Below the pieces are notes generated by a model, which was not told the origin of the DNA, did not search any database, and saw only the letters and a program-made list of their open reading frames with translations. Source: Bacillota bacterium (GTDB taxonomy: Bacteria; Bacillota; Dethiobacteria; DTU022; UBA8154). Taken from it: 53,980 nt of DNA. The stretch spans positions 1 through 53,980 of the forward strand of contig JAAYRR010000094.1 in the NCBI GenBank assembly GCA_012518675.1, given 5' to 3'. Every line of letters starts with the position of its first letter. The stretch's first letter is position 1. Below, piece by piece: positions 1-53,980 of the stretch. The translations under genes were made by a program, and so were the position numbers.

Positions 1-302
1 CCTAAAGTTTCAAAGGAAAAAGTCTGTTCCCGGGTAAGATCCCGTTCCCAAACGTATTTGGCCAGGCAGCGGATAGCATTGCCACACATTTCAGCCTCAC
101 TGCCATCTGCATTAAAAATACGCATTTCAAAAGCAGCCGCGCGGGAACCGTTTAAAAGAACCAGGCCATCAGCCCCCACCCCAAAGTTCCTTTGACAAAG
201 CCGGGCGGCCAGCCCCTGCAAAAAAGCAGGTTCCCATTGGTTTTGCAAATTATTGACAATAATAAAATCATTTCCCAGCCCGTGCATCTTGACAAATTCC
301 AT
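1..302 (-). CDS. dapF: diaminopimelate epimerase, N-terminal ~100 codons (gene runs off the window start)
   Basis: Not in the ORF track because it is truncated. My minus-strand translation from the ATG at 302 reads MEFVKMHGLGNDFIIVNN...EAEMCGNAIRCLAKY, the canonical DapF N-terminus and first catalytic Cys motif. It lies 35 nt downstream of lysA. Confidence 0.85.
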   Translation of the reverse strand, partial: MEFVKMHGLGNDFIIVNNLQNQWEPAFLQGLAARLCQRNFGVGADGLVLLNGSRAAAFEMRIFNADGSEAEMCGNAIRCLAKYVWERDLTREQTFSFETL

Positions 303-336
303 CGCTTTTCCCGCCTTTGCAAACATAAATGAAATA

Positions 337-1632
337 TTAACTTTGGTGCAAAGCAATCAGATCTGCATAGGTTTCCCGGCGCACAACAAGGCGGCTTTTA
401 CCATTGCGGACAAAAACCACGGCCGGCCGGGGATGACAGTTGTAATTGCTGGCCAGGGCATAACAGTAGGCACCGGTACTTAATACAGCAAGCAGATCAT
501 CTTTTTCCACCGGGGGCAGGTTAATATGTTCAATAAGCAAATCCCCCGATTCACAGGCTTTGCCGGCTACCGTCACTTTTTGGGTTGCTTCCCGGGCAGC
601 CTTATTGGCCAACACGGCTGCATAACGGGCCTGGTAAAGAGCCGGGCGGATGTTGTCCATCATACCGCCATCCACAGCAACATAGCGCCTGATACCGGGC
701 AGATCTTTAATGACCCCCACCCGGTAAAGGGTAAGGCCCGCCTCACCGACAATTGAACGGCCCGGTTCCAACAGCAGATCCGGCAAAGGGTAACCCTCTT
801 CTGTAGCAGCCTCCTTTACTGCCCGGGCTACAGTCTGGACAAAATCTTCAATAGAAGGAGGGTTGTCCACCTGTAGATAGCGGATACCCAGGCCCCCACC
901 CATATCCAGTTCGCAGGCCAGAAAACCCGTTTCTTTTTTTACGGCCGACATTAAACGCAACATCGACCGGGCCGCCAAAGCAAAGGATTCCAACTGAAAA
1001 ATTTGGGACCCGATATGGCAATGAAAACCTTTCAGTTCAAGAAACGGTGCGGCATGAAGCGCTATACGTACAGCCTGCAGGATTTCAGCAAAACCCAGCC
1101 CAAATTTGGAATCATCCTGCCCTGTTTGAATATAATCATGGGTATGGGCTTCTATGCCCGGTTTGAACCGTAACAAAACTGCTGTTTTCTGCTGTTGGGA
1201 CTGCACCAGTGCACACAGCTCCTGTAGCTCAACCAGGCTGTCGACCACAATCCTGCCCACCCCAGCCCGCAGAGCCTCCTGCAGTTCTACCCCGGACTTG
1301 TTGTTGCCATGAAAACAAATATCTTTGGCCGGAAAGCCGGCTTTTAAAGCAAGATACAGCTCCCCCCCGGAAACAACATCCAGCCCCAGCCCTGCCTCCT
1401 TAACCAAGTCAGCCATGGCCAGGGTCAGAAAAGCCTTACCGGCATAAAGAACCCTGCCGTGGGGATAACACAGCTGCAAAGCTTGTCGGTAGCGGCGGCA
1501 ATTTTCCCTGATTAACCCTTCATCCATCACATAAAGCGGTGTTCCATATTCAGCAGCCAAGTCTACTGTATCGCACCCGCCTATTTTTAGATGTTGTTTA
1601 CTGTTTATTTGTAAGCTTCCACTGTGAATCAC
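337..1632 (-). CDS. lysA: diaminopimelate decarboxylase
   Basis: 431-aa ORF with the fold-type III PLP decarboxylase pattern (YGTPLYVMDE, YAGKAF, HCHIGSQ, EPGRSIVG, CESGD). Apparent GTG start at 1632. Preceded by an L-box. Confidence 0.95.
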   Translation of the reverse strand: MIHSGSLQINSKQHLKIGGCDTVDLAAEYGTPLYVMDEGLIRENCRRYRQALQLCYPHGRVLYAGKAFLTLAMADLVKEAGLGLDVVSGGELYLALKAGFPAKDICFHGNNKSGVELQEALRAGVGRIVVDSLVELQELCALVQSQQQKTAVLLRFKPGIEAHTHDYIQTGQDDSKFGLGFAEILQAVRIALHAAPFLELKGFHCHIGSQIFQLESFALAARSMLRLMSAVKKETGFLACELDMGGGLGIRYLQVDNPPSIEDFVQTVARAVKEAATEEGYPLPDLLLEPGRSIVGEAGLTLYRVGVIKDLPGIRRYVAVDGGMMDNIRPALYQARYAAVLANKAAREATQKVTVAGKACESGDLLIEHINLPPVEKDDLLAVLSTGAYCYALASNYNCHPRPAVVFVRNGKSRLVVRRETYADLIALHQS

Positions 1633-1721
1633 CTCAAAGCCCCCCCGAGAAAAAGTAAAAAACGACTAACAGGTTTATACCGCCAGCCGTTTGTAAAAAC
1701 AGCCCCGCAAACCTCTACGCC

Positions 1722-1912
1722 CTGCATGAGATAGCGCTCCACCGGTAAAAAGGGCTTCTTTTACCGGTGACAGTCCGCCAGTTATTCACTGGTGGACCAG
1801 CTTTTAGCCTTGGGGCGGCTAAAAACTTCGGCGGCGGAACCTTTCCCCACAGTTCATCAAACCCCATTTTCCCTGTGTATACTCATTTCCTGCCGCACCT
1901 CTACCTCACCCC
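1722..1912 (-). promoter_or_regulatory. lysine riboswitch (L-box) leader of lysA-dapF
   Basis: The minus strand reads GAGGTAGAGGTGCGGCAGG...GAGTA...GGGGAAAGG..CCGCCGAAG...GCTGG...ACTGTCACC...GGTGGAGCGCTATCTC. These match the conserved L-box blocks known from B. subtilis lysC. The P1 helix GAGGTAG/CTATCTC closes the element. Confidence 0.75.
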
Positions 1913-1955
1913 GGGTTAAGAGATGAGGCAAATATATTATTTACCTTACCAGCGG

Positions 1956-2447
1956 CTATTCACTTTTACCGACAACTGCAGTTATAACCGCTTTAAAACG
2001 CTTGCCGGCCTGAAACTTTTTTTCCTGCCCTCTTAAAATTAAAAAAACAAAAACCATGGCCAGCAATCCCAAGGCCAGCCCCCCTAAATCGGGGCTAATA
2101 TGCAGACCATAGCCGCTAGCTAAACTTCTGCCGGCAAAAAGACCTGCCAATAGAGCCAAAACCGGCAGGATATAAAGAAGAAATGCAGCATAAAGTATTT
2201 CCTGCGATTGTGTTTCCAGGCGGACTACTTCCCCTTTTTGGGCGCCAACGGGGTTCATTACTTCTACCAGCAGATGTCCTTTTTCTGCCGGATCACCGAA
2301 AAAACCCACACAGGCGCCACAGCCGGTGCAGGCAGAATGTTGGTGCACCCTAACCAGCGCCCTGTTATTTTCCACAAGCTCCATGACCAACCCCAATTGT
2401 TCCATGGCTTTGACCTGCTCCTTTTCTTCAGTATAAACGCATTTCAC
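1956..2447 (-). CDS. RseC/SoxR-reducing-system family membrane protein
   Basis: Has the N-terminal Cys cluster CTGCGAC followed by two hydrophobic helices, typical of RseC/MucC-like proteins. The more likely start is the ATG at 2405 (MEQLGLV), which follows AAGGAG. Confidence 0.7.
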   Translation of the reverse strand: MKCVYTEEKEQVKAMEQLGLVMELVENNRALVRVHQHSACTGCGACVGFFGDPAEKGHLLVEVMNPVGAQKGEVVRLETQSQEILYAAFLLYILPVLALLAGLFAGRSLASGYGLHISPDLGGLALGLLAMVFVFLILRGQEKKFQAGKRFKAVITAVVGKSE

Positions 2448-2724
2448 CCGAAAATCAAGGCATCATTAAGTTTACCCCAAAACCAGCTTACTACCCTGGG
2501 GGGCCAGCCGCCGCCGTTAACGCCGGCACCGGGATCAATAAAATTTCCCCCCATAAAATACCAGGGTGTTTCCGGGGTGCAGGCTGGGGAAGATGAGAGA
2601 AAAACTGGAGCACACCCCGTTCCACAACCCAACCTCTTAGGGGATACTGCAGGCCCGGCAATAAAGGAAAGTCATGCAACATTTCACTGTGCCCCAAACA
2701 GGTCAAGGCAGAACGCCACCCGGT

Positions 2725-2783
2725 CAAAATAAAGCGTCACCTGGTCAAAGGGGGAATAAACCCTCAACAACCAGGCGACGCTT
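2725..2783 (-). terminator. hairpin terminator after the flx/hdr/etf operon
   Basis: 13-bp stem AAGCGTCGCCTGG / CCAGGTGACGCTT. On the minus-strand RNA the single imperfection is a G-U pair. It is followed by TATTTT and lies 48 nt after the stop at 2831. Confidence 0.5.
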
Positions 2784-2830
2784 AATTTTGCTTTTAACTA
2801 ATACTTATTCCCTTATTCAGGCAAATATGC

Positions 2831-3679
2831 TTAGGCAAAGGCCTCCGGAATGCTTTTTAAGGTAGCATAACTGAAAACCGGCCCGTCCTTGCAGACGTAA
2901 AGATGGGCCACGTTACAGCGGCCGCATTTGCCGATGCCGCATTTCATCCTATTTTCAAGGGTAGTGTAGATCTGCTCATCGGTAAAGTTCAGCTCTTTCA
3001 GGTTTTGCAGAACAAAGTTAATCATCACCGGCGGTCCACAGGTGATCGCAATCGTGTTTTCCGGCGAAGGATCCACTTCCATGAGCAATGAAGGAACAAA
3101 ACCTACGTAATGTTCCCAGCCTTCTTCTTCAATGTCAATGGAAAGATGATAGTTAACATCATCCCGTTCATCCAATGCTTTAAATTCATCTTTAAAGCAA
3201 AGGTCTGCAGAAGTCCGGGCCCCATAGATCAGGCTTAACCCTTTATAATCTGCCCGGTTGGCCTTGACGTATTCAATAATCGGACGCAGGGGAGCCTGCC
3301 CGATACCACCACCGATTGTTAGGATATTTTTTCCCTTCCAATCATCAACGGGAAAGCTGTTGCCGTAAGGGCCGCGGACAGTCATCTTATCACCGGGTTC
3401 AAGCTCATGCAAAGCCTGGGTAACCTTGCCCGCACGCATCACTGAAAACCGCAGGAATTTACCCTCTGTAGGGGAACAGGAGATCGAAATCATGCTCTCT
3501 CCCACTCCTAAAATTCCAATCATGGCACATTGGCCCGGACGGTGTGACCAGTTTTCCCTTATTTCTTCATCATCGAGGACAACTTTAAAGGTTTTAATGG
3601 CACGATCGCCGTATGTTTCCTGCCAGGTATCCTCAATGGTTGCTATTTCAGGTTTATAGGGATTAGCTATCTCTTTCAT
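2831..3679 (-). CDS. FAD/NAD(P)H-binding oxidoreductase with C-terminal [2Fe-2S] site (FlxA / PyrK / AsrB-like)
   Basis: 282 aa. Ferredoxin-NADP reductase-type fold (RFSV, GGGIGQAP) and a C-terminal Cys cluster CGIGKCGRC. Overlaps the upstream gene by 4 nt. Confidence 0.8.
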   Translation of the reverse strand: MKEIANPYKPEIATIEDTWQETYGDRAIKTFKVVLDDEEIRENWSHRPGQCAMIGILGVGESMISISCSPTEGKFLRFSVMRAGKVTQALHELEPGDKMTVRGPYGNSFPVDDWKGKNILTIGGGIGQAPLRPIIEYVKANRADYKGLSLIYGARTSADLCFKDEFKALDERDDVNYHLSIDIEEEGWEHYVGFVPSLLMEVDPSPENTIAITCGPPVMINFVLQNLKELNFTDEQIYTTLENRMKCGIGKCGRCNVAHLYVCKDGPVFSYATLKSIPEAFA

Positions 3680-4698
3680 ATTGCCTCCTTAATAACCTCT
3701 GCTAAAATGTTGAGGATATCAATATTAACCGGACAAAGGTTAATACACCGGCCACAGCCTACACAAGCGATCTTACCGAACTTGGTTGCAAAATAGGAAT
3801 ACTTATGGTTAACCCGGTTACGTGTACGCTCGCGAACGGTAGGCCGGGGGTTATGTCCTGACGCATGCAGCGTGTACTCCGCAAACATACAGGAATCCCA
3901 TACCCGGCATCTACGGCCCTCCAGCCCTTCCGCCTCATCTTGAATATCAAAACAATAGCAGGTTGGGCAGAGGAAGGTACAGGTTCCACATCCCAAGCAG
4001 GCTCTGGAAAGATCCTGCCAGAGAGAATGATCCCAAAGTTCCATCAGTTTTTCTGTAACTCCTTCGGTATCAACCTTGCGGACAATTTTGCCGGCAGCCT
4101 CCTGGTGCAGCTTTTCGGCAGCGGCTGCGTCTTCCTCTGTCGCCTGTTCCAGCACCTCTGCCGCCTCCCGGCAAAGATTGTTCCCTTTTTCCGTCAGGGG
4201 CTGTAAAAGATATACCTCCCCCAGATCCGTAAGCAATAAATCCAGCCCTTCTGTAGAGGCCGGGCCGCCGCCGACAGAGGTACAAAAACAATTTACCTCC
4301 GGATCGGAACAGGCCAAACCAACCACCGTCGTTTTTTCCCGCTTGCCCTGGTAGTAGGGATCGTTATAATCCCAGGAAAAAAGGTCATCAACAATGGCCA
4401 TAGCCCGGGCATCACAGGGTCTTACCCCTAGCAGCACCTTTTCAGCTTCATCATCCGGTAAATTCAGATCTGTTTTTCCCAGTTCATACCGGTATAAAGT
4501 TTCTGTTTGCGGAAAAAGGACGCTTTTCGGTGGAACAGTCGTGTTGGAAAACTCCAGATCAAGCTTATCCTCCGGGGTAATGGGAACAAACCGGAGGGTT
4601 TCCCCCACTTTCTGGGGGGCATACAGCTGTTTATCCAGAGCTGCTAAAAAGTCACCAAACTTCTCTTTACCTATTTTCATCCTTTCCATAGTACCCAC
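3676..4698 (-). CDS. 4Fe-4S dicluster protein (FlxB / AsrA / sulfhydrogenase-beta-like)
   Basis: 340 aa with CLGCGTCTFLCPTCYC and CVGCGRCINLCP ferredoxin motifs. Translationally coupled on both sides. Confidence 0.75.
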   Translation of the reverse strand: MGTMERMKIGKEKFGDFLAALDKQLYAPQKVGETLRFVPITPEDKLDLEFSNTTVPPKSVLFPQTETLYRYELGKTDLNLPDDEAEKVLLGVRPCDARAMAIVDDLFSWDYNDPYYQGKREKTTVVGLACSDPEVNCFCTSVGGGPASTEGLDLLLTDLGEVYLLQPLTEKGNNLCREAAEVLEQATEEDAAAAEKLHQEAAGKIVRKVDTEGVTEKLMELWDHSLWQDLSRACLGCGTCTFLCPTCYCFDIQDEAEGLEGRRCRVWDSCMFAEYTLHASGHNPRPTVRERTRNRVNHKYSYFATKFGKIACVGCGRCINLCPVNIDILNILAEVIKEAI

Positions 4699-4700
4699 CC

Positions 4701-5705
4701 CTAGAGAATGAAGTCTTCCTTATCGTCAGGACGATAGCTGGATTGCAACGGTTTAGCTTCGGGATCGATCCCGGGCCTGTACCCATATTTTTCTTCAACT
4801 TCTTTTGAAAACTTCTGGTTGAGTTTCATCAACGGTATATCAACCGGGCAGACCCTTTCACATTCACCGCATTCAATACAGCGCCCGGCAAGGTGAAACG
4901 CACGGGACAGATGAAAAGCCGTATTTTCTGAAATATTGGTAGAACGATAGATCCAGCTGGGATTAAGCCGATCCAAGATACAGTCCTTGCAATAACACAT
5001 GGGGCAAACGTTGCGGCAGGAGTAACACCTAATACAGCTGCTAAATTTGTCCTCCCAAAACGCCCAGCGTTCTTCCGCACTTTTTGCCTCTAATTCTTTA
5101 ACATCCTGATATTCCCCGTTTCCCCAGGCTTCGATCTCCTCACCCAATGTTATATCCGCTATAACAGGGTTGGGATCACGGCAGTCCAAACATTTCTGGG
5201 CCAGCACTTCTTCCCTGGGGACCTCTACAACACCTTCCGGCAGTTGAAAAATAATTTTATCCTTTCCCCACTGGGCCGCTACCGGATCCAGAATATGGGG
5301 AAACTTTGCCTCCACCTTTTTTAAATCTAGCACTCCCTCACAGGGACAGCCGATAATGTACAGCTCTTCCCTTTTAATGCCCTGTTCAATTAACTGCTGG
5401 ACAACAGCGCGGCTGTCACAGCCTTTAACCATGACGGCAACTTTGCGCGTATCAGGTTTTTCTCCCCGGGGGAGCGGCAGTTTTTCCGTTACAATGAGAT
5501 AGGATGCCAGGTTATTGGTACAAAGAGGTGAAAAGATCAACTGCTCTGCCTCTCCCGGCTCCTCTATAAAACATGGAGTTACCCTAAAGCCATAGGTTCC
5601 CTGTCTCCAACCGATCAGATATTTAACGTCGTCCCGGGAGATGGTCTCTTTGGCTACAGTTCTGAGTTTTTCCAGGTCTACCAAGCGATCCCCCTCCTCT
5701 ACCAA
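4701..5705 (-). CDS. Fe-S cluster protein (FlxC-like, hydrogenase Fe-S subunit-like)
   Basis: 334 aa with CIRCYSCRNVCPMCYC and CIECGECERVCP. An alternative TTG start at 5684 has a better GAGGAGGGGG Shine-Dalgarno. Confidence 0.7.
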   Translation of the reverse strand: MVEEGDRLVDLEKLRTVAKETISRDDVKYLIGWRQGTYGFRVTPCFIEEPGEAEQLIFSPLCTNNLASYLIVTEKLPLPRGEKPDTRKVAVMVKGCDSRAVVQQLIEQGIKREELYIIGCPCEGVLDLKKVEAKFPHILDPVAAQWGKDKIIFQLPEGVVEVPREEVLAQKCLDCRDPNPVIADITLGEEIEAWGNGEYQDVKELEAKSAEERWAFWEDKFSSCIRCYSCRNVCPMCYCKDCILDRLNPSWIYRSTNISENTAFHLSRAFHLAGRCIECGECERVCPVDIPLMKLNQKFSKEVEEKYGYRPGIDPEAKPLQSSYRPDDKEDFIL

Positions 5706-6133
5706 TTGATCTTGTTGCGCCGGAATTGTTCAAAAGGCCCGGCTTCTTTGGCATTTTCAACAACTTCTTCCACCACATCTTTCCACTTGGCACCTTCAGA
5801 GGCGGAAACCCAGCTCATATTAAAACGCTTGGCATCCACACCCACATAATTTAGCAACTCGTTCATCAATGTAAACCGGCGGCGGGCGTAGAAGTTACCT
5901 TCCATATAGTGACAGTCGCCCGGATGGCAGCCGGAAACCAGGACACCATCAGCGCCCTGCTGTAAAGCATTGACAATAAAAAGGGGGTTAACCCTGCCGC
6001 TGCACATAACCCTGATAATGTCCAGGTTAGTAGGATATTGTATCCTGCTGGTTCCTGCCAAATCAGCACCGGCATAGGAGCACCAGTTACATAAAAAAGC
6101 GATGACACTCGGTTCAAATTGTTGTTCGCTCAT
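5699..6133 (-). CDS. mvhD: methyl-viologen-reducing hydrogenase delta subunit family protein (MvhD/FlxD)
   Basis: MSEQQFEPSVIAFLCNWCSYAGADLAG...MCSGRV...GCHPGDCHY is the MvhD signature. Its ATG overlaps the hdrA stop as ATGA at 6130-6133. I do not believe the longer track ORF reaching 6235. Confidence 0.9.
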   Translation of the reverse strand: MSEQQFEPSVIAFLCNWCSYAGADLAGTSRIQYPTNLDIIRVMCSGRVNPLFIVNALQQGADGVLVSGCHPGDCHYMEGNFYARRRFTLMNELLNYVGVDAKRFNMSWVSASEGAKWKDVVEEVVENAKEAGPFEQFRRNKINW

Positions 6134-8142
6134 CTCATAACCCCCAATGCAGCAATTTGTGGCAATATCTGGCCATCCATAAAAGATTTCTGCTGGGCAG
6201 AACCGGAGAAACAGCCGGCAACACAAGCGCCGCACCCCTTACACAAGGCGTCGTTGACCCTGGCCACCAAGGCCTCGTGTCCAAATTGGTTCACTGTTAC
6301 CAGTTCAATAGCACTGTAAGGACAGATCTCCACACAGTAGCCACAGCCCCGGCAGGTATCTTCGTTAATATGTGAAACCTGGGCCTGAACCTTGACTTTG
6401 CCACTGGAAAGCAAAACCAGTGCTGATGAAGCGGCCCCTTTGGCCTGGGCAACAGTATCCGGAATGTCCTTGGGGCCCTGGGCACAACCCGCCAGGAAAA
6501 CACCGTCAGTAGCCGTGTCTACAGGGGCCAACTTGGGGTGGGCCTCCATATAGAAACGGTCCCCTGATTGGGACAACCGTAAAATATCGATTATTTCCCG
6601 GGCATCCCTGCGGGGTTCCAGTCCTACTGCCAGGACGACCAGATCGACTTCATCTTCTACCGGGGTAGAGGTCAGTGTATTTTCCGCTTTGACAACGAGC
6701 TTGTCGCCACGCTTAAATACTTCCGAGGGATTGCCGCGGATATAGCGGACCCCTTCCCGCCGGACACGGTCATAAAATTCCTCAAACCCCTTGCCAAAAG
6801 CCCGGACATCCATATAATAAACCCTGACATTGGCATCTGGAATTTTTTCTGTCAGTAAATGTGCCAGTTTGGCTGTATACATACAGCAGACACGGGAACA
6901 ATATTCGTTGCCTACACTCTTGTCCCGCGAGCCGACACATTTAATAAAAGCAATATCCTTGGGCACATACGCATCGTCACCCTTACCGATCAGGATATCG
7001 CCTCCGGTGGGGCCGGAGGCGGAAACCAGCCGCTCCAACTCCAGGCCGGTGATGACATTTTCATAGTCGTTGTAACCATATTCCGGTTTCCGGGAGGCAT
7101 CGAACACATCGAAACCAGTAGCAACAATGATCGAACCAACCTTAAATTCTACGATTTCATCCTCTTGTTCGAAATTAATGGCCCCGGTACCACAGGCATC
7201 CACACATTTGGGAGATTTCCCGCATTTACCCCGGGTCAGCATCAGGCAACGTTCCGGGTCAATGGTATACTTGGCCGGCACGGCTTGAGGGAAAGGAAGG
7301 TAGATTGCGGCCCTTTTACCCATACCTTCATCAAATTCGCTGGGAATTCGCCCCGTTAAACGGCACTCCTGGGCACAAACCCCGCAACCGGTACACTTGT
7401 CCATATCCACATAGCGAGCCTTTTTGCGCACCTTGACATCAAAATTACCCACATAGCCGGAGACATCCTCCACCTGGGAATAGGTTAACAGTTCAATATT
7501 GGGATGGCTGGCCACATCCACCATTTTTGGTGTCAGAATACAGGCCGAGCAGTCCAATGTCGGGAATGTTTTATCCAGCTGGGACATCCTGCCCCCGACA
7601 GAGGGGGTTTTTTCAACCAGGTAAACTTTAAAACCGGCTTCGGCAATATCCAAAGCCGCCTGTATACCGGCAATACCCGCGCCGATGATCAAGGAGGCCG
7701 GTTCAACATCCACCTCTTTTTCCTGTAAGGGTTCCAGCAAGCGTGCCTTGACCGCAGCCGCAGCCACCAGCCTTTTGGCCTTGGCTGTAGCTTTTTCGCG
7801 ATCCCCGTGGACCCAGGAACAGTGTTCCCTGATGTTGGCCATTTCCAGATAATAAGGATTCAACCCTGCTTCTGCAAGGGTTTTGCGAAAAGTCAGCTCG
7901 TGCATGCGGGGGGAACAGGAGGCTACCACGACGCGGTTTAAGCCCTCATTTTTAATATCTTCCCGGATCAGCGCCTGTCCGGGGTCAGAACACATGTAGG
8001 AATATTCGCGTGCCACCCTTACATTCGGTAACTGGGAGGCAAACTCCGCTACGGCTTCAACATCCACCGTATGGGAAATGTTGATTCCGCAGTGACAGAC
8101 ATACACACCTATTTTGGGCTTGTTGTTCATTGCATCTTTCAT
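6130..8142 (-). CDS. hdrA: heterodisulfide reductase subunit A-like flavoprotein
   Basis: 670 aa. N-terminal CHCGINIS cluster site, GAGIAGIQAALDIAEAG FAD fold, inserted ferredoxin CTGCGVCAQEC, and C-terminal CRGCGYCVEICP and CKGCGACVAGC. Confidence 0.93.
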   Translation of the reverse strand: MKDAMNNKPKIGVYVCHCGINISHTVDVEAVAEFASQLPNVRVAREYSYMCSDPGQALIREDIKNEGLNRVVVASCSPRMHELTFRKTLAEAGLNPYYLEMANIREHCSWVHGDREKATAKAKRLVAAAAVKARLLEPLQEKEVDVEPASLIIGAGIAGIQAALDIAEAGFKVYLVEKTPSVGGRMSQLDKTFPTLDCSACILTPKMVDVASHPNIELLTYSQVEDVSGYVGNFDVKVRKKARYVDMDKCTGCGVCAQECRLTGRIPSEFDEGMGKRAAIYLPFPQAVPAKYTIDPERCLMLTRGKCGKSPKCVDACGTGAINFEQEDEIVEFKVGSIIVATGFDVFDASRKPEYGYNDYENVITGLELERLVSASGPTGGDILIGKGDDAYVPKDIAFIKCVGSRDKSVGNEYCSRVCCMYTAKLAHLLTEKIPDANVRVYYMDVRAFGKGFEEFYDRVRREGVRYIRGNPSEVFKRGDKLVVKAENTLTSTPVEDEVDLVVLAVGLEPRRDAREIIDILRLSQSGDRFYMEAHPKLAPVDTATDGVFLAGCAQGPKDIPDTVAQAKGAASSALVLLSSGKVKVQAQVSHINEDTCRGCGYCVEICPYSAIELVTVNQFGHEALVARVNDALCKGCGACVAGCFSGSAQQKSFMDGQILPQIAALGVMR

Positions 8143-8197
8143 CCTCCAACCAAGAATAACTGATCATGCCTATCTGCAAAAAACATTTTTTTCCCGA

Positions 8198-9172
8198 TTA
8201 ACCCCGCAGTTCTTTCAGCTTTTCCGCCATCTTGGGAACTACCTTAAAAAGATCATCAACGATAGCAAAATCAGCTACAGTAAAGATAGGTGCATCGGGG
8301 TCCCTGTTAATGGCCACGATGGTTTTCGATCCCTTGATACCGGCAATATGCTGGAAAGCACCGGAAATACCAATAGCGATGTAGAGTTTGGGCTTGACCG
8401 TTTTACCGGAGGTGCCCACCTGACGATCGTGAGGCAGCCAGCCAGCATCAGTTGCAGCACGCGAGCCGCAAAGATCGGCGTTAATGGCTGCAGCCAGCTC
8501 TTCGATCATCGCCATATTCTTGTCTTCCTTAACTCCCCGTCCCACCGCAATGAGAATTTCCGACTGGGTAATATCAACATCGCCCACTTCGGCCTCTAAA
8601 TATTCCACAAAACGGCGATATTCAATATCTTCCTTCAAGGGAGAATCGATTTTTTCGATCTGGCCTTCCTTGGAGGGTTCAGCTGCTTCAAGACTGGCCT
8701 CCCGGAAGGTGATTAAGTAAGGTGCCTCTCCTTTAAAGGCAAAGTTGGCGTTGACCTTGCCCTGGTAATATTGACGTATCGGTTGCAGTTTGCCGTCTGC
8801 AACCTGCACATCGAACACGTCGGCAATGAAAGGCATTTTCATTTCCACAGCCAGCGCCGGGGCCAAATCCACACCCTGCGTTGTATGGCCAATCATAAAA
8901 AGTTCGGGCTTATACTGGTTAATCAGTTCCACCAAAACCTTCTGATATTTTTCGGAGTTGTAGTCTGCAAAAAGAGGATCATCGACATAAAGAACTTTAT
9001 CGCTGTAACCGGCCAATGTTTCCGCAAAGGAGTCCACGCCGCTGCCCAGAAGGACCGCCACCGTGGAACCACCTAATTCTGCAGCCAACGCGGAAGCCTT
9101 GGTCAGCATTTCCTGCGAAACTTCCCGTAATGCTCCTTGGCGATGTTCAGCTAAAACAAATACGTCACCCAT
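8198..9172 (-). CDS. etfA: electron transfer flavoprotein alpha subunit
   Basis: 324 aa. Conserved C-terminal FAD-binding block [46 protein letters not shown]. Confidence 0.93.
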
Positions 9173-9961
9173 TTAGAGCAGTCCTCCTTTCACTAATTTT
9201 GTAGCCATAATTTCTGCTTTTTCTTCCGGTTCACCTTCGATAATCTCCGCCGTGGAGACCACCTCGGGGATATAAAATTCTTTCATCTCAATCAGAGAGC
9301 CGGCAGCACCAACCTCTTCTTCGCTGAGATTCAGATCTTCTATTTTCAACACCTTCAGTTCTTTCTTCTGTGCCTGCCGAATACCCCTGATGGGAGCATA
9401 GCGGGGTTCGTTGATCCCGGTCTGGATAGTAACAACAGCCGGCAGGGTAACCTCCACAACCTCTATGACTCCCCCTTCCAATTCCCGGTGAGCCTTGATC
9501 TTGCCGTCTTCAACTTCTACCTTTTTAACCATGGCGGCATGGGGTATACCCAATTCTTCGGCCAATGCCACCCCGGTGGACATGTTGCCGTCATCGTTGG
9601 ACATACATCCGGTTAATACCAGATCAAATTCCTGCCCTTTAATCGCTGCAGCAAGGGCCTTGGCTGACTGCAAGGGATCACGGGCATTAATCCGTGGATC
9701 GTCGATACGCATTGCGCTGTCGCCACCTTTGGCTAAAGCCATGCGGATCATTACATCAGCATCTGCCGGCCCCATACAAATAACCTGGACCGTCCCTCCC
9801 TTAGCTTCCTTGATCAATACTGCTTCTTCAACCGCATAGTTGTCAGCATCGTTGATATCAAAAGAAAACTTGCTGCTGTCAACATCCTTGCCTGTTGCAT
9901 CCACCTTTACTTCTGCCTCTGATGTATCCGGCACTCTTTTGATACAGACAAACGTTTTCAT
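9173..9961 (-). CDS. etfB: electron transfer flavoprotein beta subunit
   Basis: 262 aa, MKTFVCIKRVPDT N-terminus typical of EtfB. Its stop abuts the etfA start. Confidence 0.93.
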   Translation of the reverse strand: MKTFVCIKRVPDTSEAEVKVDATGKDVDSSKFSFDINDADNYAVEEAVLIKEAKGGTVQVICMGPADADVMIRMALAKGGDSAMRIDDPRINARDPLQSAKALAAAIKGQEFDLVLTGCMSNDDGNMSTGVALAEELGIPHAAMVKKVEVEDGKIKAHRELEGGVIEVVEVTLPAVVTIQTGINEPRYAPIRGIRQAQKKELKVLKIEDLNLSEEEVGAAGSLIEMKEFYIPEVVSTAEIIEGEPEEKAEIMATKLVKGGLL

Positions 9962-10111
9962 GAAAGCTCCACCTCCTGTAGACAGTTATTTTTCAAAAGA
10001 TGGGCCCTTAAAAACCCAGAAGAAAAAATTTTAAAGTATCCCCCCTTTAAACTGGAAGCATCATCGTCTGAATGCAATCCACATAATTTCAATAATAACA
10101 GTATAAGGACA

Positions 10112-11260
10112 CTATTCGATAAGTTTTCCAGCAATTTCAAGTATCTCCATAACCTGCATTTCTTCTTCAAAGCCCTTCGCCTTAACAGCATCGTCCAAAG
10201 TTAAAACACAGAAGGGACAGGCAACAGCCAGGATGGTAGCACCCAGCTCCTTGGCATCGCGGACCCTTTCTTCCGCCAGGCGTTCCTTGTGGGATTCAGT
10301 TTCCGCCCACATCTTGCCCCCGCCCCCCTCGCAGCAAAGGCTGCGCTCCCTATTGCGTGAAAATTCAACTTGTTCTGCGCCGGGAATCTGGTTTAGTATA
10401 TAGCGCGGTTCATCATAAACATCGTTCCGCTTGCCCAAATAACAGGGATCATGAAAAACAATCTTCTGGGCAAATTCTTTTGTGAACACCAGTTTTTCAT
10501 CTTCCAGAATTTCCTTCAACAGATGTGTGTAGTGTATTACCTCTGCCTGCAAATCAGGATACTGATTTTTAAGGGCATCATAACAGTGGGGGGAAAGAGT
10601 TACAATCCTGGTGGTATCAAAGCTGTTTAACAGCTCTGTGCCATCTTCGACCATCATTTCAAAAAGGCCGTCCTCCCCAACTTCCCCCATGTTGTATATT
10701 TCACTGGCACAACAGACTTCGTCATCCCCTACAAAACCATAATCAATACCGGCTTTATTAAGTACTTTTACAAAGTTTTGGGCGATAACCTGAACCTTGG
10801 GATCATAGGCGATAGTACAACAAACAAAGATGAGGTTTTCCACTTTTTCCCCGGGTACAGCAATTTTAACATCCAATCCCTGCATCCAGTCACTGCGTGT
10901 CGCCTTGGGTTTGCTCCAGGGGTTACCCTCCCGAAAAGCGCTTTCCAAAGCATCCCTGACTGTCGGCTGAATTACACCGCTTTCTACAAGGATATTTCTA
11001 AGGCCAATCAGCACCTCCATAGGCTTAAGGCCTTTGGGACACCTGATGGCACAGGTTTCACAAGTGGTACAATCCCACACTTCCGGTAATTTTGCCAATT
11101 CATCAAGCATACTTTCGTCAAGGGCATCGTAAACAATGCGCCTTACGTTTAAATCAGTCCGTGTATTAACCGGGCAGCCTCCGGTACATCTTCCGCACTG
11201 GATGCACCCCAACAAATCATGTTTTTGAATAAAACTCTGAACTTCTGTATTCATCTTCAT
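10112..11260 (-). CDS. soluble HdrD/GlpC-like Fe-S oxidoreductase (2x[4Fe-4S] ferredoxin domain plus two CCG domains)
   Basis: CIQCGRCTGGCP and CTTCETCAIRCP, then CCG-type Cys motifs (VCCASE, DPCYLGK, CCEGGGG, ACPFC). I see no hydrophobic helices. Confidence 0.85.
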   Translation of the reverse strand: MKMNTEVQSFIQKHDLLGCIQCGRCTGGCPVNTRTDLNVRRIVYDALDESMLDELAKLPEVWDCTTCETCAIRCPKGLKPMEVLIGLRNILVESGVIQPTVRDALESAFREGNPWSKPKATRSDWMQGLDVKIAVPGEKVENLIFVCCTIAYDPKVQVIAQNFVKVLNKAGIDYGFVGDDEVCCASEIYNMGEVGEDGLFEMMVEDGTELLNSFDTTRIVTLSPHCYDALKNQYPDLQAEVIHYTHLLKEILEDEKLVFTKEFAQKIVFHDPCYLGKRNDVYDEPRYILNQIPGAEQVEFSRNRERSLCCEGGGGKMWAETESHKERLAEERVRDAKELGATILAVACPFCVLTLDDAVKAKGFEEEMQVMEILEIAGKLIE

Positions 11261-11386
11261 ACCTCGCTAGAGATGTAATTTTATCTACCATCCCTTCAAG
11301 ATTGCTTGCAACCGCCCACCAAATATTCCCCAATAAATAGAAAACTGCAGATTAGCTAAATTACTGTTAAAAAACCCTGTTAAAAA

Positions 11387-11415
11387 AATTTATCGTTGGC
11401 GGTAATTATTATCAA
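11387..11415 (-). promoter_or_regulatory. possible sigma-A promoter of the hdrD-like/etf/hdrA operon
   Basis: The minus strand reads TTGATA, 17 nt, TAAATT, about 125 nt upstream of the start at 11260. It overlaps a direct repeat TTTTTTAACAG x2. Confidence 0.3.
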
Positions 11416-12085
11416 ATTGTTCCCCTGCAAAGCACCTCCCCTTTAACCAAAATTTCGTTCAAAATCCGGACACCTGACCACATAACTTTATCCAGCATTA
11501 AATATATTTACCGCCCATTTTGAATTCGACATCAGAAAGAAAAAACCCTTCTTATTAACTTAAACTTTTAAGCATTCTGGAATAGTTTAAAAAATTGGAC
11601 GCTTTAGCCTATTCCCTTCCTATTGAAACCAAAATCAACCTTTTCCAGAAGGTGATCAAACGTAAGCAGTCACGCCACTTCCGCCAGAATAAAACCAAAT
11701 TAGACTAATATTGACATTATTTTCAACCAAAGGAATAGTTAGAAATAATATGTATTAATTTTTCTTAATATAGAGGATTTGAGGTTTACATGTCGAAAAA
11801 AGTTTTTAGGATTTAATTCCTTTAGTTAAATATATTACCAGAATGTAACTTCTTGTGTAAATTTGGACAACCATACAATGCGTGCGCCGGAAAGTTTCAT
11901 TTTTAGTCGGCGGGTCAGCGGTTGTTTTGCATTAAGAAAGCCAGGAACACGTGGTCCGGTCTCCGGTACTTCAGCCAACCACAAAAATCTAAGGCTGTTT
12001 AAAAGGGCAACTACGCTATTGTGCGAAAGGGGGCAGGCGTTTCCTTCCATCATTTAATTGGCAGGTTTTCACGCCTAAATTTTTC

Positions 12086-12274
12086 ATGAAACAAGAAGAT
12101 GAAAAGAAGCTGCTTGCGGATATTGAAAAACTTCGCATAAAATTAAACAAAGAATTAGATCCGGAAAGGAATGCCCCAAAAAACAGCCAACAAACTTATT
12201 TTTTAAGTTGTGAACTGGACAAGCTGATTAACAAGTACATGAAATTAACACAAACAAAAGAACTCGTAAAATGA
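12086..12274 (+). CDS. Spo0E-family sporulation regulatory aspartyl-phosphate phosphatase-like protein
   Basis: 62 aa, KLLADIEKLRIKLNKEL...YFLSCELDKLINKYM resembles the Spo0E helical hairpin pattern (IE.lR..L ... S..LD.LI). No clear Shine-Dalgarno upstream, hence moderate confidence. Confidence 0.55.
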   Translation: MKQEDEKKLLADIEKLRIKLNKELDPERNAPKNSQQTYFLSCELDKLINKYMKLTQTKELVK

Positions 12275-12351
12275 AACACTTAGTTAATCTGTAAGGGGGG
12301 CAAAGAGAAGAGGCAAAGTATTGGCATCCCGGAAACCTGCCCCGCCGTTTC

Positions 12352-14241
12352 TCAGACCAACTTCCGGGCCACTCTTTCATCCCCCAGGCGGCGGGTATAT
12401 TTGCAGCTGTCAAAATGTTCAAGCAGCGCCTGTGCATATTTGCGGGAGGTCTGCAGCAGATCACGGTATTGAGCAAGGTTTATCCGGGGGTTTTTTTGTA
12501 AATAGTCCTTTAAAACCTGCAGGCAGTGTTCATAGACCTTGCTTTGCAGGTAAATTTCTGCAGCAATTTTTACCAAAACCCCCCTGTAAGCAAGGTAATC
12601 CAGCAGATCTACAGCCTCCCCCTTTCCAAGGCCCAGGTCAATGCATAAATCCTTGGGCGCCGGAGGCGTGAGACCGCTTTTCTTAAAGAGGTTTTCGATT
12701 GCTGCCAGTTTTTTTTCCTGGCCCGGAGTAGGCCGGGGAATAAAGCCTTTTTTGGTAATTACATCCCCGCTGCTAATAAGCAAACCTTTACTTTTCAAAT
12801 GTTCCAAAAAGGCATCATAGGCGGGGCCGGCAATTTTGCGGGGCAGGTATCTGCCAATCCTTGATTTTGGTGCACCCGGTAACAAAGGTTTTTCTGTATG
12901 GAAATGTTCCAGTTCTTTCATTATTTCCTTTTCCCATTTTCCCCTGTCTGCAGCAGTAACGTATAGGTCACCGAACAAAGCCACCTTGCCCTCCGCGGCA
13001 GCCCTTTGTAACAGCGCTTCCAGCCGCTGGGGGGTCATTTTCGTCAGATGCGATAAGTCAGACAAAGGGGCAGCCTGGACAGCTGTTATTTTTTGTAGCA
13101 CGAAGGGAAGCGGGTCACCTTTTTCAAGTTCCTGTAACCTTTCCAATACATCCCGGTGAAACCGTTTGTGGCGCAAAGGGCGCTCATCAAGCACCTTCCC
13201 CCCGCCAATAGTGACAACCGGTGAATAGGAACGAATAATAAAGCGGTCACCGCGTTGGGCAATCAGGGGTTTATCAAGCCGGCATTGTACAAAACACTCT
13301 TTTCCCGGCAGCAGTTCTGTGTTCTCCAGCAAATACAAGGAGGCCACAGCCCGGGCCGTTCCCAAATAAAAATGAACCGGAACCATATTGGTTAGCGGAC
13401 GGGGGGCTGTGGAAAGCAATTTTAACTTGGCATCCAGGCGCCGGGTAGTATGAAAATAACCGGGGGCAGCCACTACCGACCCTCTTAGGACCCCTTCCTT
13501 TTCCAAGCCGGCCAGGTTCAAGGCTGTCCTCTGCCCTGCAAAGGCCTCCGCAACCCCCTCCCCATGGACCTGTATCCCCCGGACCCTGAAATTTCGGCCG
13601 GGAGGGGTTACTTCAACCGTTTCACCCGTTTTAACCGTACCGTTTAAAATTGTGCCTGTAACAACGGTTCCGAATCCGGAAAGGGAAAAAACCCGGTCCA
13701 CAGGCAGGCGCAAAGGAGCGTCTCTGTCACCGGCAGTTATTTTTTCTGCCATTAGGGCCACTGTCTCCCTTAAGTTTTCAATACCCTGTTTAGTAATTGC
13801 GGAAACAAGATGCAGGGGGCTGTTCGCCAAAAAGGTACCGGTAAAGGCCTCCTTTATTTCCTCTATAATCAGTTCCAACCATTCCTTGTCCACCAGATCA
13901 ATTTTGGTTACAACAATTATGCCTTTTTTTATTTGCAGCAATTCCAGAATGTCAAGATGTTCTTTTGTCTGGGGCATAACACCTTCTGTGGCGTCTACCA
14001 CCATCAAAACAAGGTCGATTCCCCCCACCCCGGCCAGCATGTTATGAATAAACCTTTCATGCCCGGGGACATCAACTATCCCTGCCAGACGGCCGCTGGG
14101 AAGCTGAAAGGGGGCAAACCCAAGATCGATGGAAATACCCCGTTTTTTTTCTTCTTTTAACCGATCTGTATCTGTGCCCGTCAGGGCCTTAATCAATTCT
14201 GTTTTACCGTGATCCACATGCCCGGCTGTCCCAATAATCAT
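12352..14241 (-). CDS. selB: selenocysteine-specific translation elongation factor
   Basis: 629 aa. [23 protein letters not shown]-domain, followed by a long winged-helix C-terminal extension. Overlaps selA by 4 nt. Confidence 0.95.
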
Positions 14242-15704
14242 GGCTCAAAACCCCCCCCGGTTTCTTCCTCTGCAGACCGCGGAAAAGTCTGCACAATCGT
14301 TTCTATTAACAGTTCATCAGCTTCTTCCAAAAGAGAACGCAAATCCAGCAAAATTTTATTTTTCAGCACCCGGGATATAACAGGATACCTGGTTCCCCGC
14401 AGTTTTTTAACCAGTTCGTTCACGCTCGTCCCTGTGCGTTCCAGGGTTACCTGGTAGCTGGGCAGGAAAGCAAGAGGCAATGAACCGCCCCCCACCCGGG
14501 CCTTTTCCCGGGAAATGCCGATAGTCCAGCCCGGGCCCAGCCTGGCAGCTAACTTTGCAGCCAAAACTTCTGCCCGTGCCTTCAAAACTGTGCTGGGAAC
14601 GGTGAGCATGCGTAAGACGGGGATTTCCCTGAAAGCTTTTTCTTCATCCAAGTAAAGGCGCAAAGTGCTTTCCAAAGCAGCCAGGGTCATTTTACCCACT
14701 CGCAAGGCCCTGGTTAGCTGATTACTTTTTATACTTTCCAGGTATTTTTTCTTGCCGATGATTAGACCGCTTTGAGGCCCCCCCAGCAGCTTATCCCCAC
14801 TAAAGGTTACAACATCAACCCCAGCCTTTATAGAATCCTGAACCCGGGGTTCATAGGGCAGGCCGTAGCGGGTGAGATCGACCAGGACCCCACTGCCCAA
14901 GTCTTCCATAACCGGCAAACAGCACTTCCGGCCCAGCCCTGCAAGCGAAGCAGCGTCTACTGAGGATGTAAAACCCATAATTTTAAAGTTGCTGCTGTGC
15001 ACCTTCAACAGCAGGGCTGTTTTTTCGTTAATGGCCCCTTCATAATCCCGCAGGTAGCTTTTATTAGTGGTCCCTACCTCGGCAAGCAGTGCCCCGCTGG
15101 CAGTCATCACCTCCGGCAGACGAAAAGAGCCCCCAATCTCTACCAGTTCACCGCGGGAAACAACAACCTCCCGCCCTGCCGCAAGGGTATTTAAAGCCAG
15201 GAAAACCGCCCCCGCGTTGTTGTTGACCACCAACGCCGCTTCTGCCCCCGTAATCCGGCAAATAAGTTCTTCCACATGTTCATAACGATAGGCCCGGCGG
15301 CCGGTTTGCAGTGAAAGTTCCAGATTGCAAAAAGAGCTGCTTATCCTCTGCAGCATCGCTGCTGCAACTGCAGCCAATGGGGCCCGTCCCAAATTTGTAT
15401 GCAAGAGCACACCGGTAGCATTAAAAACAGGCTGAAAATTGGCCCTGGATCTTTCATCAACCTTCTGCCTGGCTTCTAAAGCAAGGGCAGCAGGGGAAAG
15501 GGTCATACCTTCCAGTTGCCGACCCGTTAAAGCCCTTTGAATAACAGCCCGTTTTTCAGCCACTACTTCCTGCACAGCTTCCACAATAAGGTCACGTGGT
15601 ATTTCCCTTTCCACCCCCTTCAACTCTGTTTCCTGTAAAATCTTATCTACAGCCGGCAAAAGACGTAAATACTTTTGCCGGAGCTGTTTATAATCCAGGG
15701 ACAA
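14238..15704 (-). CDS. selA: L-seryl-tRNA(Sec) selenium transferase
   Basis: 488 aa. PLP-lysine motif FSGDKLLGGPQSG and NNNAGAVFLAL are typical of SelA. Confidence 0.95.
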   Translation of the reverse strand: MSLDYKQLRQKYLRLLPAVDKILQETELKGVEREIPRDLIVEAVQEVVAEKRAVIQRALTGRQLEGMTLSPAALALEARQKVDERSRANFQPVFNATGVLLHTNLGRAPLAAVAAAMLQRISSSFCNLELSLQTGRRAYRYEHVEELICRITGAEAALVVNNNAGAVFLALNTLAAGREVVVSRGELVEIGGSFRLPEVMTASGALLAEVGTTNKSYLRDYEGAINEKTALLLKVHSSNFKIMGFTSSVDAASLAGLGRKCCLPVMEDLGSGVLVDLTRYGLPYEPRVQDSIKAGVDVVTFSGDKLLGGPQSGLIIGKKKYLESIKSNQLTRALRVGKMTLAALESTLRLYLDEEKAFREIPVLRMLTVPSTVLKARAEVLAAKLAARLGPGWTIGISREKARVGGGSLPLAFLPSYQVTLERTGTSVNELVKKLRGTRYPVISRVLKNKILLDLRSLLEEADELLIETIVQTFPRSAEEETGGGFEP

Positions 15705-15806
15705 TTTTTTTCCCCCTTCCTTTCTCTGCTTAATTATAGCCTGAAGAAGGTTTATTGGACAAGGAACGGACCAGAAAAGCAGGGGTCCGTAAGAAACGTT
15801 ACCGAT

Positions 15807-16049
15807 CTATACTTTATAGACAACATCACCCCCTTTTACCCTGTTGTCCACTTTCAGGCCGACCGCCTGCCCCGCCTGGGCGGTTTCAATATCTTCATGA
15901 TCGATTTGCATGGATGCAACTACCTGTTCAAAATCGCTGTTACTGCCCTTAAAAGCAATCCTATCCCCAACACTGATTGTAGCCGTCAGTTCCACCACTG
16001 CCACCGACACCTTGCCAAAATAATGGGTCACCTTGCCAATTTCATCCAT
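15807..16049 (-). CDS. small EF-Tu domain-2-like beta-barrel protein (translation elongation factor-like)
   Basis: Start chosen at the ATG at 16049 (MDEIGKVTHYFGKVSVAVVEL...), preceded by AGGAAGGGG. VGDRIAFKG...QAGQAVGLKV..VKGGDVVYKV looks like a translation-factor domain II barrel. Confidence 0.6.
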   Translation of the reverse strand: MDEIGKVTHYFGKVSVAVVELTATISVGDRIAFKGSNSDFEQVVASMQIDHEDIETAQAGQAVGLKVDNRVKGGDVVYKV

Positions 16050-16351
16050 ACTGTATACCCCTTCCTGAAGTATAATATATTTTTTACCAATTATAACAGA
16101 CAACCTGCAAAAAAAAGATTGGGTTGCTATATTTTCCCTGTATTTATTTTGCCTGATTACCAAAAATTTCATTCTTTTACAACCCTTAAACCGAACCAGG
16201 CGTACCATTTCAGCAGCACCCCTGCGGTTACCCGCCAGGTAGGAAATGACACAGTGAAACCGGAAGTTAGTTTGTGGGTATCCAACTTTATACTATATAA
16301 TAGAAATATCAGACAAGTTTTAAGGGATAGGATGGAGGAATTTCAAAGTTT

Positions 16352-17614
16352 ATGCTGCAGTCAAAGCGTGGGTTGGTTTTCGGTGTTTTATGTTTAATTT
16401 TTGTTTCTGCCCTTTTTTTACGTACCTGCACGGCTGTCATTGCTGAAGATCTGTTAAGAGACTTTGCCATACCGCCCACCTCTTTGGGACTGATGGCTTC
16501 AGTTTTCTTTTATGCCTACGCCAGCGCCCAGATACCCGTAGGCATTCTTGCGGATCGATTTGGTGTAGGGTGCACTGTTTTTGGTTTTGGGCTGCTGGGT
16601 GTTGCAGCCTCCTTATCCTTCGCCTATGCACCGAACATACAAATTGCCACCTGGACCAGGATGCTTACCGGGGCAGGTACAGCCGGCATCTTTATCCCGA
16701 CGTTAAAATTTCTTTCCCTTACCTACCCACCACAAAAATTTGCCACCATGAGCAGTGTCATCAACGCTGCAGGCAGCATGGGAAGCATGCTTTCCACACT
16801 GCCCATGGCCCTGTTGGTAGAAAAAATAGGCTGGCGCCATTCCCTGGTCATACCGACAGCGGTTATGTTTGTGTTGCTCCTGTTCGTCTGGTTTTTAATG
16901 AAACCGCTCACAAAAACAACGGGTAGGACCATAAAAGCAATAAACGAAGGAACAGAAAACCCTCAGGCGTCAACATCCAGTCAAAAAACTGCCGTTGCTT
17001 TTTGGCGCCAACCGGTATTCTGGCCCTTTGCCATCTGGGCGTTTCTTGTTTATGGTGTCTTACTCAGTTTTTCCAGCCTTTGGGGGGCAACGTACTTGCA
17101 GGAAGTCTTTCATGTAAGCAGAAAAACCGCCGGCGGTCATTTAATGTTTGTTTTTATCGGTATGATCGCCGGGGGGGTGCTTTGGGGGGTGCTGTCTGAT
17201 CGCGTTTTCAAGGCCCGCCGCCCCATTATGTTTATCGCAACGCTGGGCCAGCTTCTTTTATGGCTGGTCATGGTTCTTCTTTCCACCTACCCCGGCCCCT
17301 TTTTTACATCTCTAATCTATTTGGCGATCGGCACCTGCAGCGTCGTTTTTCTCATCAACCTAAGCTGCGTAAAAGAACTTTTTCCTGCCAACGTTGCCGC
17401 TACAGCCATGGGAACGGTAGATGCTTTTATGTTTTTTGGTGTTGCCTTTTTTCAGGGAATTACCGGGTATCTCTTGGATATAACCACAAAAAATCATTCT
17501 TTTGGGAAGGCTTTTCACTATATTTTCATCCTTTACCTTGTCAGCATTATTTTTGCTTTTTTGCTGATCTTATTGATGCCCGAAACCTTCCCTGTAAACA
17601 AAAAAACCAGCTAA
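16352..17614 (+). CDS. MFS transporter
   Basis: 420 aa with about 12 hydrophobic segments and an MFS loop motif GILADRFG between TM2 and TM3. Confidence 0.85.
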   Translation: MLQSKRGLVFGVLCLIFVSALFLRTCTAVIAEDLLRDFAIPPTSLGLMASVFFYAYASAQIPVGILADRFGVGCTVFGFGLLGVAASLSFAYAPNIQIATWTRMLTGAGTAGIFIPTLKFLSLTYPPQKFATMSSVINAAGSMGSMLSTLPMALLVEKIGWRHSLVIPTAVMFVLLLFVWFLMKPLTKTTGRTIKAINEGTENPQASTSSQKTAVAFWRQPVFWPFAIWAFLVYGVLLSFSSLWGATYLQEVFHVSRKTAGGHLMFVFIGMIAGGVLWGVLSDRVFKARRPIMFIATLGQLLLWLVMVLLSTYPGPFFTSLIYLAIGTCSVVFLINLSCVKELFPANVAATAMGTVDAFMFFGVAFFQGITGYLLDITTKNHSFGKAFHYIFILYLVSIIFAFLLILLMPETFPVNKKTS

Positions 17615-17732
17615 TCCCAAGGATTTTTGCAAACCACTTAAACGGATTACCCGGCTATGGAACCATACCCCACCCTGTGGGGGTTAAAATTTCTGAAAGA
17701 ACAAGATTTTAATCTTTACCTACAGTCTTTAC

Positions 17733-17897
17733 CTAATCAAAGCTCAAACGTTCTTTATGCTTGCAACCTATACAGATTAAATCCACGTCGCCGTCATTCC
17801 AAATCAGAACAACCCCCTGATTTCCATCACAAACCGGGCATTTAACGATATGGCTGTCAATTACCTGTGCCTCAAAAGTTTCATATTCCTTTTCCAT
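17733..17897 (-). CDS. small zinc-ribbon protein (hypothetical)
   Basis: 54 aa from the ATG at 17897, preceded by GGAGG. CPVC...CIGC pair. Lies immediately downstream of tRNA-Sec on the same strand. Confidence 0.4.
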   Translation of the reverse strand: MEKEYETFEAQVIDSHIVKCPVCDGNQGVVLIWNDGDVDLICIGCKHKERLSFD

Positions 17898-17942
17898 TAC
17901 TAACCTCCTGAACAAAATCACACTTTAATATCCTGTAATTTT

Positions 17943-18038
17943 TGGCGGGAGTAGATGGGAATCGAACCCACCATGGGCCTCGTCAGCCCATCATTGGATT
18001 TGAAGTCCAAGGCGCCCACCAGGTGCACAACTACCCCC
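17943..18038 (-). tRNA. selC: tRNA-Sec (anticodon UCA)
   Basis: Minus strand: GGGGGTAG TT GTGCAC CTGGT GGGCGC C TTGGA CTTCAAA TCCAA TG ATGGGC TGACGAG GCCCAT G GTGGG TTCGATT CCCAT CTACTCCC G CCA. It has an 8-bp acceptor stem, a 6-bp D stem, a UCA anticodon, a long 6-bp variable arm, a 5-bp T stem and an encoded CCA. This is the bacterial 8/5 tRNA-Sec architecture. Confidence 0.9.
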
Positions 18039-18204
18039 ATATACCGCGGGAAACCTTATTCTGTCGTGCTTCCCTCGCTCAATTATAAGCCTTTTATTAT
18101 TTTAAAGCAAGTAAATTTTACTTTCACAGGGCTGTTGTTTTCCATATATATTTCATTTATTTCCTGCTATTAACAGAAAAGTTGTTGCCAGAAACATTAC
18201 ATTC

Positions 18205-18240
18205 CCAAATTAAAAAGGCGGTTTTTGTTCACCGCCTTTT
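18205..18240 (-). terminator. rho-independent terminator of the lar operon
   Basis: The minus strand reads AAAAGGCGGT gaacaaaa ACCGCCTTTTT AATTT, about 55 nt after the larC stop. Confidence 0.7.
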
Positions 18241-18293
18241 AGAAAGATATTTTACATCCTCTAAAATTTACAAATTAAAAGGGACAAAGTGAC

Positions 18294-19499
18294 TCAGGGT
18301 TTCAGGGTTTTCCAAACATGCTGGTAAACTTTTTTTAGGGGTACGTTGTGCTTGCCGGCAATTTGGGAACAATCATCATATTCGGGGGCGATGTTGTGGT
18401 AATCTGGGGGTTGGCCGGCAACCACTACCCGGACCGGTCCCCAAGGGGTTTCTACAACAGACTGTTCCCGGGGCAACATGATTTTTTCGGCAGAATGCCG
18501 TCTAAAACCCAGCGTCGTCGTTTCCTGAAGTAATATCCGGCCTAACTGGTAGGATTTTTGGGGACTTGCCAAAATGGTAATTTTAACAGCAGGCCTGTTT
18601 TTTTTCATTTGGATCGGGGTGAAATAAACATCTAAGGCCCCGGCGGATAACAGTTTCTTCAAAACATAATCGTAGATTTCCGGGTTAAGATCATCTACGT
18701 TGGCCTCAATAATTTCCAGCGGTTCGGTAAGCAGTTTTCCCGGCAATAAATTTTCACCAGCCGGAAACTGCCCCGCTGCTGTAAGTTTACCCACGAAAGC
18801 CCGGACAACGTTGGGACGATCAAAGTCTTTAGTGCCTGCACCATAGCCAATTTTTTCAATGATCATCGGGGGCAGAGGTATAAACCCTGAACTCAGGGTG
18901 CCCAGCAGGGCCGCCCCGGTAGGGGTTACCGTTTCTTCTTCCAAGGAAATACCATAACAGGGTATGCCCCGTTCTCTAATTATTTCTGCCGCAGCCGGGG
19001 CGGGCAGGGGTATCCAACCATGGCTGGCCTTGATCCAGCCTTTTCCTAAGGGCAGGGGTGACGAAAAAATTTGTTCAACCCCGAGCATTTCCAATGCAAT
19101 GACACTGCCAACAATATCAACAATAGCGTCCACGGCCCCTACCTCGTGAAAGTGGACCTTGTCGGCAGAAATACCATGGATTTTGGCCTCTGCGCGCGCC
19201 AGGGTTTGGAAAACAGCAATACTTTTTTCTTTTACAGCCGTTGAAAGAGCAGCCCCTTTGATAATAGCTGTAATTTCAGGAAGGTTACGTGCAGGCTGCT
19301 TTTCAGTGACATGAATTTTGATCTGGAGGGCGCTCAGGCTTTTTTTATTTGTACGTTCGCTTGCAAAAACATAGCCCTTTACAGGCAAAAGTTGCAGCTG
19401 TTTTTTAAATTCCTTCATTTCCAGCCCACAATCATGCAGTGCAGCTAAAATCATATCACCTGCTGCACCGGCAGTACATTCTAAATACAGTCCCCGCAT
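18294..19499 (-). CDS. larC: nickel-pincer cofactor biosynthesis protein LarC (nickel insertase, DUF111)
   Basis: 401 aa. N-terminus MRGLYLECTAGAAGDMILAAL, and central EANVDDLNPE...FTPIQMKKNRP typical of LarC. Confidence 0.9.
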   Translation of the reverse strand: MRGLYLECTAGAAGDMILAALHDCGLEMKEFKKQLQLLPVKGYVFASERTNKKSLSALQIKIHVTEKQPARNLPEITAIIKGAALSTAVKEKSIAVFQTLARAEAKIHGISADKVHFHEVGAVDAIVDIVGSVIALEMLGVEQIFSSPLPLGKGWIKASHGWIPLPAPAAAEIIRERGIPCYGISLEEETVTPTGAALLGTLSSGFIPLPPMIIEKIGYGAGTKDFDRPNVVRAFVGKLTAAGQFPAGENLLPGKLLTEPLEIIEANVDDLNPEIYDYVLKKLLSAGALDVYFTPIQMKKNRPAVKITILASPQKSYQLGRILLQETTTLGFRRHSAEKIMLPREQSVVETPWGPVRVVVAGQPPDYHNIAPEYDDCSQIAGKHNVPLKKVYQHVWKTLKP

Positions 19500-19533
19500 T
19501 AACTTTAACCCCTTTCCTATAACAGCATAAGGT

Positions 19534-20373
19534 TTATTTTTGCCCTTCTATTACCTGTTTATTTGATTTATCTGCTAGAATTTCATCCATACTACCTGAA
19601 CGAAATCCCTTTAAATCGAGTGTTACATAAACATAACCTATTTCATTTAATTTATTTGAAAGCTTCGGGAGCAAAGCCAAAATTTTTTCAAATTCAGCGG
19701 GGGCAACCTCCAGGCGGGCCAGGTTGCCATGGTGCCGCACCCTAAAAACTTTAAAACCTTGAAATTGAAGATATTCCTCAGCTCGCCTAACCATAGCCAG
19801 CTTTTCTTTGGTAATCTGTTCCCCATAAGGAAAACGGGTTAGCAGGCAGGCTTGTGAAGGTTTATTCCAGGTGGGCAGCTTCATTTTTTGGGATAGTTTT
19901 CGGATATCATCTTTTGTCAGCCCTGCTTTTAGTAAGGGGCTTTTGACCCCCAATTCCCGTGCTGCAAGCGTTCCTGGCCGGTGTTCACCCCGATCATCAT
20001 AATTTGTTCCATCAAGGACACAGGGCAGCCTGTATTCCTTTGCTATCGCAAAAAGCCTTTCAAATAAGTTTTTCTTACAAAAATAACAGCGTTCTGGGGA
20101 GTTGGCGGCAAACTGCCAGTTGGTAAGATTGTTTGTAAAAATAACCTTGTGTTGCAGGGCCAACTGCTGAGCCACCTGTAAGGCGTCCTTTTTTTCCCTT
20201 GGTGCGTGTATTTCATCTAATGCGGTCACAGCCAGTAAACGATCCTTCATTTCCTCCCGGGCGACCTTAGCCAAAAAAGAGCTGTCCACCCCGCCGGAAA
20301 AGGCCAGAACAGCGCCCCCATAGCCCCTTAACAGATCTCTGAGTTTTGAAATTTTATCCTTGATATCTTTCAT
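19534..20373 (-). CDS. larE: ATP-dependent sulfur transferase LarE (PP-loop ATPase)
   Basis: 279 aa. PP-loop AFSGGVDSSFLA, CYFC pair and SQACLLTRFP motif. Confidence 0.9.
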   Translation of the reverse strand: MKDIKDKISKLRDLLRGYGGAVLAFSGGVDSSFLAKVAREEMKDRLLAVTALDEIHAPREKKDALQVAQQLALQHKVIFTNNLTNWQFAANSPERCYFCKKNLFERLFAIAKEYRLPCVLDGTNYDDRGEHRPGTLAARELGVKSPLLKAGLTKDDIRKLSQKMKLPTWNKPSQACLLTRFPYGEQITKEKLAMVRRAEEYLQFQGFKVFRVRHHGNLARLEVAPAEFEKILALLPKLSNKLNEIGYVYVTLDLKGFRSGSMDEILADKSNKQVIEGQK

Positions 20374-20436
20374 TTTATTATTCCCTGCTATCCTTGAATT
20401 TCATTAAAATATCCTCATACAAAACATCTGTCCCTT

Positions 20437-21276
20437 TTAAACGTTACTCAGGGCTTGGTGTGGTTCTACCCTTCTTTCTGTGACACTGGGTGCAGCAAAG
20501 ACATTTCCCCTTATTTTGCTTGCCCGCAAACTGCTGCGGATGATTTTATCTGCCAAAGTCGCTGCACCAAAACCATTGTCGATGTTGACCACACCTATAC
20601 CGCTGGCACAGCTGTTTAACATAGTCAATAAAGCTGAAAGGCCATTAAAATTGGCGCCGTAGCCGACACTGGTCGGCACTGCAACAATGGGAACGTCAAC
20701 CAGTCCCCCCACCACACTGGGCAAGGCCCCCTCCATGCCTGCCACAGCAATGATCACCGCAGCACTGCGCAGTTTATTTACATGGGCTAAAAGCCTGTGG
20801 ATGCCGGCCACCCCGGCGTCATAAATTTTTTCCACCCTATAACCTATAGCCTCTGCTGTTACAGCAGCTTCTTCTGCTACCGGTATATCTGCTGTGCCTG
20901 CCGTGAGTATAACAATTTTACATGGAAATTTTTTTGTTTTTACTGCTGAAAGGCTGACTATCCGGGCCGTTTCATGGTACACCGCCTGGGGACAGTACAG
21001 ATGTACAGCTTCATAAACCTCACGGGAAGCACGGGTACCGAGTACATTTTTGTTGCATTTGGCCAGGCTTCTAAAAATTTCAACAACCTGTTCTGTCGTC
21101 TTCCCCTGGCAAAATATTACCTCGGGAAAACCCTGCCTCAGGGCCCGGTGATGATCAATTTTGGCAAAGTGGAGATCTTCGTAGGGTAGTTTTTGCAGTT
21201 CAGTTAAAATTTCTTCCAAGTCCCTTTTACCGCCCTTATAATCTGTTAACATTTTTTCTAAATGATCAAAATCCAT
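20437..21276 (-). CDS. larB: nicotinic acid adenine dinucleotide carboxylase/hydrolase LarB (PurE-like)
   Basis: 279 aa. AIR-carboxylase-like core ILTAGTADIPVAEEA...AVAGMEGALPSVVGGL. Confidence 0.9.
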   Translation of the reverse strand: MDFDHLEKMLTDYKGGKRDLEEILTELQKLPYEDLHFAKIDHHRALRQGFPEVIFCQGKTTEQVVEIFRSLAKCNKNVLGTRASREVYEAVHLYCPQAVYHETARIVSLSAVKTKKFPCKIVILTAGTADIPVAEEAAVTAEAIGYRVEKIYDAGVAGIHRLLAHVNKLRSAAVIIAVAGMEGALPSVVGGLVDVPIVAVPTSVGYGANFNGLSALLTMLNSCASGIGVVNIDNGFGAATLADKIIRSSLRASKIRGNVFAAPSVTERRVEPHQALSNV

Positions 21277-21338
21277 AATTTCACTGCTGCCTCCTTACCT
21301 GCCTTAAGGTTGTGTCCCGGGCATATACAATACATTTT

Positions 21339-21896
21339 TCATCTTGGGGAGAATTCTCTTACAGGTTCAAAATTGGAGACCAGCTCCAACTGAAGGTATA
21401 TGTTGATATCCTCTTTTGAAACATTCCAAAGTTGCGCTTCCAAAACAGTGCGCAGGGTGCTGGTTGAAAAGTGGTAATCTATCGCCTCCAGCCTTTTTTT
21501 AAGATCTATCAGAAAATCGTGTTCAATCTTGATGGAAAGCAAATGTCCTGCATTGGAAATATATTTAACATTAAAGGGAATCTTTCCTTCATTAACACCA
21601 TTCCTTGTCAGATAAAGCATCTTTTCCCTGAAGGTAATATCAAAATGAACGTGGGCGCTGTCCATGATATGATAACCCCAGATGCCGAGCTCTTCTGCCA
21701 GAAAAAGGGCGACAAGTTCTAGTTTATCCGGGGGCAAATCAATTAGCAAAAGGTATCCGGGCCGGTTTTTTTTAGTAGCAGTCTGCAAAAGCTGGACATT
21801 TTTGGCCCCAAGTTCGAAAAGCTTATCCAGGGCAAAACCAACCGTTTCACCGGAGACATGATCAACCTGCGCTAAAACAAGCTTTCCTTTTTTCAT
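21339..21896 (-). CDS. stand-alone LarC C-terminal-domain (LarC2-like) paralog
   Basis: 185 aa. AQVDHVSGETVGFALDKLFELGAKNVQLLQTATKKNRPGYLL aligns by eye with [43 protein letters not shown] of the larC in this window. It lacks the N-terminal half. Confidence 0.6.
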   Translation of the reverse strand: MKKGKLVLAQVDHVSGETVGFALDKLFELGAKNVQLLQTATKKNRPGYLLLIDLPPDKLELVALFLAEELGIWGYHIMDSAHVHFDITFREKMLYLTRNGVNEGKIPFNVKYISNAGHLLSIKIEHDFLIDLKKRLEAIDYHFSTSTLRTVLEAQLWNVSKEDINIYLQLELVSNFEPVREFSPR

Positions 21897-21961
21897 TTTT
21901 TTAACACCTTATAATTATTATTAAATTAATAAGCATCTCACGGACGCTGTTAAATTTATCT

Positions 21962-22390
21962 TCACAAAAATTGCCCTGCATCCTGGCAGGAATCAACAGT
22001 ACAGCTTTCACTCCAAAAGAATCTTCCTTCTGCATTAAGATATGCAGGAAAAGCAACCGCCTGTTCTTGAAGCTTTTCTTTAAAAGCACCAAAAACAGCT
22101 ATGATTGCTTTGCGGGCAGATTCTTCAGATCCCAGCATTTTCCTTAACATAGCCCTCAGGGAGGGGGTTTCATTTTTCCTGGTGGAATCTGTATAGGGAA
22201 ACGTTTTTTCCCAAAGCAGATTCAGGCCCTGGGGGAACAGTAAGGTTATCTGTTCCCCCTCTGTGGGCCTAAGGGCTGCCTTTAAACACTGGAAAACAGC
22301 CTGCACAGCCAGGGCAGCGTCGGAATAGGTTACATACCCGCCAATCCCTCTTACATAATTAATAAATTCGCGTTCGCTTACTGGCCGCAT
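21962..22390 (-). CDS. DUF2267-like protein
   Basis: 142 aa. Two-repeat helical pattern (EFINYVR..GG....DAALAVQAVFQCLKAAL ... ARKAIIAVFGAFKEKL) reminiscent of DUF2267. Motif-level call only. Confidence 0.45.
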   Translation of the reverse strand: MRPVSEREFINYVRGIGGYVTYSDAALAVQAVFQCLKAALRPTEGEQITLLFPQGLNLLWEKTFPYTDSTRKNETPSLRAMLRKMLGSEESARKAIIAVFGAFKEKLQEQAVAFPAYLNAEGRFFWSESCTVDSCQDAGQFL

Positions 22391-22454
22391 AAAAACATCT
22401 GCCTTCTTAACTAAGTTTTAAATAGACCATTTGTTTGAAACAATTTTTTTAGTG

Positions 22455-22799
22455 CTATTGACTGTATATTTCGGGACGCTTTTTTAAAAAACGTTCAATG
22501 GCCTGTTCTACATATTCGGTTGTTACAATGCCTCCCATAATACAACAGTCTGCACACTTACCACAACCGCTGCACAAAAACGGATCCAAAATCCAGGGGA
22601 CGAAAACACCCTTAGCGTTTGTTTCCGTCATTTTAAGGCATTCCCTTGGGCAGTGGTTTACGCAATCACCACAGCCCTCACAGCTGCCCGGCAGAACCCA
22701 AGGCATTTTTTTGGGGAGTTTTCGCGGTTTTTTATCATTTAGATTACGTTGCAGTTCCTCATCCATGGGTTCCTTACCCCCTTCTTTAATGCAATCCAC
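22455..22799 (-). CDS. 2x[4Fe-4S] ferredoxin-like protein
   Basis: CEGCGDCVNHCP and CSGCGKCADCC motifs. Starts 11 nt after the stop of the 588-aa gene. Confidence 0.8.
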   Translation of the reverse strand: MDCIKEGGKEPMDEELQRNLNDKKPRKLPKKMPWVLPGSCEGCGDCVNHCPRECLKMTETNAKGVFVPWILDPFLCSGCGKCADCCIMGGIVTTEYVEQAIERFLKKRPEIYSQ

Positions 22800-22810
22800 T
22801 GCATAACTGT

Positions 22811-24577
22811 CTATAGTTCTTTGGAAATCAACGCTGCTAAATTAACAGCTTCTTTAATTTTGGGAACCGGGATACTCATACTGATAGTAGCCCCTTCTGT
22901 AGCCTGATTAACAGCTTCTTCAGGGTCCATGCCCCTGGCTGCTGCCACCGCGGCAGGAACAACAATATCCATAGCTACAGCTCCGGCATTGAGCAGATCA
23001 ACAGCCCCGGCAGCAAAACACTGGATAATATCCAACTTTTCCAAGTCTGATTCCAAAAGGGCATCGGGAATAGCCTCGGCTAAGATATTTTTAAAGTTGT
23101 AAACCTTGCCGTCCACCTTAACCTCACAGTCAACATAGCCGTCGAATGCAAAATATTTTTTGGCCAGGCGGTGTGTGCGGCGCCCGGCACCGGGCCTAAC
23201 GTTGTAATACTTTACATATTCAATGTTTCGGTTCAGGGCTTTGCTAAACAGGCGGGCGACACCTTTGCCCAAATCCTCCAGGCGTAGGGCCTCCAGTTTT
23301 TCTGTTATCGCGGTTAGGTTTTTACCTTTTTCAAGTTCAGCATATACAAATTCAGCACGTTTGACTAAAGACTTTGCCATGCGTGGTTCAGTGGCTTTAA
23401 TAATGATGCGGGTTACAGGGCCCCGTTCAATAAAATTGGCATGGCGGGCCAGGATATTGGTGGCAACGTTGGCATGTTCCGGCTGGAAATAACTGTCCAT
23501 GGTCTTTTTCAGAGCTTCTACAATTTCATCCTCATCTAGCCCTTTACCCAAGAGATAGAGCGTAAGCGCCGGCGAAGTACACCAGTGTGTCAAGGGAAGA
23601 AGCAGGGGACCGCCGCTACGCCCCACCCCCAGTGCCGGGCCTTCTTGAATTAAGGCACAGGTTTCATTAAACATTATCATACCTACAACAGTAGGGGTAC
23701 CGCAATCTTTCAGGATCATAGCCAAGTCACCGATGACGCGAGCCGTTTCCAGCGCTTCCCCTGTACCCCTGATATGAATTTTTTCCGGCATTTTGGCTGC
23801 CTCAACTGCAGCAAGACCACAGACGTAGGGTGTGCGGGTCTGCAAGAAAGGCCCGTATTCTTCACCAATATAAGCGTCCGGGTGTAAAATCTCCAGGGCT
23901 GCAGCACAGGAAAAAAGGCTGGCCATCCAACGGCATGGTTTCATTCCCACAGAGTTATAGGCACGCAGCATGGCGTCAACACCAATTTTTACAAGTTTTT
24001 TGGCCAGTTCCGGGAAAAGTATATCTTCCCCAACACGGGTATGACCCGTAACCGGACTTCCCGCTACACCTAAGGGAACAATTTCACCCTTCCAGGGGGC
24101 CAGGGTTTCTTTTTGCATAGCTTCGTACATAGCCTGAACGGCAGCAAAACCGGATATTTTATTATTCAGTTTTTCCGTGGGGATACTGGAAATGCTTCCA
24201 GAAGGCGCCCCGGCTGCCAAGCGTGTCACGGCCCCCAGTTTACGGTTTGGGGCGGGGATACCGGCTGTAACATTACAACCAGCCCAGTAAAGCAGGGTAG
24301 CTGCAATCAGCGAGGCGTTGGAGGCATCTGCCCCGTTGTCCATCAGCACCTTTACAGCCTTGGCAGCAATGTCATCTATTTCTGTACGCCGTTCATTGCT
24401 GACACCAACCCTGACCTTTTTCCCTTTTTGTAATTCATTGGCAATCACGTTCGCTGCTGCCCACACGGCAAAGTTAAAAGAACCAAAACCACCTAGAACA
24501 GCATCAAATTTTTCTGTGGTTAAATAATCCGGCTGAACTGTAACAGCACGATACGCTGCCATAATCTCTTTTTGCAT
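22811..24577 (-). CDS. uncharacterised 588-aa soluble Ala/Gly-rich protein (family not recognised)
   Basis: Long uninterrupted ORF with a GGAGGGAGAACC Shine-Dalgarno region, tightly coupled to the ferredoxin gene. I recognise no transmembrane segments, Fe-S motifs or nucleotide-binding motifs. Confidence 0.85.
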   Translation of the reverse strand: MQKEIMAAYRAVTVQPDYLTTEKFDAVLGGFGSFNFAVWAAANVIANELQKGKKVRVGVSNERRTEIDDIAAKAVKVLMDNGADASNASLIAATLLYWAGCNVTAGIPAPNRKLGAVTRLAAGAPSGSISSIPTEKLNNKISGFAAVQAMYEAMQKETLAPWKGEIVPLGVAGSPVTGHTRVGEDILFPELAKKLVKIGVDAMLRAYNSVGMKPCRWMASLFSCAAALEILHPDAYIGEEYGPFLQTRTPYVCGLAAVEAAKMPEKIHIRGTGEALETARVIGDLAMILKDCGTPTVVGMIMFNETCALIQEGPALGVGRSGGPLLLPLTHWCTSPALTLYLLGKGLDEDEIVEALKKTMDSYFQPEHANVATNILARHANFIERGPVTRIIIKATEPRMAKSLVKRAEFVYAELEKGKNLTAITEKLEALRLEDLGKGVARLFSKALNRNIEYVKYYNVRPGAGRRTHRLAKKYFAFDGYVDCEVKVDGKVYNFKNILAEAIPDALLESDLEKLDIIQCFAAGAVDLLNAGAVAMDIVVPAAVAAARGMDPEEAVNQATEGATISMSIPVPKIKEAVNLAALISKEL

Positions 24578-24679
24578 AATGGTTCTCCCTCCTGAATAGA
24601 GTTCCCAATTTAAATTTTTCTGAATAAATTTTGAGGGGCCCAGAAAAAGATTCGTGCCCCTTTTTATACTGTTTTAATC

Positions 24680-25096
24680 TTAAGCCCGGGGGGGTTTCAG
24701 ATCTTTCCAGCGTTCCTCCTCAAAACCTTTCATTTTTTCATAACCCAAAACGTCAAGGCGTAGGCCGGCTTCTGCACCAGGCCTGGTACAGTAAATTTCA
24801 CTTACCTTTACAACTAAATTGTTGTTTTGTAACGCCCCCTTACCTTTAAACTGGTAAGGGGCCCTTACAGATCCCAGCTGACCGGGGCCTAAGGCCACCA
24901 AGGGGGGTTCCGCAAAAAGATCCTTTACCTGCCCGATCTGAGCCCTTGAAAGAGGAATTTTAACCGTATCGCTTTCTACTTCACAGCCGTAGGAAACTAG
25001 AACCACAGGCAACCGGTCCCTTGTAGCAACGGCTGCATGGACGCCAAATTTTTCAATCCAATTTTTCATACGTGGCGTCAAAGGCACAGTCATCAT
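24680..25096 (-). CDS. PNPOx/FMN-binding split-barrel-like protein
   Basis: 138 aa with beta-rich composition, adjacent to a clearer PNPOx-family paralog. Motif-level call. Confidence 0.45.
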   Translation of the reverse strand: MMTVPLTPRMKNWIEKFGVHAAVATRDRLPVVLVSYGCEVESDTVKIPLSRAQIGQVKDLFAEPPLVALGPGQLGSVRAPYQFKGKGALQNNNLVVKVSEIYCTRPGAEAGLRLDVLGYEKMKGFEEERWKDLKPPRA

Positions 25097-25118
25097 GAAA
25101 ACCTCCTTTTTTAAACCG

Positions 25119-25631
25119 TTATGATGAAAGAACTTTACCGGCTTCCTGCGGTTCCCAGCTATAAATTTCCTCTACCTTCAGGGCAATGATTCCCCTTTGG
25201 GCAAGCTTGGGGGGAGCAATATCCGGGGGAACTTCATCAGGCGGTTCTTTTTCGGCCCAGTTGCCCCATTCTGCAAGAACCTCTTTGGCCCTAATCCCGT
25301 GCCACCTGTAATTTGGGGAAGCAGCGTGGGAAATAATTGTACAGGGACCGCGAAAGACCCAAGTTTTACCTTTAGAGGGGTGGGCTACAGAGATGCAACC
25401 CTGTTCATTTTCGTTAAGGTTAACCTTAGTTTTTTGGGCAAACATCTCGGCAATTAAAATATACTCATCTTTATAGTGGGTGATAAAACGTTCTGCAACA
25501 ATATTGGGTTTACCGTCCTTGCTGCAGGTGCTTAAAAAGACAACTGCACCACCTTTGCCCACTACCTTTAAAACCTGCTTCATTTCTGGTGTCAATTTGG
25601 CCATCAGGCTATAGTACCTCCTTTCTGACAA
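25119..25631 (-). CDS. pyridoxamine 5'-phosphate oxidase family (FMN-binding split barrel) protein
   Basis: 170 aa. VVFLSTCSKDGKPNIV...ILIAEMF..KT..NL..N is typical of the family. The start may be the ATG at 25604. Confidence 0.6.
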   Translation of the reverse strand: MSERRYYSLMAKLTPEMKQVLKVVGKGGAVVFLSTCSKDGKPNIVAERFITHYKDEYILIAEMFAQKTKVNLNENEQGCISVAHPSKGKTWVFRGPCTIISHAASPNYRWHGIRAKEVLAEWGNWAEKEPPDEVPPDIAPPKLAQRGIIALKVEEIYSWEPQEAGKVLSS

Positions 25632-25874
25632 GGTATATACAGAATTTAAATGACTTTGGGCATTTTAATTAATTTACTTGTTTTTATGTTTTACCCAAAC
25701 TGATCATTTAAATTCGTTATTATAAGATTTCATTATTGCAGAAAGGAAGGCCTTTTCATATTTTTTGTTTAATATAGGACAATCTTGTGGTGTTTATTTT
25801 TTTGGCGGGTTGTTCCGGGATATACGGGCCATAGCCCTTTAAAAAATACAACTTATAAAAATAATACAATGGAA

Positions 25875-25897
25875 AGCCCTCTCAAGAGGAGAGGGCT
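25875..25897. terminator. GC hairpin overlapping the response-regulator stop codon
   Basis: AGCCCTCTC aagag GAGAGGGCT. There is a strong T-run on the plus side (TTTTTGCATGCCTGTTTTTTTTT) and only a weak one on the minus side. Confidence 0.45.
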
Positions 25898-27003
25898 TTT
25901 TGCATGCCTGTTTTTTTTTGGCGGTATTCACCGGGCGTTAGCCCGGTAAATTTCTTAAAAACGCGGGAAAAATAGCATGCATCTGAAAAACCTATTTTTT
26001 GGGCAATATAACGCTGTGTCAAGGACCCTTTGGCCAGCATCACTTTTGCTTTTTTAATCCTGATCCTATTTACATAGCTGGAGAAATTTTCCCCCTTTTC
26101 CTGTTTAAAAAGGGTGCTGAAATATGCAGGACTTAAATAAATGTGTTGCGCTACGTCTGCCAAGGTGAGCGGTTCCTTGATATTTTCATTGATATACTGT
26201 TCCACTTTCCTGATAATATGGCTGTTACGGGATTCCTCTTCTTGGGGAACGCTGGAGGCTAGTACATAAACTGTTTTTTTCAAAGTTTGTAGCAGGTCTT
26301 CTTCATTTTTTGCCTGGAATATCTTACACAAGGCTTGATGCTTGCAATCTGTAACTAAAAGTTTTTCCGCACCGGCCTCCAACGCAGCGCGTAAAAGCAC
26401 CAAGAGCAGTTCTGTAGCCAACGCTGAAAGTGCCGGTAAAGCCTCCCCTTGCTGGCTAAACCCCTGCAGAATGGCCTTCAGTTCATAACAAATTGCTAAA
26501 GCCTCCCCCTGTTGCATCAATGCCTGAAGTTTATCTTCTTGGCAGGGGGTGTAGCCTGAAATATCAGTCCGGGAAGGAAATTTTTGGTGTGCATAGCTGG
26601 GATCACCGCTTTTTCCCCCGTTATTTTTCTGTTTAAATTCTTTTAAACAACGGCAGACAACCTTTACTATCCCTTCAGGTTGCACAGGTTTCACCAGGTA
26701 ATCAAACGCACCATAACGGAGGGCCTCCTGTGCATATTCGAAGTAATTATATGCTGAAAGAATAATAATTTTACTGTCTGGTAAGGTTTGGCGTATAAAT
26801 TTCATTGCTTCCAGGCCACTACAGCCCGGCATTTTAATATCAAGGATAACTACCTGGGGTGAATAACGCTTAGCAAGCTGTATAGCCTCCCGCCCGTTGG
26901 CAGCCTCGATAATATTATGCACTGGGACATGGGAATTTTTTAAAATTATATTTAAACCTTGGCGAACAATCGGTTCATCATCGGCAATTAGAATATTGAT
27001 CAT
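25882..27003 (-). CDS. two-component response regulator, REC plus AraC-type HTH
   Basis: N-terminal ILIADDEP...LDIKMPG receiver. C-terminal AraC helix-turn-helix (YLSPAYFSTLFK...FSDACYFSRVFKKFTGLTPGEYR). Confidence 0.9.
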   Translation of the reverse strand: MINILIADDEPIVRQGLNIILKNSHVPVHNIIEAANGREAIQLAKRYSPQVVILDIKMPGCSGLEAMKFIRQTLPDSKIIILSAYNYFEYAQEALRYGAFDYLVKPVQPEGIVKVVCRCLKEFKQKNNGGKSGDPSYAHQKFPSRTDISGYTPCQEDKLQALMQQGEALAICYELKAILQGFSQQGEALPALSALATELLLVLLRAALEAGAEKLLVTDCKHQALCKIFQAKNEEDLLQTLKKTVYVLASSVPQEEESRNSHIIRKVEQYINENIKEPLTLADVAQHIYLSPAYFSTLFKQEKGENFSSYVNRIRIKKAKVMLAKGSLTQRYIAQKIGFSDACYFSRVFKKFTGLTPGEYRQKKTGMQKALSS

Positions 27004-28232
27004 CTATTATACACCTGCAAATTCGTTTCTTGGTGCCCCCTGCTATCATACACCGGTGTTTTCAGCCCTGAGGGCAGAACAAGTAAAACCTTCGTTCCTT
27101 TTCCAAGTGTACTGCTGATTTGTAAACCATATGCTGGCCCATATAGTAATTGACATCGTTTGTGAACATTATAAAGGCCCATACTTTCGTTGTTTCCCTC
27201 TGTAGATACAATATACTTTTGCACTTCTGCAAGCCTTAGGTTATCCATACCTACACCGTTGTCCTCTATGCTGAAACAAACAAGATCTTCTTCCAGCCAT
27301 CCCATTATTTTTAGAAGTCCTGCTTCTTCTTTAGGTTCAATCCCATGGACGACAGCATTTTCTACCAAAGGCTGCAATATCAGCAATGGAACCTCTACCT
27401 GCAAAAGAGCCGGATCAACTTTTTTTCTAATCTGCAGCCTTTCCCCAAACCGGGTGCGCTGGATTAACAGATAGTCATCTACTGCTGCCAGTTCTTCCCC
27501 CAAGGTCACCATGCTGCGCCCTTTTTGCAAATTATTTTTTAGTAAACCAGAAAGGGCCCTGATAAGCTTCTGGGTTTCGTTTGCCTCCTCCATTAAAGAT
27601 AGCATATAAATAATATTTAATGCATTGAGCAAAAAATGGGGATTTATTTGCAACTGTAAAGCTTTAAGTTCCGCCACCTTCAGTGCTTTTTCCGCCTTGA
27701 GTTTTTCTGCTTTTAACCTGCTGTTATAGATCTGCATCATAAAGTCAACAATTGTTTCCAACAGGCGGCCGACCAACCGAACCTTACCTGTGCCTAGAAC
27801 TGGTATCTCTGCATAGGCCCGTTCAAGCTCCGGGGGCGCAAGTTTCAATTTGGCAGCCAACTTTAAAATATCATATTTTTGCTGCTGGGTTGGACAGTTT
27901 TCCAATATTTCCCCGCAAATTAGGGCACCAAGGGGTTCACCGTCAAAAAATATGGGCACCGTCACCTGGGTTAACCCTGCATGGCAGGTATAGTTACTGG
28001 CCTTTATGCAAGGATCCATTGTCTTTAAAATGTTTTGTGCAGAAGCGTGACACATTCTTGCCCCTTCCGGGCTTTTGCGTATCAAGCTGCAAAAGTTACA
28101 AGGTTGCTTACGGTGGCTGGTAAGAATTCTTTCTCCGGAGTGATCTATAAATTTCAGCCAAAGGTTGTCCATTTCACTGATAATATTCAAAACAGGCTGT
28201 AACCCTGTAATATTAAAAAGACTTTTTACCAT
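27000..28232 (-). CDS. sensor histidine kinase with N-terminal PocR sensory domain (LytS/YehU-type kinase core)
   Basis: PocR-like CNFCSLIR...MCHASAQN...YTCHAGLTQVTVPIFFDGEPLGALICGE, then NPHFLLNALN and a GHKL ATPase (IEDNGVGM). Overlaps the regulator gene by 4 nt. Confidence 0.85.
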   Translation of the reverse strand: MVKSLFNITGLQPVLNIISEMDNLWLKFIDHSGERILTSHRKQPCNFCSLIRKSPEGARMCHASAQNILKTMDPCIKASNYTCHAGLTQVTVPIFFDGEPLGALICGEILENCPTQQQKYDILKLAAKLKLAPPELERAYAEIPVLGTGKVRLVGRLLETIVDFMMQIYNSRLKAEKLKAEKALKVAELKALQLQINPHFLLNALNIIYMLSLMEEANETQKLIRALSGLLKNNLQKGRSMVTLGEELAAVDDYLLIQRTRFGERLQIRKKVDPALLQVEVPLLILQPLVENAVVHGIEPKEEAGLLKIMGWLEEDLVCFSIEDNGVGMDNLRLAEVQKYIVSTEGNNESMGLYNVHKRCQLLYGPAYGLQISSTLGKGTKVLLVLPSGLKTPVYDSRGHQETNLQVYNR

Positions 28233-28286
28233 TATTCAGGTGCCCCTCCTGCATCAATAAAGATATATTTTTTTGCCAATTGTTTG

Positions 28287-28604
28287 CTAGTAGAAAATAT
28301 GATGAAAATCTCCACCATGAAAATTTTCGACATAAAATACTGAATTTCCTTTTAAAACAGATTTAAATATTTTTCCATAAAGAGTCCCCTTATTATACGA
28401 TGGATGATTCTGGGAACACTGGGAAGGCCAAACTAAAGAATGGCAGATTTCACCCCTGAGGGATCTTAAAAGAAACAGTTCAGTAGCGTTTGTAACGCCT
28501 GCTGGTTCAGGGATGCAGATTTCATTTTCACTTTCTTTTACCGGACAGCTTTCCTTTTTCATAACGGCCTTGATTACAGTACCTTTGACGCAAGGCAGAA
28601 ACAC
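28287..28604 (-). CDS. short ORF, possibly a decayed MOSC-like domain
   Basis: GTVIKAVMKKESCPVKESENE and GEICHS...GKIFKSVLKGNSV loosely resemble the two ends of small clostridial MOSC proteins, with the middle missing. Weak. Confidence 0.25.
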   Translation of the reverse strand: MFLPCVKGTVIKAVMKKESCPVKESENEICIPEPAGVTNATELFLLRSLRGEICHSLVWPSQCSQNHPSYNKGTLYGKIFKSVLKGNSVFYVENFHGGDFHHIFY

Positions 28605-28772
28605 CGCTACTGCCTCCCTTGTTTTTTAACAAACCCTGTGCTAAAATGCTTAAACTGGAACCACAGCGTTAAAATACAAATTGATTTATTATTGCTTTCA
28701 TCAAATGTTTACATGTCCCCTGCACCTGCTACAAAGACATGCTGTGCCCATCAAACACCACAGGAGGCTATC

Positions 28773-29396
28773 TTGGTAAAAAAACATTTATTTTTACAAG
28801 GTAACATTACCATCGGCAAATCAACATTACTGCGGGAAGCCCTGTTACCATATTTGGATCAGGTTGGGGGTTTCTATGTGCAAAGAATCTACAAAAATAA
28901 TGAACATATTGGTTTTCAATTAAAGCCCCTTCACAAGGCCGAGGGTTATCAATTAAACAAACAGGTTGCCGACCTGCAAAAAAATAATTATTTTATTTAC
29001 CGTGATGAAAAAAGGAAAATGCAAGTCCAGCTGTCCATCTTTGAAAACGATGGAGTACATTTTCTGGAAAAAGCGCAAGAAAACAAGAAAAAAATTATCC
29101 TGATGGATGAAATAGGCGGGATCGACCTTTATTGCCCTGCCTTTGTACAGTCTATATTGCAAATCCTTGGCGGTCCCTGGTCTGCGGTCGGCGTGTTAAA
29201 ATTGGCGCGCAACAGAAAAAGGCTGAGCAGCAACTTTGTAAATCCTGAGGAAAAGGAAAAAGAGGTCATGGGTAAATATTCCCGTATTAAAGAGCACCCT
29301 TTGGTCAAAATATTGAAACTAAGGCTTGATAACTACCAGGAGGTGCGCACTGAAGTACAGGCCTTTATAAAAAACGTTTTGCGGGTTCACAGGTAG
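28773..29396 (+). CDS. P-loop NTPase (THEP1/NTPase-like)
   Basis: I prefer the TTG start at 28773 because AGGAGG lies 5 nt upstream. Walker A-like GNITIGKST and Walker B IILMDEIG. Confidence 0.65.
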   Translation: MVKKHLFLQGNITIGKSTLLREALLPYLDQVGGFYVQRIYKNNEHIGFQLKPLHKAEGYQLNKQVADLQKNNYFIYRDEKRKMQVQLSIFENDGVHFLEKAQENKKKIILMDEIGGIDLYCPAFVQSILQILGGPWSAVGVLKLARNRKRLSSNFVNPEEKEKEVMGKYSRIKEHPLVKILKLRLDNYQEVRTEVQAFIKNVLRVHR

Positions 29397-29398
29397 CC

Positions 29399-29425
29399 GC
29401 TGTTTTTTCCAAACAGCAATTTTTA
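29399..29425 (+). terminator. terminator after the NTPase gene
   Basis: GCTGTTT ttt cc AAACAGC followed by AATTTTTA. Confidence 0.5.
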
Positions 29426-29507
29426 CACAGACAAACACCTATCACCCTACGCCCCATCACCCTACATGCCCCGGCCTTGTGGTAAAATGCGGCTACACAA
29501 TAAATTA

Positions 29508-30173
29508 TCAGCGGTCTGCGGCAGAGTTGTTTTCCTGTTTTTCCCCAGAAGAGTCTGCCTCATTGTAATGCAGCAGGTAGCGTTGTGCCTCTGCTGCCAG
29601 GGGGGAATCTTTTTCCACCAATTGCAGGACTTTTTCCCAGTGTTTCAGCGCCACTTCCACCTCGTCCCGGGAAGACAGAAAAACCCCGTAATAAAAATGC
29701 GCTTCCGGATTGTCCGCTTGCAGCTTAAGGGTATTTTGAAAATATTCTTCTGCAAGGCTTTCATTATTTAATATAAAAGCAGCAAGCAGTGCAATTTTTA
29801 ATGTCACTGCAGGTTCCCGGGAACCCCCTTGGCAAACCTGCAGTAAATGTTTTTTGCTTTTTAGGGCATAGTTTTCTTTATCCTGCAGACCTTGGCTCCA
29901 ATAATACATAGCCAATTCATAATAAATACCGCCAAGAACTGTTTCCTTTTCCAGATCGCCGGGGGCCTCTGCCAGGGCTTGCTCCCAAAAATCAGCCTGT
30001 TGTATAAGGCCTAAAATGTATTCATCATCGCCCGGGGAAGAAGCCATATTTCTTCCCCCCCCCCAAAAATCAAAAAACCCGACTGTCGCACTTAAAAGCA
30101 GACCGCCAACCAACAGCGAAACGACAACTATGGATAATAGCTTTCTGCGGTTGTTTTTACCCTTTTTGAACAT
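29508..30173 (-). CDS. membrane-anchored TPR-like repeat protein
   Basis: N-terminal anchor KLLSIVVVSLLVGGLLL, then helical repeats with the W/Y/A/L spacing typical of TPR. Confidence 0.65.
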   Translation of the reverse strand: MFKKGKNNRRKLLSIVVVSLLVGGLLLSATVGFFDFWGGGRNMASSPGDDEYILGLIQQADFWEQALAEAPGDLEKETVLGGIYYELAMYYWSQGLQDKENYALKSKKHLLQVCQGGSREPAVTLKIALLAAFILNNESLAEEYFQNTLKLQADNPEAHFYYGVFLSSRDEVEVALKHWEKVLQLVEKDSPLAAEAQRYLLHYNEADSSGEKQENNSAADR

Positions 30174-30195
30174 GTTGCATTCACCTTTCTATGCT

Positions 30196-30927
30196 TTAAC
30201 AATCCCCGGGAACGAGCAAAGATCCGCAGTTTTCACAAAAAACATACTGCCCGGGCGTAAGCATACGCGCCCGGAAGGAAGAAGGCAATGAAACGTTGCA
30301 GATACCGCAAAGACCTTGCTGCACGCGGGAAATACAGCGCCCCCCACGGCGGGACATTTCAGTATATTTCTTTAACAGGGCCCCGTCAATTTCTTGCCTT
30401 AAAGCTGCATGTCGCCCGTTCAGATCATGCAGCTTTCCCCGGGCATTAACAGTATCCTTTTGCGCCCTTGCTTTCAAACGTTGCAGTTTTTCATACTCCT
30501 CTTTCTGAAGTTTCTGCAAAATCAGGACTGCCTGTTCCTTCCCTTCTATACTTTCCATAAGCAGGAGAATATCATCTTCCAATTTGGATTTTTCTTTCTG
30601 CTTAACCTGAACTTTTTTCTCCAAGCCCTCCAGTTCCCTGATATTTTTGATTTCACCGCTGTAAAGCTTCTGCTGCAACCTTGCCAGTAGCTCCATGGTT
30701 GTTTGCAGCTCCAGTTCCTTACGCCGTTGTCTTTTTTTTGCTGCCGCCAGTTCTTCTTCATCCTTTTTCAGATTTTCCTGGAAGGCCTGATAGTCCTGTT
30801 TTTTTTGCCGGTAATCTTTTGTGCTGGCAATATTTTGCAGCCCCTGCTCCTGCTGTAAAATCTTTTGTTCCAGTTCTTGCAGCTGCCAAAGTTTTTGCAA
30901 CTGTGCCACGTGTTGTTTCATTGTCAT
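30196..30927 (-). CDS. COG1579-type coiled-coil protein with C-terminal C4 zinc ribbon
   Basis: Long E/K/Q-rich coiled coil ending in CGICNVSLP...CENCGSLL. Conserved position downstream of nif3. Confidence 0.8.
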   Translation of the reverse strand: MTMKQHVAQLQKLWQLQELEQKILQQEQGLQNIASTKDYRQKKQDYQAFQENLKKDEEELAAAKKRQRRKELELQTTMELLARLQQKLYSGEIKNIRELEGLEKKVQVKQKEKSKLEDDILLLMESIEGKEQAVLILQKLQKEEYEKLQRLKARAQKDTVNARGKLHDLNGRHAALRQEIDGALLKKYTEMSRRGGRCISRVQQGLCGICNVSLPSSFRARMLTPGQYVFCENCGSLLVPGDC

Positions 30928-30978
30928 GAAATCTCCTTTATAATATCAATATTATATAAAAAAGGATAGGATTTTAAC

Positions 30979-32106
30979 CTATCCTTTTTTAAGAGATTGC
31001 CAGAGGTTATTTTGTTCCTGAAAAACAACTACCTTTGTTTTTAGCCCTGCCAATTTAATTTTCTCTTCTAGAAACCTGGCCAAGACCGGCAATACAGGCC
31101 TTTCGGTAGCAGCATGTCCGGCATCGATAAGCGCCAAACCGGCCCGCACAGCTTCCTGGGCGGCATGAAATTTAAGATCCCCGGTAATAAAAACCTGTGC
31201 TCCGCTTTGCAATGCAGCCGGGATATAATCTGCCCCGCTGCCGCCCAAAACCGCAATTTTTTCTACAGGCATCTTTAAATCGCCGGCAACATTGAGATAA
31301 TCGGGTTGAAGAAGCGCATCGCAACGTTGGGCCAGCTTTTCTAGCGTTGTTTTTTCTGCAAGGTAACCCGTTCTTCCCAGACCCCAGGACGTCCCCCCAG
31401 AAGCCAGGGGGTAAAGATCATAGGCTACCTCCTCATAAGGATGGGCTGCATAAAGAGCTTCTAAAACCTGCCGCCGGCAGCGGCGGTAAAGAACTGTTTC
31501 CAGGCGGTATTCCCGTACTTTTTCCAGGGTGCCGTGTGCGCCAATAAAAGGGGTAGTGCCCTTTAACGGCAAAAAGGTTCCCGTCCCTGAAAGCTGGAAG
31601 GTGCAATGGCTATAGTTTCCTATCCAACCGGCCCCAGCCGCCGCAAGTGCTTCCCGCACCTTGTTTTCATGGCCTTCAGGAACAAAGACAACCAGTTTTT
31701 CCAGTTCATCCCTGCCGGTGAGAAAAAGGGGTTGCATTTTTTTTAAACAGAGGACTTCACCAAGGGCCTGGCTAACCCCCCGAGGAGCAACATCCAAGTT
31801 GGTATGGGCGGTAAAAAGGGTAATATCGGCCTTAATAGCCCGCATAACCAAGGCTTCCCGCTTGTTTTGGCCGTCCAACTGTTGCAACGGCCGGTAAAGA
31901 AAAGGATGATGGGTAAAGATAAAAGAAATCCCCCTGGTCAAAGCCGCCGCCAGCACCTCTTCATTAAAGTCGAGCGCCAACAACATTGCCGGCTCTTCCC
32001 GGGACAGATCCCCCCATTGTAAACCGCTGGCGTCCTCTGGCAAGGTGAGGCGGGCGGGGGCAAACTCTTCTAAAATAGCAACCAAATCAGTCCCCGTGGC
32101 AAACAT
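30979..32106 (-). CDS. Nif3-like dinuclear metal centre protein (GTP cyclohydrolase 1 type 2 homolog)
   Basis: 375 aa. IFTHHPF, TAHTNLD and IDAGHAATE motifs. Confidence 0.9.
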   Translation of the reverse strand: MFATGTDLVAILEEFAPARLTLPEDASGLQWGDLSREEPAMLLALDFNEEVLAAALTRGISFIFTHHPFLYRPLQQLDGQNKREALVMRAIKADITLFTAHTNLDVAPRGVSQALGEVLCLKKMQPLFLTGRDELEKLVVFVPEGHENKVREALAAAGAGWIGNYSHCTFQLSGTGTFLPLKGTTPFIGAHGTLEKVREYRLETVLYRRCRRQVLEALYAAHPYEEVAYDLYPLASGGTSWGLGRTGYLAEKTTLEKLAQRCDALLQPDYLNVAGDLKMPVEKIAVLGGSGADYIPAALQSGAQVFITGDLKFHAAQEAVRAGLALIDAGHAATERPVLPVLARFLEEKIKLAGLKTKVVVFQEQNNLWQSLKKG

Positions 32107-32833
32107 CTCTTAAAACCCCCTTTAAGGTGGCATATTGCATATGGTAATAGCGCCAGCGGGGATCTTTTTTACCCCGTCTGGAGCGAAGCAAACCCTGCAA
32201 TATCTTTTCATAACGCTGTATTTTATATTCAAGCCAAGGAATGAACAAAGGGTCATGCCCCTTGTAGAGCGTGGGCCCCAATTCCCAAACAAAGGGTTCT
32301 TTAACGTCTAACCAGCCCTTTTCAGCGGCAATAATTTCATAAAAATATCCATTTTCCAGTGCCAACCTTTCCTGGGGAAAATAGTATCCCTGCGCTGCCA
32401 GCCAGCGTCTTACAAGGGCAGCGTCCCCCATCGGCTGTAAAACAAAACGCCTGTATTGCCCGAGTTGATGAACTGCAGCCTGGAGCAAACTGCAAATAGT
32501 CTTGCCCCCCAATCCTGCAATCACAACCACCTCTACACCGTCGTTTTTATTTAATGCCTGCAACCCATCGCCGGTGCGGACCTCCACTTTTTGTTCAAGG
32601 TTAAAAAAATGCACCGTTTCCCTGGCGGTTTTGCTGTTCAAAGATGATTTTTCTACTGCAATAACCCGGGAACAAGCCTTTTTTTTGACCAGATAAAGCG
32701 GTAAATAGGCATGATCTGTACCAATATCTGCCACCACGCTTTTAGCAGGAACCAGGGAGGCCACCCCGGCCAGACGTGGTTTTAATTTGATCGGCATACT
32801 GGAAATATCAACCCTTTTGGACCCGATTTTCAT
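32087..32833 (-). CDS. trmK: tRNA (adenine(22)-N(1))-methyltransferase
   Basis: LKPRLAGVASLV...VADIGTDHAYLPLYL is the TrmK signature. Overlaps nif3 by 20 nt, as in other Firmicutes. Confidence 0.85.
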   Translation of the reverse strand: MKIGSKRVDISSMPIKLKPRLAGVASLVPAKSVVADIGTDHAYLPLYLVKKKACSRVIAVEKSSLNSKTARETVHFFNLEQKVEVRTGDGLQALNKNDGVEVVVIAGLGGKTICSLLQAAVHQLGQYRRFVLQPMGDAALVRRWLAAQGYYFPQERLALENGYFYEIIAAEKGWLDVKEPFVWELGPTLYKGHDPLFIPWLEYKIQRYEKILQGLLRSRRGKKDPRWRYYHMQYATLKGVLRDVCHGD

Positions 32834-33449
32834 ACATAAACACAGTTATCTCAAAATAATCCGAAAACTCTTCTCTAATAATATTTACAAGTTCCATAAA
32901 AATTATGAAAACCCTTTAATTAATGTGTCCCCTGTAGTATTATTAAACGCAACCGGAATTTTGCTGTATTTTTTACGAAAAACGCCTTTTCCAATTATTC
33001 CGGCAAGAAGAAAAAAGAATATACAACATAATTTAACATTTCAATATTGCAATTATTTTAAAATAAGTTTTAAAAATGATCTATTTCCTAAACATTTTTT
33101 TAAAGCTACCCAATATTTAAAAATTTCAAAGATTACGCCCCCATCGTGCTTTGCATGCATTTTAAAATGAATTTCGTCAATTTGGCATCCATTTTGCATA
33201 ATAATGTAACACAAGAAATGGAATTTTTAACTAAGGAGGTGGTTTTCCCCCTGCACAAAGACCCGCAATTGTTCAGCTTGCATGTATTTGATGTCTTGTT
33301 TATTTGTTTCCAAGGTAAAAGTAAAGGCAAAAATGACTCAATATTCGAAAGTATTGGTATTAAAACATTTATCCTTTGATTCAGTCACGAAGATGATCAA
33401 ACCGCAAAGGTTTGGCAACAAAAAAACTTATTAAGGAGGGTTAATAAAA

Positions 33450-34721
33450 ATGACTGAACATACTGTTAAGCGAACTTTTAATTCTCAACTGGGGACCGGC
33501 ATCGCCTCTTTTGTTCTTTGTTTTATTTTAGCCTGTATCCTTTGGCCTATTTGGTCCCTGATTATGAAGTCTATTTTCAGTTCCTTGGCTGCAGCCGGTT
33601 TGGCAGCAGTTGAACCGGGAACGGCAGGTGAACTGATGGGGGTCATGGTGGAAGGCAGTTTTTTCTGGATGGTAATCAACCCTTGGATTTGGATGACCAT
33701 TATTATGGGGAACTATGGTAAAACACACTATACCACCAAACAACCGCATGCCGGGCTCTGGTATTCTGTAGTAGCCCTGATTGCGGGCCTGCTAGCTTTC
33801 TTTGTCATTATCGGGTTTATCGGCATCTGGTGGAAGCCGTTTAACCTGGCCCTGTTGTTAACACCTAAAACAGCAGCAGAGGTGGAGTTGGCCATTATGG
33901 GTTGGGGAGCCGCCAACTTTCTTGCTTTACCGGTCATCATGACCCAAATTCCTTTCGCGGCACTGTTCCATAAGTGGCCTTTTGCCGGCACATCCAAACA
34001 GCCGACCGAAGGCTGGGGTGTTTTCTTCTTCAGCACACTTGCGGTCGTTATTGTCTGGATAGCCACAGTTATACCCCACTTTATACCCTTTTCGGTTAAC
34101 GGCCAGTCTGTTGTCAACCCACCAATGGGTTCCTGGGCTACCTGGGTTGCTTTCTGTCAGGCGTTCATTTTCGTTTTCCTGATTCCCGCCGAAGGCGGGG
34201 AAGGCTATCCGATGAAGCTTTTTACCCAAAAGCAGCCCTATATGGGAATCGTTGGCTTTGTGATAGCCCTTGCTGCCGGGTTGATTGTGCCCCCCATTGT
34301 GCGGGGAATAATTGCTCCCTTGGATCTGCTGCCCGGAGCCCCGGTTGATTTGGCAGTGGCCTCCATCATTTTAACAGGGGTTATCAGCATGTTATTCTGG
34401 CACCACCTGTTTGATGACTACCCCAGTGCCCAGCTTGTGCCCAACACTGCAGCCCGCGTCTTAATCCGTTTGGCCATTTGGGTTGTCCTGGGCGCTGTGC
34501 TAGGCGTTATTTGGCTTAAGATTTTTACTATCGTGCCCTTTGGGGCCAACAACTTAGGTATGGGTTACCCCACGATGGGTGTCTTGGCCGGTCAGTTCGC
34601 CTTTTTAATGACACTGCTGTTCTATAACACCTTCTTTGATAAATGGCCCTTGGTCTATAAGGAACGGGTCAGGGTCGGTTACAAAGAAACGGTTGCCAAT
34701 TTAAAAGAAGATCTGCCGTAA
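33450..34721 (+). CDS. polytopic integral membrane protein, family not recognised
   Basis: 423 aa with about 10-12 hydrophobic segments rich in W/F/G. Strong AAGGAGGG Shine-Dalgarno and a clean terminator. Confidence 0.8.
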   Translation: MTEHTVKRTFNSQLGTGIASFVLCFILACILWPIWSLIMKSIFSSLAAAGLAAVEPGTAGELMGVMVEGSFFWMVINPWIWMTIIMGNYGKTHYTTKQPHAGLWYSVVALIAGLLAFFVIIGFIGIWWKPFNLALLLTPKTAAEVELAIMGWGAANFLALPVIMTQIPFAALFHKWPFAGTSKQPTEGWGVFFFSTLAVVIVWIATVIPHFIPFSVNGQSVVNPPMGSWATWVAFCQAFIFVFLIPAEGGEGYPMKLFTQKQPYMGIVGFVIALAAGLIVPPIVRGIIAPLDLLPGAPVDLAVASIILTGVISMLFWHHLFDDYPSAQLVPNTAARVLIRLAIWVVLGAVLGVIWLKIFTIVPFGANNLGMGYPTMGVLAGQFAFLMTLLFYNTFFDKWPLVYKERVRVGYKETVANLKEDLP

Positions 34722-34737
34722 ATCCCCTTCACTTTCC

Positions 34738-34781
34738 CCCCGGGACGGGGCAAAAACTGCCCCAGCCCGGGGTTTTTTTTT
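34738..34781 (+). terminator. rho-independent terminator of the membrane-protein gene
   Basis: CCCGGGACGGGGCA aaaac TGCCCCAGCCCGGGG followed by T9. Confidence 0.75.
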
Positions 34782-34789
34782 AAATGTAC

Positions 34790-34828
34790 ATAAAAAAAGA
34801 AGGATAAACATCCATAGATTTATCCTTC
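34790..34828 (-). terminator. rho-independent terminator of codY operon
   Basis: The minus strand reads GAAGGATAAA tctatggatg TTTATCCTTC followed by TTTTTTTTAT. Confidence 0.8.
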
Positions 34829-34923
34829 CTCTTGGTTGATATTATTTTGGTTAAGCTGCTACTTAACTTTTTTACAAAGAACCCCTGGAGGAACCTGTTT
34901 ATATAAACCTACTAACAACCTGA

Positions 34924-35766
34924 TTATTTTTGAAACGTTTTTTTCTTCCTGGACAACTGTTCCAACAGGTAGGGGTTGAGCACCTTGATATAGGTTCCCT
35001 TCATTCCCAGGGAACGTGATTCTATCACACCGGCGCTTTCAAATTTACGTAAAGCATTCACAATAACAGATCTGGTAATACCAAGCTGATCGGCTATTTT
35101 ACTGGCAACAAGCAGGCCTTCTTCACCGTCCAGTTCTTCAAAAATGTGTTCGACCGCTTCCAGTTCGGAATAGGACAGCGTGCCTACAGCCAGCTGAACA
35201 ACCGCTTTATTCCTGGCTTCCTCTTCAATCTTTTCAGCCCTGGAACGCAGGATCTCCATGCCTACAACAGTAGCCCCAATTTCAGCCAAAATTAAATCTT
35301 CCGCCTCCAGGGCTTCGGCGAAACGGGCCAGCAACAACGAACCCAGTCTTTTGCCACCGCCCATAATCGGCACTACAGTAGTCAGTTTGTTTGTAAAAAG
35401 GCAGCTTTCTTCCTGAATAAAAGCGCAAACATTCCTTTTTTGTTTTAGGTTTACCCTTGTACCGTCATCACGCAGCAGGAAACTGTTGTATCGTTCAGGA
35501 AATTCTGATGCTTTGAGGACCTGGCTGACCATAATATCGCATTCAAATTCATCAACCAGGGCATATCCCAAAATTTTGCCTTCGCGATCAGCAATATAAA
35601 CATTGGCATGAATAACATTCTTTAAAACCTCTGATACCTCCGTAAAATCGACCCTTTGCCCAGCCGTTTTTTGCAGAATTTTATTAATACGGCGGGTCTT
35701 CTCTAGTAAAGGAGAAGTAATCACACCTGGCCACCTCTTTCTCATTTTTTCATTTTTTATGATCAA
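34924..35766 (-). CDS. codY: GTP-sensing pleiotropic transcriptional repressor CodY
   Basis: [13 protein letters not shown]..., a GAF-like domain, and the C-terminal w[45 protein letters not shown]. The true start is probably the GTG at 35724, after AGAGGTGG. Confidence 0.93.
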
Positions 35767-35802
35767 GAACCTTAAAAAGGTTCATAAATGGTAATTCTGA
35801 AA

Positions 35803-37293
35803 TTATAAAATATATCTGCTTAAATCTTTATTTTTTACAATATTCTTTAATTTATTCTTAACATACTCCTGATTTACAACAAATTTTTGGCCCCCAAGAT
35901 CAGGAGCCTCAAAGGAAATATCTTCAAGCAGTTTTTCCATAATGGTATGCAAACGCCGGGCCCCAATGTTTTCAAGCTCACTGTTAAGGGCATAGGCCAT
36001 TTCAGCAATCTGTGCAATGCCATCTGCAGTAAATTCAAGTTCTACTTTTTCAGTACCGAGCAAAGCCGTATACTGTTTAATTAAAGCATTTTCAGGTTCG
36101 GTTAAAATCCGCTTAAAGTCCTTACTGGACAAATTTTGCAACTCGACTCTAATCGGGAACCTACCCTGTAGCTCCGGTATTAAATCAGCCGGTTTGGTAA
36201 AATGAAAGGCCCCTGCTGCAATAAAAAGCATATAATCGGTTTTTACAGGGCCATGCTTCGTAATAATGGTAGAGCCCTCTACAATCGGCAAGATATCCCT
36301 TTGAACACCCTCCCTGGAAACATCGGGCCCCCCCTGTGCAATATCCTTGCCCACTATTTTGTCTATTTCATCCAAAAAAACAATTCCTTCCTGTTCGGCC
36401 CTTTCGATGGCCTCATTGACAACCTCATCCATGTCAATCAGCCTTTCCCCTTCTTCCTGCTGCAATATTTTGCGGGCCTGCCTGAGAGGAAGTTTTTTTC
36501 TTTTCTTCCGCGCGGACAAAATATTGCCAAAAAAATCTTGAAAATTAACACCCATTTCTTCCATACCGAGCCCGGAAAACATTTCTACCATCGACGGCAA
36601 ACGATCATCCACTTCCACCTCTACAATTTCTTCCTCTAAATCACCCCTTCTTAGTTTCTGCTGCATGAACCGACGCTTCTCCTGATGTCGATCCCGTTCA
36701 TTTTTTTGATCGTCAGGAGCAAATCCGGCGTCTGTTATTTCTGTAGGAGGCTGAAATAATAAATCAAAGGGGTTACGTTTGTTAACATTTTTTATAGTGC
36801 GGGGCAGAAGCAGATCCAGCAACCGTTCTTCTGCCAATTCAACAGCCTTAGCCTCTACAATTTTCATTTTTTCCGTTTTCACAATCCTCACGGAAGTTTC
36901 CACCAGTTCCCTGACAATGGAGTCGACATCTCTGCCTACATAACCAACTTCTGTAAATTTGGTGGCTTCAACTTTAATAAAAGGAGCATTGACCAAACGG
37001 GCCAGTCTCCTTGCTATTTCTGTTTTACCTACGCCGGTAGGGCCAATCATCAGAATATTTTTGGGCATAATCTCTTCCTTGATCTTACCTTCCAATTTCC
37101 GGCGGCGGTATCTATTGCGCAGGGCAACAGCCACACATTTTTTAGCTTCTTGCTGGCCGATAATATATTTATCCAGTTTTAATACAATCTCTTTAGGCTT
37201 TAATTCATCTTTGATATCCAACATTTTTATTTTTACCGGCACCTCCCGTTCCCAAAAGGGAACCTTGGGGTAGAATTTCGAGATTGTACACAC
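35803..37293 (-). CDS. hslU: ATP-dependent protease ATPase subunit HslU
   Basis: [20 protein letters not shown], Walker [16 protein letters not shown] and FLDEIDKI. The probable start is the ATG at 37224 (MLDIKDEL). Confidence 0.95.
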
Positions 37294-37332
37294 AAAAAAA
37301 TAGCAACCATGGAACTGTATTAAAAATAAATT

Positions 37333-37863
37333 TTATATTTCTTCACAGGTGACATTTTGATTGGTATAGACACAAATTTCGGCGGCAATTAACAAAGCCT
37401 GATGGGCGATTTCCTTTGCCGTTAAATCTGTATTGCCGGCCAGGGCCTTGGCAGCTGCAAGGGCAAACCCTCCCCCAGAACCGATCGCAGCTATCCCGTC
37501 ATCGGGTTCAATGACCTCACCATTACCGGAAATAAGCAGCAATGCATCTTTGGAAGCAACAAGCAACAGTGCCTCCAGCCTTCTTAAAAAACGATCTGTT
37601 CTCCATTCCTTGGCCAGTTCCACAGCAGCACGGCGCAGGTTGCCATGATAATTTTCCAATTGTTTTTCAAATTTCTCAAATAAGGTAAAGGCATCTGCCA
37701 CTGTGCCGGCAAAACCGGCGACAACCTGATCATTGTAAAGCTTTCTTACTTTCCTGGCCTTTTGTTTTATAACCATGTTTCCAGAAAAGGTAACTTGCCC
37801 GTCCCCGGCAATAGCCACCTTTTCTTCTTTTTTTACTGCAATAATTGTTGTTGCTTTAAACAT
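37333..37863 (-). CDS. hslV: ATP-dependent protease subunit HslV
   Basis: [12 protein letters not shown]...GDGQVT with the N-terminal Thr nucleophile context. Confidence 0.95.
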
Positions 37864-37915
37864 TTTAGACTTCCACCTACAATTACCATAATTTATTAAT
37901 TTTTTTGATAACTTT

Positions 37916-38899
37916 TCACGCCCGGGGGTGCACCCTTAAATAAGTTCTCTTTAATTCTTCCTTGGTAATATGGGTATAAAGTTGGGTTGTTGAAACAGAA
38001 GCATGCCCCAGCAGTTCTTGAACTGCCCGTAGATCAGCCCCGGCATTTAATAGGTGACTGGCAAAAGAGTGGCGTAAAACATGCGGACTTAAACTAAAAC
38101 TTGCACCGATTTTCTGTGAATACTTCTTTAAAAGGCGTCTGATACTGCGATCGGAAAGCCTTTGACCGAACCTGTTTAAAAATAAGGCCGGGCTTTTTTT
38201 CCCTTCTTTAGCCCGTGCTGACAATAAAGATCTGCCTTTGTGGAGGTAGTTAACAATAGCCTGTAAGGCATAAGACCCTAAAGGAACTATTCTTTCTTTG
38301 GAACCTTTTCCCCAGACCTTCAAGTTTCCTTCTTCTATATCCACCGACGATGTACTCAAGACCACAAGTTCACCTACCCTGATTCCTGTTCCATAGAGAA
38401 CCTCCAGGATGGCCCTGTCCCGGCAACCAAGAATTGAATTCCGGGGTGGAGCATCCAAAAGTTCCAGCACTTCATCAACATAAAGAAACTTTGGCAATTT
38501 CTTTTCCTTTTTGGGGGTAGATACTACCTCCCATGAAACATCCTGCAATAGGTTTTCTCTCTTTAGAAAACGCAAAAATCCCCTTATCGCTGACATTTTT
38601 CGTGCAATACTGCTGCGGGCATAAGCATGTTCTTTTAGAAGGGCTAAATATTGGCGTAAGATTAAATAATTTAACTGTAATAGATCCAAGCCCTCAACAT
38701 CGAGAAAACGCAAAAATTGTCGAATATCCCTTTTATAGTTGACTAGCGTCAAATTTGCAAGATTTTTTTCAATTTCAGCAAATTGCAGGTAATTTCTTAG
38801 ATAACTGTCCACTAACACTTTTTCACTTCTTTTCAATATTAACATAACAAAATTTTTAAAGCAAGAAGTATGCAAAAATATTTTGCGAAATCTCGACAA
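37916..38899 (-). CDS. xerC: tyrosine recombinase XerC/CodV
   Basis: Core-binding domain plus catalytic residues ([17 protein letters not shown] in QLYTH). Position between topA and hslV. The start is possibly at 38845. Confidence 0.9.
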
Positions 38900-38906
38900 G
38901 GTTCAA

Positions 38907-41027
38907 TCAGGGTTGACTTTCACCGGCATTTTTATTCTGTGCGGGTTCATTTTCCCTAAAGCCGCACTCCTTGTTTGCACACAAAAGTACTTTATAGGGC
39001 GGACGGCGGTAGTTTTTTTCAACCATATAAGCACCGCATTGGGGACATTTTTTTTCTATGGGTTTATCCCAGGAGACAAATTTACATTCGGGAAAACGTG
39101 TACAGCCAAAAAATTTCCTCCCCTTCTTGCTCCGGCGTTCAATAACCATGCCTTCACAGGAGGGGCACTTAACCCCAATTTCCACCTTAAGCTGTTCTGT
39201 GTGCCGGCATTCAGGAAACCCGGGGCAAGCCAGAAACTGGCCGTACCGACCAAATTTTTTCACAAGGTTTTTCCCGCACAACGGACAGATTTTGTCTGTT
39301 TCTTCATCTTTAATTTTTATTTTTTTCATTTCTTTTTTAGCTACATCCAGGCGGTTTTTAAATGGCGCATAAAAGTCACTTAAAACCTTCTGGCGGGAAA
39401 TTTCCCCCGCTTCAACCCTATCCAGTTTGTTTTCCAGTTGGGCTGTAAAATTGATATCAACTATTTCAGGAAAATAGCTTTTTAAAAGATCGGCGATGAT
39501 AAAACCAAGTTCTGCCGGTTTGAAAACCCTGTCTTCTTTTAACACATACCCCCGGCTTAAAATGGTTTCAATCGTCGGGGAATAGGTGCTGGGCCTGCCA
39601 ATACCCTTATTTTCCATAGCTTTTACCAAAGAGGCTTCTGAAAAACGTGGGGGAGGCTGTGTAAAATGCTGTTCGGGGTTTAATTTTAAAAGTTTTAGTT
39701 GTTGGCCTTCCTCCAGGTGGGGAAGCTGTTTTTCTTTGTCCTTTTCTGTTTCTTCATCTTTTCCCTCAGTATAGATCTCCATAAAGCCGGAAAATTTTAC
39801 ACTGGAACCGCTGGCCCTGAAAAGATATTCGCCCGCTAAAATATCGGCTCTAACCTGTTCGATCAGCGCTGCTGCCATCTGACTGGCCAGAAAACGTTCC
39901 CAAATCAGTTTATAAAGCCGCTGTTGATCCCTGCTTAGAAAATTTTTAATGACACTGGGTTCCTTTAAAATGGCTGTAGGCCGAATCGCTTCATGCGCTT
40001 CCTGAGCACTTTTGGAGACTGCAAATTTCCGGGGCTTGGCAGGCAAGTACTTTTCCCCATATTTTAAACCAATGTATTCCCTGGCTTCTTTTTGTGCCTG
40101 CGGGGAAACTGTTGTGGCGTCCGTACGCATATAGGTAATCAAACCTTCTGCCTCACCCTTTTGGCCAACCTTAATGCCTTCATATAGCTGTTGGGCAATC
40201 ATCATCGTTTTCTTGGTTGTAAAGCGCAGTTTTCGGGAGGCCTCCTGCTGCAAGGTGCTGGTCGTAAAAGGGGCAGCCGGGTTACGCCTTCTTTGCTGCA
40301 GGCGAACCTTCTGAACCACATAATTTTGGTCCTTTAAACCCTTTAGAATCCCCGCAACCTCTTTTTCGGTAGCAAGGTTAATTTTTTTACCCTGTTGGCT
40401 GTGAAACCTTGCCGTAAAGGTGTTTCCCTGGGCCAATTCTTTAAAATCCCCGTCAATTGTCCAATATTCTTCCTTTACAAAGGCCTCAATTTCTCTTTCC
40501 CGGTCACAGATCAGCCGCAGCGCCACCGATTGCACCCGGCCGGCACTAAGCCCTTTACGCACTTTTTCCCAAAGCAAAGGGCTGATCGTATAGCCTACCA
40601 GGCGATCAAGAATACGCCGGGCTTGCTGGGCTTCAATTTTATCCAGGTTGAGGTAACGCGGCTTGGCAAAAGCATTTTTTACAGCTGTTTTTGTAATTTC
40701 ATGAAATTCTACCCTGCAGGGTTCGCTGTTATTTAGCTTCAGTGAATTGCTTAGATGCCAGCTGATAGCCTCGCCTTCCCTGTCCGGATCAGTTGCCAGG
40801 TAAACCCGTTCGGCCTTTTTACTGGCTGTTCTTAGCTCCTGCAATATTTTACCTTTTCCCCTGATGGTAATATATTTGGGTTTAAAATTATTTTCCAAAT
40901 CAATACCAAGCTGGCTCCTGGGCAGATCGATGAGATGACCGATAGAAGCTTTAACCTTATATTTTTTACCTAAAAATTTACTAATCGTCCTGGCCTTGGC
41001 AGGGGATTCCACAATGACAAGGTACAT
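38907..41027 (-). CDS. topA: DNA topoisomerase I
   Basis: 706 aa. TOPRIM MYLVIVESPAKA, active-site region, and C-terminal C4 zinc ribbons (CPLCG, CPSCEG, CPQCG). Confidence 0.97.
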   Translation of the reverse strand: MYLVIVESPAKARTISKFLGKKYKVKASIGHLIDLPRSQLGIDLENNFKPKYITIRGKGKILQELRTASKKAERVYLATDPDREGEAISWHLSNSLKLNNSEPCRVEFHEITKTAVKNAFAKPRYLNLDKIEAQQARRILDRLVGYTISPLLWEKVRKGLSAGRVQSVALRLICDREREIEAFVKEEYWTIDGDFKELAQGNTFTARFHSQQGKKINLATEKEVAGILKGLKDQNYVVQKVRLQQRRRNPAAPFTTSTLQQEASRKLRFTTKKTMMIAQQLYEGIKVGQKGEAEGLITYMRTDATTVSPQAQKEAREYIGLKYGEKYLPAKPRKFAVSKSAQEAHEAIRPTAILKEPSVIKNFLSRDQQRLYKLIWERFLASQMAAALIEQVRADILAGEYLFRASGSSVKFSGFMEIYTEGKDEETEKDKEKQLPHLEEGQQLKLLKLNPEQHFTQPPPRFSEASLVKAMENKGIGRPSTYSPTIETILSRGYVLKEDRVFKPAELGFIIADLLKSYFPEIVDINFTAQLENKLDRVEAGEISRQKVLSDFYAPFKNRLDVAKKEMKKIKIKDEETDKICPLCGKNLVKKFGRYGQFLACPGFPECRHTEQLKVEIGVKCPSCEGMVIERRSKKGRKFFGCTRFPECKFVSWDKPIEKKCPQCGAYMVEKNYRRPPYKVLLCANKECGFRENEPAQNKNAGESQP

Positions 41028-41042
41028 TTAGACACCTCCGGC

Positions 41043-42143
41043 TCAGCTTTTCATAAAATATTTTCCCGGCAGCTGTTTAATAGCCCCTTTTAATTCCAGC
41101 TCCAGCAGGAGCGCATTTAGCGTAGCAGGAGGCATTTTGCTAAAAACAACAAGCTCCTCCAGCGCTAAGGGTTCAAAAGGGATATACTGCAGCAGTTTTT
41201 TTTCTTCCGGGCTAAAATCCTGCTTTTCTTGCGGGGGAGAAACATCTTTTACCGACTTTGTAACAGAAATCTCCTCCAAAATATCTTCAATTTTTTCTAC
41301 CAGCTTGGCACCTTCCTTAATCAGTTTATGGCAACCCCGGCTATAAGGGCTGGCAATTCCCCCGGGGATGGCAAACACTTCTCTCCCTTGTTCCAGGGCG
41401 AAGTCAGCAGTTATCAATGCACCGCTTTTTTCCCCTGCTTCTATGACCAGGGTTCCCAAAGAAAGACCGCTGATAATTCTGTTCCGACGGGGAAAATTTG
41501 AAGGCAAAGGTTTGTAACCCGGGGGGAACTCACTGACCAGCACACCAAAATTTTCAATATTTTTCTTTACAGCTTTATTTTCAGGGGGATAGCAGATATC
41601 CAAACCACAACCTAAAATAGCCGCCGTTTTACCCCGGGCCTCGAAAACCCCCTTGTGTGCCCAGGTATCAATACCCCGGGCCATGCCGCTGACAATGGTT
41701 AAACCATGTTTTGACAGCCCATAAGCAAATTTATAAGCGTTTTCCCTGCCGTAAACAGTATGCCGCCTGCTACCAACAACAGCTAAACAGCTGTTGTTCA
41801 AAATATCAATGTTCCCCCTGTAATATAGCAAGGGAGGGGGATCATAGATTTCGCGCAAAAGTAAAGGGTAACGGCTGTCTTCCCAGACAATAAAAGAATA
41901 TCCCTGCTGAATAATTTTTTCCCACGCTTGCACGGGATCTACCTTTTGCCATTCCCGGCTTATTTTTTCCCGTAAAGCGGCTGTAAAACCTTCAACCCCC
42001 GCTAAATCCCGGGGCACTGCCTGCCAAACCTGTTCCGGGGTGCCAAAACGTTGGACCAGCCTTTTTATTCGCACCGGACCCAAGGAAGGAAGCAGGTTTA
42101 AAGCGTGGTAATATTTTGCTTGAAAAGCCCTGTCCCGGGACAT
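41043..42143 (-). CDS. dprA: DNA processing protein DprA/Smf
   Basis: Rossmann-like core VVGSRR.T.YG...VSGMARGIDT.AH...AILGCGLD.CYP. Start taken at the ATG at 42143 (MSRDRAF) after AAAGGGGA. Confidence 0.92.
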   Translation of the reverse strand: MSRDRAFQAKYYHALNLLPSLGPVRIKRLVQRFGTPEQVWQAVPRDLAGVEGFTAALREKISREWQKVDPVQAWEKIIQQGYSFIVWEDSRYPLLLREIYDPPPLLYYRGNIDILNNSCLAVVGSRRHTVYGRENAYKFAYGLSKHGLTIVSGMARGIDTWAHKGVFEARGKTAAILGCGLDICYPPENKAVKKNIENFGVLVSEFPPGYKPLPSNFPRRNRIISGLSLGTLVIEAGEKSGALITADFALEQGREVFAIPGGIASPYSRGCHKLIKEGAKLVEKIEDILEEISVTKSVKDVSPPQEKQDFSPEEKKLLQYIPFEPLALEELVVFSKMPPATLNALLLELELKGAIKQLPGKYFMKS

Positions 42144-42259
42144 GCTTCGATTTCCCCTTTCCAATTACACCATATTTTATCCTATTTGCAATAATAAACC
42201 AACACCTACCATAAATTACAACAATTAAGTAAAATGCTGCCATCCCGGTAAAATAAATT

Positions 42260-42305
42260 TTTCAAAAAAATCTTCGCCTCCTGCTGCATGACAAGGGCGA
42301 AGATT
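42260..42305 (-). terminator. strong rho-independent terminator inside the panD-dprA spacer
   Basis: The minus strand reads AATCTTCGCC cttgtcatgcagcagga GGCGAAGATT followed by TTTTTTGAAAAATTT. Confidence 0.75.
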
Positions 42306-42450
42306 CGACAAAGTATATTTACCCAAAAACGTGATTACTGTGCTGCCACTGAAAATCTTTTTACTCCGCCTTTGAGGTACCGGAAACCCTGGTAACACTC
42401 TTTTCCCATCTTCCCAAAAGTAATAAAGTTATTAATTACAAACAATAATT
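42262..42450 (-). ncRNA. candidate ~190-nt small RNA or cis-regulatory leader (promoter-to-terminator unit), class unknown
   Basis: Bounded by a near-consensus promoter (42457-42485) and the terminator above. Contains no credible ORF. Helices ATTACT/AGTAAT and GTGTT-CCA/TGG-AGCAC can form a multi-helix junction. Confidence 0.4.
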
Positions 42451-42456
42451 ACAATG

Positions 42457-42485
42457 ATTATAACACATAGGCCTGTGAATGTAAA
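42457..42485 (-). promoter_or_regulatory. sigma-A type promoter
   Basis: The minus strand reads TTTACA, 17 nt, TATAAT. Confidence 0.55.
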
Positions 42486-42574
42486 AGAATAAAGGTTTTA
42501 TTTTCATAATATTTTGAAAGCACCCTTTTACATGCTATTCTAAAAAAGTGGCAGCCAAGACGTTCTTTTTATTT

Positions 42575-42940
42575 TTATTCTCCAACATCAAAGCGCGCTA
42601 TTGTATTTTTTTCATCAACAAAAACTAATTTGGGTTTAAAATCCTGCAGTTCTTCCGGGGAATACTGCGCATAACTGATAATGATAATAACATCTCCGGG
42701 CTGGACAAGGCGCGCCGCCGCACCGTTAAGGCAAATAATTCCACTACCACGCTCTCCGCGAATAACATAAGTTTCCAACCGGGCACCATTATGGTTGTTT
42801 ACAACCTGCACCTTTTCATAAGCTAAAATATCAGCTTTTTCCATAAGTTCCGCATCTATTGTAATGCTACCCTCATAATTCAAATTGGCATCGGTAACAG
42901 TAGCTCTGTGAATTTTAGATTTACACATTGTCCGCCACAT
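42575..42940 (-). CDS. panD: aspartate 1-decarboxylase
   Basis: [16 protein letters not shown]...YEGSITID (pyruvoyl-forming GS site). Start chosen at 42940 by comparison with the canonical PanD N-terminus. Confidence 0.93.
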
Positions 42941-42944
42941 TTGT

Positions 42945-43790
42945 TCACACCTCCACAATAACGTTGTCTATCAGTCTGGTTTGGCCAAACCTAACTGCAA
43001 CAGCAATCAGGCACTTTCCTGATATGAGGAGAACAGGACACAGTTCTGTAGTATCTACAATTTCAACATAATCCAGACAAGCGCCTTTAATTGCAGAAAT
43101 TCTTTGACTGATGGCCTGCTTAAGTACTTCTGCTTCCCTTTCCCCGGCGGCAATACTCTGTTCTGCCTCCTGCAAACTTTTATAAAGCGTCACTGCTTCT
43201 TTTCTTTGTGCAGGCGTCAGGTATTTATTACGTGAACTCATAGCCAACCCGTCAGCTTCCCGGATGGTAGGCCCAATTATTAGCTGCAGGTCCATATTCA
43301 GATCGGCCACCATTTTTTGAAGAACAAAGGCTTGTTGGGCATCCTTTTGTCCAAAGTAGGCACGATCAGGGCAAACTAAGTTAAACAACTTGGCAACCAC
43401 AGTGGTAACACCACGAAAATGTCCCGGTCGGGAAAGCCCACAAAGGCTGTTGGTCAGTCTTTCCACTTCTACAAAGGTTGCGTAACCACGGGGGTACATT
43501 TCTCTGACTGAAGGGGAAAAAAGCAGATCGCATCCTGCAGCCGCCGCCAGCTTTTTATCCCCTTCTAAGTCCCGGGGGTATTCTACATAGTCCTCTCCCA
43601 CACCAAACTGTAAAGGATTAACAAAAATACTGACGACCATGCAATCATTTTCAGCTTTGGCCGCCCGCATCAGGGAAAGATGTCCCTCATGTAAAAAACC
43701 CATAGTCGGTACCAGGCCGATGCGCAGTCCCTTTTTCTTTTTTTTCCCAATAACATCCTTAAGAGCAGTAATATTGTCTATAACCTGCAA
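42945..43790 (-). CDS. panC: pantoate--beta-alanine ligase
   Basis: [17 protein letters not shown] and FGQKDAQQ motifs. Confidence 0.95.
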
Positions 43791-43819
43791 AATAGATCCC
43801 CTCCCCCCTGCCAGGAAAC

Positions 43820-44662
43820 CTAGGTCTCCAAGGCCTTTGCCAAAGCTTCTTCGGACATGGTAAAGATATGTTTTTCTTCGGGAAAAATGCTTTGCCTGAC
43901 TTCAGAAATATAGGCTTGCATACCTTTCATCATTTCGTTTCGAGCTTCTGCATATTGCTTTACAAATTTGGGACGTTTGCCGGTATAAAGCCCCATCACG
44001 TCATGATAAACCAGAACCTGTCCATCACAGAATTTTCCTGCGCCGATGCCGATCACCGGTATGGAAAGTTTCTCTGTAATCACTTTAGCCAGTTGCCAGG
44101 GAACGCATTCGAGCACCAAGGAAAAGGCCCCCGCCTCCTCCAGCGCTAAAGAATCTTCGATCATTTTTTTGGCAACCCGGGGATCTTTCCCCTGAACTTT
44201 AAAACCACCCAACTGCCCCGCGGACTGCGGTGTCAAGCCCAGATGGCCAACAAGGGGAATACCGGAGCCAGTGATACTTTTTACTGCATCAATAATTTCC
44301 AGACCGCCTTCCAACTTTACACCTTGCGCACCGGTTTCCTGGATGATCCTGCCGGCGTTTAGCAGGGCCTTTTCACTGCTGACCTCATAAGTTAAAAAGG
44401 GCATATCCACTACCACAAAGGCATTTTTACTCCCCCGGACCACTGCCTTTCCGTGATGAATCATATCGTCCAATGTCACGGCCAAGGTATCCTCATAGCC
44501 TAGCACAACCATTCCCAAGGAATCACCCACAAGGATAAATTCAGCTCCCGCCTCATCAACCAGCTGGGCGGTAGGATGATCATAGGCGGTAATCATCGTT
44601 ATTTTCTCTTTTTTTTGCTTCATTTCTATAAAATCCAAGGTGGAAAAACGTCCTGCGCTCAT
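43820..44662 (-). CDS. panB: 3-methyl-2-oxobutanoate hydroxymethyltransferase
   Basis: ITMITAYD...LVGDSLGMVVLGY...VKLEGG motifs. Confidence 0.95.
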   Translation of the reverse strand: MSAGRFSTLDFIEMKQKKEKITMITAYDHPTAQLVDEAGAEFILVGDSLGMVVLGYEDTLAVTLDDMIHHGKAVVRGSKNAFVVVDMPFLTYEVSSEKALLNAGRIIQETGAQGVKLEGGLEIIDAVKSITGSGIPLVGHLGLTPQSAGQLGGFKVQGKDPRVAKKMIEDSLALEEAGAFSLVLECVPWQLAKVITEKLSIPVIGIGAGKFCDGQVLVYHDVMGLYTGKRPKFVKQYAEARNEMMKGMQAYISEVRQSIFPEEKHIFTMSEEALAKALET

Positions 44663-44666
44663 TCTT

Positions 44667-45551
44667 TTACCCTCCTAACAAATTTTTTAATTGCTTGACC
44701 TGGTCTTCAGTCAGTGTTTCCTTCCTGTAAGCAAGATCTGCAGTATAAATCCCCATACATTTGTAGGCGGCAAGCAGTTCCGGCACCAACTTGCCAATAA
44801 TTTCAAGATGGGAATTAATCGTAGGCAGATCACCCCGGGCAACCGGCCCGGTTAACGCCTTTTCCGGACCCATTTCCCCAATGTTTTTAAGGGTGCCGTA
44901 GATAAGCGGTGCCAAGGACTCAAAGGCCTGTTCGCTGCCAATACCCATTACCTGATACATTTTTAGGGCTACATCCATCAGGGTAGACAGATAGTTGCAC
45001 GCCACACAGGCCGCAGCATGGTACAGCGGTTTCATTTCTGTGGGGATAGTCAACATCTTACCCCCTAAGGCTGCAACCATTTCTTCAGCCACCCAAAAAG
45101 CTTCCTGCTCGCCTTCAACAGCAAAAAATGTACCCGGCAAAGCACGTAAGCCTGCCTCCACCCCGGGGAATGTTTGTAGAGGGTGGAAGGAAAAAACATT
45201 GGCACCGGCTTCCCGTGCCGTTGAAAGTATTTCTGAGCTGTGGGCCCCGCTTGTATGCAACACCACCTGCCCCCGGTGAAAAACGCCCTTCAAAGCTAAA
45301 GCATCGCATACCTCCTTAATTACCCGATCAGGGGTGGTTAAAAAAACTATATCCGCCTGCTGTGCAGCCTTTTCCGGTTCACTGTAAACAGGACACTGTA
45401 ATAAAGCAGCCGCTGTTTTACGCGACGCTGCAGTGCGCGCCGTAGCAGCCACCGGCACATAACCCTTTTGCTTTAAAGCATAACCAAGCACCTTGCCGAC
45501 GTTGCCGGCGCCAATAATCGCTATTTTTTTTACAGCTTTTGTTGTATGCAT
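44667..45551 (-). CDS. Rossmann-fold NAD(P)-binding protein with DUF2520-like C-terminus (candidate ketopantoate reductase)
   Basis: IAIIGAGNVGKVLG dinucleotide fold. First gene of the pan operon, 4 nt before panB. Confidence 0.7.
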   Translation of the reverse strand: MHTTKAVKKIAIIGAGNVGKVLGYALKQKGYVPVAATARTAASRKTAAALLQCPVYSEPEKAAQQADIVFLTTPDRVIKEVCDALALKGVFHRGQVVLHTSGAHSSEILSTAREAGANVFSFHPLQTFPGVEAGLRALPGTFFAVEGEQEAFWVAEEMVAALGGKMLTIPTEMKPLYHAAACVACNYLSTLMDVALKMYQVMGIGSEQAFESLAPLIYGTLKNIGEMGPEKALTGPVARGDLPTINSHLEIIGKLVPELLAAYKCMGIYTADLAYRKETLTEDQVKQLKNLLGG

Positions 45552-45566
45552 AGGCTGGCTCTCTCC

Positions 45567-45601
45567 CTAAAAAATTAAAACCTTCCTGCCGGGCAGGAAG
45601 G
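45567..45601 (-). terminator. terminator-like hairpin in the pan operon leader (possible attenuator)
   Basis: The minus strand reads CCTTCCTGC ccg GCAGGAAGG TTTTAATTTTTT, directly followed by the AGGGAGAGAG Shine-Dalgarno and the ATG at 45551. Confidence 0.5.
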
Positions 45602-45801
45602 CACAGTAACAGCGTTCTTTCTTCAATGTACCTTAGTCCCGGTCCTTTTTGGCTCCAGGCAAAATACAGCTGCTTTTTTGTCATTAAAAACTTAAACATT
45701 AAAGGCTGGTGCAGGTAAGATCCTACCCGGATTAATTTTATCATCTTTAACGGTTAAAAACAATTAAATTAACCCGTTTTTAAGCTTTTTTACAAATATT
45801 T

Positions 45802-46800
45802 TTACCACTGTTCACATTTTAATAGTTCCTGCAGTAGGGCGATGCCGTTTTCCACGTCATCTAAGTCCACCATTTCTGCCGGGGTATGAATATAACGACA
45901 GGGAATGGACAAGGCACCGGTGGGGATGCCGTCCCGTGAAAGATGTATAGCCCCGGCATCGGTACCACCTCTTTCCAATACCTCCGGCTGGTAGGGAATA
46001 TTATTTTTTTCGGCAACATCCATCATTAAATTTGTCACCTTTGGGTGGCAGATTACGGCAGAATCCATCACCTTCACAGTGGGCCCTTTCCCCAGGGAAA
46101 CGTTTGTTTTGAATTCAGGTTCAGGTGTATCGCCCACCCGGGTGACATCAACAGCCAGGCCGTAGTGGGGTTTGGTCCGGTAAGCGATGGTCTGGGCCCC
46201 CCGCAGGCCCACCTCCTCCTGCACAGTGAAAACAAAAAACACCTCCCCGGGCAACGTTGCCGCAGAAAGCCTGCTTAATGTTTCTAAGAGGACAGCACAA
46301 CCAACGCGGTTATCGAGCGACTTGGCGGTAAGGCGCTTTCCCTCCTGGTGCAGTGGTGCAAGATAAACTGCGGCATCACCGATTTTTACCTTAGCCAACG
46401 CTGTTTCCCGGTTTTCTGCGCCAATATCCAGGTAGTACTTGCTTAAACCGGGTTCCCGGGTTTCTTTGTTTTTTTCCTGCCCGATTACACCAACAGTGCC
46501 ATTTTCAAAAAACACCCTGGTCCCCGGCAAAGTCTGTTGCATAATGCCGCCTAAATTGGTAAAACGCAGGTAACCGTTTTCCTCAATATAAGTAACCATT
46601 AAACCGATTTCGTCCATATGGGCTGCCACCAAAATTTTTTTTCCACCGGCAGGGCCCTTACGCACGACCAAATTTCCCAGTGTATCAACAAAATATTCTT
46701 CTTTTAATTTTTCAATTTCCGCAGCAATAACGGCGCGTATCTGCCCCTCACGGCCGGCAGGGCCAAAGGAGGCGCATAATTTCTGGATTAATTCTTTCAT
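45802..46800 (-). CDS. M42 family metallopeptidase (TET/FrvX/YsdC-like aminopeptidase)
   Basis: GNLVV...AHMDEIGLMV...LDNRVGCAVL...VQEEVGLRGA...RYIHTP motifs. Confidence 0.9.
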   Translation of the reverse strand: MKELIQKLCASFGPAGREGQIRAVIAAEIEKLKEEYFVDTLGNLVVRKGPAGGKKILVAAHMDEIGLMVTYIEENGYLRFTNLGGIMQQTLPGTRVFFENGTVGVIGQEKNKETREPGLSKYYLDIGAENRETALAKVKIGDAAVYLAPLHQEGKRLTAKSLDNRVGCAVLLETLSRLSAATLPGEVFFVFTVQEEVGLRGAQTIAYRTKPHYGLAVDVTRVGDTPEPEFKTNVSLGKGPTVKVMDSAVICHPKVTNLMMDVAEKNNIPYQPEVLERGGTDAGAIHLSRDGIPTGALSIPCRYIHTPAEMVDLDDVENGIALLQELLKCEQW

Positions 46801-47825
46801 ACCTCCAACCCCTTTTCATCTATTGATCTGATAAAACCGTCAACTATCTCGACAAGGTGATGCCAATCTTTTTGATTTAACATGGACAGCGGGGAATGAA
46901 TATAGCGGCAGGGTGTGGAGATCACCCCGGCAGCAACGCCGCCCCGCGAAGTTGTAACGGCCCCCGCGTCGGTAAAACTGCCGCCATAACGGCGAAACTG
47001 GTAGGGCCTTTGCTGTTTTTCCGCCACCTGTATCAAGCGCTCCAAGAGACGTGGATGGGCTATTACAGAGTCATCCTTGACGGTAAAGGCCGGGCCATCC
47101 CCCAAGACGGTGGACTGTTCATATTCCTTAATTCCGGGGGTATCTGCAGCGATAGTGGTTTCCAGGACAAGCGCCATCCGGGGATTTACCCTGTAGGCAG
47201 CAACCCGCGCGCCCCTGATGCCAACTTCTTCTTGCACAGTAAAAACAGCCGTAAAGGAACAGGGAAAATCCCGCTGCAGGATTTCCAGCAAAGCGGCGCA
47301 GCCGGCTCTGTTGTCCAGCGCTTTACCACGCACCAAATTTTTATAGCAGCTGGCCTCACTGTAAAAAGAAACGTAATCACCGATTTTAACTGCTTTTTCA
47401 GCATCATCTTTATTTTTGGCACCGATATCTATGTAAAGATTTTCCGGGCCCAAGGCCTTTTTCCTTTCTTCTGCTTTTTGCAAATGAATTGCTTTGGCAC
47501 CGATTACACCATAGACATCGTCCGGGCCAATTTTTACGGGTTTGGAAATCAGGGCCGGTTCATACACCCCCCCCACCTTATAAAAACGCAGGTGCCCGCT
47601 TTTTTCAATTGACGAAACCATCAAGCCAACTTCATCCATATGGGCGCAGAGCATCAGCCCTGGATCTTCACCCTTCCCCCGGCCTTCTTTCGAAACATAG
47701 AGGTTCCCCAAGGCATCTGTATAGTTTTTCAGCCCCCGGGCTGCCAACTTTTCCCGGATAAAATTTCTAATCCTGGTTTCATCGCCGGAAACCCCGGGTA
47801 TTGCAGAAAGCTCTTTTATAAGCAC
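46797..47825 (-). CDS. M42 family metallopeptidase, paralog 2
   Basis: AHMDEVGLMV, LDNRAGCAAL, VQEEVGIRGA, RYIHSP. Overlaps its neighbours by 4 and 10 nt. Confidence 0.9.
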   Translation of the reverse strand: MLIKELSAIPGVSGDETRIRNFIREKLAARGLKNYTDALGNLYVSKEGRGKGEDPGLMLCAHMDEVGLMVSSIEKSGHLRFYKVGGVYEPALISKPVKIGPDDVYGVIGAKAIHLQKAEERKKALGPENLYIDIGAKNKDDAEKAVKIGDYVSFYSEASCYKNLVRGKALDNRAGCAALLEILQRDFPCSFTAVFTVQEEVGIRGARVAAYRVNPRMALVLETTIAADTPGIKEYEQSTVLGDGPAFTVKDDSVIAHPRLLERLIQVAEKQQRPYQFRRYGGSFTDAGAVTTSRGGVAAGVISTPCRYIHSPLSMLNQKDWHHLVEIVDGFIRSIDEKGLEV

Positions 47826-48862
47826 ACCAATCCCTCCACAAAAGCACGGTCCACTGCAGCTACGAAACGGGCCAGCAACAGACCGGCAACCTTGATATCC
47901 TCCAAATCCACCAGCTCCACAGAAGTATGCATATAGCGCAGCGGTATAGAAAGTAACCCCGTCGGCACGCCCTCCATAGTGATCTGGATAGCACGGGCGT
48001 CAGTGCCTGTCGGCCCCGGGGAAACGTCCCTTTGATAGGGCAAATGATATTCAGCCGCGACATGCAACAGCTTTTCAGCAATAAAAGGGTGAATATTAGG
48101 GCCGCTGGTAACCACAGGCCCCTTTGTTAAAGGTGAGGTTTCCTGTTCAAGCGCCCCGGGGAAATCACCGTGGCAGACGTCAACAGCAATCCCCAAGTCC
48201 GGGGAAATACCAAAGGTGGATACAACCGCGCCCCGGGTGCCAACTTCCTCCTGGACGGTAGCCACCAGGTAGAGATCGGCCTCATGCCTGATTTTATGCA
48301 GTTCCCGGGCGCACTGCCAAAGTGCAACTATGCCGGCACGATCGTCAAACGCTTTACCGGCACGGGAGTTATGCTGCAAGGTCAAATATTTTCTTTCGAT
48401 TGCAGCCACTGAACCCACCGCAATAGTTTCCCGCACAACCTCCGGCGTCAGAGCGGTATCCAGGAAAAGATCCTCCATTTTAACACCCTGCCCCTTTTCC
48501 TGTTCCGTGTATAAAGGGGGCAACTTGAAACCGATGATCCCGGGAACTTTATCCCGTCCATAGATATTCACTGCCTGCCCCGGCAGGGTACGGGCGTCAA
48601 ATCCCCCCAGGGAAGTAAAGCGCAAAAAACCATTTTCTTCTACCTTGGTAACAATCAGCCCGATCTCATCCATATGGGCACAAATAAGTAACCGGGGTGG
48701 GGAATTTCCCTGTCCTTTTTTTAGAAAAATAAGGTTACCCAGATTATCAGTTCTTGTATCATCAACATACGGTGAAAAGGCCCCGGCAGCTATCCCTGCA
48801 ACTTTTTTTTCATAGCCGGAAACCCCGTCCTCTTCAGTCAGTTTTCTTAATAGACCTTCCAT
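47816..48862 (-). CDS. M42 family metallopeptidase, paralog 3
   Basis: AHMDEIGLIV, FDDRAGIVAL, VQEEVGTRGA, RYMHTS. Start chosen at the ATG at 48862 (MEGLLRKL) after AAGGAGG. Confidence 0.9.
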   Translation of the reverse strand: MEGLLRKLTEEDGVSGYEKKVAGIAAGAFSPYVDDTRTDNLGNLIFLKKGQGNSPPRLLICAHMDEIGLIVTKVEENGFLRFTSLGGFDARTLPGQAVNIYGRDKVPGIIGFKLPPLYTEQEKGQGVKMEDLFLDTALTPEVVRETIAVGSVAAIERKYLTLQHNSRAGKAFDDRAGIVALWQCARELHKIRHEADLYLVATVQEEVGTRGAVVSTFGISPDLGIAVDVCHGDFPGALEQETSPLTKGPVVTSGPNIHPFIAEKLLHVAAEYHLPYQRDVSPGPTGTDARAIQITMEGVPTGLLSIPLRYMHTSVELVDLEDIKVAGLLLARFVAAVDRAFVEGLVCL

Positions 48863-48899
48863 ATCCACGCCGGACACCTCCTTCTTAGACTTAAAAATA

Positions 48900-49994
48900 T
48901 CAACCCGGGTGGCCTTGCAGTAATTTTTGCAGATCAAAGGTTAGGCTGTAAACCTGGGAACACTGGGCAACAGACAAGGTACCTGTGCCACAGCTGGGGG
49001 TCAATAGGTATTGCCTGGCCAGGAGCCCTTCATTAACGCCCTGACGGGCAAGCCTTTGGATACCTTTCCAAAACTTTTCTTTTAAAGAAGCCGCCCCCTC
49101 CGCCTTCAGGTCCTCCCCCGTCGTGGGAATCAGCCCCCAGGCCAAACAGCCGCCTTTATTTAAAAAAGACTGCACCTGCTCCCCATAAACCAACAGGGAA
49201 TCAAAATAGGCGTAGGCATCAAAGCTGACAATGTGGGGCGAAACCTCAAAAATTATAGACCAGTCGGCACCGGAACAACAGTGCACCCCGGCATAGGCGC
49301 CTTCTTGCTTGATAGCTGAAACCAGTTCCGCCAGGCTTTGCACAATTTGTTCCCGGGACAATGAAATTCCTGCCAGCTGACCATAAAAAAACAGCAGCGG
49401 TTCATCGATCATGATGACCACCGGCAGGGAAAACTTTTTTAAGAAATGTATTTGAAAACGGGCATTTAAAGTCAGGGCCTTGGTAATGATTTCACGCGTT
49501 TCTGTGTGGTAAAAGGCAGAAGTCTGATCCCCGGCGTTAACCTGCAAACCCAGGGAAAGCGGACCGCAAACCTGCCCCTTCAAAAAATGCGGCTTTAAAG
49601 GCAAGGCATCCCATTTTACATCCAGAAATTTATAAAAACCGGCCGCTGCAGCCGGCGGAAAAGCAAAAAGGGAAAGCACCTCCTCTTTTTGCTTCCCCTC
49701 CTGAAAAGCCAGATAAAGTTCATAGAACCGGGCTGCTTTTTCCAGCCAGGAATAATTATCATTAACAAAAAAAGGGGGGATCCCCTTTTCCCAGTCAAGC
49801 AATTCCAGTTTTAATAACGGGCCCAGGTACTGTTGGATTAAACCTTCGTCCTTTGAGCGCTGAGGCAACTGCGGCCAGTGCGGCCCCCAGGGCATTGTTT
49901 CCTGTATCAGTTCCAAGGCGGCGGTTGCTTCCCGGTGGGGCATGCTGCCGATACCGGTGGCTTTCCCATAAAGAAAATCTGCCCTTCGTTGCAT
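48900..49994 (-). CDS. MetE C-terminal-domain-like / URO-D superfamily protein (predicted Zn-dependent alkyl transferase fold)
   Basis: Start chosen at the ATG at 49994 (MQRRADFLYGKATGIGSMPH) after GGGGGAGGG. GVHCCSG and the C-terminal LTPSCGTG resemble the His/Cys...Cys zinc ligands of cobalamin-independent methionine-synthase-like proteins. Confidence 0.5.
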   Translation of the reverse strand: MQRRADFLYGKATGIGSMPHREATAALELIQETMPWGPHWPQLPQRSKDEGLIQQYLGPLLKLELLDWEKGIPPFFVNDNYSWLEKAARFYELYLAFQEGKQKEEVLSLFAFPPAAAAGFYKFLDVKWDALPLKPHFLKGQVCGPLSLGLQVNAGDQTSAFYHTETREIITKALTLNARFQIHFLKKFSLPVVIMIDEPLLFFYGQLAGISLSREQIVQSLAELVSAIKQEGAYAGVHCCSGADWSIIFEVSPHIVSFDAYAYFDSLLVYGEQVQSFLNKGGCLAWGLIPTTGEDLKAEGAASLKEKFWKGIQRLARQGVNEGLLARQYLLTPSCGTGTLSVAQCSQVYSLTFDLQKLLQGHPG

Positions 49995-50181
49995 TTTTAT
50001 CCCTCCCCCGCAAAAACAGGACCCTGCAAGACACCCCCTGCCGGTTTCAGGTGCCAACCAAAGTTAACCAGCAAAATTCAACTGTTCATCCAGATAAAAA
50101 TAGTCTGCCCGGTCACCGGGTTTTCATGCTGCCGGCCCCTTCTGTAAACAGCCCGGGTAGTTTCCGGCAAAATTCCAATAC

Positions 50182-51831
50182 CTACAGCCGGTTGGTTTTG
50201 GCAATATATTCTTCTTCCCAGGCAATTTCACTGATTGCATTTTTAATGCCTTCTACCGCCGGGCTCTGGTCACAAAGCAACCCGTACTCAATACTGTCAA
50301 CCAAGGCAATCCAGCTGGCTTCGATCACGTTTCCGGAAACCCCGACCGTACCCCATCTTTTGCGTCCGTTTTGTGATGTAATCAACACCCTGACCACCGC
50401 ACCGGTACCGTCCTTGCCGTCCAGGACACGCACCTTGTAGTCAACAAGTTTTATAGCCTTGATCTCTGGGTAAATTTCTTCCAGGGCCTTGCGCAGGGCA
50501 TTATCCATGGCGTTGACAGGCCCGTTCCCTTCGGCGGCAGTATGCACAACCCGATCGCCAACCCTTAATTTAATGGTAGCTTCTACATGATAGACATCGC
50601 TTCCCCGCCGTTCCTTATCGAGAATGAGACGAAAAGCCTCCAGCTTGAAAAGGGGTTGATAGGTCTGCAACGTTTTCCAAACCAATAGTTCAAATGAACC
50701 TTCTGCCCCTTCAAATTGGTAGCCCGCATGTTCCATTTTTTTAAGAACATTGAGCACTTTGATGGCTTCCGGATAATTTTTAATTGATTCCAAATTGTTT
50801 TCCAGGCCCTTAAAGAGGATGTTGCTCTTCCCGGAAAGTTCTGAAACCAAAATACGGCGTTTGTTGCCCACTTCTTCCGGAGGGGCATGTTCATAGGTAC
50901 TGGCATGTTTAACAACTGCATCGACATGAATGCCGCCCTTATGCGTAAAGGCATTCCGGCCTACATAAGGCTGTCCGTCCTGGGGAATCATATTCGCCAG
51001 TTCAGCAACAACCTTGGAAATCCTGGTCAGCTCCCGCAACTGTTCCGTTTTAAGCTTGTTAAACTTCAGTTTGAGGTGTATATTGGCGATGATTGCACAA
51101 AGATCGGCATTGCCGCATCTTTCCCCATAGCCGTTAATTGTTCCCTGAACCTGGCTAACCCCGCTCTGGACAGCAATAATAGAGTTGGCAACAGCCATAC
51201 CGCAATCGTTGTGAGCATGAATACCCAACGGGGTGGCAATTTCTTTTTTTACCTCCAGCACAATCCGTTGAACATCCAAAGGCATTGTGCCGCCGTTTGT
51301 ATCACACAGGGCAATACTGTCAGCACCGCTTTCAGCCGCCGCTTGAATCGTTTTCAGGGCGTAAACAGGATTATATTTGTAACCGTCGAAAAAATGCTCC
51401 GCATCATAGATTACCTCTAAACCTTTACTTTTTAAATAAGAGACTGTATCGGCAATCATGGCGATATTTTCATCAAGGGTTGTTCCCAGGGCATGGGAAA
51501 CATGGAAGTCCCAACTTTTCCCAACGACGGCAACCGCCGGCGTGTTAGCTTCCAGCAAGGCGCGCACGTTGCCATCACTTTCAGCACTGACACCGGCGCG
51601 TCTGGTGCTGCCAAAAGCGGTAATTTTAGCGTGTTTTAAGGATAAATCCTGCTGGCGCGCAAAAAATTCCATATCCTTGGGGTTGGAACCCGGCCAGCCT
51701 CCTTCGATATAATCTACGCCCAGAGCATCAAGCAGCCTAACAATTTCAATTTTATCGCCAACAGAAAAGGAAATACCTTCTCTTTGTGCGCCATCCCTGA
51801 GGGTTGTATCGTAAATTTGAATAGATTTCAT
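50182..51831 (-). CDS. cimA: (R)-citramalate synthase (LeuA/NifV family)
   Basis: [23 protein letters not shown]..., [13 protein letters not shown], and length plus C-terminal regulatory domain typical of CimA rather than short LeuA. Start chosen at 51831 after GGAGG. Confidence 0.8.
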
Positions 51832-52012
51832 ATAAGGAACCTCCAATGAAGTAAATCAGGATTATTATACTATAAGGCCTAAAGGGTGTCTACTTAAAAA
51901 AAGAAATATTTGTGAAAAGAAGTAGTATTTTTTCCCTTTCCTGCTACTGTATAGATAAAATTACAAGGGAAAAACTAAGAAAGAATTTTAGAGAAAGGGG
52001 GGACTAAAGAAG

Positions 52013-52246
52013 ATGCCCACAACGGGAATCAACATCAAAAATATCGGCAAGGCCGAATTTATGTCACTTTTCCACCAATACCAGGGTGAATCTCTCTGCG
52101 CCAAAAAATTGGGCAACTACGCCCACCAGGTTCAGGATCCGGCCATGAAGGAAATAATCAATCAGATGGGTACTAACTGCCAGGAAAGGGCCAGCCGGCT
52201 TTCATCTTTTCTACAAGAAGTTGGTGGCGGTCATCTGCTTAGTTAA
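52013..52246 (+). CDS. small helical hypothetical protein, co-oriented with a CotF-like gene
   Basis: 77 aa with AAAGGGGGG upstream. No family recognised. Confidence 0.45.
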   Translation: MPTTGINIKNIGKAEFMSLFHQYQGESLCAKKLGNYAHQVQDPAMKEIINQMGTNCQERASRLSSFLQEVGGGHLLS

Positions 52247-52284
52247 AACTCAACAGGTAAAAAAATAAAAAGGAGGTTGTGAAA

Positions 52285-52551
52285 ATGCCCCAAATGAAGA
52301 TGCCCCAACAGCAACTTACCGACAAGGACATTGCCGGAGACGTACTCACAGGTATTAAGCATATGGCCCAGGGATACATGCACGCTATCCTGGAATCACA
52401 AAACCAAACCCTGCATCAAACCTTTAAGGATTTTCATGATCAATATTTAGATGATCACTGGCAGGTTTTTCAGATTATGGAGCAAAACGGTTGGTATAAA
52501 GTGCCCATGATTTTGGATGAAGCGCAACAACAATTGCAGCAACAACTTTAG
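52285..52551 (+). CDS. Coat F domain (spore coat protein F-like) protein
   Basis: LTDKDIAGDVLTGIKHMAQGYMHAILESQNQTLHQTFKDF...WYKVP matches the CotF pattern. I prefer the ATG at 52285 (8 nt after AGGAGG) over the GTG at 52279. Confidence 0.7.
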   Translation: MPQMKMPQQQLTDKDIAGDVLTGIKHMAQGYMHAILESQNQTLHQTFKDFHDQYLDDHWQVFQIMEQNGWYKVPMILDEAQQQLQQQL

Positions 52552-52656
52552 GCAGTTCCCTGTTCTGCCGGGCGGGGGGGCTTTGGCGCTTGGCGATTGA
52601 AACATAGCCAGCCTGCCGGCATGCGGTTGCATGGTGCCGGCCGGAAAAACAATATT

Positions 52657-52958
52657 TTACCATGCCCGGCAGGACAAGATGGATACAGGAGGGTTAACAT
52701 ATTCCCCACGGAAAATTCGGGGGATTCCAGCGTCATGGAAGAATGCTCCCGGCGCAGGTCTTGCAACTTCTCCTTTGAAGGTTGATGTCCCAACCCTGTG
52801 TATGTTGATAACGGCGTGAATATCCTTGTCACAGGTAGCGTTACAACCCGGACACATCCACCGGCGGCCTTTGAGCGAAAGCTCTTCATAGACAAGGCCA
52901 CAGCTGGCACAGGTCTTGCATGGGAAAAAGCAGTCTACCGTTACTAATACTGTACCTG
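52657..52958 (-). pseudogene. C-terminal remnant of an IS200/IS605-family TnpB (OrfB) gene
   Basis: My minus-strand translation gives VTVDCFFPCKTCASCGLVYEELSLKGRRWMCPGCNATCDKDIHAVINIHRVG. This is the zinc-ribbon plus final RuvC (D.D.NAA.NI) block of TnpB. No upstream part of the gene and no tnpA are present. Confidence 0.7.
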
Positions 52959-52960
52959 TT

Positions 52961-53713
52961 TCACCACACTGATGTTCCGGGATCCCTGCAAAAGGAAAGC
53001 GCTTGCCTCACAGCCTCCTGCGGGGAAAACACCACTTCCAGCCCGGGCCACTGTAAAAACTGTTCCAGCCAGTGATCCGGTTGCAGCGGCAGCCCCGGTG
53101 GCTGCCCTGGAGGCCGTAAAGGCGAATTCAAAACCTGCTGTTTTGCCGGCGGCCGGGAAAAATCCCGCCGCTGTTGTTTTGCTGGCAGTTGCAGCAACCC
53201 CTGCTGTTGTTTCCGGGACTGTGGACCGGCTCTTTTGCGGGTTTGTTCTTTACCGGCGGGCCGTCCCGGCAGCCGGTTAGCGCCTTGTACCTGCTCCTGA
53301 AATTTTTCACAAGATTGTTGGCCTGTAGATGGCATTAAGGACGGGAAAAGGGCAAATACCTTTTTACCTTCCTTTAAAGCAATAGCCATTTCAGAAAGTG
53401 TGCCGTATTCCCCGGGAAGGGCAATTAAAGCGTCACTGCAGCGCACAACTAAAAAATTGCGCAGGGCACCCAGCCCGGTAGTTAAAACATAACTGACATA
53501 GGGGTTGGCCTCCTGACGTTTAAAGCCGGGTAAAATACCGATGCTGACACCACCATAATCCTTACAGCCCCGGCAGGCAGCCTTCATTACGCCGCCCCGG
53601 CCACCACAAATTAAAGTTGCGCCTCCCAAAGCGGTTTCCCTGCCCACCTCATAGGCAGCTGCAGCCGTCTGTTCATCACATTTGCCGGCACCGATAACCC
53701 CTAAATAAACCAA
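52961..53713 (-). CDS. TIGR00725/SLOG (LOG-like Rossmann) family protein with a low-complexity insertion
   Basis: TTG start after AAGGAGA. GVIGAG...LICGGRGGVM.A..RG....GG..IGILPG...ALPGEYGTLSE is typical. A Q/K/R/P-rich segment of about 90 aa interrupts the C-terminal part. Confidence 0.75.
   Translation of the reverse strand: MVYLGVIGAGKCDEQTAAAAYEVGRETALGGATLICGGRGGVMKAACRGCKDYGGVSIGILPGFKRQEANPYVSYVLTTGLGALRNFLVVRCSDALIALPGEYGTLSEMAIALKEGKKVFALFPSLMPSTGQQSCEKFQEQVQGANRLPGRPAGKEQTRKRAGPQSRKQQQGLLQLPAKQQRRDFSRPPAKQQVLNSPLRPPGQPPGLPLQPDHWLEQFLQWPGLEVVFSPQEAVRQALSFCRDPGTSVW
53134..53217 (-). repeat. three degenerate copies of an approximately 18-nt unit inside the TIGR00725-like gene
   Basis: The plus strand has CCTGCTGTTTTGCCGG, CCGCTGTTGTTTTGCTGG and CCTGCTGTTGTTTCCGG. 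On the coding strand these encode PAKQQ / PAKQQRR / SRKQQQ. Confidence 0.6.
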
Positions 53714-53834
53714 AATTCAATCTCCTTTGGCAGAAATAAATTTTTATTGCCACCCCTTTCGGGTTTTTTCCCCTAATTCTGCGGTATAGGCGGCAGGCCC
53801 CTGCAGACGGCCTTAATTGTTTTGAAACAGCGGA

Positions 53835-53980
53835 CTATAAACTGTCCCACCGGGCCCGCAGTTCACGGCGCAGTAATTTCCCGGAAGAGCTTTTGGGTAT
53901 TTCTTCTACAACACGCACTGTTTGCGGGCATTTAAAATCAGCCAGGTGCTGCCGGCAAAAAGCGATCAGCTCTTCTACCG
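53835..53980 (-). CDS. AMP-dependent synthetase/ligase (acyl-CoA synthetase), C-terminal 48 codons (gene continues beyond window end)
   Basis: My minus-strand translation gives VEELIAFCRQHLADFKCPQTVRVVEEIPKSSSGKLLRRELRARWDSL-stop, the conserved ANL-family C-terminus containing the catalytic Lys (SGK). Confidence 0.8.
   Translation of the reverse strand, partial: VEELIAFCRQHLADFKCPQTVRVVEEIPKSSSGKLLRRELRARWDSL

Follow-up and report, generated by a model that had tools for sequence, protein, structure and literature searches.

Gene content and organization of the locus

The analyzed window, a 54-kb stretch of DNA taken as a whole, belongs to a Dethiobacteria MAG from biogas reactors and not to a member of the Peptococcaceae. 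Positions 2831-11260 of its minus strand hold eight genes in the order HdrD-like CCG protein, EtfB, EtfA, HdrA, MvhD/FlxD, FlxC, FlxB, and FlxA (Table 1). All eight co-directional ORFs of the preliminary description were present with the domain content given there. None of the eight proteins has a transmembrane helix, and the operon contains neither hdrB nor hdrC, its sole CCG protein being an HdrC+HdrB-type fusion. As reported earlier, no acyl-CoA, lactate, or other substrate dehydrogenase was found within the 54-kb window; a dsrC-like gene was likewise absent from the window.

The tight coupling of the genes described previously was borne out at three junctions, namely the ATGA overlaps at 6130-6133 and 3676-3679 and the abutting TAA-ATG of etfB and etfA, whereas the overlap at 5699-5705 hangs on a doubtful TTG start. 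An alternative flxC start, with the Shine-Dalgarno sequence GGAGGGGG followed by TTG near 5684, better matches the 327-residue ORF of relatives and is perhaps the true one. Spacers of 150 nt and 55 nt separate the hdrD-like gene from etfB and etfA from hdrA, respectively.

Table 1. Features of the eight-gene cluster, listed in the direction of transcription
Feature	Position	Strand	Evidence
Sigma-70-like promoter, TTGATA-17-TAAATT	11387-11415	-	Consensus scan
5' untranslated leader, about 120 nt	11261-11380	-	RNA unitigs at 11254-11383 and 11271-11374
HdrD-like soluble Fe-S protein (HdrC+HdrB-type fusion, EtfD/EMO-like)	10112-11260	-	Two CxxCxxCxxxC motifs and two CCG domains; Pfam CCG x2, Fer4
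Weak hairpin in hdrD-like/etfB spacer, no effective terminator	10001-10018	-	Scan; RNA contigs cross
EtfB, W3A1-like, without beta-FAD motif	9173-9961	-	Pfam ETF PF01012
EtfA (alpha-FAD carrier)	8198-9172	-	Pfam ETF PF01012 and ETF_alpha PF00766; PDB alignments
HdrA, full-length methanogen-type bifurcating flavoprotein	6130-8142	-	5odc_A, E 3e-249; NCBIfam HdrA2, 890 bits
MvhD/FlxD [2Fe-2S] adaptor	5699-6133	-	PF02662, E 1e-52
FlxC, FdhB/FrhB-family Fe-S (possibly flavin) subunit	4701-5705	-	Fe-S domains; weak Pfam FrhB_FdhB_C
FlxB, sulfhydrogenase-beta-like Fe-S subunit	3676-4698	-	PF17179, E 7e-34; 9nez_B, E 1.3e-56
FlxA, NAD(P)H/FAD-binding subunit with [2Fe-2S]	2831-3679	-	NAD_binding_1 and DHODB_Fe-S_bind; 9nez_C, E 3.7e-62
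Intrinsic terminator	2725-2783	-	Hairpin AAGCGTCGCCTGGT...ACCAGGTGACGCTT then TATTTT

Transcription of the cluster

RNA contigs from five biogas metatranscriptomes covered positions 2791-11383 without a gap. Their upstream ends lay at 11374-11383, no RNA was found at 11393-11838 in four runs, and the leader matched no Rfam family. A single contig (9398-11270; X4, X5) spanned the hdrD-like gene, the spacer, and etfB, X7 and X8 contigs also crossed the weak hairpin in this spacer, and the etfA/hdrA gap was crossed by tiled RNA unitigs. The terminator proposed in the preliminary description proved to be a strong 14-bp hairpin with a T-run, where RNA depth collapsed from 41-198 to 3-4; RNA was nearly absent at 2254-2630, downstream of the operon. 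DNA control runs showed flat depth across the operon stretch, the promoter region, and the terminator. The metatranscriptomes thus show one transcription unit running from about 11380 to the terminator, in agreement with the single operon previously assumed, although co-transcription of eight genes is no proof of co-assembly. RNA contig depth over flx and hdrA was 1.5- to 5-fold above that over the hdrD-like and etf genes, a step possibly due to an extra internal promoter or to differential mRNA stability.

Conservation of the eight-gene order

This set of eight genes was found, in unchanged order, in about 45 species-level genomes from two phyla (Dethiobacteria and Actinomycetota), comprising 35 whole loci (24 Dethiobacteria-type and 11 Actinomycetota) and about ten further loci cut by contig ends. 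The genes flanking the cluster are not the same in the two phyla, and the pairwise distances of the eight proteins covary with r values of 0.88-0.97. The hdrD-like gene always adjoined etfBA in the loci compared. Among wider relatives of the EtfAB clade, 24 of 33 loci carried an acyl-CoA dehydrogenase or enoyl-CoA hydratase gene, often directly beside etfA, and such genes also occurred in three Actinomycetota full-cluster loci.

Shorter clusters exist in other lineages, including HdrD-EtfBA without HdrA, EtfBA-HdrA-MvhD without Flx, and, in D. reducens, HdrA-MvhD-HdrD-Flx without Etf (PMC4759654), so the modules are also able to work apart. This separate occurrence of both halves, the two intergenic spacers, and the rise in RNA depth toward the flx end would fit two independent, merely co-transcribed enzymes, an HdrD-like/EtfAB enzyme for acyl-CoA metabolism and an HdrA-MvhD-FlxABC NAD(P)H:ferredoxin module with HdrBC or another partner encoded elsewhere. 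We regard this as unlikely: the gene order is identical in two phyla despite the differing flanks, sequence distances correlate tightly across the whole set of eight proteins, HdrA with no CCG partner besides this one would have no high-potential exit, and a soluble protein of the EtfD type, having no membrane domain, would find no acceptor.

HdrA and the Flx subunits

HdrA aligned over its full length (residues 8-665) with 5odc_A, retained the DCSxCIL motif, and was about 60% identical to methanogen HdrA; MvhD aligned to the C-terminal MvhD part of the NCBIfam HdrA2 model. FlxC matched 9t1s_M (E 7e-28) as well as 8rvu_E and 7bkb_E, and its top Foldseek matches were 7bkb_E and 8rvu_E, followed by FrhB, HCAR, and Fsr. 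Its homologue in the solved MvhD-containing Fdh/Elp-Hdr complexes is FdhB, the beta subunit on the input side. FlxA and FlxB are the counterparts of the NADPH-binding gamma and beta subunits of sulfhydrogenase.

The electron-transferring flavoprotein

At the position of DGDTAQVGP, the beta-FAD recognition motif of bifurcating EtfB (PMC9232219), the aligned EtfB reads DDGNMSTGV, a match at two of nine residues; the motif was found in 0 of 80 relatives, some of which carry a partial 'QVGP'. The earlier remark that this segment clearly fitted neither the bifurcating nor the classical motif was correct and is explained by a W3A1-type 'STG' variant. The closest solved relative of EtfB is the AMP-type ETF of Methylophilus W3A1 (1o94_C, E 1e-48), with CarD at 7e-34 and the human protein at 1e-30. 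These results do not support the previous count of two bifurcation-capable flavoprotein modules; the ETF is more likely to act as a high-potential substrate than as a further site of bifurcation.

The opposing possibility, that EtfAB is itself an NADH-oxidizing bifurcating Etf, working serially or in parallel to the HdrA flavin so that one complex has two coupled sites, appears very unlikely. EtfA matches W3A1 (7e-53) and the bifurcating EtfAs (CarE, 6e-63; C. difficile, 2e-59) equally well, the EtfB N-terminus VCIKRVPDT resembles those of bifurcating Etfs, and the coupling of two bifurcation modules has a precedent in BCRII. Besides the missing motif, however, three further segments follow W3A1 rather than the bifurcating consensus (in EtfA, ADVF for ADCT and GVDL for GRDL; in EtfB, the anchor SLIEM for SPTQV), and the cluster already has in FlxA an NAD(P)H module of its own. 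EtfA has no N-terminal ferredoxin domain according to Pfam and PDB alignments. EtfAB belongs to a clade that has no characterized member, and it may hold a second FAD.

The HdrD-like protein

The best solved relative of the HdrD-like protein is M. smegmatis EtfD (9ojn_A residues 409-741, E 3.6e-49), compared with E-values of 3e-16 for HdrC and 2e-5 for HdrB, and the fold search agreed, with 9ojn as the top Foldseek match (E 1e-16). Its ligands (C19/22/25/29, C64/67/70/74, C147/148, C183/184, S223-P-H225-C226, C273, C309/310, and C348/351) were kept in 31-32 of 32 orthologues. In the first CCG domain the ligand set, CC...CC...SPHC, is unusual, and its His225 corresponds to EtfD His583, a residue that completes the cluster and renders it non-catalytic (PMC13083937).

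A classical Flx-Hdr system of the kind put forward for FlxABCD-HdrABC, in which the HdrD-like protein would act as reductase for the disulfide of a protein or a small molecule (DsrC-like or another thiol) and the ETF would be an extra donor or acceptor, would agree with the full five-cysteine set of the C-terminal CCG domain, with the five cysteines also present in the N-terminal one, and with the disulfide acceptor assumed in the Flx-Hdr literature (PMC6687939; PMC4759654). It nevertheless seems quite unlikely given the conserved His225, an E-value 30 orders of magnitude better for EtfD than for HdrB or HdrC, the constant position of the gene beside etfBA, and the lack of a dsrC-like gene in the window. 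The CCG-domain site noted in the preliminary description is present, but its likeness is to the non-catalytic Fe-S wire by which EtfD faces ETF and not to a disulfide reductase. On this reading the substrates, called not obvious there, cease to be obscure and are probably NAD(P)H, ferredoxin, and ETF.

Proposed mechanism

One operon, an order kept in two phyla, and covarying distances together make a composite electron-bifurcating or confurcating complex, as originally suggested, the best reading of the locus. The data show gene content, co-transcription, conservation, subunit family relations, and cluster ligands; from these we infer a physical complex, its electron path and direction of flow, the use of NADH or NADPH, and the ETF partner. 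The most likely form of this complex, with moderate probability, is a single-site, soluble, membrane-independent flavin-based system with the HdrA FAD as the sole bifurcation site, which may run reversibly as a confurcating one. FlxA (FAD, [2Fe-2S]) would oxidize NAD(P)H, and electrons would pass through FlxB (Fe-S), FlxC (FdhB-like), and MvhD/FlxD ([2Fe-2S]) to the HdrA flavin. The low-potential electron would leave through the HdrA ferredoxin domains to ferredoxin. The high-potential electron would travel along the HdrD-like protein, with its two cubane and two CCG-type clusters, and reach the alpha-FAD of EtfAB, a non-bifurcating ETF that would stand in for the heterodisulfide or DsrC used by classical Hdr systems. 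The predicted net reaction is 2 NAD(P)H + 2 Fd(ox) + ETF(ox) <-> 2 NAD(P)+ + 2 Fd(red) + ETF(red). For further exchange of electrons the ETF would rely on acyl-CoA dehydrogenases, or on a different ETF-dependent enzyme, whose genes lie elsewhere in the genome.

Comparison with known systems

Two known systems come closest to the present one, FlxABCD-HdrABC and, in class II benzoyl-CoA reductase, the BamDEF-ETF branch. The Desulfovibrio vulgaris system (Hdr-Flox; Ramos et al. 2015, as cited in PMC4759654 and PMC6687939), as far as those accounts describe it, shares an NAD(P)H-binding FlxA, Fe-S FlxB and FlxC, an MvhD-like FlxD, and a presumed bifurcating HdrA, the Flx likeness being one of description, as well as the proposed oxidation of NADH with reduction of ferredoxin and a high-potential acceptor. 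Set against the same accounts, the order here is inverted (hdrA-flxD-C-B-A), one EtfD-like fusion stands for separate HdrB and HdrC, and etfBA lies inside the operon, the acceptor probably being ETF and not a DsrC-type disulfide.

In Geobacter metallireducens, bifurcation takes place at the HdrA-like BamE, and ETF receives the high-potential electron from the HdrBC-like BamD (bioRxiv 10.64898/2026.04.10.717634). Common to this system and the one proposed here are a bifurcating HdrA-type flavin fed by an MvhD-type adaptor and, with BamD compared by description, an HdrBC/HdrD-like subunit whose His-ligated proximal non-cubane cluster and altered distal cluster lead to a non-bifurcating ETF. Here, however, ferredoxin would end the low-potential branch where Geobacter has a tungsten benzoyl-CoA reductase, a Flx module (sulfhydrogenase beta/gamma plus FdhB-like) takes the input role of the NuoEFG-like BamGHI, HdrA is a normal single copy instead of a fused double HdrA, MvhD has Cys instead of Sec, and the etf genes are inside the operon.

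EtfD/EMO, the ETF:(methyl)menaquinone oxidoreductase (M. smegmatis EtfD, PDB 9OJN; PMC13083937), shares with the HdrD-like protein two [4Fe-4S] motifs, two CCG domains, and the proximal-cluster His ligand, and many EMO loci also have the gene beside etfBA. The HdrD-like protein differs in lacking a transmembrane or haem b domain, in its first CCG domain (Ser for EtfD Cys581, Cys for EtfD Thr539, and an extra Cys147), and in its predicted electron partner, HdrA and not menaquinone. The type II sHdr cluster of sulfur oxidizers (shdrC1B1AHB3-etfAB-emo), whose ETF is proposed to carry electrons away (PMC11094781), likewise combines HdrA, an HdrC-HdrB fusion (sHdrB3), and etfAB, but its sHdrA is short and non-bifurcating and serves sulfur oxidation with lipoate-binding proteins, its EMO is membrane-bound, and it has no MvhD or Flx.

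The same kind of etf-hdr adjacency was remarked on in the NPL-UPA2 'Unc8' MAG, where etfAB lies beside hydB-hdrAC and the Hdr-like complex was suggested to work with Etf instead of Mvh, further study being needed (Suzuki et al. 2018, PMC6305446); that report is a genomic remark on one MAG, without subunit analysis, mechanism, or experiments. In the literature found, the present architecture was noted once, in passing, and the subunit combination, conserved in dozens of species, has never been characterized. The methanogen Fdh/Elp-MvhD-HdrABC complexes (PDB 7BKB, 8RVU, 9T1S) show the same succession from input through an FdhB-type subunit, MvhD, and HdrA to a CCG subunit, with formate dehydrogenase or hydrogenase where the present cluster has an NAD(P)H module and CoM-S-S-CoB where it would use ETF.

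Gene content and organization of the operon

Profile searches and comparison with solved structures identified all eight ORFs, which run head to tail on the minus strand from 2831 to 11260, and confirmed the eight-gene redox cluster of the preliminary description. The ATGA overlaps at 6130-6133 (mvhD with hdrA) and 3676-3679 and the abutting TAA-ATG of etfB and etfA were found as described there. The overlap at 5699-5705 is present only given a TTG start for flxC, and that start is doubtful because a Shine-Dalgarno sequence and a TTG near 5684 suit the 327-residue ORFs of relatives. Transmembrane segments were absent from all eight proteins.

Features of the operon and its surroundings
Feature	Position	Strand	Characteristics
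Lysine riboswitch	1724-1911	-	Rfam RF00168, 121 bits; upstream of lysA-dapF
RseC/MucC-family membrane protein gene	1956-2447		
Terminator	2725-2783		Hairpin and T-run
FlxA	2831-3679	-	Sulfhydrogenase I gamma, 9nez_C, E 3.7e-62; NAD- and FAD-binding domains, [2Fe-2S]
FlxB	3676-4698	-	Sulfhydrogenase I beta, 9nez_B, E 1e-56
FlxC	4701-5705	-	FdhB C-terminal half, 9t1s_M, E 7e-28
MvhD/FlxD	5699-6133	-	PF02662, E 1e-52
HdrA	6130-8142	-	Full length; Methanothermococcus HdrA 5odc_A, E 3e-249, residues 8-665
EtfA	8198-9172	-	Electron-transfer flavoprotein alpha subunit
EtfB	9173-9961	-	Electron-transfer flavoprotein beta subunit
HdrD-like protein	10112-11260	-	Two CxxCxxCxxxC motifs and two CCG domains
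Direct repeat TTTTTTAACAG	11364-11388	-	Two copies, 2 nt apart
Promoter	11415-11387	-	Sigma-70-like, TTGATA-17-TAAATT; only good candidate
Spo0E-like ORF	~12086-12270	+	Small ORF
selA-selB	12352-18038 (region including tRNA-Sec)		
tRNA-Sec	17947-18038		
423-residue ORF	33450-34721	+	No Pfam match

Comparison with 5odc_A revealed a complete HdrA architecture, with the N-terminal cluster, the TrxR-like FAD domain, and the inserted and C-terminal ferredoxin domains; the Cys197-type motif (LDKTFPTLDCSACIL) aligned to 5odc_A, and the DCSxCIL motif was retained. By these features, the protein is predicted to be a methanogen-type, bifurcating HdrA. FlxA matched the Pfam families NAD_binding_1 (6e-15) and DHODB_Fe-S_bind (2e-11). 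Beyond being an Fe-S protein, FlxC resembles in sequence the C-terminal half of the FdhB of Fdh/Elp-Hdr supercomplexes, and the fold of its AlphaFold model (moderate confidence, pLDDT 65) matches FdhB over the whole length, followed by FrhB, HCAR, and Fsr.

Conservation and genomic context

We used aligned EtfA relatives to query a single genome from each species and then searched the best 80 loci with the eight proteins by tblastn. A cultured carrier was sought, and all 80 loci were from MAGs. The complete cluster was whole and in identical order in 24 loci labelled Dethiobacteria, Bacillota, or 'Syntrophomonadaceae' (within L002-L032), many of them from digesters and serpentinising springs, and in 11 Actinomycetota loci (Ca. 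Geothermincola, Solincola, and Anoxymicrobiaceae; within L033-L047); about ten more loci were truncated by contig ends. The etfBA-hdrA-mvhD adjacency that the preliminary description had proposed to search for is thus part of a full eight-gene order in both Dethiobacteria and Actinomycetota. Identity of the carriers' proteins to those of the window ranged from 51 to 98% per protein, and pairwise distances for all eight proteins across 32 taxa showed r values of 0.88-0.97. Reduced forms were also observed, with EtfBA-HdrA-MvhD in more distant loci (L048, L053, L054, L057, and L070) and HdrD-EtfBA alone in Ca. Alkanophaga, Syntrophoarchaeum, and others. At P0149, on a 3.3-Mb NCBI record, etf and hdrA are not next after the gene, which is probably an effect of scaffold concatenation. 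Two MAGs are probably wrongly labelled or binned, because of the way their operon proteins group: those of L006 (JAGVAS010000110.1, 'Desulfovibrio sp.'; 69-88% identical to the window) with the Dethiobacteria set and those of L041 (DYIU01000002.1, 'Acidimicrobium ferrooxidans'; 52-77%) with the Actinomycetota set.

In Dethiobacteria, the operon is flanked upstream by selA-selB, with or without selD, and downstream by an RseC-like gene and asd or lysA. Other genes flank it in Actinomycetota, so the eight-gene block itself is the conserved unit. The selA-selB pair lies directly upstream in approximately 20 Dethiobacteria loci (L002-L032), the window also carries tRNA-Sec, and selD is inserted ahead of the hdrD-like gene in many relatives. 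A selenoprotein link, suggested by this neighbourhood, was ruled out as part of the system, since none of the eight genes (0/8) needs an in-frame TGA and the sel synteny is lineage-specific, being missing in Actinomycetota. In 23 Dethiobacteria loci the operon terminator is followed by the RseC/MucC-family gene, ahead of which lies a GC-rich untranslated stretch of 280 nt. The product of this gene was considered as a membrane anchor of the complex and left out of the model, as the gene lies behind the terminator, is transcribed at a level 5- to 50-fold below that of the operon, and is missing from the Actinomycetota loci. A lysine riboswitch was found upstream of lysA-dapF.

EtfAB type

The motif DGDTAQVGP is the beta-FAD recognition motif of bifurcating Etfs (group 2: Bcd, Car, Ldh, and Fix), and its mutation causes loss of one FAD and of bifurcating activity (PMC9232219). 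With motif definitions taken from PMC9232219 and PMC5691135, the corresponding EtfB segment was DDGNMSTGV, which agrees at 2/9 positions, and the motif was found in 0/80 relatives. The best solved relative of EtfB was the ETF of Methylophilus methylotrophus W3A1, which contains AMP and does not bifurcate (1o94_C, E 1e-48), compared with E values of 7e-34 to 5e-24 for bifurcating EtfBs and 1e-30 for human EtfB. EtfB shares its STG and YIPE segments with W3A1, and three further segments follow the W3A1 pattern, unlike the bifurcating consensus: ADCT is replaced by ADVF and GRDL by GVDL in EtfA, and the arm anchor SPTQV by SLIEM in EtfB. The Arg that contacts N5 of beta-FAD in Clostridioides difficile EtfA (R136; PMC5691135) was dropped as a discriminator of bifurcation, because W3A1 ETF shares the Arg found at this position in our EtfA (Arg133).

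Judged by the similarity of EtfB, EtfAB would fall with the non-bifurcating ETFs (W3A1 or group 1 type). The segment LTGCMSNDDGNMSTG of EtfB, which had seemed to match neither the bifurcating nor the classical motif, is the W3A1-type 'STG' variant, which explains that puzzlement. Of the earlier proposal, the composite bifurcating system is supported and the two bifurcation-capable modules are not: with DGDTAQVGP missing from EtfB, the system would contain one bifurcating flavin, in HdrA, and ETF would be its substrate.

HdrD-like protein

The best solved relative of the HdrD-like protein was the soluble region of Mycobacterium smegmatis EtfD (9ojn_A, residues 409-741, E 3.6e-49), against E values of 3e-16 for HdrC and 2e-5 for HdrB. 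In its structure model the CCG half was confident (pLDDT >85) and the ferredoxin half poor; Foldseek ranked EtfD first (E 1e-16), followed by LutA and HdrB. EtfD is an ETF:menaquinone oxidoreductase in which His583 completes the proximal cluster and renders it non-catalytic (PMC13083937). When the EtfD ligands reported there were mapped onto the alignment, His225 of the HdrD-like protein aligned to His583, both cubane motifs were retained, and the second CCG domain had all five cysteines (C273, C309, C310, C348, and C351). The first CCG domain reads C147-C148 ... C183-C184 ... S223-P-H-C226, with Ser at the position of EtfD Cys581 and Cys at that of Thr539. These ligand positions were conserved in 31-32 of 32 orthologues. 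For BamD, a histidine-ligated proximal cluster and a distal cluster altered from Cys to Ser are reported (bioRxiv 10.64898/2026.04.10.717634); the conserved Ser223 lies in a CxxC position and may correspond to the BamD substitution. The protein thus resembles EtfD/EMO in its soluble region, two [4Fe-4S] motifs, two CCG domains, and His on the proximal cluster. Unlike them, it begins at the first Fe-S motif and lacks the menaquinone-reducing membrane domain with its transmembrane helices and haem b, having no hydrophobic segment typical of a transmembrane helix.

Known high-potential partners of HdrA-based bifurcating enzymes are heterodisulfide, DsrC-type disulfides, methylene-tetrahydrofolate (via MetFV), and, added by a 2026 preprint, ETF (in benzoyl-CoA reductase). 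The operon shares with FlxABCD-HdrABC a FlxA that has [2Fe-2S] as well as an NAD(P)H/FAD-binding domain, and a FlxD (MvhD homologue) adjoining HdrA; the likeness of FlxA, FlxB, and FlxC to the D. vulgaris proteins is in domain content only. The separate HdrB and HdrC of that system are replaced by a single fused protein closest to EtfD, and His225 together with the likeness to EtfD would argue against a DsrC-type disulfide as the acceptor.

Proposed mechanism and energetics

The preliminary description had allowed that this architecture might already be characterised; our full-text search found no characterisation of it. The nearest mention was a remark on an NPL-UPA2 MAG with etfAB in tandem with hydB-hdrAC, according to which etfAB might function together with Hdr, a point said to need more study (PMC6305446). 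Desulfotomaculum reducens has HdrA-MvhD-HdrD-FeS-FeS-FlxA with no Etf (PMC4759654), and in sulfur oxidisers the type II sHdr clusters combine etfAB-emo with a fused HdrC-HdrB (PMC11094781). Experiments on the class II benzoyl-CoA reductase of Geobacter metallireducens showed that an HdrA-type flavin can pass the high-potential electron via an HdrD-like subunit to ETF (bioRxiv 10.64898/2026.04.10.717634).

Hdr supercomplexes are known to be wired as input module, FdhB-type subunit, MvhD, HdrA, and CCG subunit, and the operon's parts correspond to this series. This wiring and the benzoyl-CoA reductase precedent argue for a mechanism with a single bifurcation site in HdrA and ETF as a substrate, which we consider reasonably likely. 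Electrons would enter through an NAD(P)H-binding sulfhydrogenase beta/gamma module (FlxAB), joined via the FdhB-like FlxC; the HdrA FAD would be the sole bifurcation site; and the exit would be an EtfD/BamD-like Fe-S wire beside a non-bifurcating ETF, according to 2 NAD(P)H + 2 Fd(ox) + ETF(ox) <-> 2 NAD(P)+ + 2 Fd(red) + ETF(red). The direction of flow, the use of NADH or NADPH, and stable or transient binding of ETF are all features that we infer.

Textbook potentials are -320 mV for NAD, about -420 to -500 mV for ferredoxin, and -10 mV for crotonyl-/butyryl-CoA. From these values, the NADH-driven direction with an enoyl-CoA sink is expected to be exergonic, as for Bcd-EtfAB, and the reverse, in which acyl-CoA-derived ETF is reoxidised to NADH, would cost roughly +25 to +40 kJ per reaction and require strongly displaced pools.

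If the single-site mechanism holds, the operon would encode a free-standing NAD(P)H:ferredoxin/ETF oxidoreductase that does via HdrA what Bcd-EtfAB does via a bifurcating Etf and connects NAD(P)H and ferredoxin with the pool of ETF independently of quinones and membranes, in an architecture that is widespread and expressed. It would also answer a standing question, since Flx-Hdr's high-potential acceptor in syntrophs is unknown where DsrC is missing (PMC6687939). All eight proteins are soluble and co-expressible, so the idea is directly testable.

Candidate partners of the ETF

As noted in the preliminary description, the 54-kb window contains no substrate dehydrogenase, neither an acyl-CoA dehydrogenase (ACAD) nor a lactate dehydrogenase being found; MetF is absent from it too. 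Among loci of the wider Etf clade, 24/33 have a gene for an ACAD or an enoyl-CoA hydratase (ECH), often directly adjoining etfA, and three Actinomycetota loci with the full cluster carry ECH and/or ACAD genes 1-3.6 kb downstream of flxA (L034, 16707-18703; L045, 9959-11959; L035, 12090-12878). This gene neighbourhood makes acyl-CoA dehydrogenases the best-supported candidate partners of the ETF. Methylmalonyl-CoA mutase genes were observed upstream of the hdrD-like gene in L034 and L040.

A different partner can be imagined for Wood-Ljungdahl carriers without an adjoining ACAD, where the ETF would be the missing redox partner of a MetFV-type methylene-tetrahydrofolate reductase. It has been proposed that Dethiobacteria of digesters, with Wood-Ljungdahl and complete beta-oxidation pathways, oxidise acetate syntrophically (PMC7334858), a metabolism that leaves room for this speculative link, which we nevertheless regard as improbable. 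These Dethiobacteria, the Geothermincola/Solincola Actinomycetota, and NPL-UPA2 could be candidate lineages. The reaction would be near equilibrium and reversible, 2 NAD(P)H + Fd(ox) + methylene-THF <-> 2 NAD(P)+ + Fd(red) + methyl-THF, and, if true, would account for the quinone-free coupling of this step to energy conservation in acetogens and syntrophic acetate oxidisers.

Transcription in biogas reactors

The window sequence was present in biogas and anaerobic-digester metagenomes and in several metatranscriptomes, where contig depth was taken as a rough measure of transcription. RNA-derived contigs covered the operon without gaps in four runs, with depths of 24-82, 47-123, 33-630, and 1-30. 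A single 1873-nt RNA contig (9398-11270) joined etfB, across a 150-nt spacer with a weak hairpin, to the hdrD-like gene, and the 55-nt etfA/hdrA spacer was tiled by overlapping unitigs in four runs, of which one was additional to those above. At the 5' side, RNA extended to 11374-11383, with none from 11393 to ~11838 in four runs; this boundary fits the sole good sigma-70-like promoter. At the 3' side, RNA contigs stopped near 2791 and depth fell more than ten-fold past the terminator, which bears out the single terminator of the preliminary description. Three DNA runs were flat (12-19) over the entire stretch, including the RNA-empty spacers, and the RNA pattern therefore reflects transcription; DNA contigs other than the MAG confirmed the gene order.

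The eight genes thus form one transcription unit that is active in situ. An internal promoter or terminator separating etf from hdr/flx had been named as evidence against a joint system, and the RNA was continuous there. Contig depth over hdrA and flx was 1.5- to 5-fold above the remainder of the operon, which would be compatible with an additional promoter inside the operon or with differences in mRNA stability. In metatranscriptome contigs the operon was one of the two best-covered loci of the window, compared with depths of 18, 25, and 10-17 for the housekeeping stretch codY/topA/panBC and near 0-5 for the lar region. Its strong transcription in working biogas reactors, in candidate syntrophic acetate or fatty-acid oxidisers, means that it may have a bearing on the energetics of methanogenic digestion.

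Neither a riboswitch nor any known RNA family was found in the operon leader or spacers. A possible operator is the TTTTTTAACAG direct repeat, which lies on the -10 box and immediately downstream of it, at the same place as the RNA 5' boundary. A 38-41-nt unitig at 11243-11283, overlapping the hdrD-like gene's start codon and ribosome-binding region, was 4- to 9-fold deeper than its flanks in DNA and RNA runs and interrupted every assembly at that site; other strains or species that have the same operon and are more abundant probably share this stretch. Between selB and the operon, an AT-rich spacer contains a Spo0E-like ORF on the opposite strand, and RNA contigs, which carry no strand information, cover it from ~11838 upward. 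The other strongly covered locus of the window was the 423-residue ORF, with a depth of 48-188 against 10-25 for neighbouring housekeeping genes.

Follow-up and report, generated by a model that had tools for sequence, protein, structure and literature searches.

An orphan protein family linked to nickel-pincer cofactor genes, a possible new type of nickel-pincer enzyme

The window, a stretch of 53,980 nt from a Bacillota bacterium, encodes LarB, LarE and LarC of the nickel-pincer nucleotide (NPN) pathway. No LarA domain was found in any ORF of at least 240 aa, bearing out, within these 54 kb, the initial annotation that no ORF resembles LarA. The accompanying statement that LarA-family enzymes are the only well-characterised NPN users is outdated. 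NphT, an NPMN-dependent hydride transferase with an aldo-keto-reductase fold, is now known, as is an ornithine cyclodeaminase that, as far as described in the same source, depends on NPAD, a dinucleotide pincer cofactor (PMC13524815). In the literature, users other than LarA have been sought by profiling which Pfam families co-occur. The protein family described here has no Pfam model and was therefore invisible to that search. Its member in the window, X588, is an orphan 588-aa protein encoded in the same operon as the lar genes, and is probably the catalytic protein of an undescribed enzyme family that depends on NPN or a close derivative and has a dedicated partner derived from LarC2.

The operon consists of nine co-directional genes on the minus strand between 25604 and 18294, and the ORFs are all present (Table 1). 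The order is PNPOx-like, P138, X588, 2x[4Fe-4S] ferredoxin, DUF2267, C2-like, LarB, LarE and LarC, with intergenic gaps of 22, 102, 11, 64, 65, 62, 63 and 34 nt. This is the order claimed previously, and the profile matches agree with it, the 138-aa protein being recognised by hhalign as a diverged PNPOx paralogue. The operon is compact and has a single terminator at its end, which was read directly as GGCGGU-8 nt-ACCGCC followed by UUUUUAAUUU (approximately 18236-18207); a consensus scanner for terminators made no call at this position. The genes, strand and terminator of the operon thus stand as first described, but the start does not: the first gene begins not at the TTG at 25631 but at the ATG at 25604, which has an AAGGAGG ribosome-binding site. 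The earlier suggestion that a weak hairpin at 24630-24665 might split off the two PNPOx-like genes is not upheld. The hairpin is not significant (fold z -0.12), and the gap between P138 and X in relatives is just 18-33 nt, showing that both PNPOx-like genes are part of the operon unit.

Table 1. Features of the operon and its upstream regulators (window coordinates)
Feature	Size	Position	Strand	Evidence
PocR-sensor histidine kinase	410 aa	27000..28232	-	NCBIfam PocR, residues 23-168, E 5.9e-14; kinase/ATPase matches
REC + AraC-HTH response regulator	373 aa	25882..27003	-	PF00072 E 1.4e-28; PF12833 E 5.8e-21; PF00165
Hairpin at end of regulator gene, T-rich tail	11 pairs (6 G-C)	25873..25899	-	consensus scan
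Promoter-like site, ATGAAA-16 nt-AATAAT, TG ahead of second hexamer		25732..25759	-	consensus match only; upstream of operon
Inverted repeat in operon leader, arms 25637-25653 and 25704-25720	17 nt	25637..25720	-	fold z -2.9
PNPOx-like split-barrel protein	161 aa (from ATG 25604)	25119..25604	-	PF01243, E 1.4e-10, 42 bits (cutoff 28.1)
P138, diverged PNPOx-like paralogue	138 aa	24680..25096	-	hhalign against PNPOx-like family, E 1.4e-5, probability 80%
X588, orphan protein, candidate nickel-pincer-dependent enzyme	588 aa	22811..24577	-	gene linkage; no family match
2x[4Fe-4S] ferredoxin	114 aa	22455..22799	-	Fer4_7 E 5.9e-8; Fer4_9; conserved in type-A loci
DUF2267-like protein	142 aa	21962..22390	-	PF10025, 29.9 bits (cutoff 29.8, marginal); conserved in type-A loci
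C2-like, stand-alone LarC2-fold paralogue	185 aa	21339..21896	-	C-terminal part of PF01969; AF2; Foldseek
LarB	279 aa	20437..21276	-	NF033503 equivalog, 299.7 bits (cutoff 175)
LarE, [4Fe-4S]-type	279 aa	19534..20373	-	TIGR00268, 307 bits (cutoff 150)
LarC, full-length (LarC1 + LarC2)	401 aa	18294..19499	-	TIGR00299, 215.9 bits (cutoff 90); NF052512, 142.7 bits (cutoff 50)
Intrinsic terminator of the nine-gene operon		18207..18236	-	direct reading; fold z -3.25

The three lar genes form the end of the operon, and their products would make the cofactor. LarE has the PP-loop SGGVDS and the cysteines C96xxC99...C176. These form a CXXC-C cluster motif, which marks the [4Fe-4S] subtype of the enzyme (PMC9283937).

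X588 matches no Pfam or NCBIfam family at E <= 0.01, and no sequence or profile match was found for it in the PDB (phmmer and profile searches). Its AlphaFold (AF2) model is confident (pLDDT 85.4, pTM 0.87) and mostly alpha-helical, with one small sheet. A Foldseek search of the PDB with this model gave no match, every hit having E > 0.1 and TM < 0.2. The comparison with the LarA fold, proposed when the locus was first annotated, thus ended with a confident model that resembles no PDB fold, LarA included, and none of the sequence, profile and fold searches placed the protein in a well-characterised family. Only 153 matches to the X588 profile, mostly fragments, were found among 1.84 billion representative proteins. 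Judged from these searches, X588 appears to belong to a small, isolated family that has no characterised relative and whose fold, compared with the PDB alone, is predicted to be new. X588 is highly constrained, with 53-98% identity across phyla and a fixed length of about 589 aa. In the wider superfamily, down to about 31% identity, H179, H232, H268, H331, K113, K136 and K290 are near-invariant, and conservation extends to a number of Arg, Asp and Glu residues but to no Cys. LarA and NphT bind their cofactor through His and Lys (PMC13524815), and the conserved residues of X588 would be compatible with such binding.

Three candidate identities were considered and rejected. X588 is not a LarA or lactate racemase, as neither the N-terminal (DUF2088) nor the C-terminal LarA domain was found with Pfam or NCBIfam and, up to E 10, LarA was not among the PDB hits of the phmmer and profile searches. 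It is not an NphT-like aldo-keto reductase, lacking PF00248 and a TIM barrel in its mostly helical model. Some archaeal homologues are labelled methylthioribose-1-phosphate isomerase, but no eIF-2B/MtnA match was obtained by Pfam, NCBIfam, PDB sequence, profile or fold.

The linkage between X and the lar genes was examined in 64 non-redundant X-family loci with both flanks adequate, drawn from six bacterial phyla and the archaea. A gene with a LarC2 domain is located at most 1.5 kb from the X gene in 61 of the 64 (29/29 loci of clade 1, to which X588 itself belongs, 20/20 of clade 4, 11/14 of clade 3 and 1/1 of clade 5), and the three clade-3 loci without one have LarB next door. In loci with long flanks, LarB, LarE or LarC1 is found within 5 kb of X in 12/21 of clade 1, 7/7 of clade 3 and 1/9 of clade 4. 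About half of the clade-1 loci, called type B and having an MtaA-like context, and most clade-4 loci have none of these three within 5 kb; one genome carries loci of both kinds, with and without these genes. The partner of X in clade 3 is a canonical, full-length LarC. Some operons of this clade are compact and hold LarB-LarC-LarE-X as their sole conserved genes, and methanogens, cultured ones included, have a tight X-LarC pair. Such layouts are those expected for cofactor genes together with their user. The X protein and its LarC2-domain partner also co-diverge (r = 0.85, a value reached in 0 of 500 permutations). The genetic tie between lar genes and the 588-aa family, proposed from the window alone, thus holds well outside it, but the most revealing point was missed at that time: the invariant partner of X is the small LarC-C-terminal paralogue and not larBEC.

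These results bear on whether the neighbourhood arose by chance, with larBEC serving a LarA encoded outside the window and the six genes before larB forming an unrelated unit. The absence of LarA was established for the 54-kb window, so that a distant LarA could exist, and C2-like and larB lie 62 nt apart. However, neither consensus scanning nor folding found a terminator between the two halves of the operon, and the same association is seen dozens of times in independent loci of bacterial and archaeal phyla. The census already disfavours a chance arrangement, which we regard as very improbable.

The remaining neighbours of X are variable and include split-barrel proteins with ferredoxin, MtaA-like methyltransferases, Ni-CODH and genes of the H4MPT pathway. 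In one Methanothrix lineage mcrBDGA lies near X, together with the MCR glutamine methyltransferase. MtaA-like methyltransferases recur with corrinoid proteins near X in the type-B loci. The best PDB hit of the type-B protein is MtaA (4ay7, E 3e-27), and two of its invariant elements, H237-x-C239 and C319, fall on the LHICGN and PGCGIAP segments of MtaA, whose zinc site these residues form. It nevertheless scores below the curated cutoffs for MtaA/CmuA-type methylcobamide:thiol methyltransferases (168 bits versus 244) and, unlike MtaA, is found in non-methanogenic bacteria.

C2-like matches positions 249-359 of the 375 positions of PF01969 (E 5.5e-12, 45.9 bits, cutoff 22.1) and falls below the NCBIfam LarC2 cutoff (NF052512, 45.0 bits versus 50). 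Its AF2 model (pLDDT 92) has the LarC2 fold, the closest structures in Foldseek being 3c19 (E 1e-9) and the LarC2 structures 6bwq (E 6.1e-9) and 6bwo (E 8.1e-9). The fold is common to C2-like, to the LarC2 domain of LarC and to the archaeal stand-alone protein MK0293 (PDB 3c19). In contrast to LarC2 of LarC, C2-like is not attached to LarC1, has a sub-cutoff score and carries altered Arg and Asp residues. The core residues D, E, GA, KKxR, E, G, K and E are retained, but three arginines invariant in LarC2 are replaced by His, by a 100% conserved His and by a hydrophobic residue, and two Asp are changed too. With these arginines lost, C2-like may be altogether unable to bind CTP or the precursor of the pincer.

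Such changes, the conserved His for Arg in particular, and the sub-cutoff score are what might be seen if X588 were unrelated to the nickel-pincer cofactor. C2-like would then have been recruited for other nucleotide or metal binding, serving X588 as a subunit or as a regulator, the proximity of larBEC being secondary. In agreement with this, many loci hold X and C2-like with the other lar genes absent from the surrounding 5 kb, and in Foldseek the N-terminal region of LarC2 shows a ferredoxin-like fold, which is widespread and is similar as well to PII-like proteins and to the domain of NikR that binds nickel. However, the partner in clade 3 is a complete, canonical LarC, and the clade-1 and clade-3 loci with LarB, LarE or LarC1 within 5 kb span phyla as far apart as Bacillota, Chloroflexi, Nitrospirota and Halobacteriota, so that chance is an unlikely cause. 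This explanation is decidedly unlikely.

Alternatively, X588 and C2-like might be a machine for cofactor maturation rather than a user of the cofactor. X would replace LarC1 or act after LarC, inserting metal into the pincer precursor or modifying it, for example to a dinucleotide form, for variable clients encoded nearby. LarC2 is the domain that carries out CMPylation of the precursor (PMC13510736), and a paralogue of this biosynthetic domain as the sole invariant neighbour of X, without LarC1 in clades 1 and 4, fits a maturation role of X equally well. The dinucleotide cofactor NPAD, in so far as PMC13524815 describes it, provides a possible product, and the lineage-variable split-barrel proteins, MtaA-like proteins, Ni-CODH, H4MPT enzymes and mcr products could be the clients. 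These are, however, too diverse for a single unusual cofactor to serve them all, and where X adjoins a complete LarB-LarC-LarE set or a full-length LarC there is no other conserved candidate user. In the window a full LarC is present besides C2-like, so X is not needed in place of LarC1. The missing arginines of C2-like count against this explanation as well. A maturation role is on the whole unlikely, though it is the likeliest of the alternatives.

Read as a pincer-dependent catalyst, X588 differs from LarA, from NphT and from the NPAD-dependent cyclodeaminase. Like LarA, it shares an operon with LarB, LarE and LarC, has conserved His and Lys that are candidates for nickel coordination or for tethering the cofactor, and would be expected to transfer hydride at the pyridinium C4. 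Unlike LarA, to which it has no sequence or fold similarity, it exceeds that protein by some 160 residues and is modelled as largely alpha-helical, and it has an obligatory LarC2-fold partner where LarA needs none. The linkage to flavin-fold proteins and ferredoxin implies net redox chemistry and not racemisation of the LarA type. NphT is likewise a presumed hydride-transfer catalyst; X588, however, lies outside the NAD(P)-dependent superfamilies and has its own LarC2 paralogue, and whereas cofactor binding has been shown for NphT, for X588 we infer it. X588 has no Pfam match to the ornithine cyclodeaminase/mu-crystallin family. The cyclodeaminase, as far as its description goes, is nonetheless a precedent for a pincer cofactor on a non-LarA scaffold and for a dinucleotide variant, which makes a nucleotide-activating role of C2-like conceivable. 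With a LarC2-type neighbour in nearly every bacterium and archaeon that encodes it, the X588 family is a strong and testable candidate for an undescribed type of nickel-pincer enzyme.

It can be imagined how such an enzyme would work. C2-like, as a dedicated partner, would hand over the cofactor to X588 or activate it by a nucleotide; alternatively it may form an oligomeric core carrying X588, in the way that LarC2 carries LarC1. In this organism, a hydride would pass between the cofactor on X588 and a small organic substrate, in one direction or the other. The PNPOx-like protein and P138, presumably flavin-binding, might then pass the two electrons singly to the ferredoxin. The undescribed NPN-dependent system first proposed for this locus, linked to ferredoxin or flavin, is supported by the census, by the orphan status of X588, by the lack of LarA in the window and by the accessory and regulatory genes that accompany the cluster.

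A bolder version, which we consider a long shot, is that methanogens and other anaerobes with a C1 metabolism have in the X family their missing nickel-pincer enzyme, a new fold on a LarC2-like core that exchanges hydride with a C1 unit or methyl-thioether. Examples would be formate/CO2 interconversion, or oxidation to the level of formaldehyde of a methyl-thiol that the MtaA-like partner has made. This would fit the presence near X of MtaA-like proteins with corrinoid proteins, of Ni-CODH, of H4MPT/methanofuran enzymes and, in one lineage of Methanothrix, of mcrBDGA with the MCR glutamine methyltransferase. If true, it would reveal a previously unseen nickel-dependent step joining methyl, methylene/formyl and CO2 chemistry.

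The accessory genes of the operon are retained as a group. The set of PNPOx-like, P138, ferredoxin and DUF2267 genes stays with X in Bacillota, Thermoleophilia, Chloroflexi, Actinobacteria and Nitrospirota, with order and strand shuffled. P138 has no Pfam match, but wherever a type-A locus was seen its gene accompanied that of the PNPOx-like protein. The nearest solved relative of the PNPOx-like protein is the heme-binding HupZ (E 0.004), and FMN, F420 or heme may be the cofactor of these split-barrel proteins.

A PocR-sensor kinase and a REC-AraC regulator had been described upstream on the same strand, and both ORFs and their domains were confirmed. The two genes overlap by 4 nt. They form a unit apart from the operon, being separated from it by a 250-nt spacer and a strong hairpin (25899-25873), which is likely the terminator of the two-component unit. 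The pair would switch on the operon in response to a small-molecule signal. The inverted repeat in the operon leader is not conserved in relatives. Orthologues of the kinase at two other loci (L004 and L136) have the domains PF10114 PocR, PF06580 His_kinase and PF02518 HATPase_c. The PocR kinase is kept beside the cluster in five other Bacillota loci, and the kinase-regulator pair accompanies the cluster in other Bacillota despite altered gene order.

The eleven minus-strand open reading frames described in the initial annotation were found at the coordinates given there, and nine of them form an operon with intergenic gaps of 11-102 nt. The first gene begins at the ATG at 25604, preceded by an AAGGAGG ribosome-binding site, and not at the TTG at 25631 as had been assigned. 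The operon ends, as proposed, in a terminator of textbook form, which on direct reading consists of GGCGGU, 8 nt and ACCGCC followed by UUUUUAAUUU (about 18236-18207). The hairpin at 24630-24665, thought earlier to split off the first two genes, is not significant (z -0.12) and was rejected as an internal terminator. The PocR-type kinase and the AraC regulator do lie upstream, but a strong hairpin (25899-25873) and a 250-nt spacer separate them from the operon. The leader (25637-25720, minus strand) has a 17-nt inverted repeat, 88% complementary with arms 50 nt apart, situated between a promoter-like site and the ribosome-binding site. The repeat folds better than shuffled sequences (z -2.9). 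Its assignment as a conserved operator was rejected, because it is not conserved upstream of orthologous operons.

Genes of the operon and the adjacent regulatory pair, with the matches that identify them
Feature	Coordinates	Strand	Identification
LarC	18294-19499	minus	TIGR00299 216 bits (cutoff 90); LarC2 model 143 bits (cutoff 50)
LarE	19534-20373	minus	TIGR00268 307 bits (cutoff 150)
LarB	20437-21276	minus	NF033503 300 bits (cutoff 175)
C2-like, 185 aa		minus	PF01969, C-terminal third only, E 5.5e-12; NCBIfam LarC2 45 bits, below cutoff 50
DUF2267 protein		minus	29.9 bits against cutoff 29.8
2x[4Fe-4S] ferredoxin		minus	Fer4_7 and Fer4_9
X588, 588 aa		minus	no family match
P138, 138 aa		minus	no family match; diverged PNPOx-like paralogue by hhalign, E 1.4e-5, probability 80%
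PNPOx-like protein		minus	PF01243, E 1.4e-10
REC-AraC regulator		minus	PF00072, PF12833, PF00165
PocR-type histidine kinase		minus	NCBIfam PocR domain match and kinase matches

LarE carries the motifs SGGVDS and C96xxC99...C176, a combination that marks the [4Fe-4S]-dependent, non-sacrificial subtype (PMC9283937). No LarA domain occurs in any ORF of at least 240 aa across the 54 kb, which upholds the earlier claim that LarA, the classical user of the nickel-pincer cofactor, is absent from the window.

X588 has no family in Pfam or NCBIfam, and neither a single-sequence phmmer search nor two family-profile searches of the PDB returned anything meaningful. Two PDB matches were dismissed: a designed helical repeat, which is compositional, and the uncharacterised 4h7l, which is weak and covers the small beta-domain only. 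The AlphaFold2 model, built with 40 homologues, is confident (pLDDT 85.4, pTM 0.87) and mostly helical with one small sheet. Foldseek comparison of the model with 350,542 PDB chains gave a best E of 0.15 with TM below 0.2. By sequence, profile and Foldseek, X588 thus fits no characterised family or PDB fold, LarA included, as had been suspected. The top Foldseek rows, at TM < 0.2, are membrane transporters; hydropathy (GRAVY 0.10, one borderline Ala-rich stretch) rules out a membrane protein, and X588 is predicted to be soluble.

An exhaustive search of 1.84 billion representative proteins with the X588 HMM yielded 153 matches, mostly fragments, with about 17 full-length clusters; none of the 153 ties to an annotated family. 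Within the window's clade, identity is 53-98% across phyla and the length is held near 589 aa. In comparison with paralogues at 31-39% identity, R119, E229, E312 and D479 are invariant and N87, N111, R112, K113, K136, N139, H179, E184, D185, H232, D234, H268, K290, D291, H331, R407, R466 and R467 nearly so, while no Cys is conserved. The name "methylthioribose-1-phosphate isomerase", given to archaeal homologues (P0328, P0355, P0394 and others) by JGI and in one NCBI record, has no sequence, profile or fold support and was rejected; as no search here backs it, it looks like a propagated misannotation.

The C2-like protein, whose predicted structure has pLDDT 92, matches in fold the stand-alone archaeal MK0293 (3c19, E 1e-9) and the LarC2 structures 6bwq and 6bwo (E 6e-9 to 8e-9). 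In LarC, the hexameric core is built by the LarC2 domain, which also binds CTP and CMPylates the precursor, after which LarC1 inserts nickel (PMC13510736). Compared with 24 genuine LarC2 domains, the C2-like protein retains the core D, E, GA, KKxR, E, G, K and E. At three positions where LarC2 has an invariant Arg it carries instead a His, a His that is 100% conserved, and a hydrophobic residue; two Asp are changed as well. It is thus a paralogue that has the LarC2 fold and a remodelled pocket, and not an equivalog. A word-indexed search, which reaches close relatives only, gave 20 matches, all stand-alone PF01969 proteins of 171-196 aa.

The linkage of X, as the X588 family is called here, with lar genes was surveyed in 45 loci of species-representative genomes, in 80 metagenome loci for which distant paralogues served as seeds, and in several Pfam-annotated contigs. 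The X sequences group into three major clades, with several small ones besides. A BLAST-cluster census counted too few of the small C2-like genes, and an HMM census of six-frame ORFs was used instead. Of the 64 non-redundant loci having both flanks, 61 have a LarC2-domain gene no more than 1.5 kb from X, so that the conserved neighbourhood looked for in the initial annotation is found as co-location with this gene. It is present in 29/29 loci of clade 1 (the window's), 20/20 of clade 4 and 1/1 of clade 5, the partner being a stand-alone C2-like protein (165-190 aa in clade 1), and in 11/14 of clade 3, where the partner is canonical full-length LarC. LarB adjoins X in each of the three remaining loci. 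The distances between X proteins correlate with those between the partner C2 domains (r = 0.85 overall, 0.77-0.83 within clades), and none of 500 permutations gave a value as high. Census and co-divergence together identify X plus a LarC2-domain protein as the invariant unit; the small LarC-C-terminal paralogue had been listed earlier but not singled out as this partner. That the lar genes stand beside X by chance juxtaposition is barely credible.

Among long-flank loci, LarB, LarE or LarC1 occurs within 5 kb of X in 12/21 of clade 1, 7/7 of clade 3 and only 1/9 of clade 4. That X is unrelated to the nickel-pincer cofactor altogether is quite improbable. Judging from the sequences, X is probably a pincer-dependent enzyme, a candidate user of the cofactor made by the adjacent genes. 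This is the simplest reading: the compact LarB-LarC-LarE-X operons and X-LarC pairs parallel the larA-larBCE layout, and X itself is a large protein under strong constraint, with many conserved His, Lys and Arg residues. The C2-like protein would then be a dedicated subunit serving in delivery, activation or as a scaffold. In the main rival explanation, X and the C2-like protein would act in maturation or modification of the cofactor, to the benefit of variable clients. That alternative is rather unlikely: a full LarC is already present in the window and in clade 3, so the LarC1 role is filled and X is unnecessary as a substitute.

The clade-1 neighbourhoods are of two kinds. Type A, that of the window, starts with PNPOx-like (in Nitrospirota, two copies), P138 and X; ferredoxin and DUF2267, each present or absent independently, come next, followed by C2-like, LarB, LarE and either LarC or a gene for LarC1 alone. 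This layout was found in Bacillota, Thermoleophilia, Chloroflexi, Actinobacteria and Thermodesulfovibrio-type Nitrospirota, and the gene set persists despite shuffled order and strand. The PocR-kinase/AraC-regulator pair joins it at varying positions in five other Bacillota loci, and in Nitrospirota a GntR/UTRA regulator takes its place. With X as a cofactor user, the two split-barrel proteins and the ferredoxin of type A would form a hydride-to-single-electron relay. The whole system may be a substrate:ferredoxin oxidoreductase with the pincer cofactor as hydride site, induced via the PocR sensor. The specific path, from hydride on the pincer cofactor to the split-barrel pair and on to ferredoxin, is put forward tentatively and with some doubt.

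In type-A loci of Nitrospirota and Chloroflexi, a conserved gene of about 233 aa without a Pfam or NCBIfam match separates P138 from X (L017 2705-3406; orthologues in L015-L020, L027, L030, L032, L038 and L047); it is absent from the window. The cultured Desulfofundulus thermobenzoicus DSM 14055 (L004/L007), whose X homologue is GFC01_13120, has two lar sets: C2-like-LarB-LarC1-only, joined to the X cluster, and a canonical LarE-LarB-LarC a few kb off, past the PocR kinase/regulator pair.

Type B, found in Nitrospirota, Nitrospinota and Desulfobacterota, consists of a 342-aa URO-D-family protein, X and C2-like, mostly without lar genes nearby. By sequence the URO-D protein is MtaA-like. Its closest PDB entry is 4ay7 (E 3e-27, against 1e-13 for true uroporphyrinogen decarboxylases), and on alignment with MtaA its invariant H-x-C and C fall on LHICGN and PGCGIAP, although it scores below curated cutoffs. 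Next to several type-B loci lies either a cbi cluster or a further MtaA-like gene together with a corrinoid protein, a RACo activase and DUF1638. In Thermodesulfovibrionales STL-NIT1 (L002/L049, 4674-13082), one operon comprises flavodoxin, LarE and LarB, a further X paralogue at about 39% identity, the MtaA-like protein and X, and also C2-like and a LarC1-only gene; a second locus of this genome (L001) has MtaA-like-X-C2-like without lar genes.

A Ni-CODH catalytic subunit, genuine by its TIGR01702 scores (501 and 616 bits, cutoff 478), lies beside X clusters in Nitrospirota. It is found in six type-A loci (L016, L017, L018, L027, L032, L038), followed by a 730-aa NuoE/NuoF-ferredoxin fusion, and in two type-B loci (L023, L028).

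Clade 3 includes Methanothrix, Methanoculleus, Methanofollis, Methanomicrobium, Methanocorpusculum, Methanolacinia, Archaeoglobus and others, with either a LarB-LarC-LarE-X operon or a tight X-LarC pair. In one Methanothrix lineage (L054 3605-12393; L056, L057, L060, L061), X and full-length LarC directly follow mcrB-mcrD-mcrG-mcrA and then meet the MCR glutamine C-methyltransferase on the other strand (TIGR04014 639 bits). This adjacency was rejected as a general property, since it is missing from another Methanothrix contig (L137); in other Methanothrix contigs, as in Methanofollis, X and LarC form a pair that stands alone. In Methanofollis ethanolicus (L138 9001-19854) the two genes overlap by 4 nt. 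CbiA/GATase_3 and Oxidored_nitro genes resembling the F430 genes cfbB and cfbD lie 5-8 kb downstream on the other strand, which may be coincidence.

Among the members of clade 4 are Anaerolineae, Bacillota and contigs from archaea that carry Kae1-Bud32 and AcnX. A subgroup of this clade is found amid H4MPT/methanofuran genes (Mpt_N dehydrogenase, FTR, FwdA/FhcA-like, FwdB-like, ATP-grasp, GHMP-kinase-like, CitG-like and pterin-binding proteins). Taken as suggestive only, the neighbourhoods point to anaerobic C1 and low-potential redox metabolism, in which nickel enzymes are central to the carbon cycle.

Since 2014 many prokaryotes have been known to make the nickel-pincer cofactor yet lack LarA. 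To our knowledge only two users besides LarA have been reported, both on folds familiar from NAD(P) enzymes. The statement in the initial annotation that LarA-family enzymes are the only well-characterised users therefore has to be amended to include NphT and also an ornithine cyclodeaminase that depends on NPAD. NphT, of the AKR fold, was found through Pfam co-occurrence mining of LarC neighbourhoods without LarA, in a paper that also cites the cyclodeaminase as another non-LarA user (PMC13524815). X588 belongs to none of these families, LarA homologues included, and its model, in contrast to the two non-LarA users, has no solved relative in the PDB. Having no Pfam model, X could not be picked up by the Pfam-based mining that led to NphT. 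No description of the X family or of a stand-alone LarC2 partner was found in the literature searched; an anaerobic-benzene-activation cluster (PMC13101534) was judged irrelevant, as was an apparent mention of LarC in an MCR preprint, which refers to the software "Larch".

If pincer-dependent, X would be distinct in having a fold without a solved relative in the PDB, and its own LarC2-derived partner hints at a new route of cofactor delivery or activation. The family ranges from Desulfotomaculales and Nitrospirota to Methanothrix, Methanomicrobiales and Archaeoglobus. Cultured hosts (D. thermobenzoicus DSM 14055, Methanothrix, M. ethanolicus) make the pincer hypothesis directly testable, and protocols for NPMN synthesis and for cofactor loading have been published (PMC13524815, PMC11796402).

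The genes flanking the operon are ordinary chromosomal ones (selA, selB, tRNA-Sec, ETF, Hdr-like, topA, dprA, codY, panBC). For two ORFs, at 33450-34721 (plus strand, 423 aa) and 48900-50057 (minus strand, 385 aa), Pfam gave no match at E <= 1e-4. An electron-transfer cluster at 2831-11260 (minus strand), with no visible link to the X588 finding, encodes an NAD-binding/DHODB-type Fe-S protein, two polyferredoxins, an HdrA-like flavoprotein, ETF alpha and beta and a CCG-domain HdrD/GlcF-like protein. The tRNA-Sec gene (anticodon TCA; 17943-18038, minus strand) lies directly downstream of the lar operon terminator and, being close to selA (14238-15704) and selB (12352-14241), marks the selenocysteine-insertion locus of the organism.
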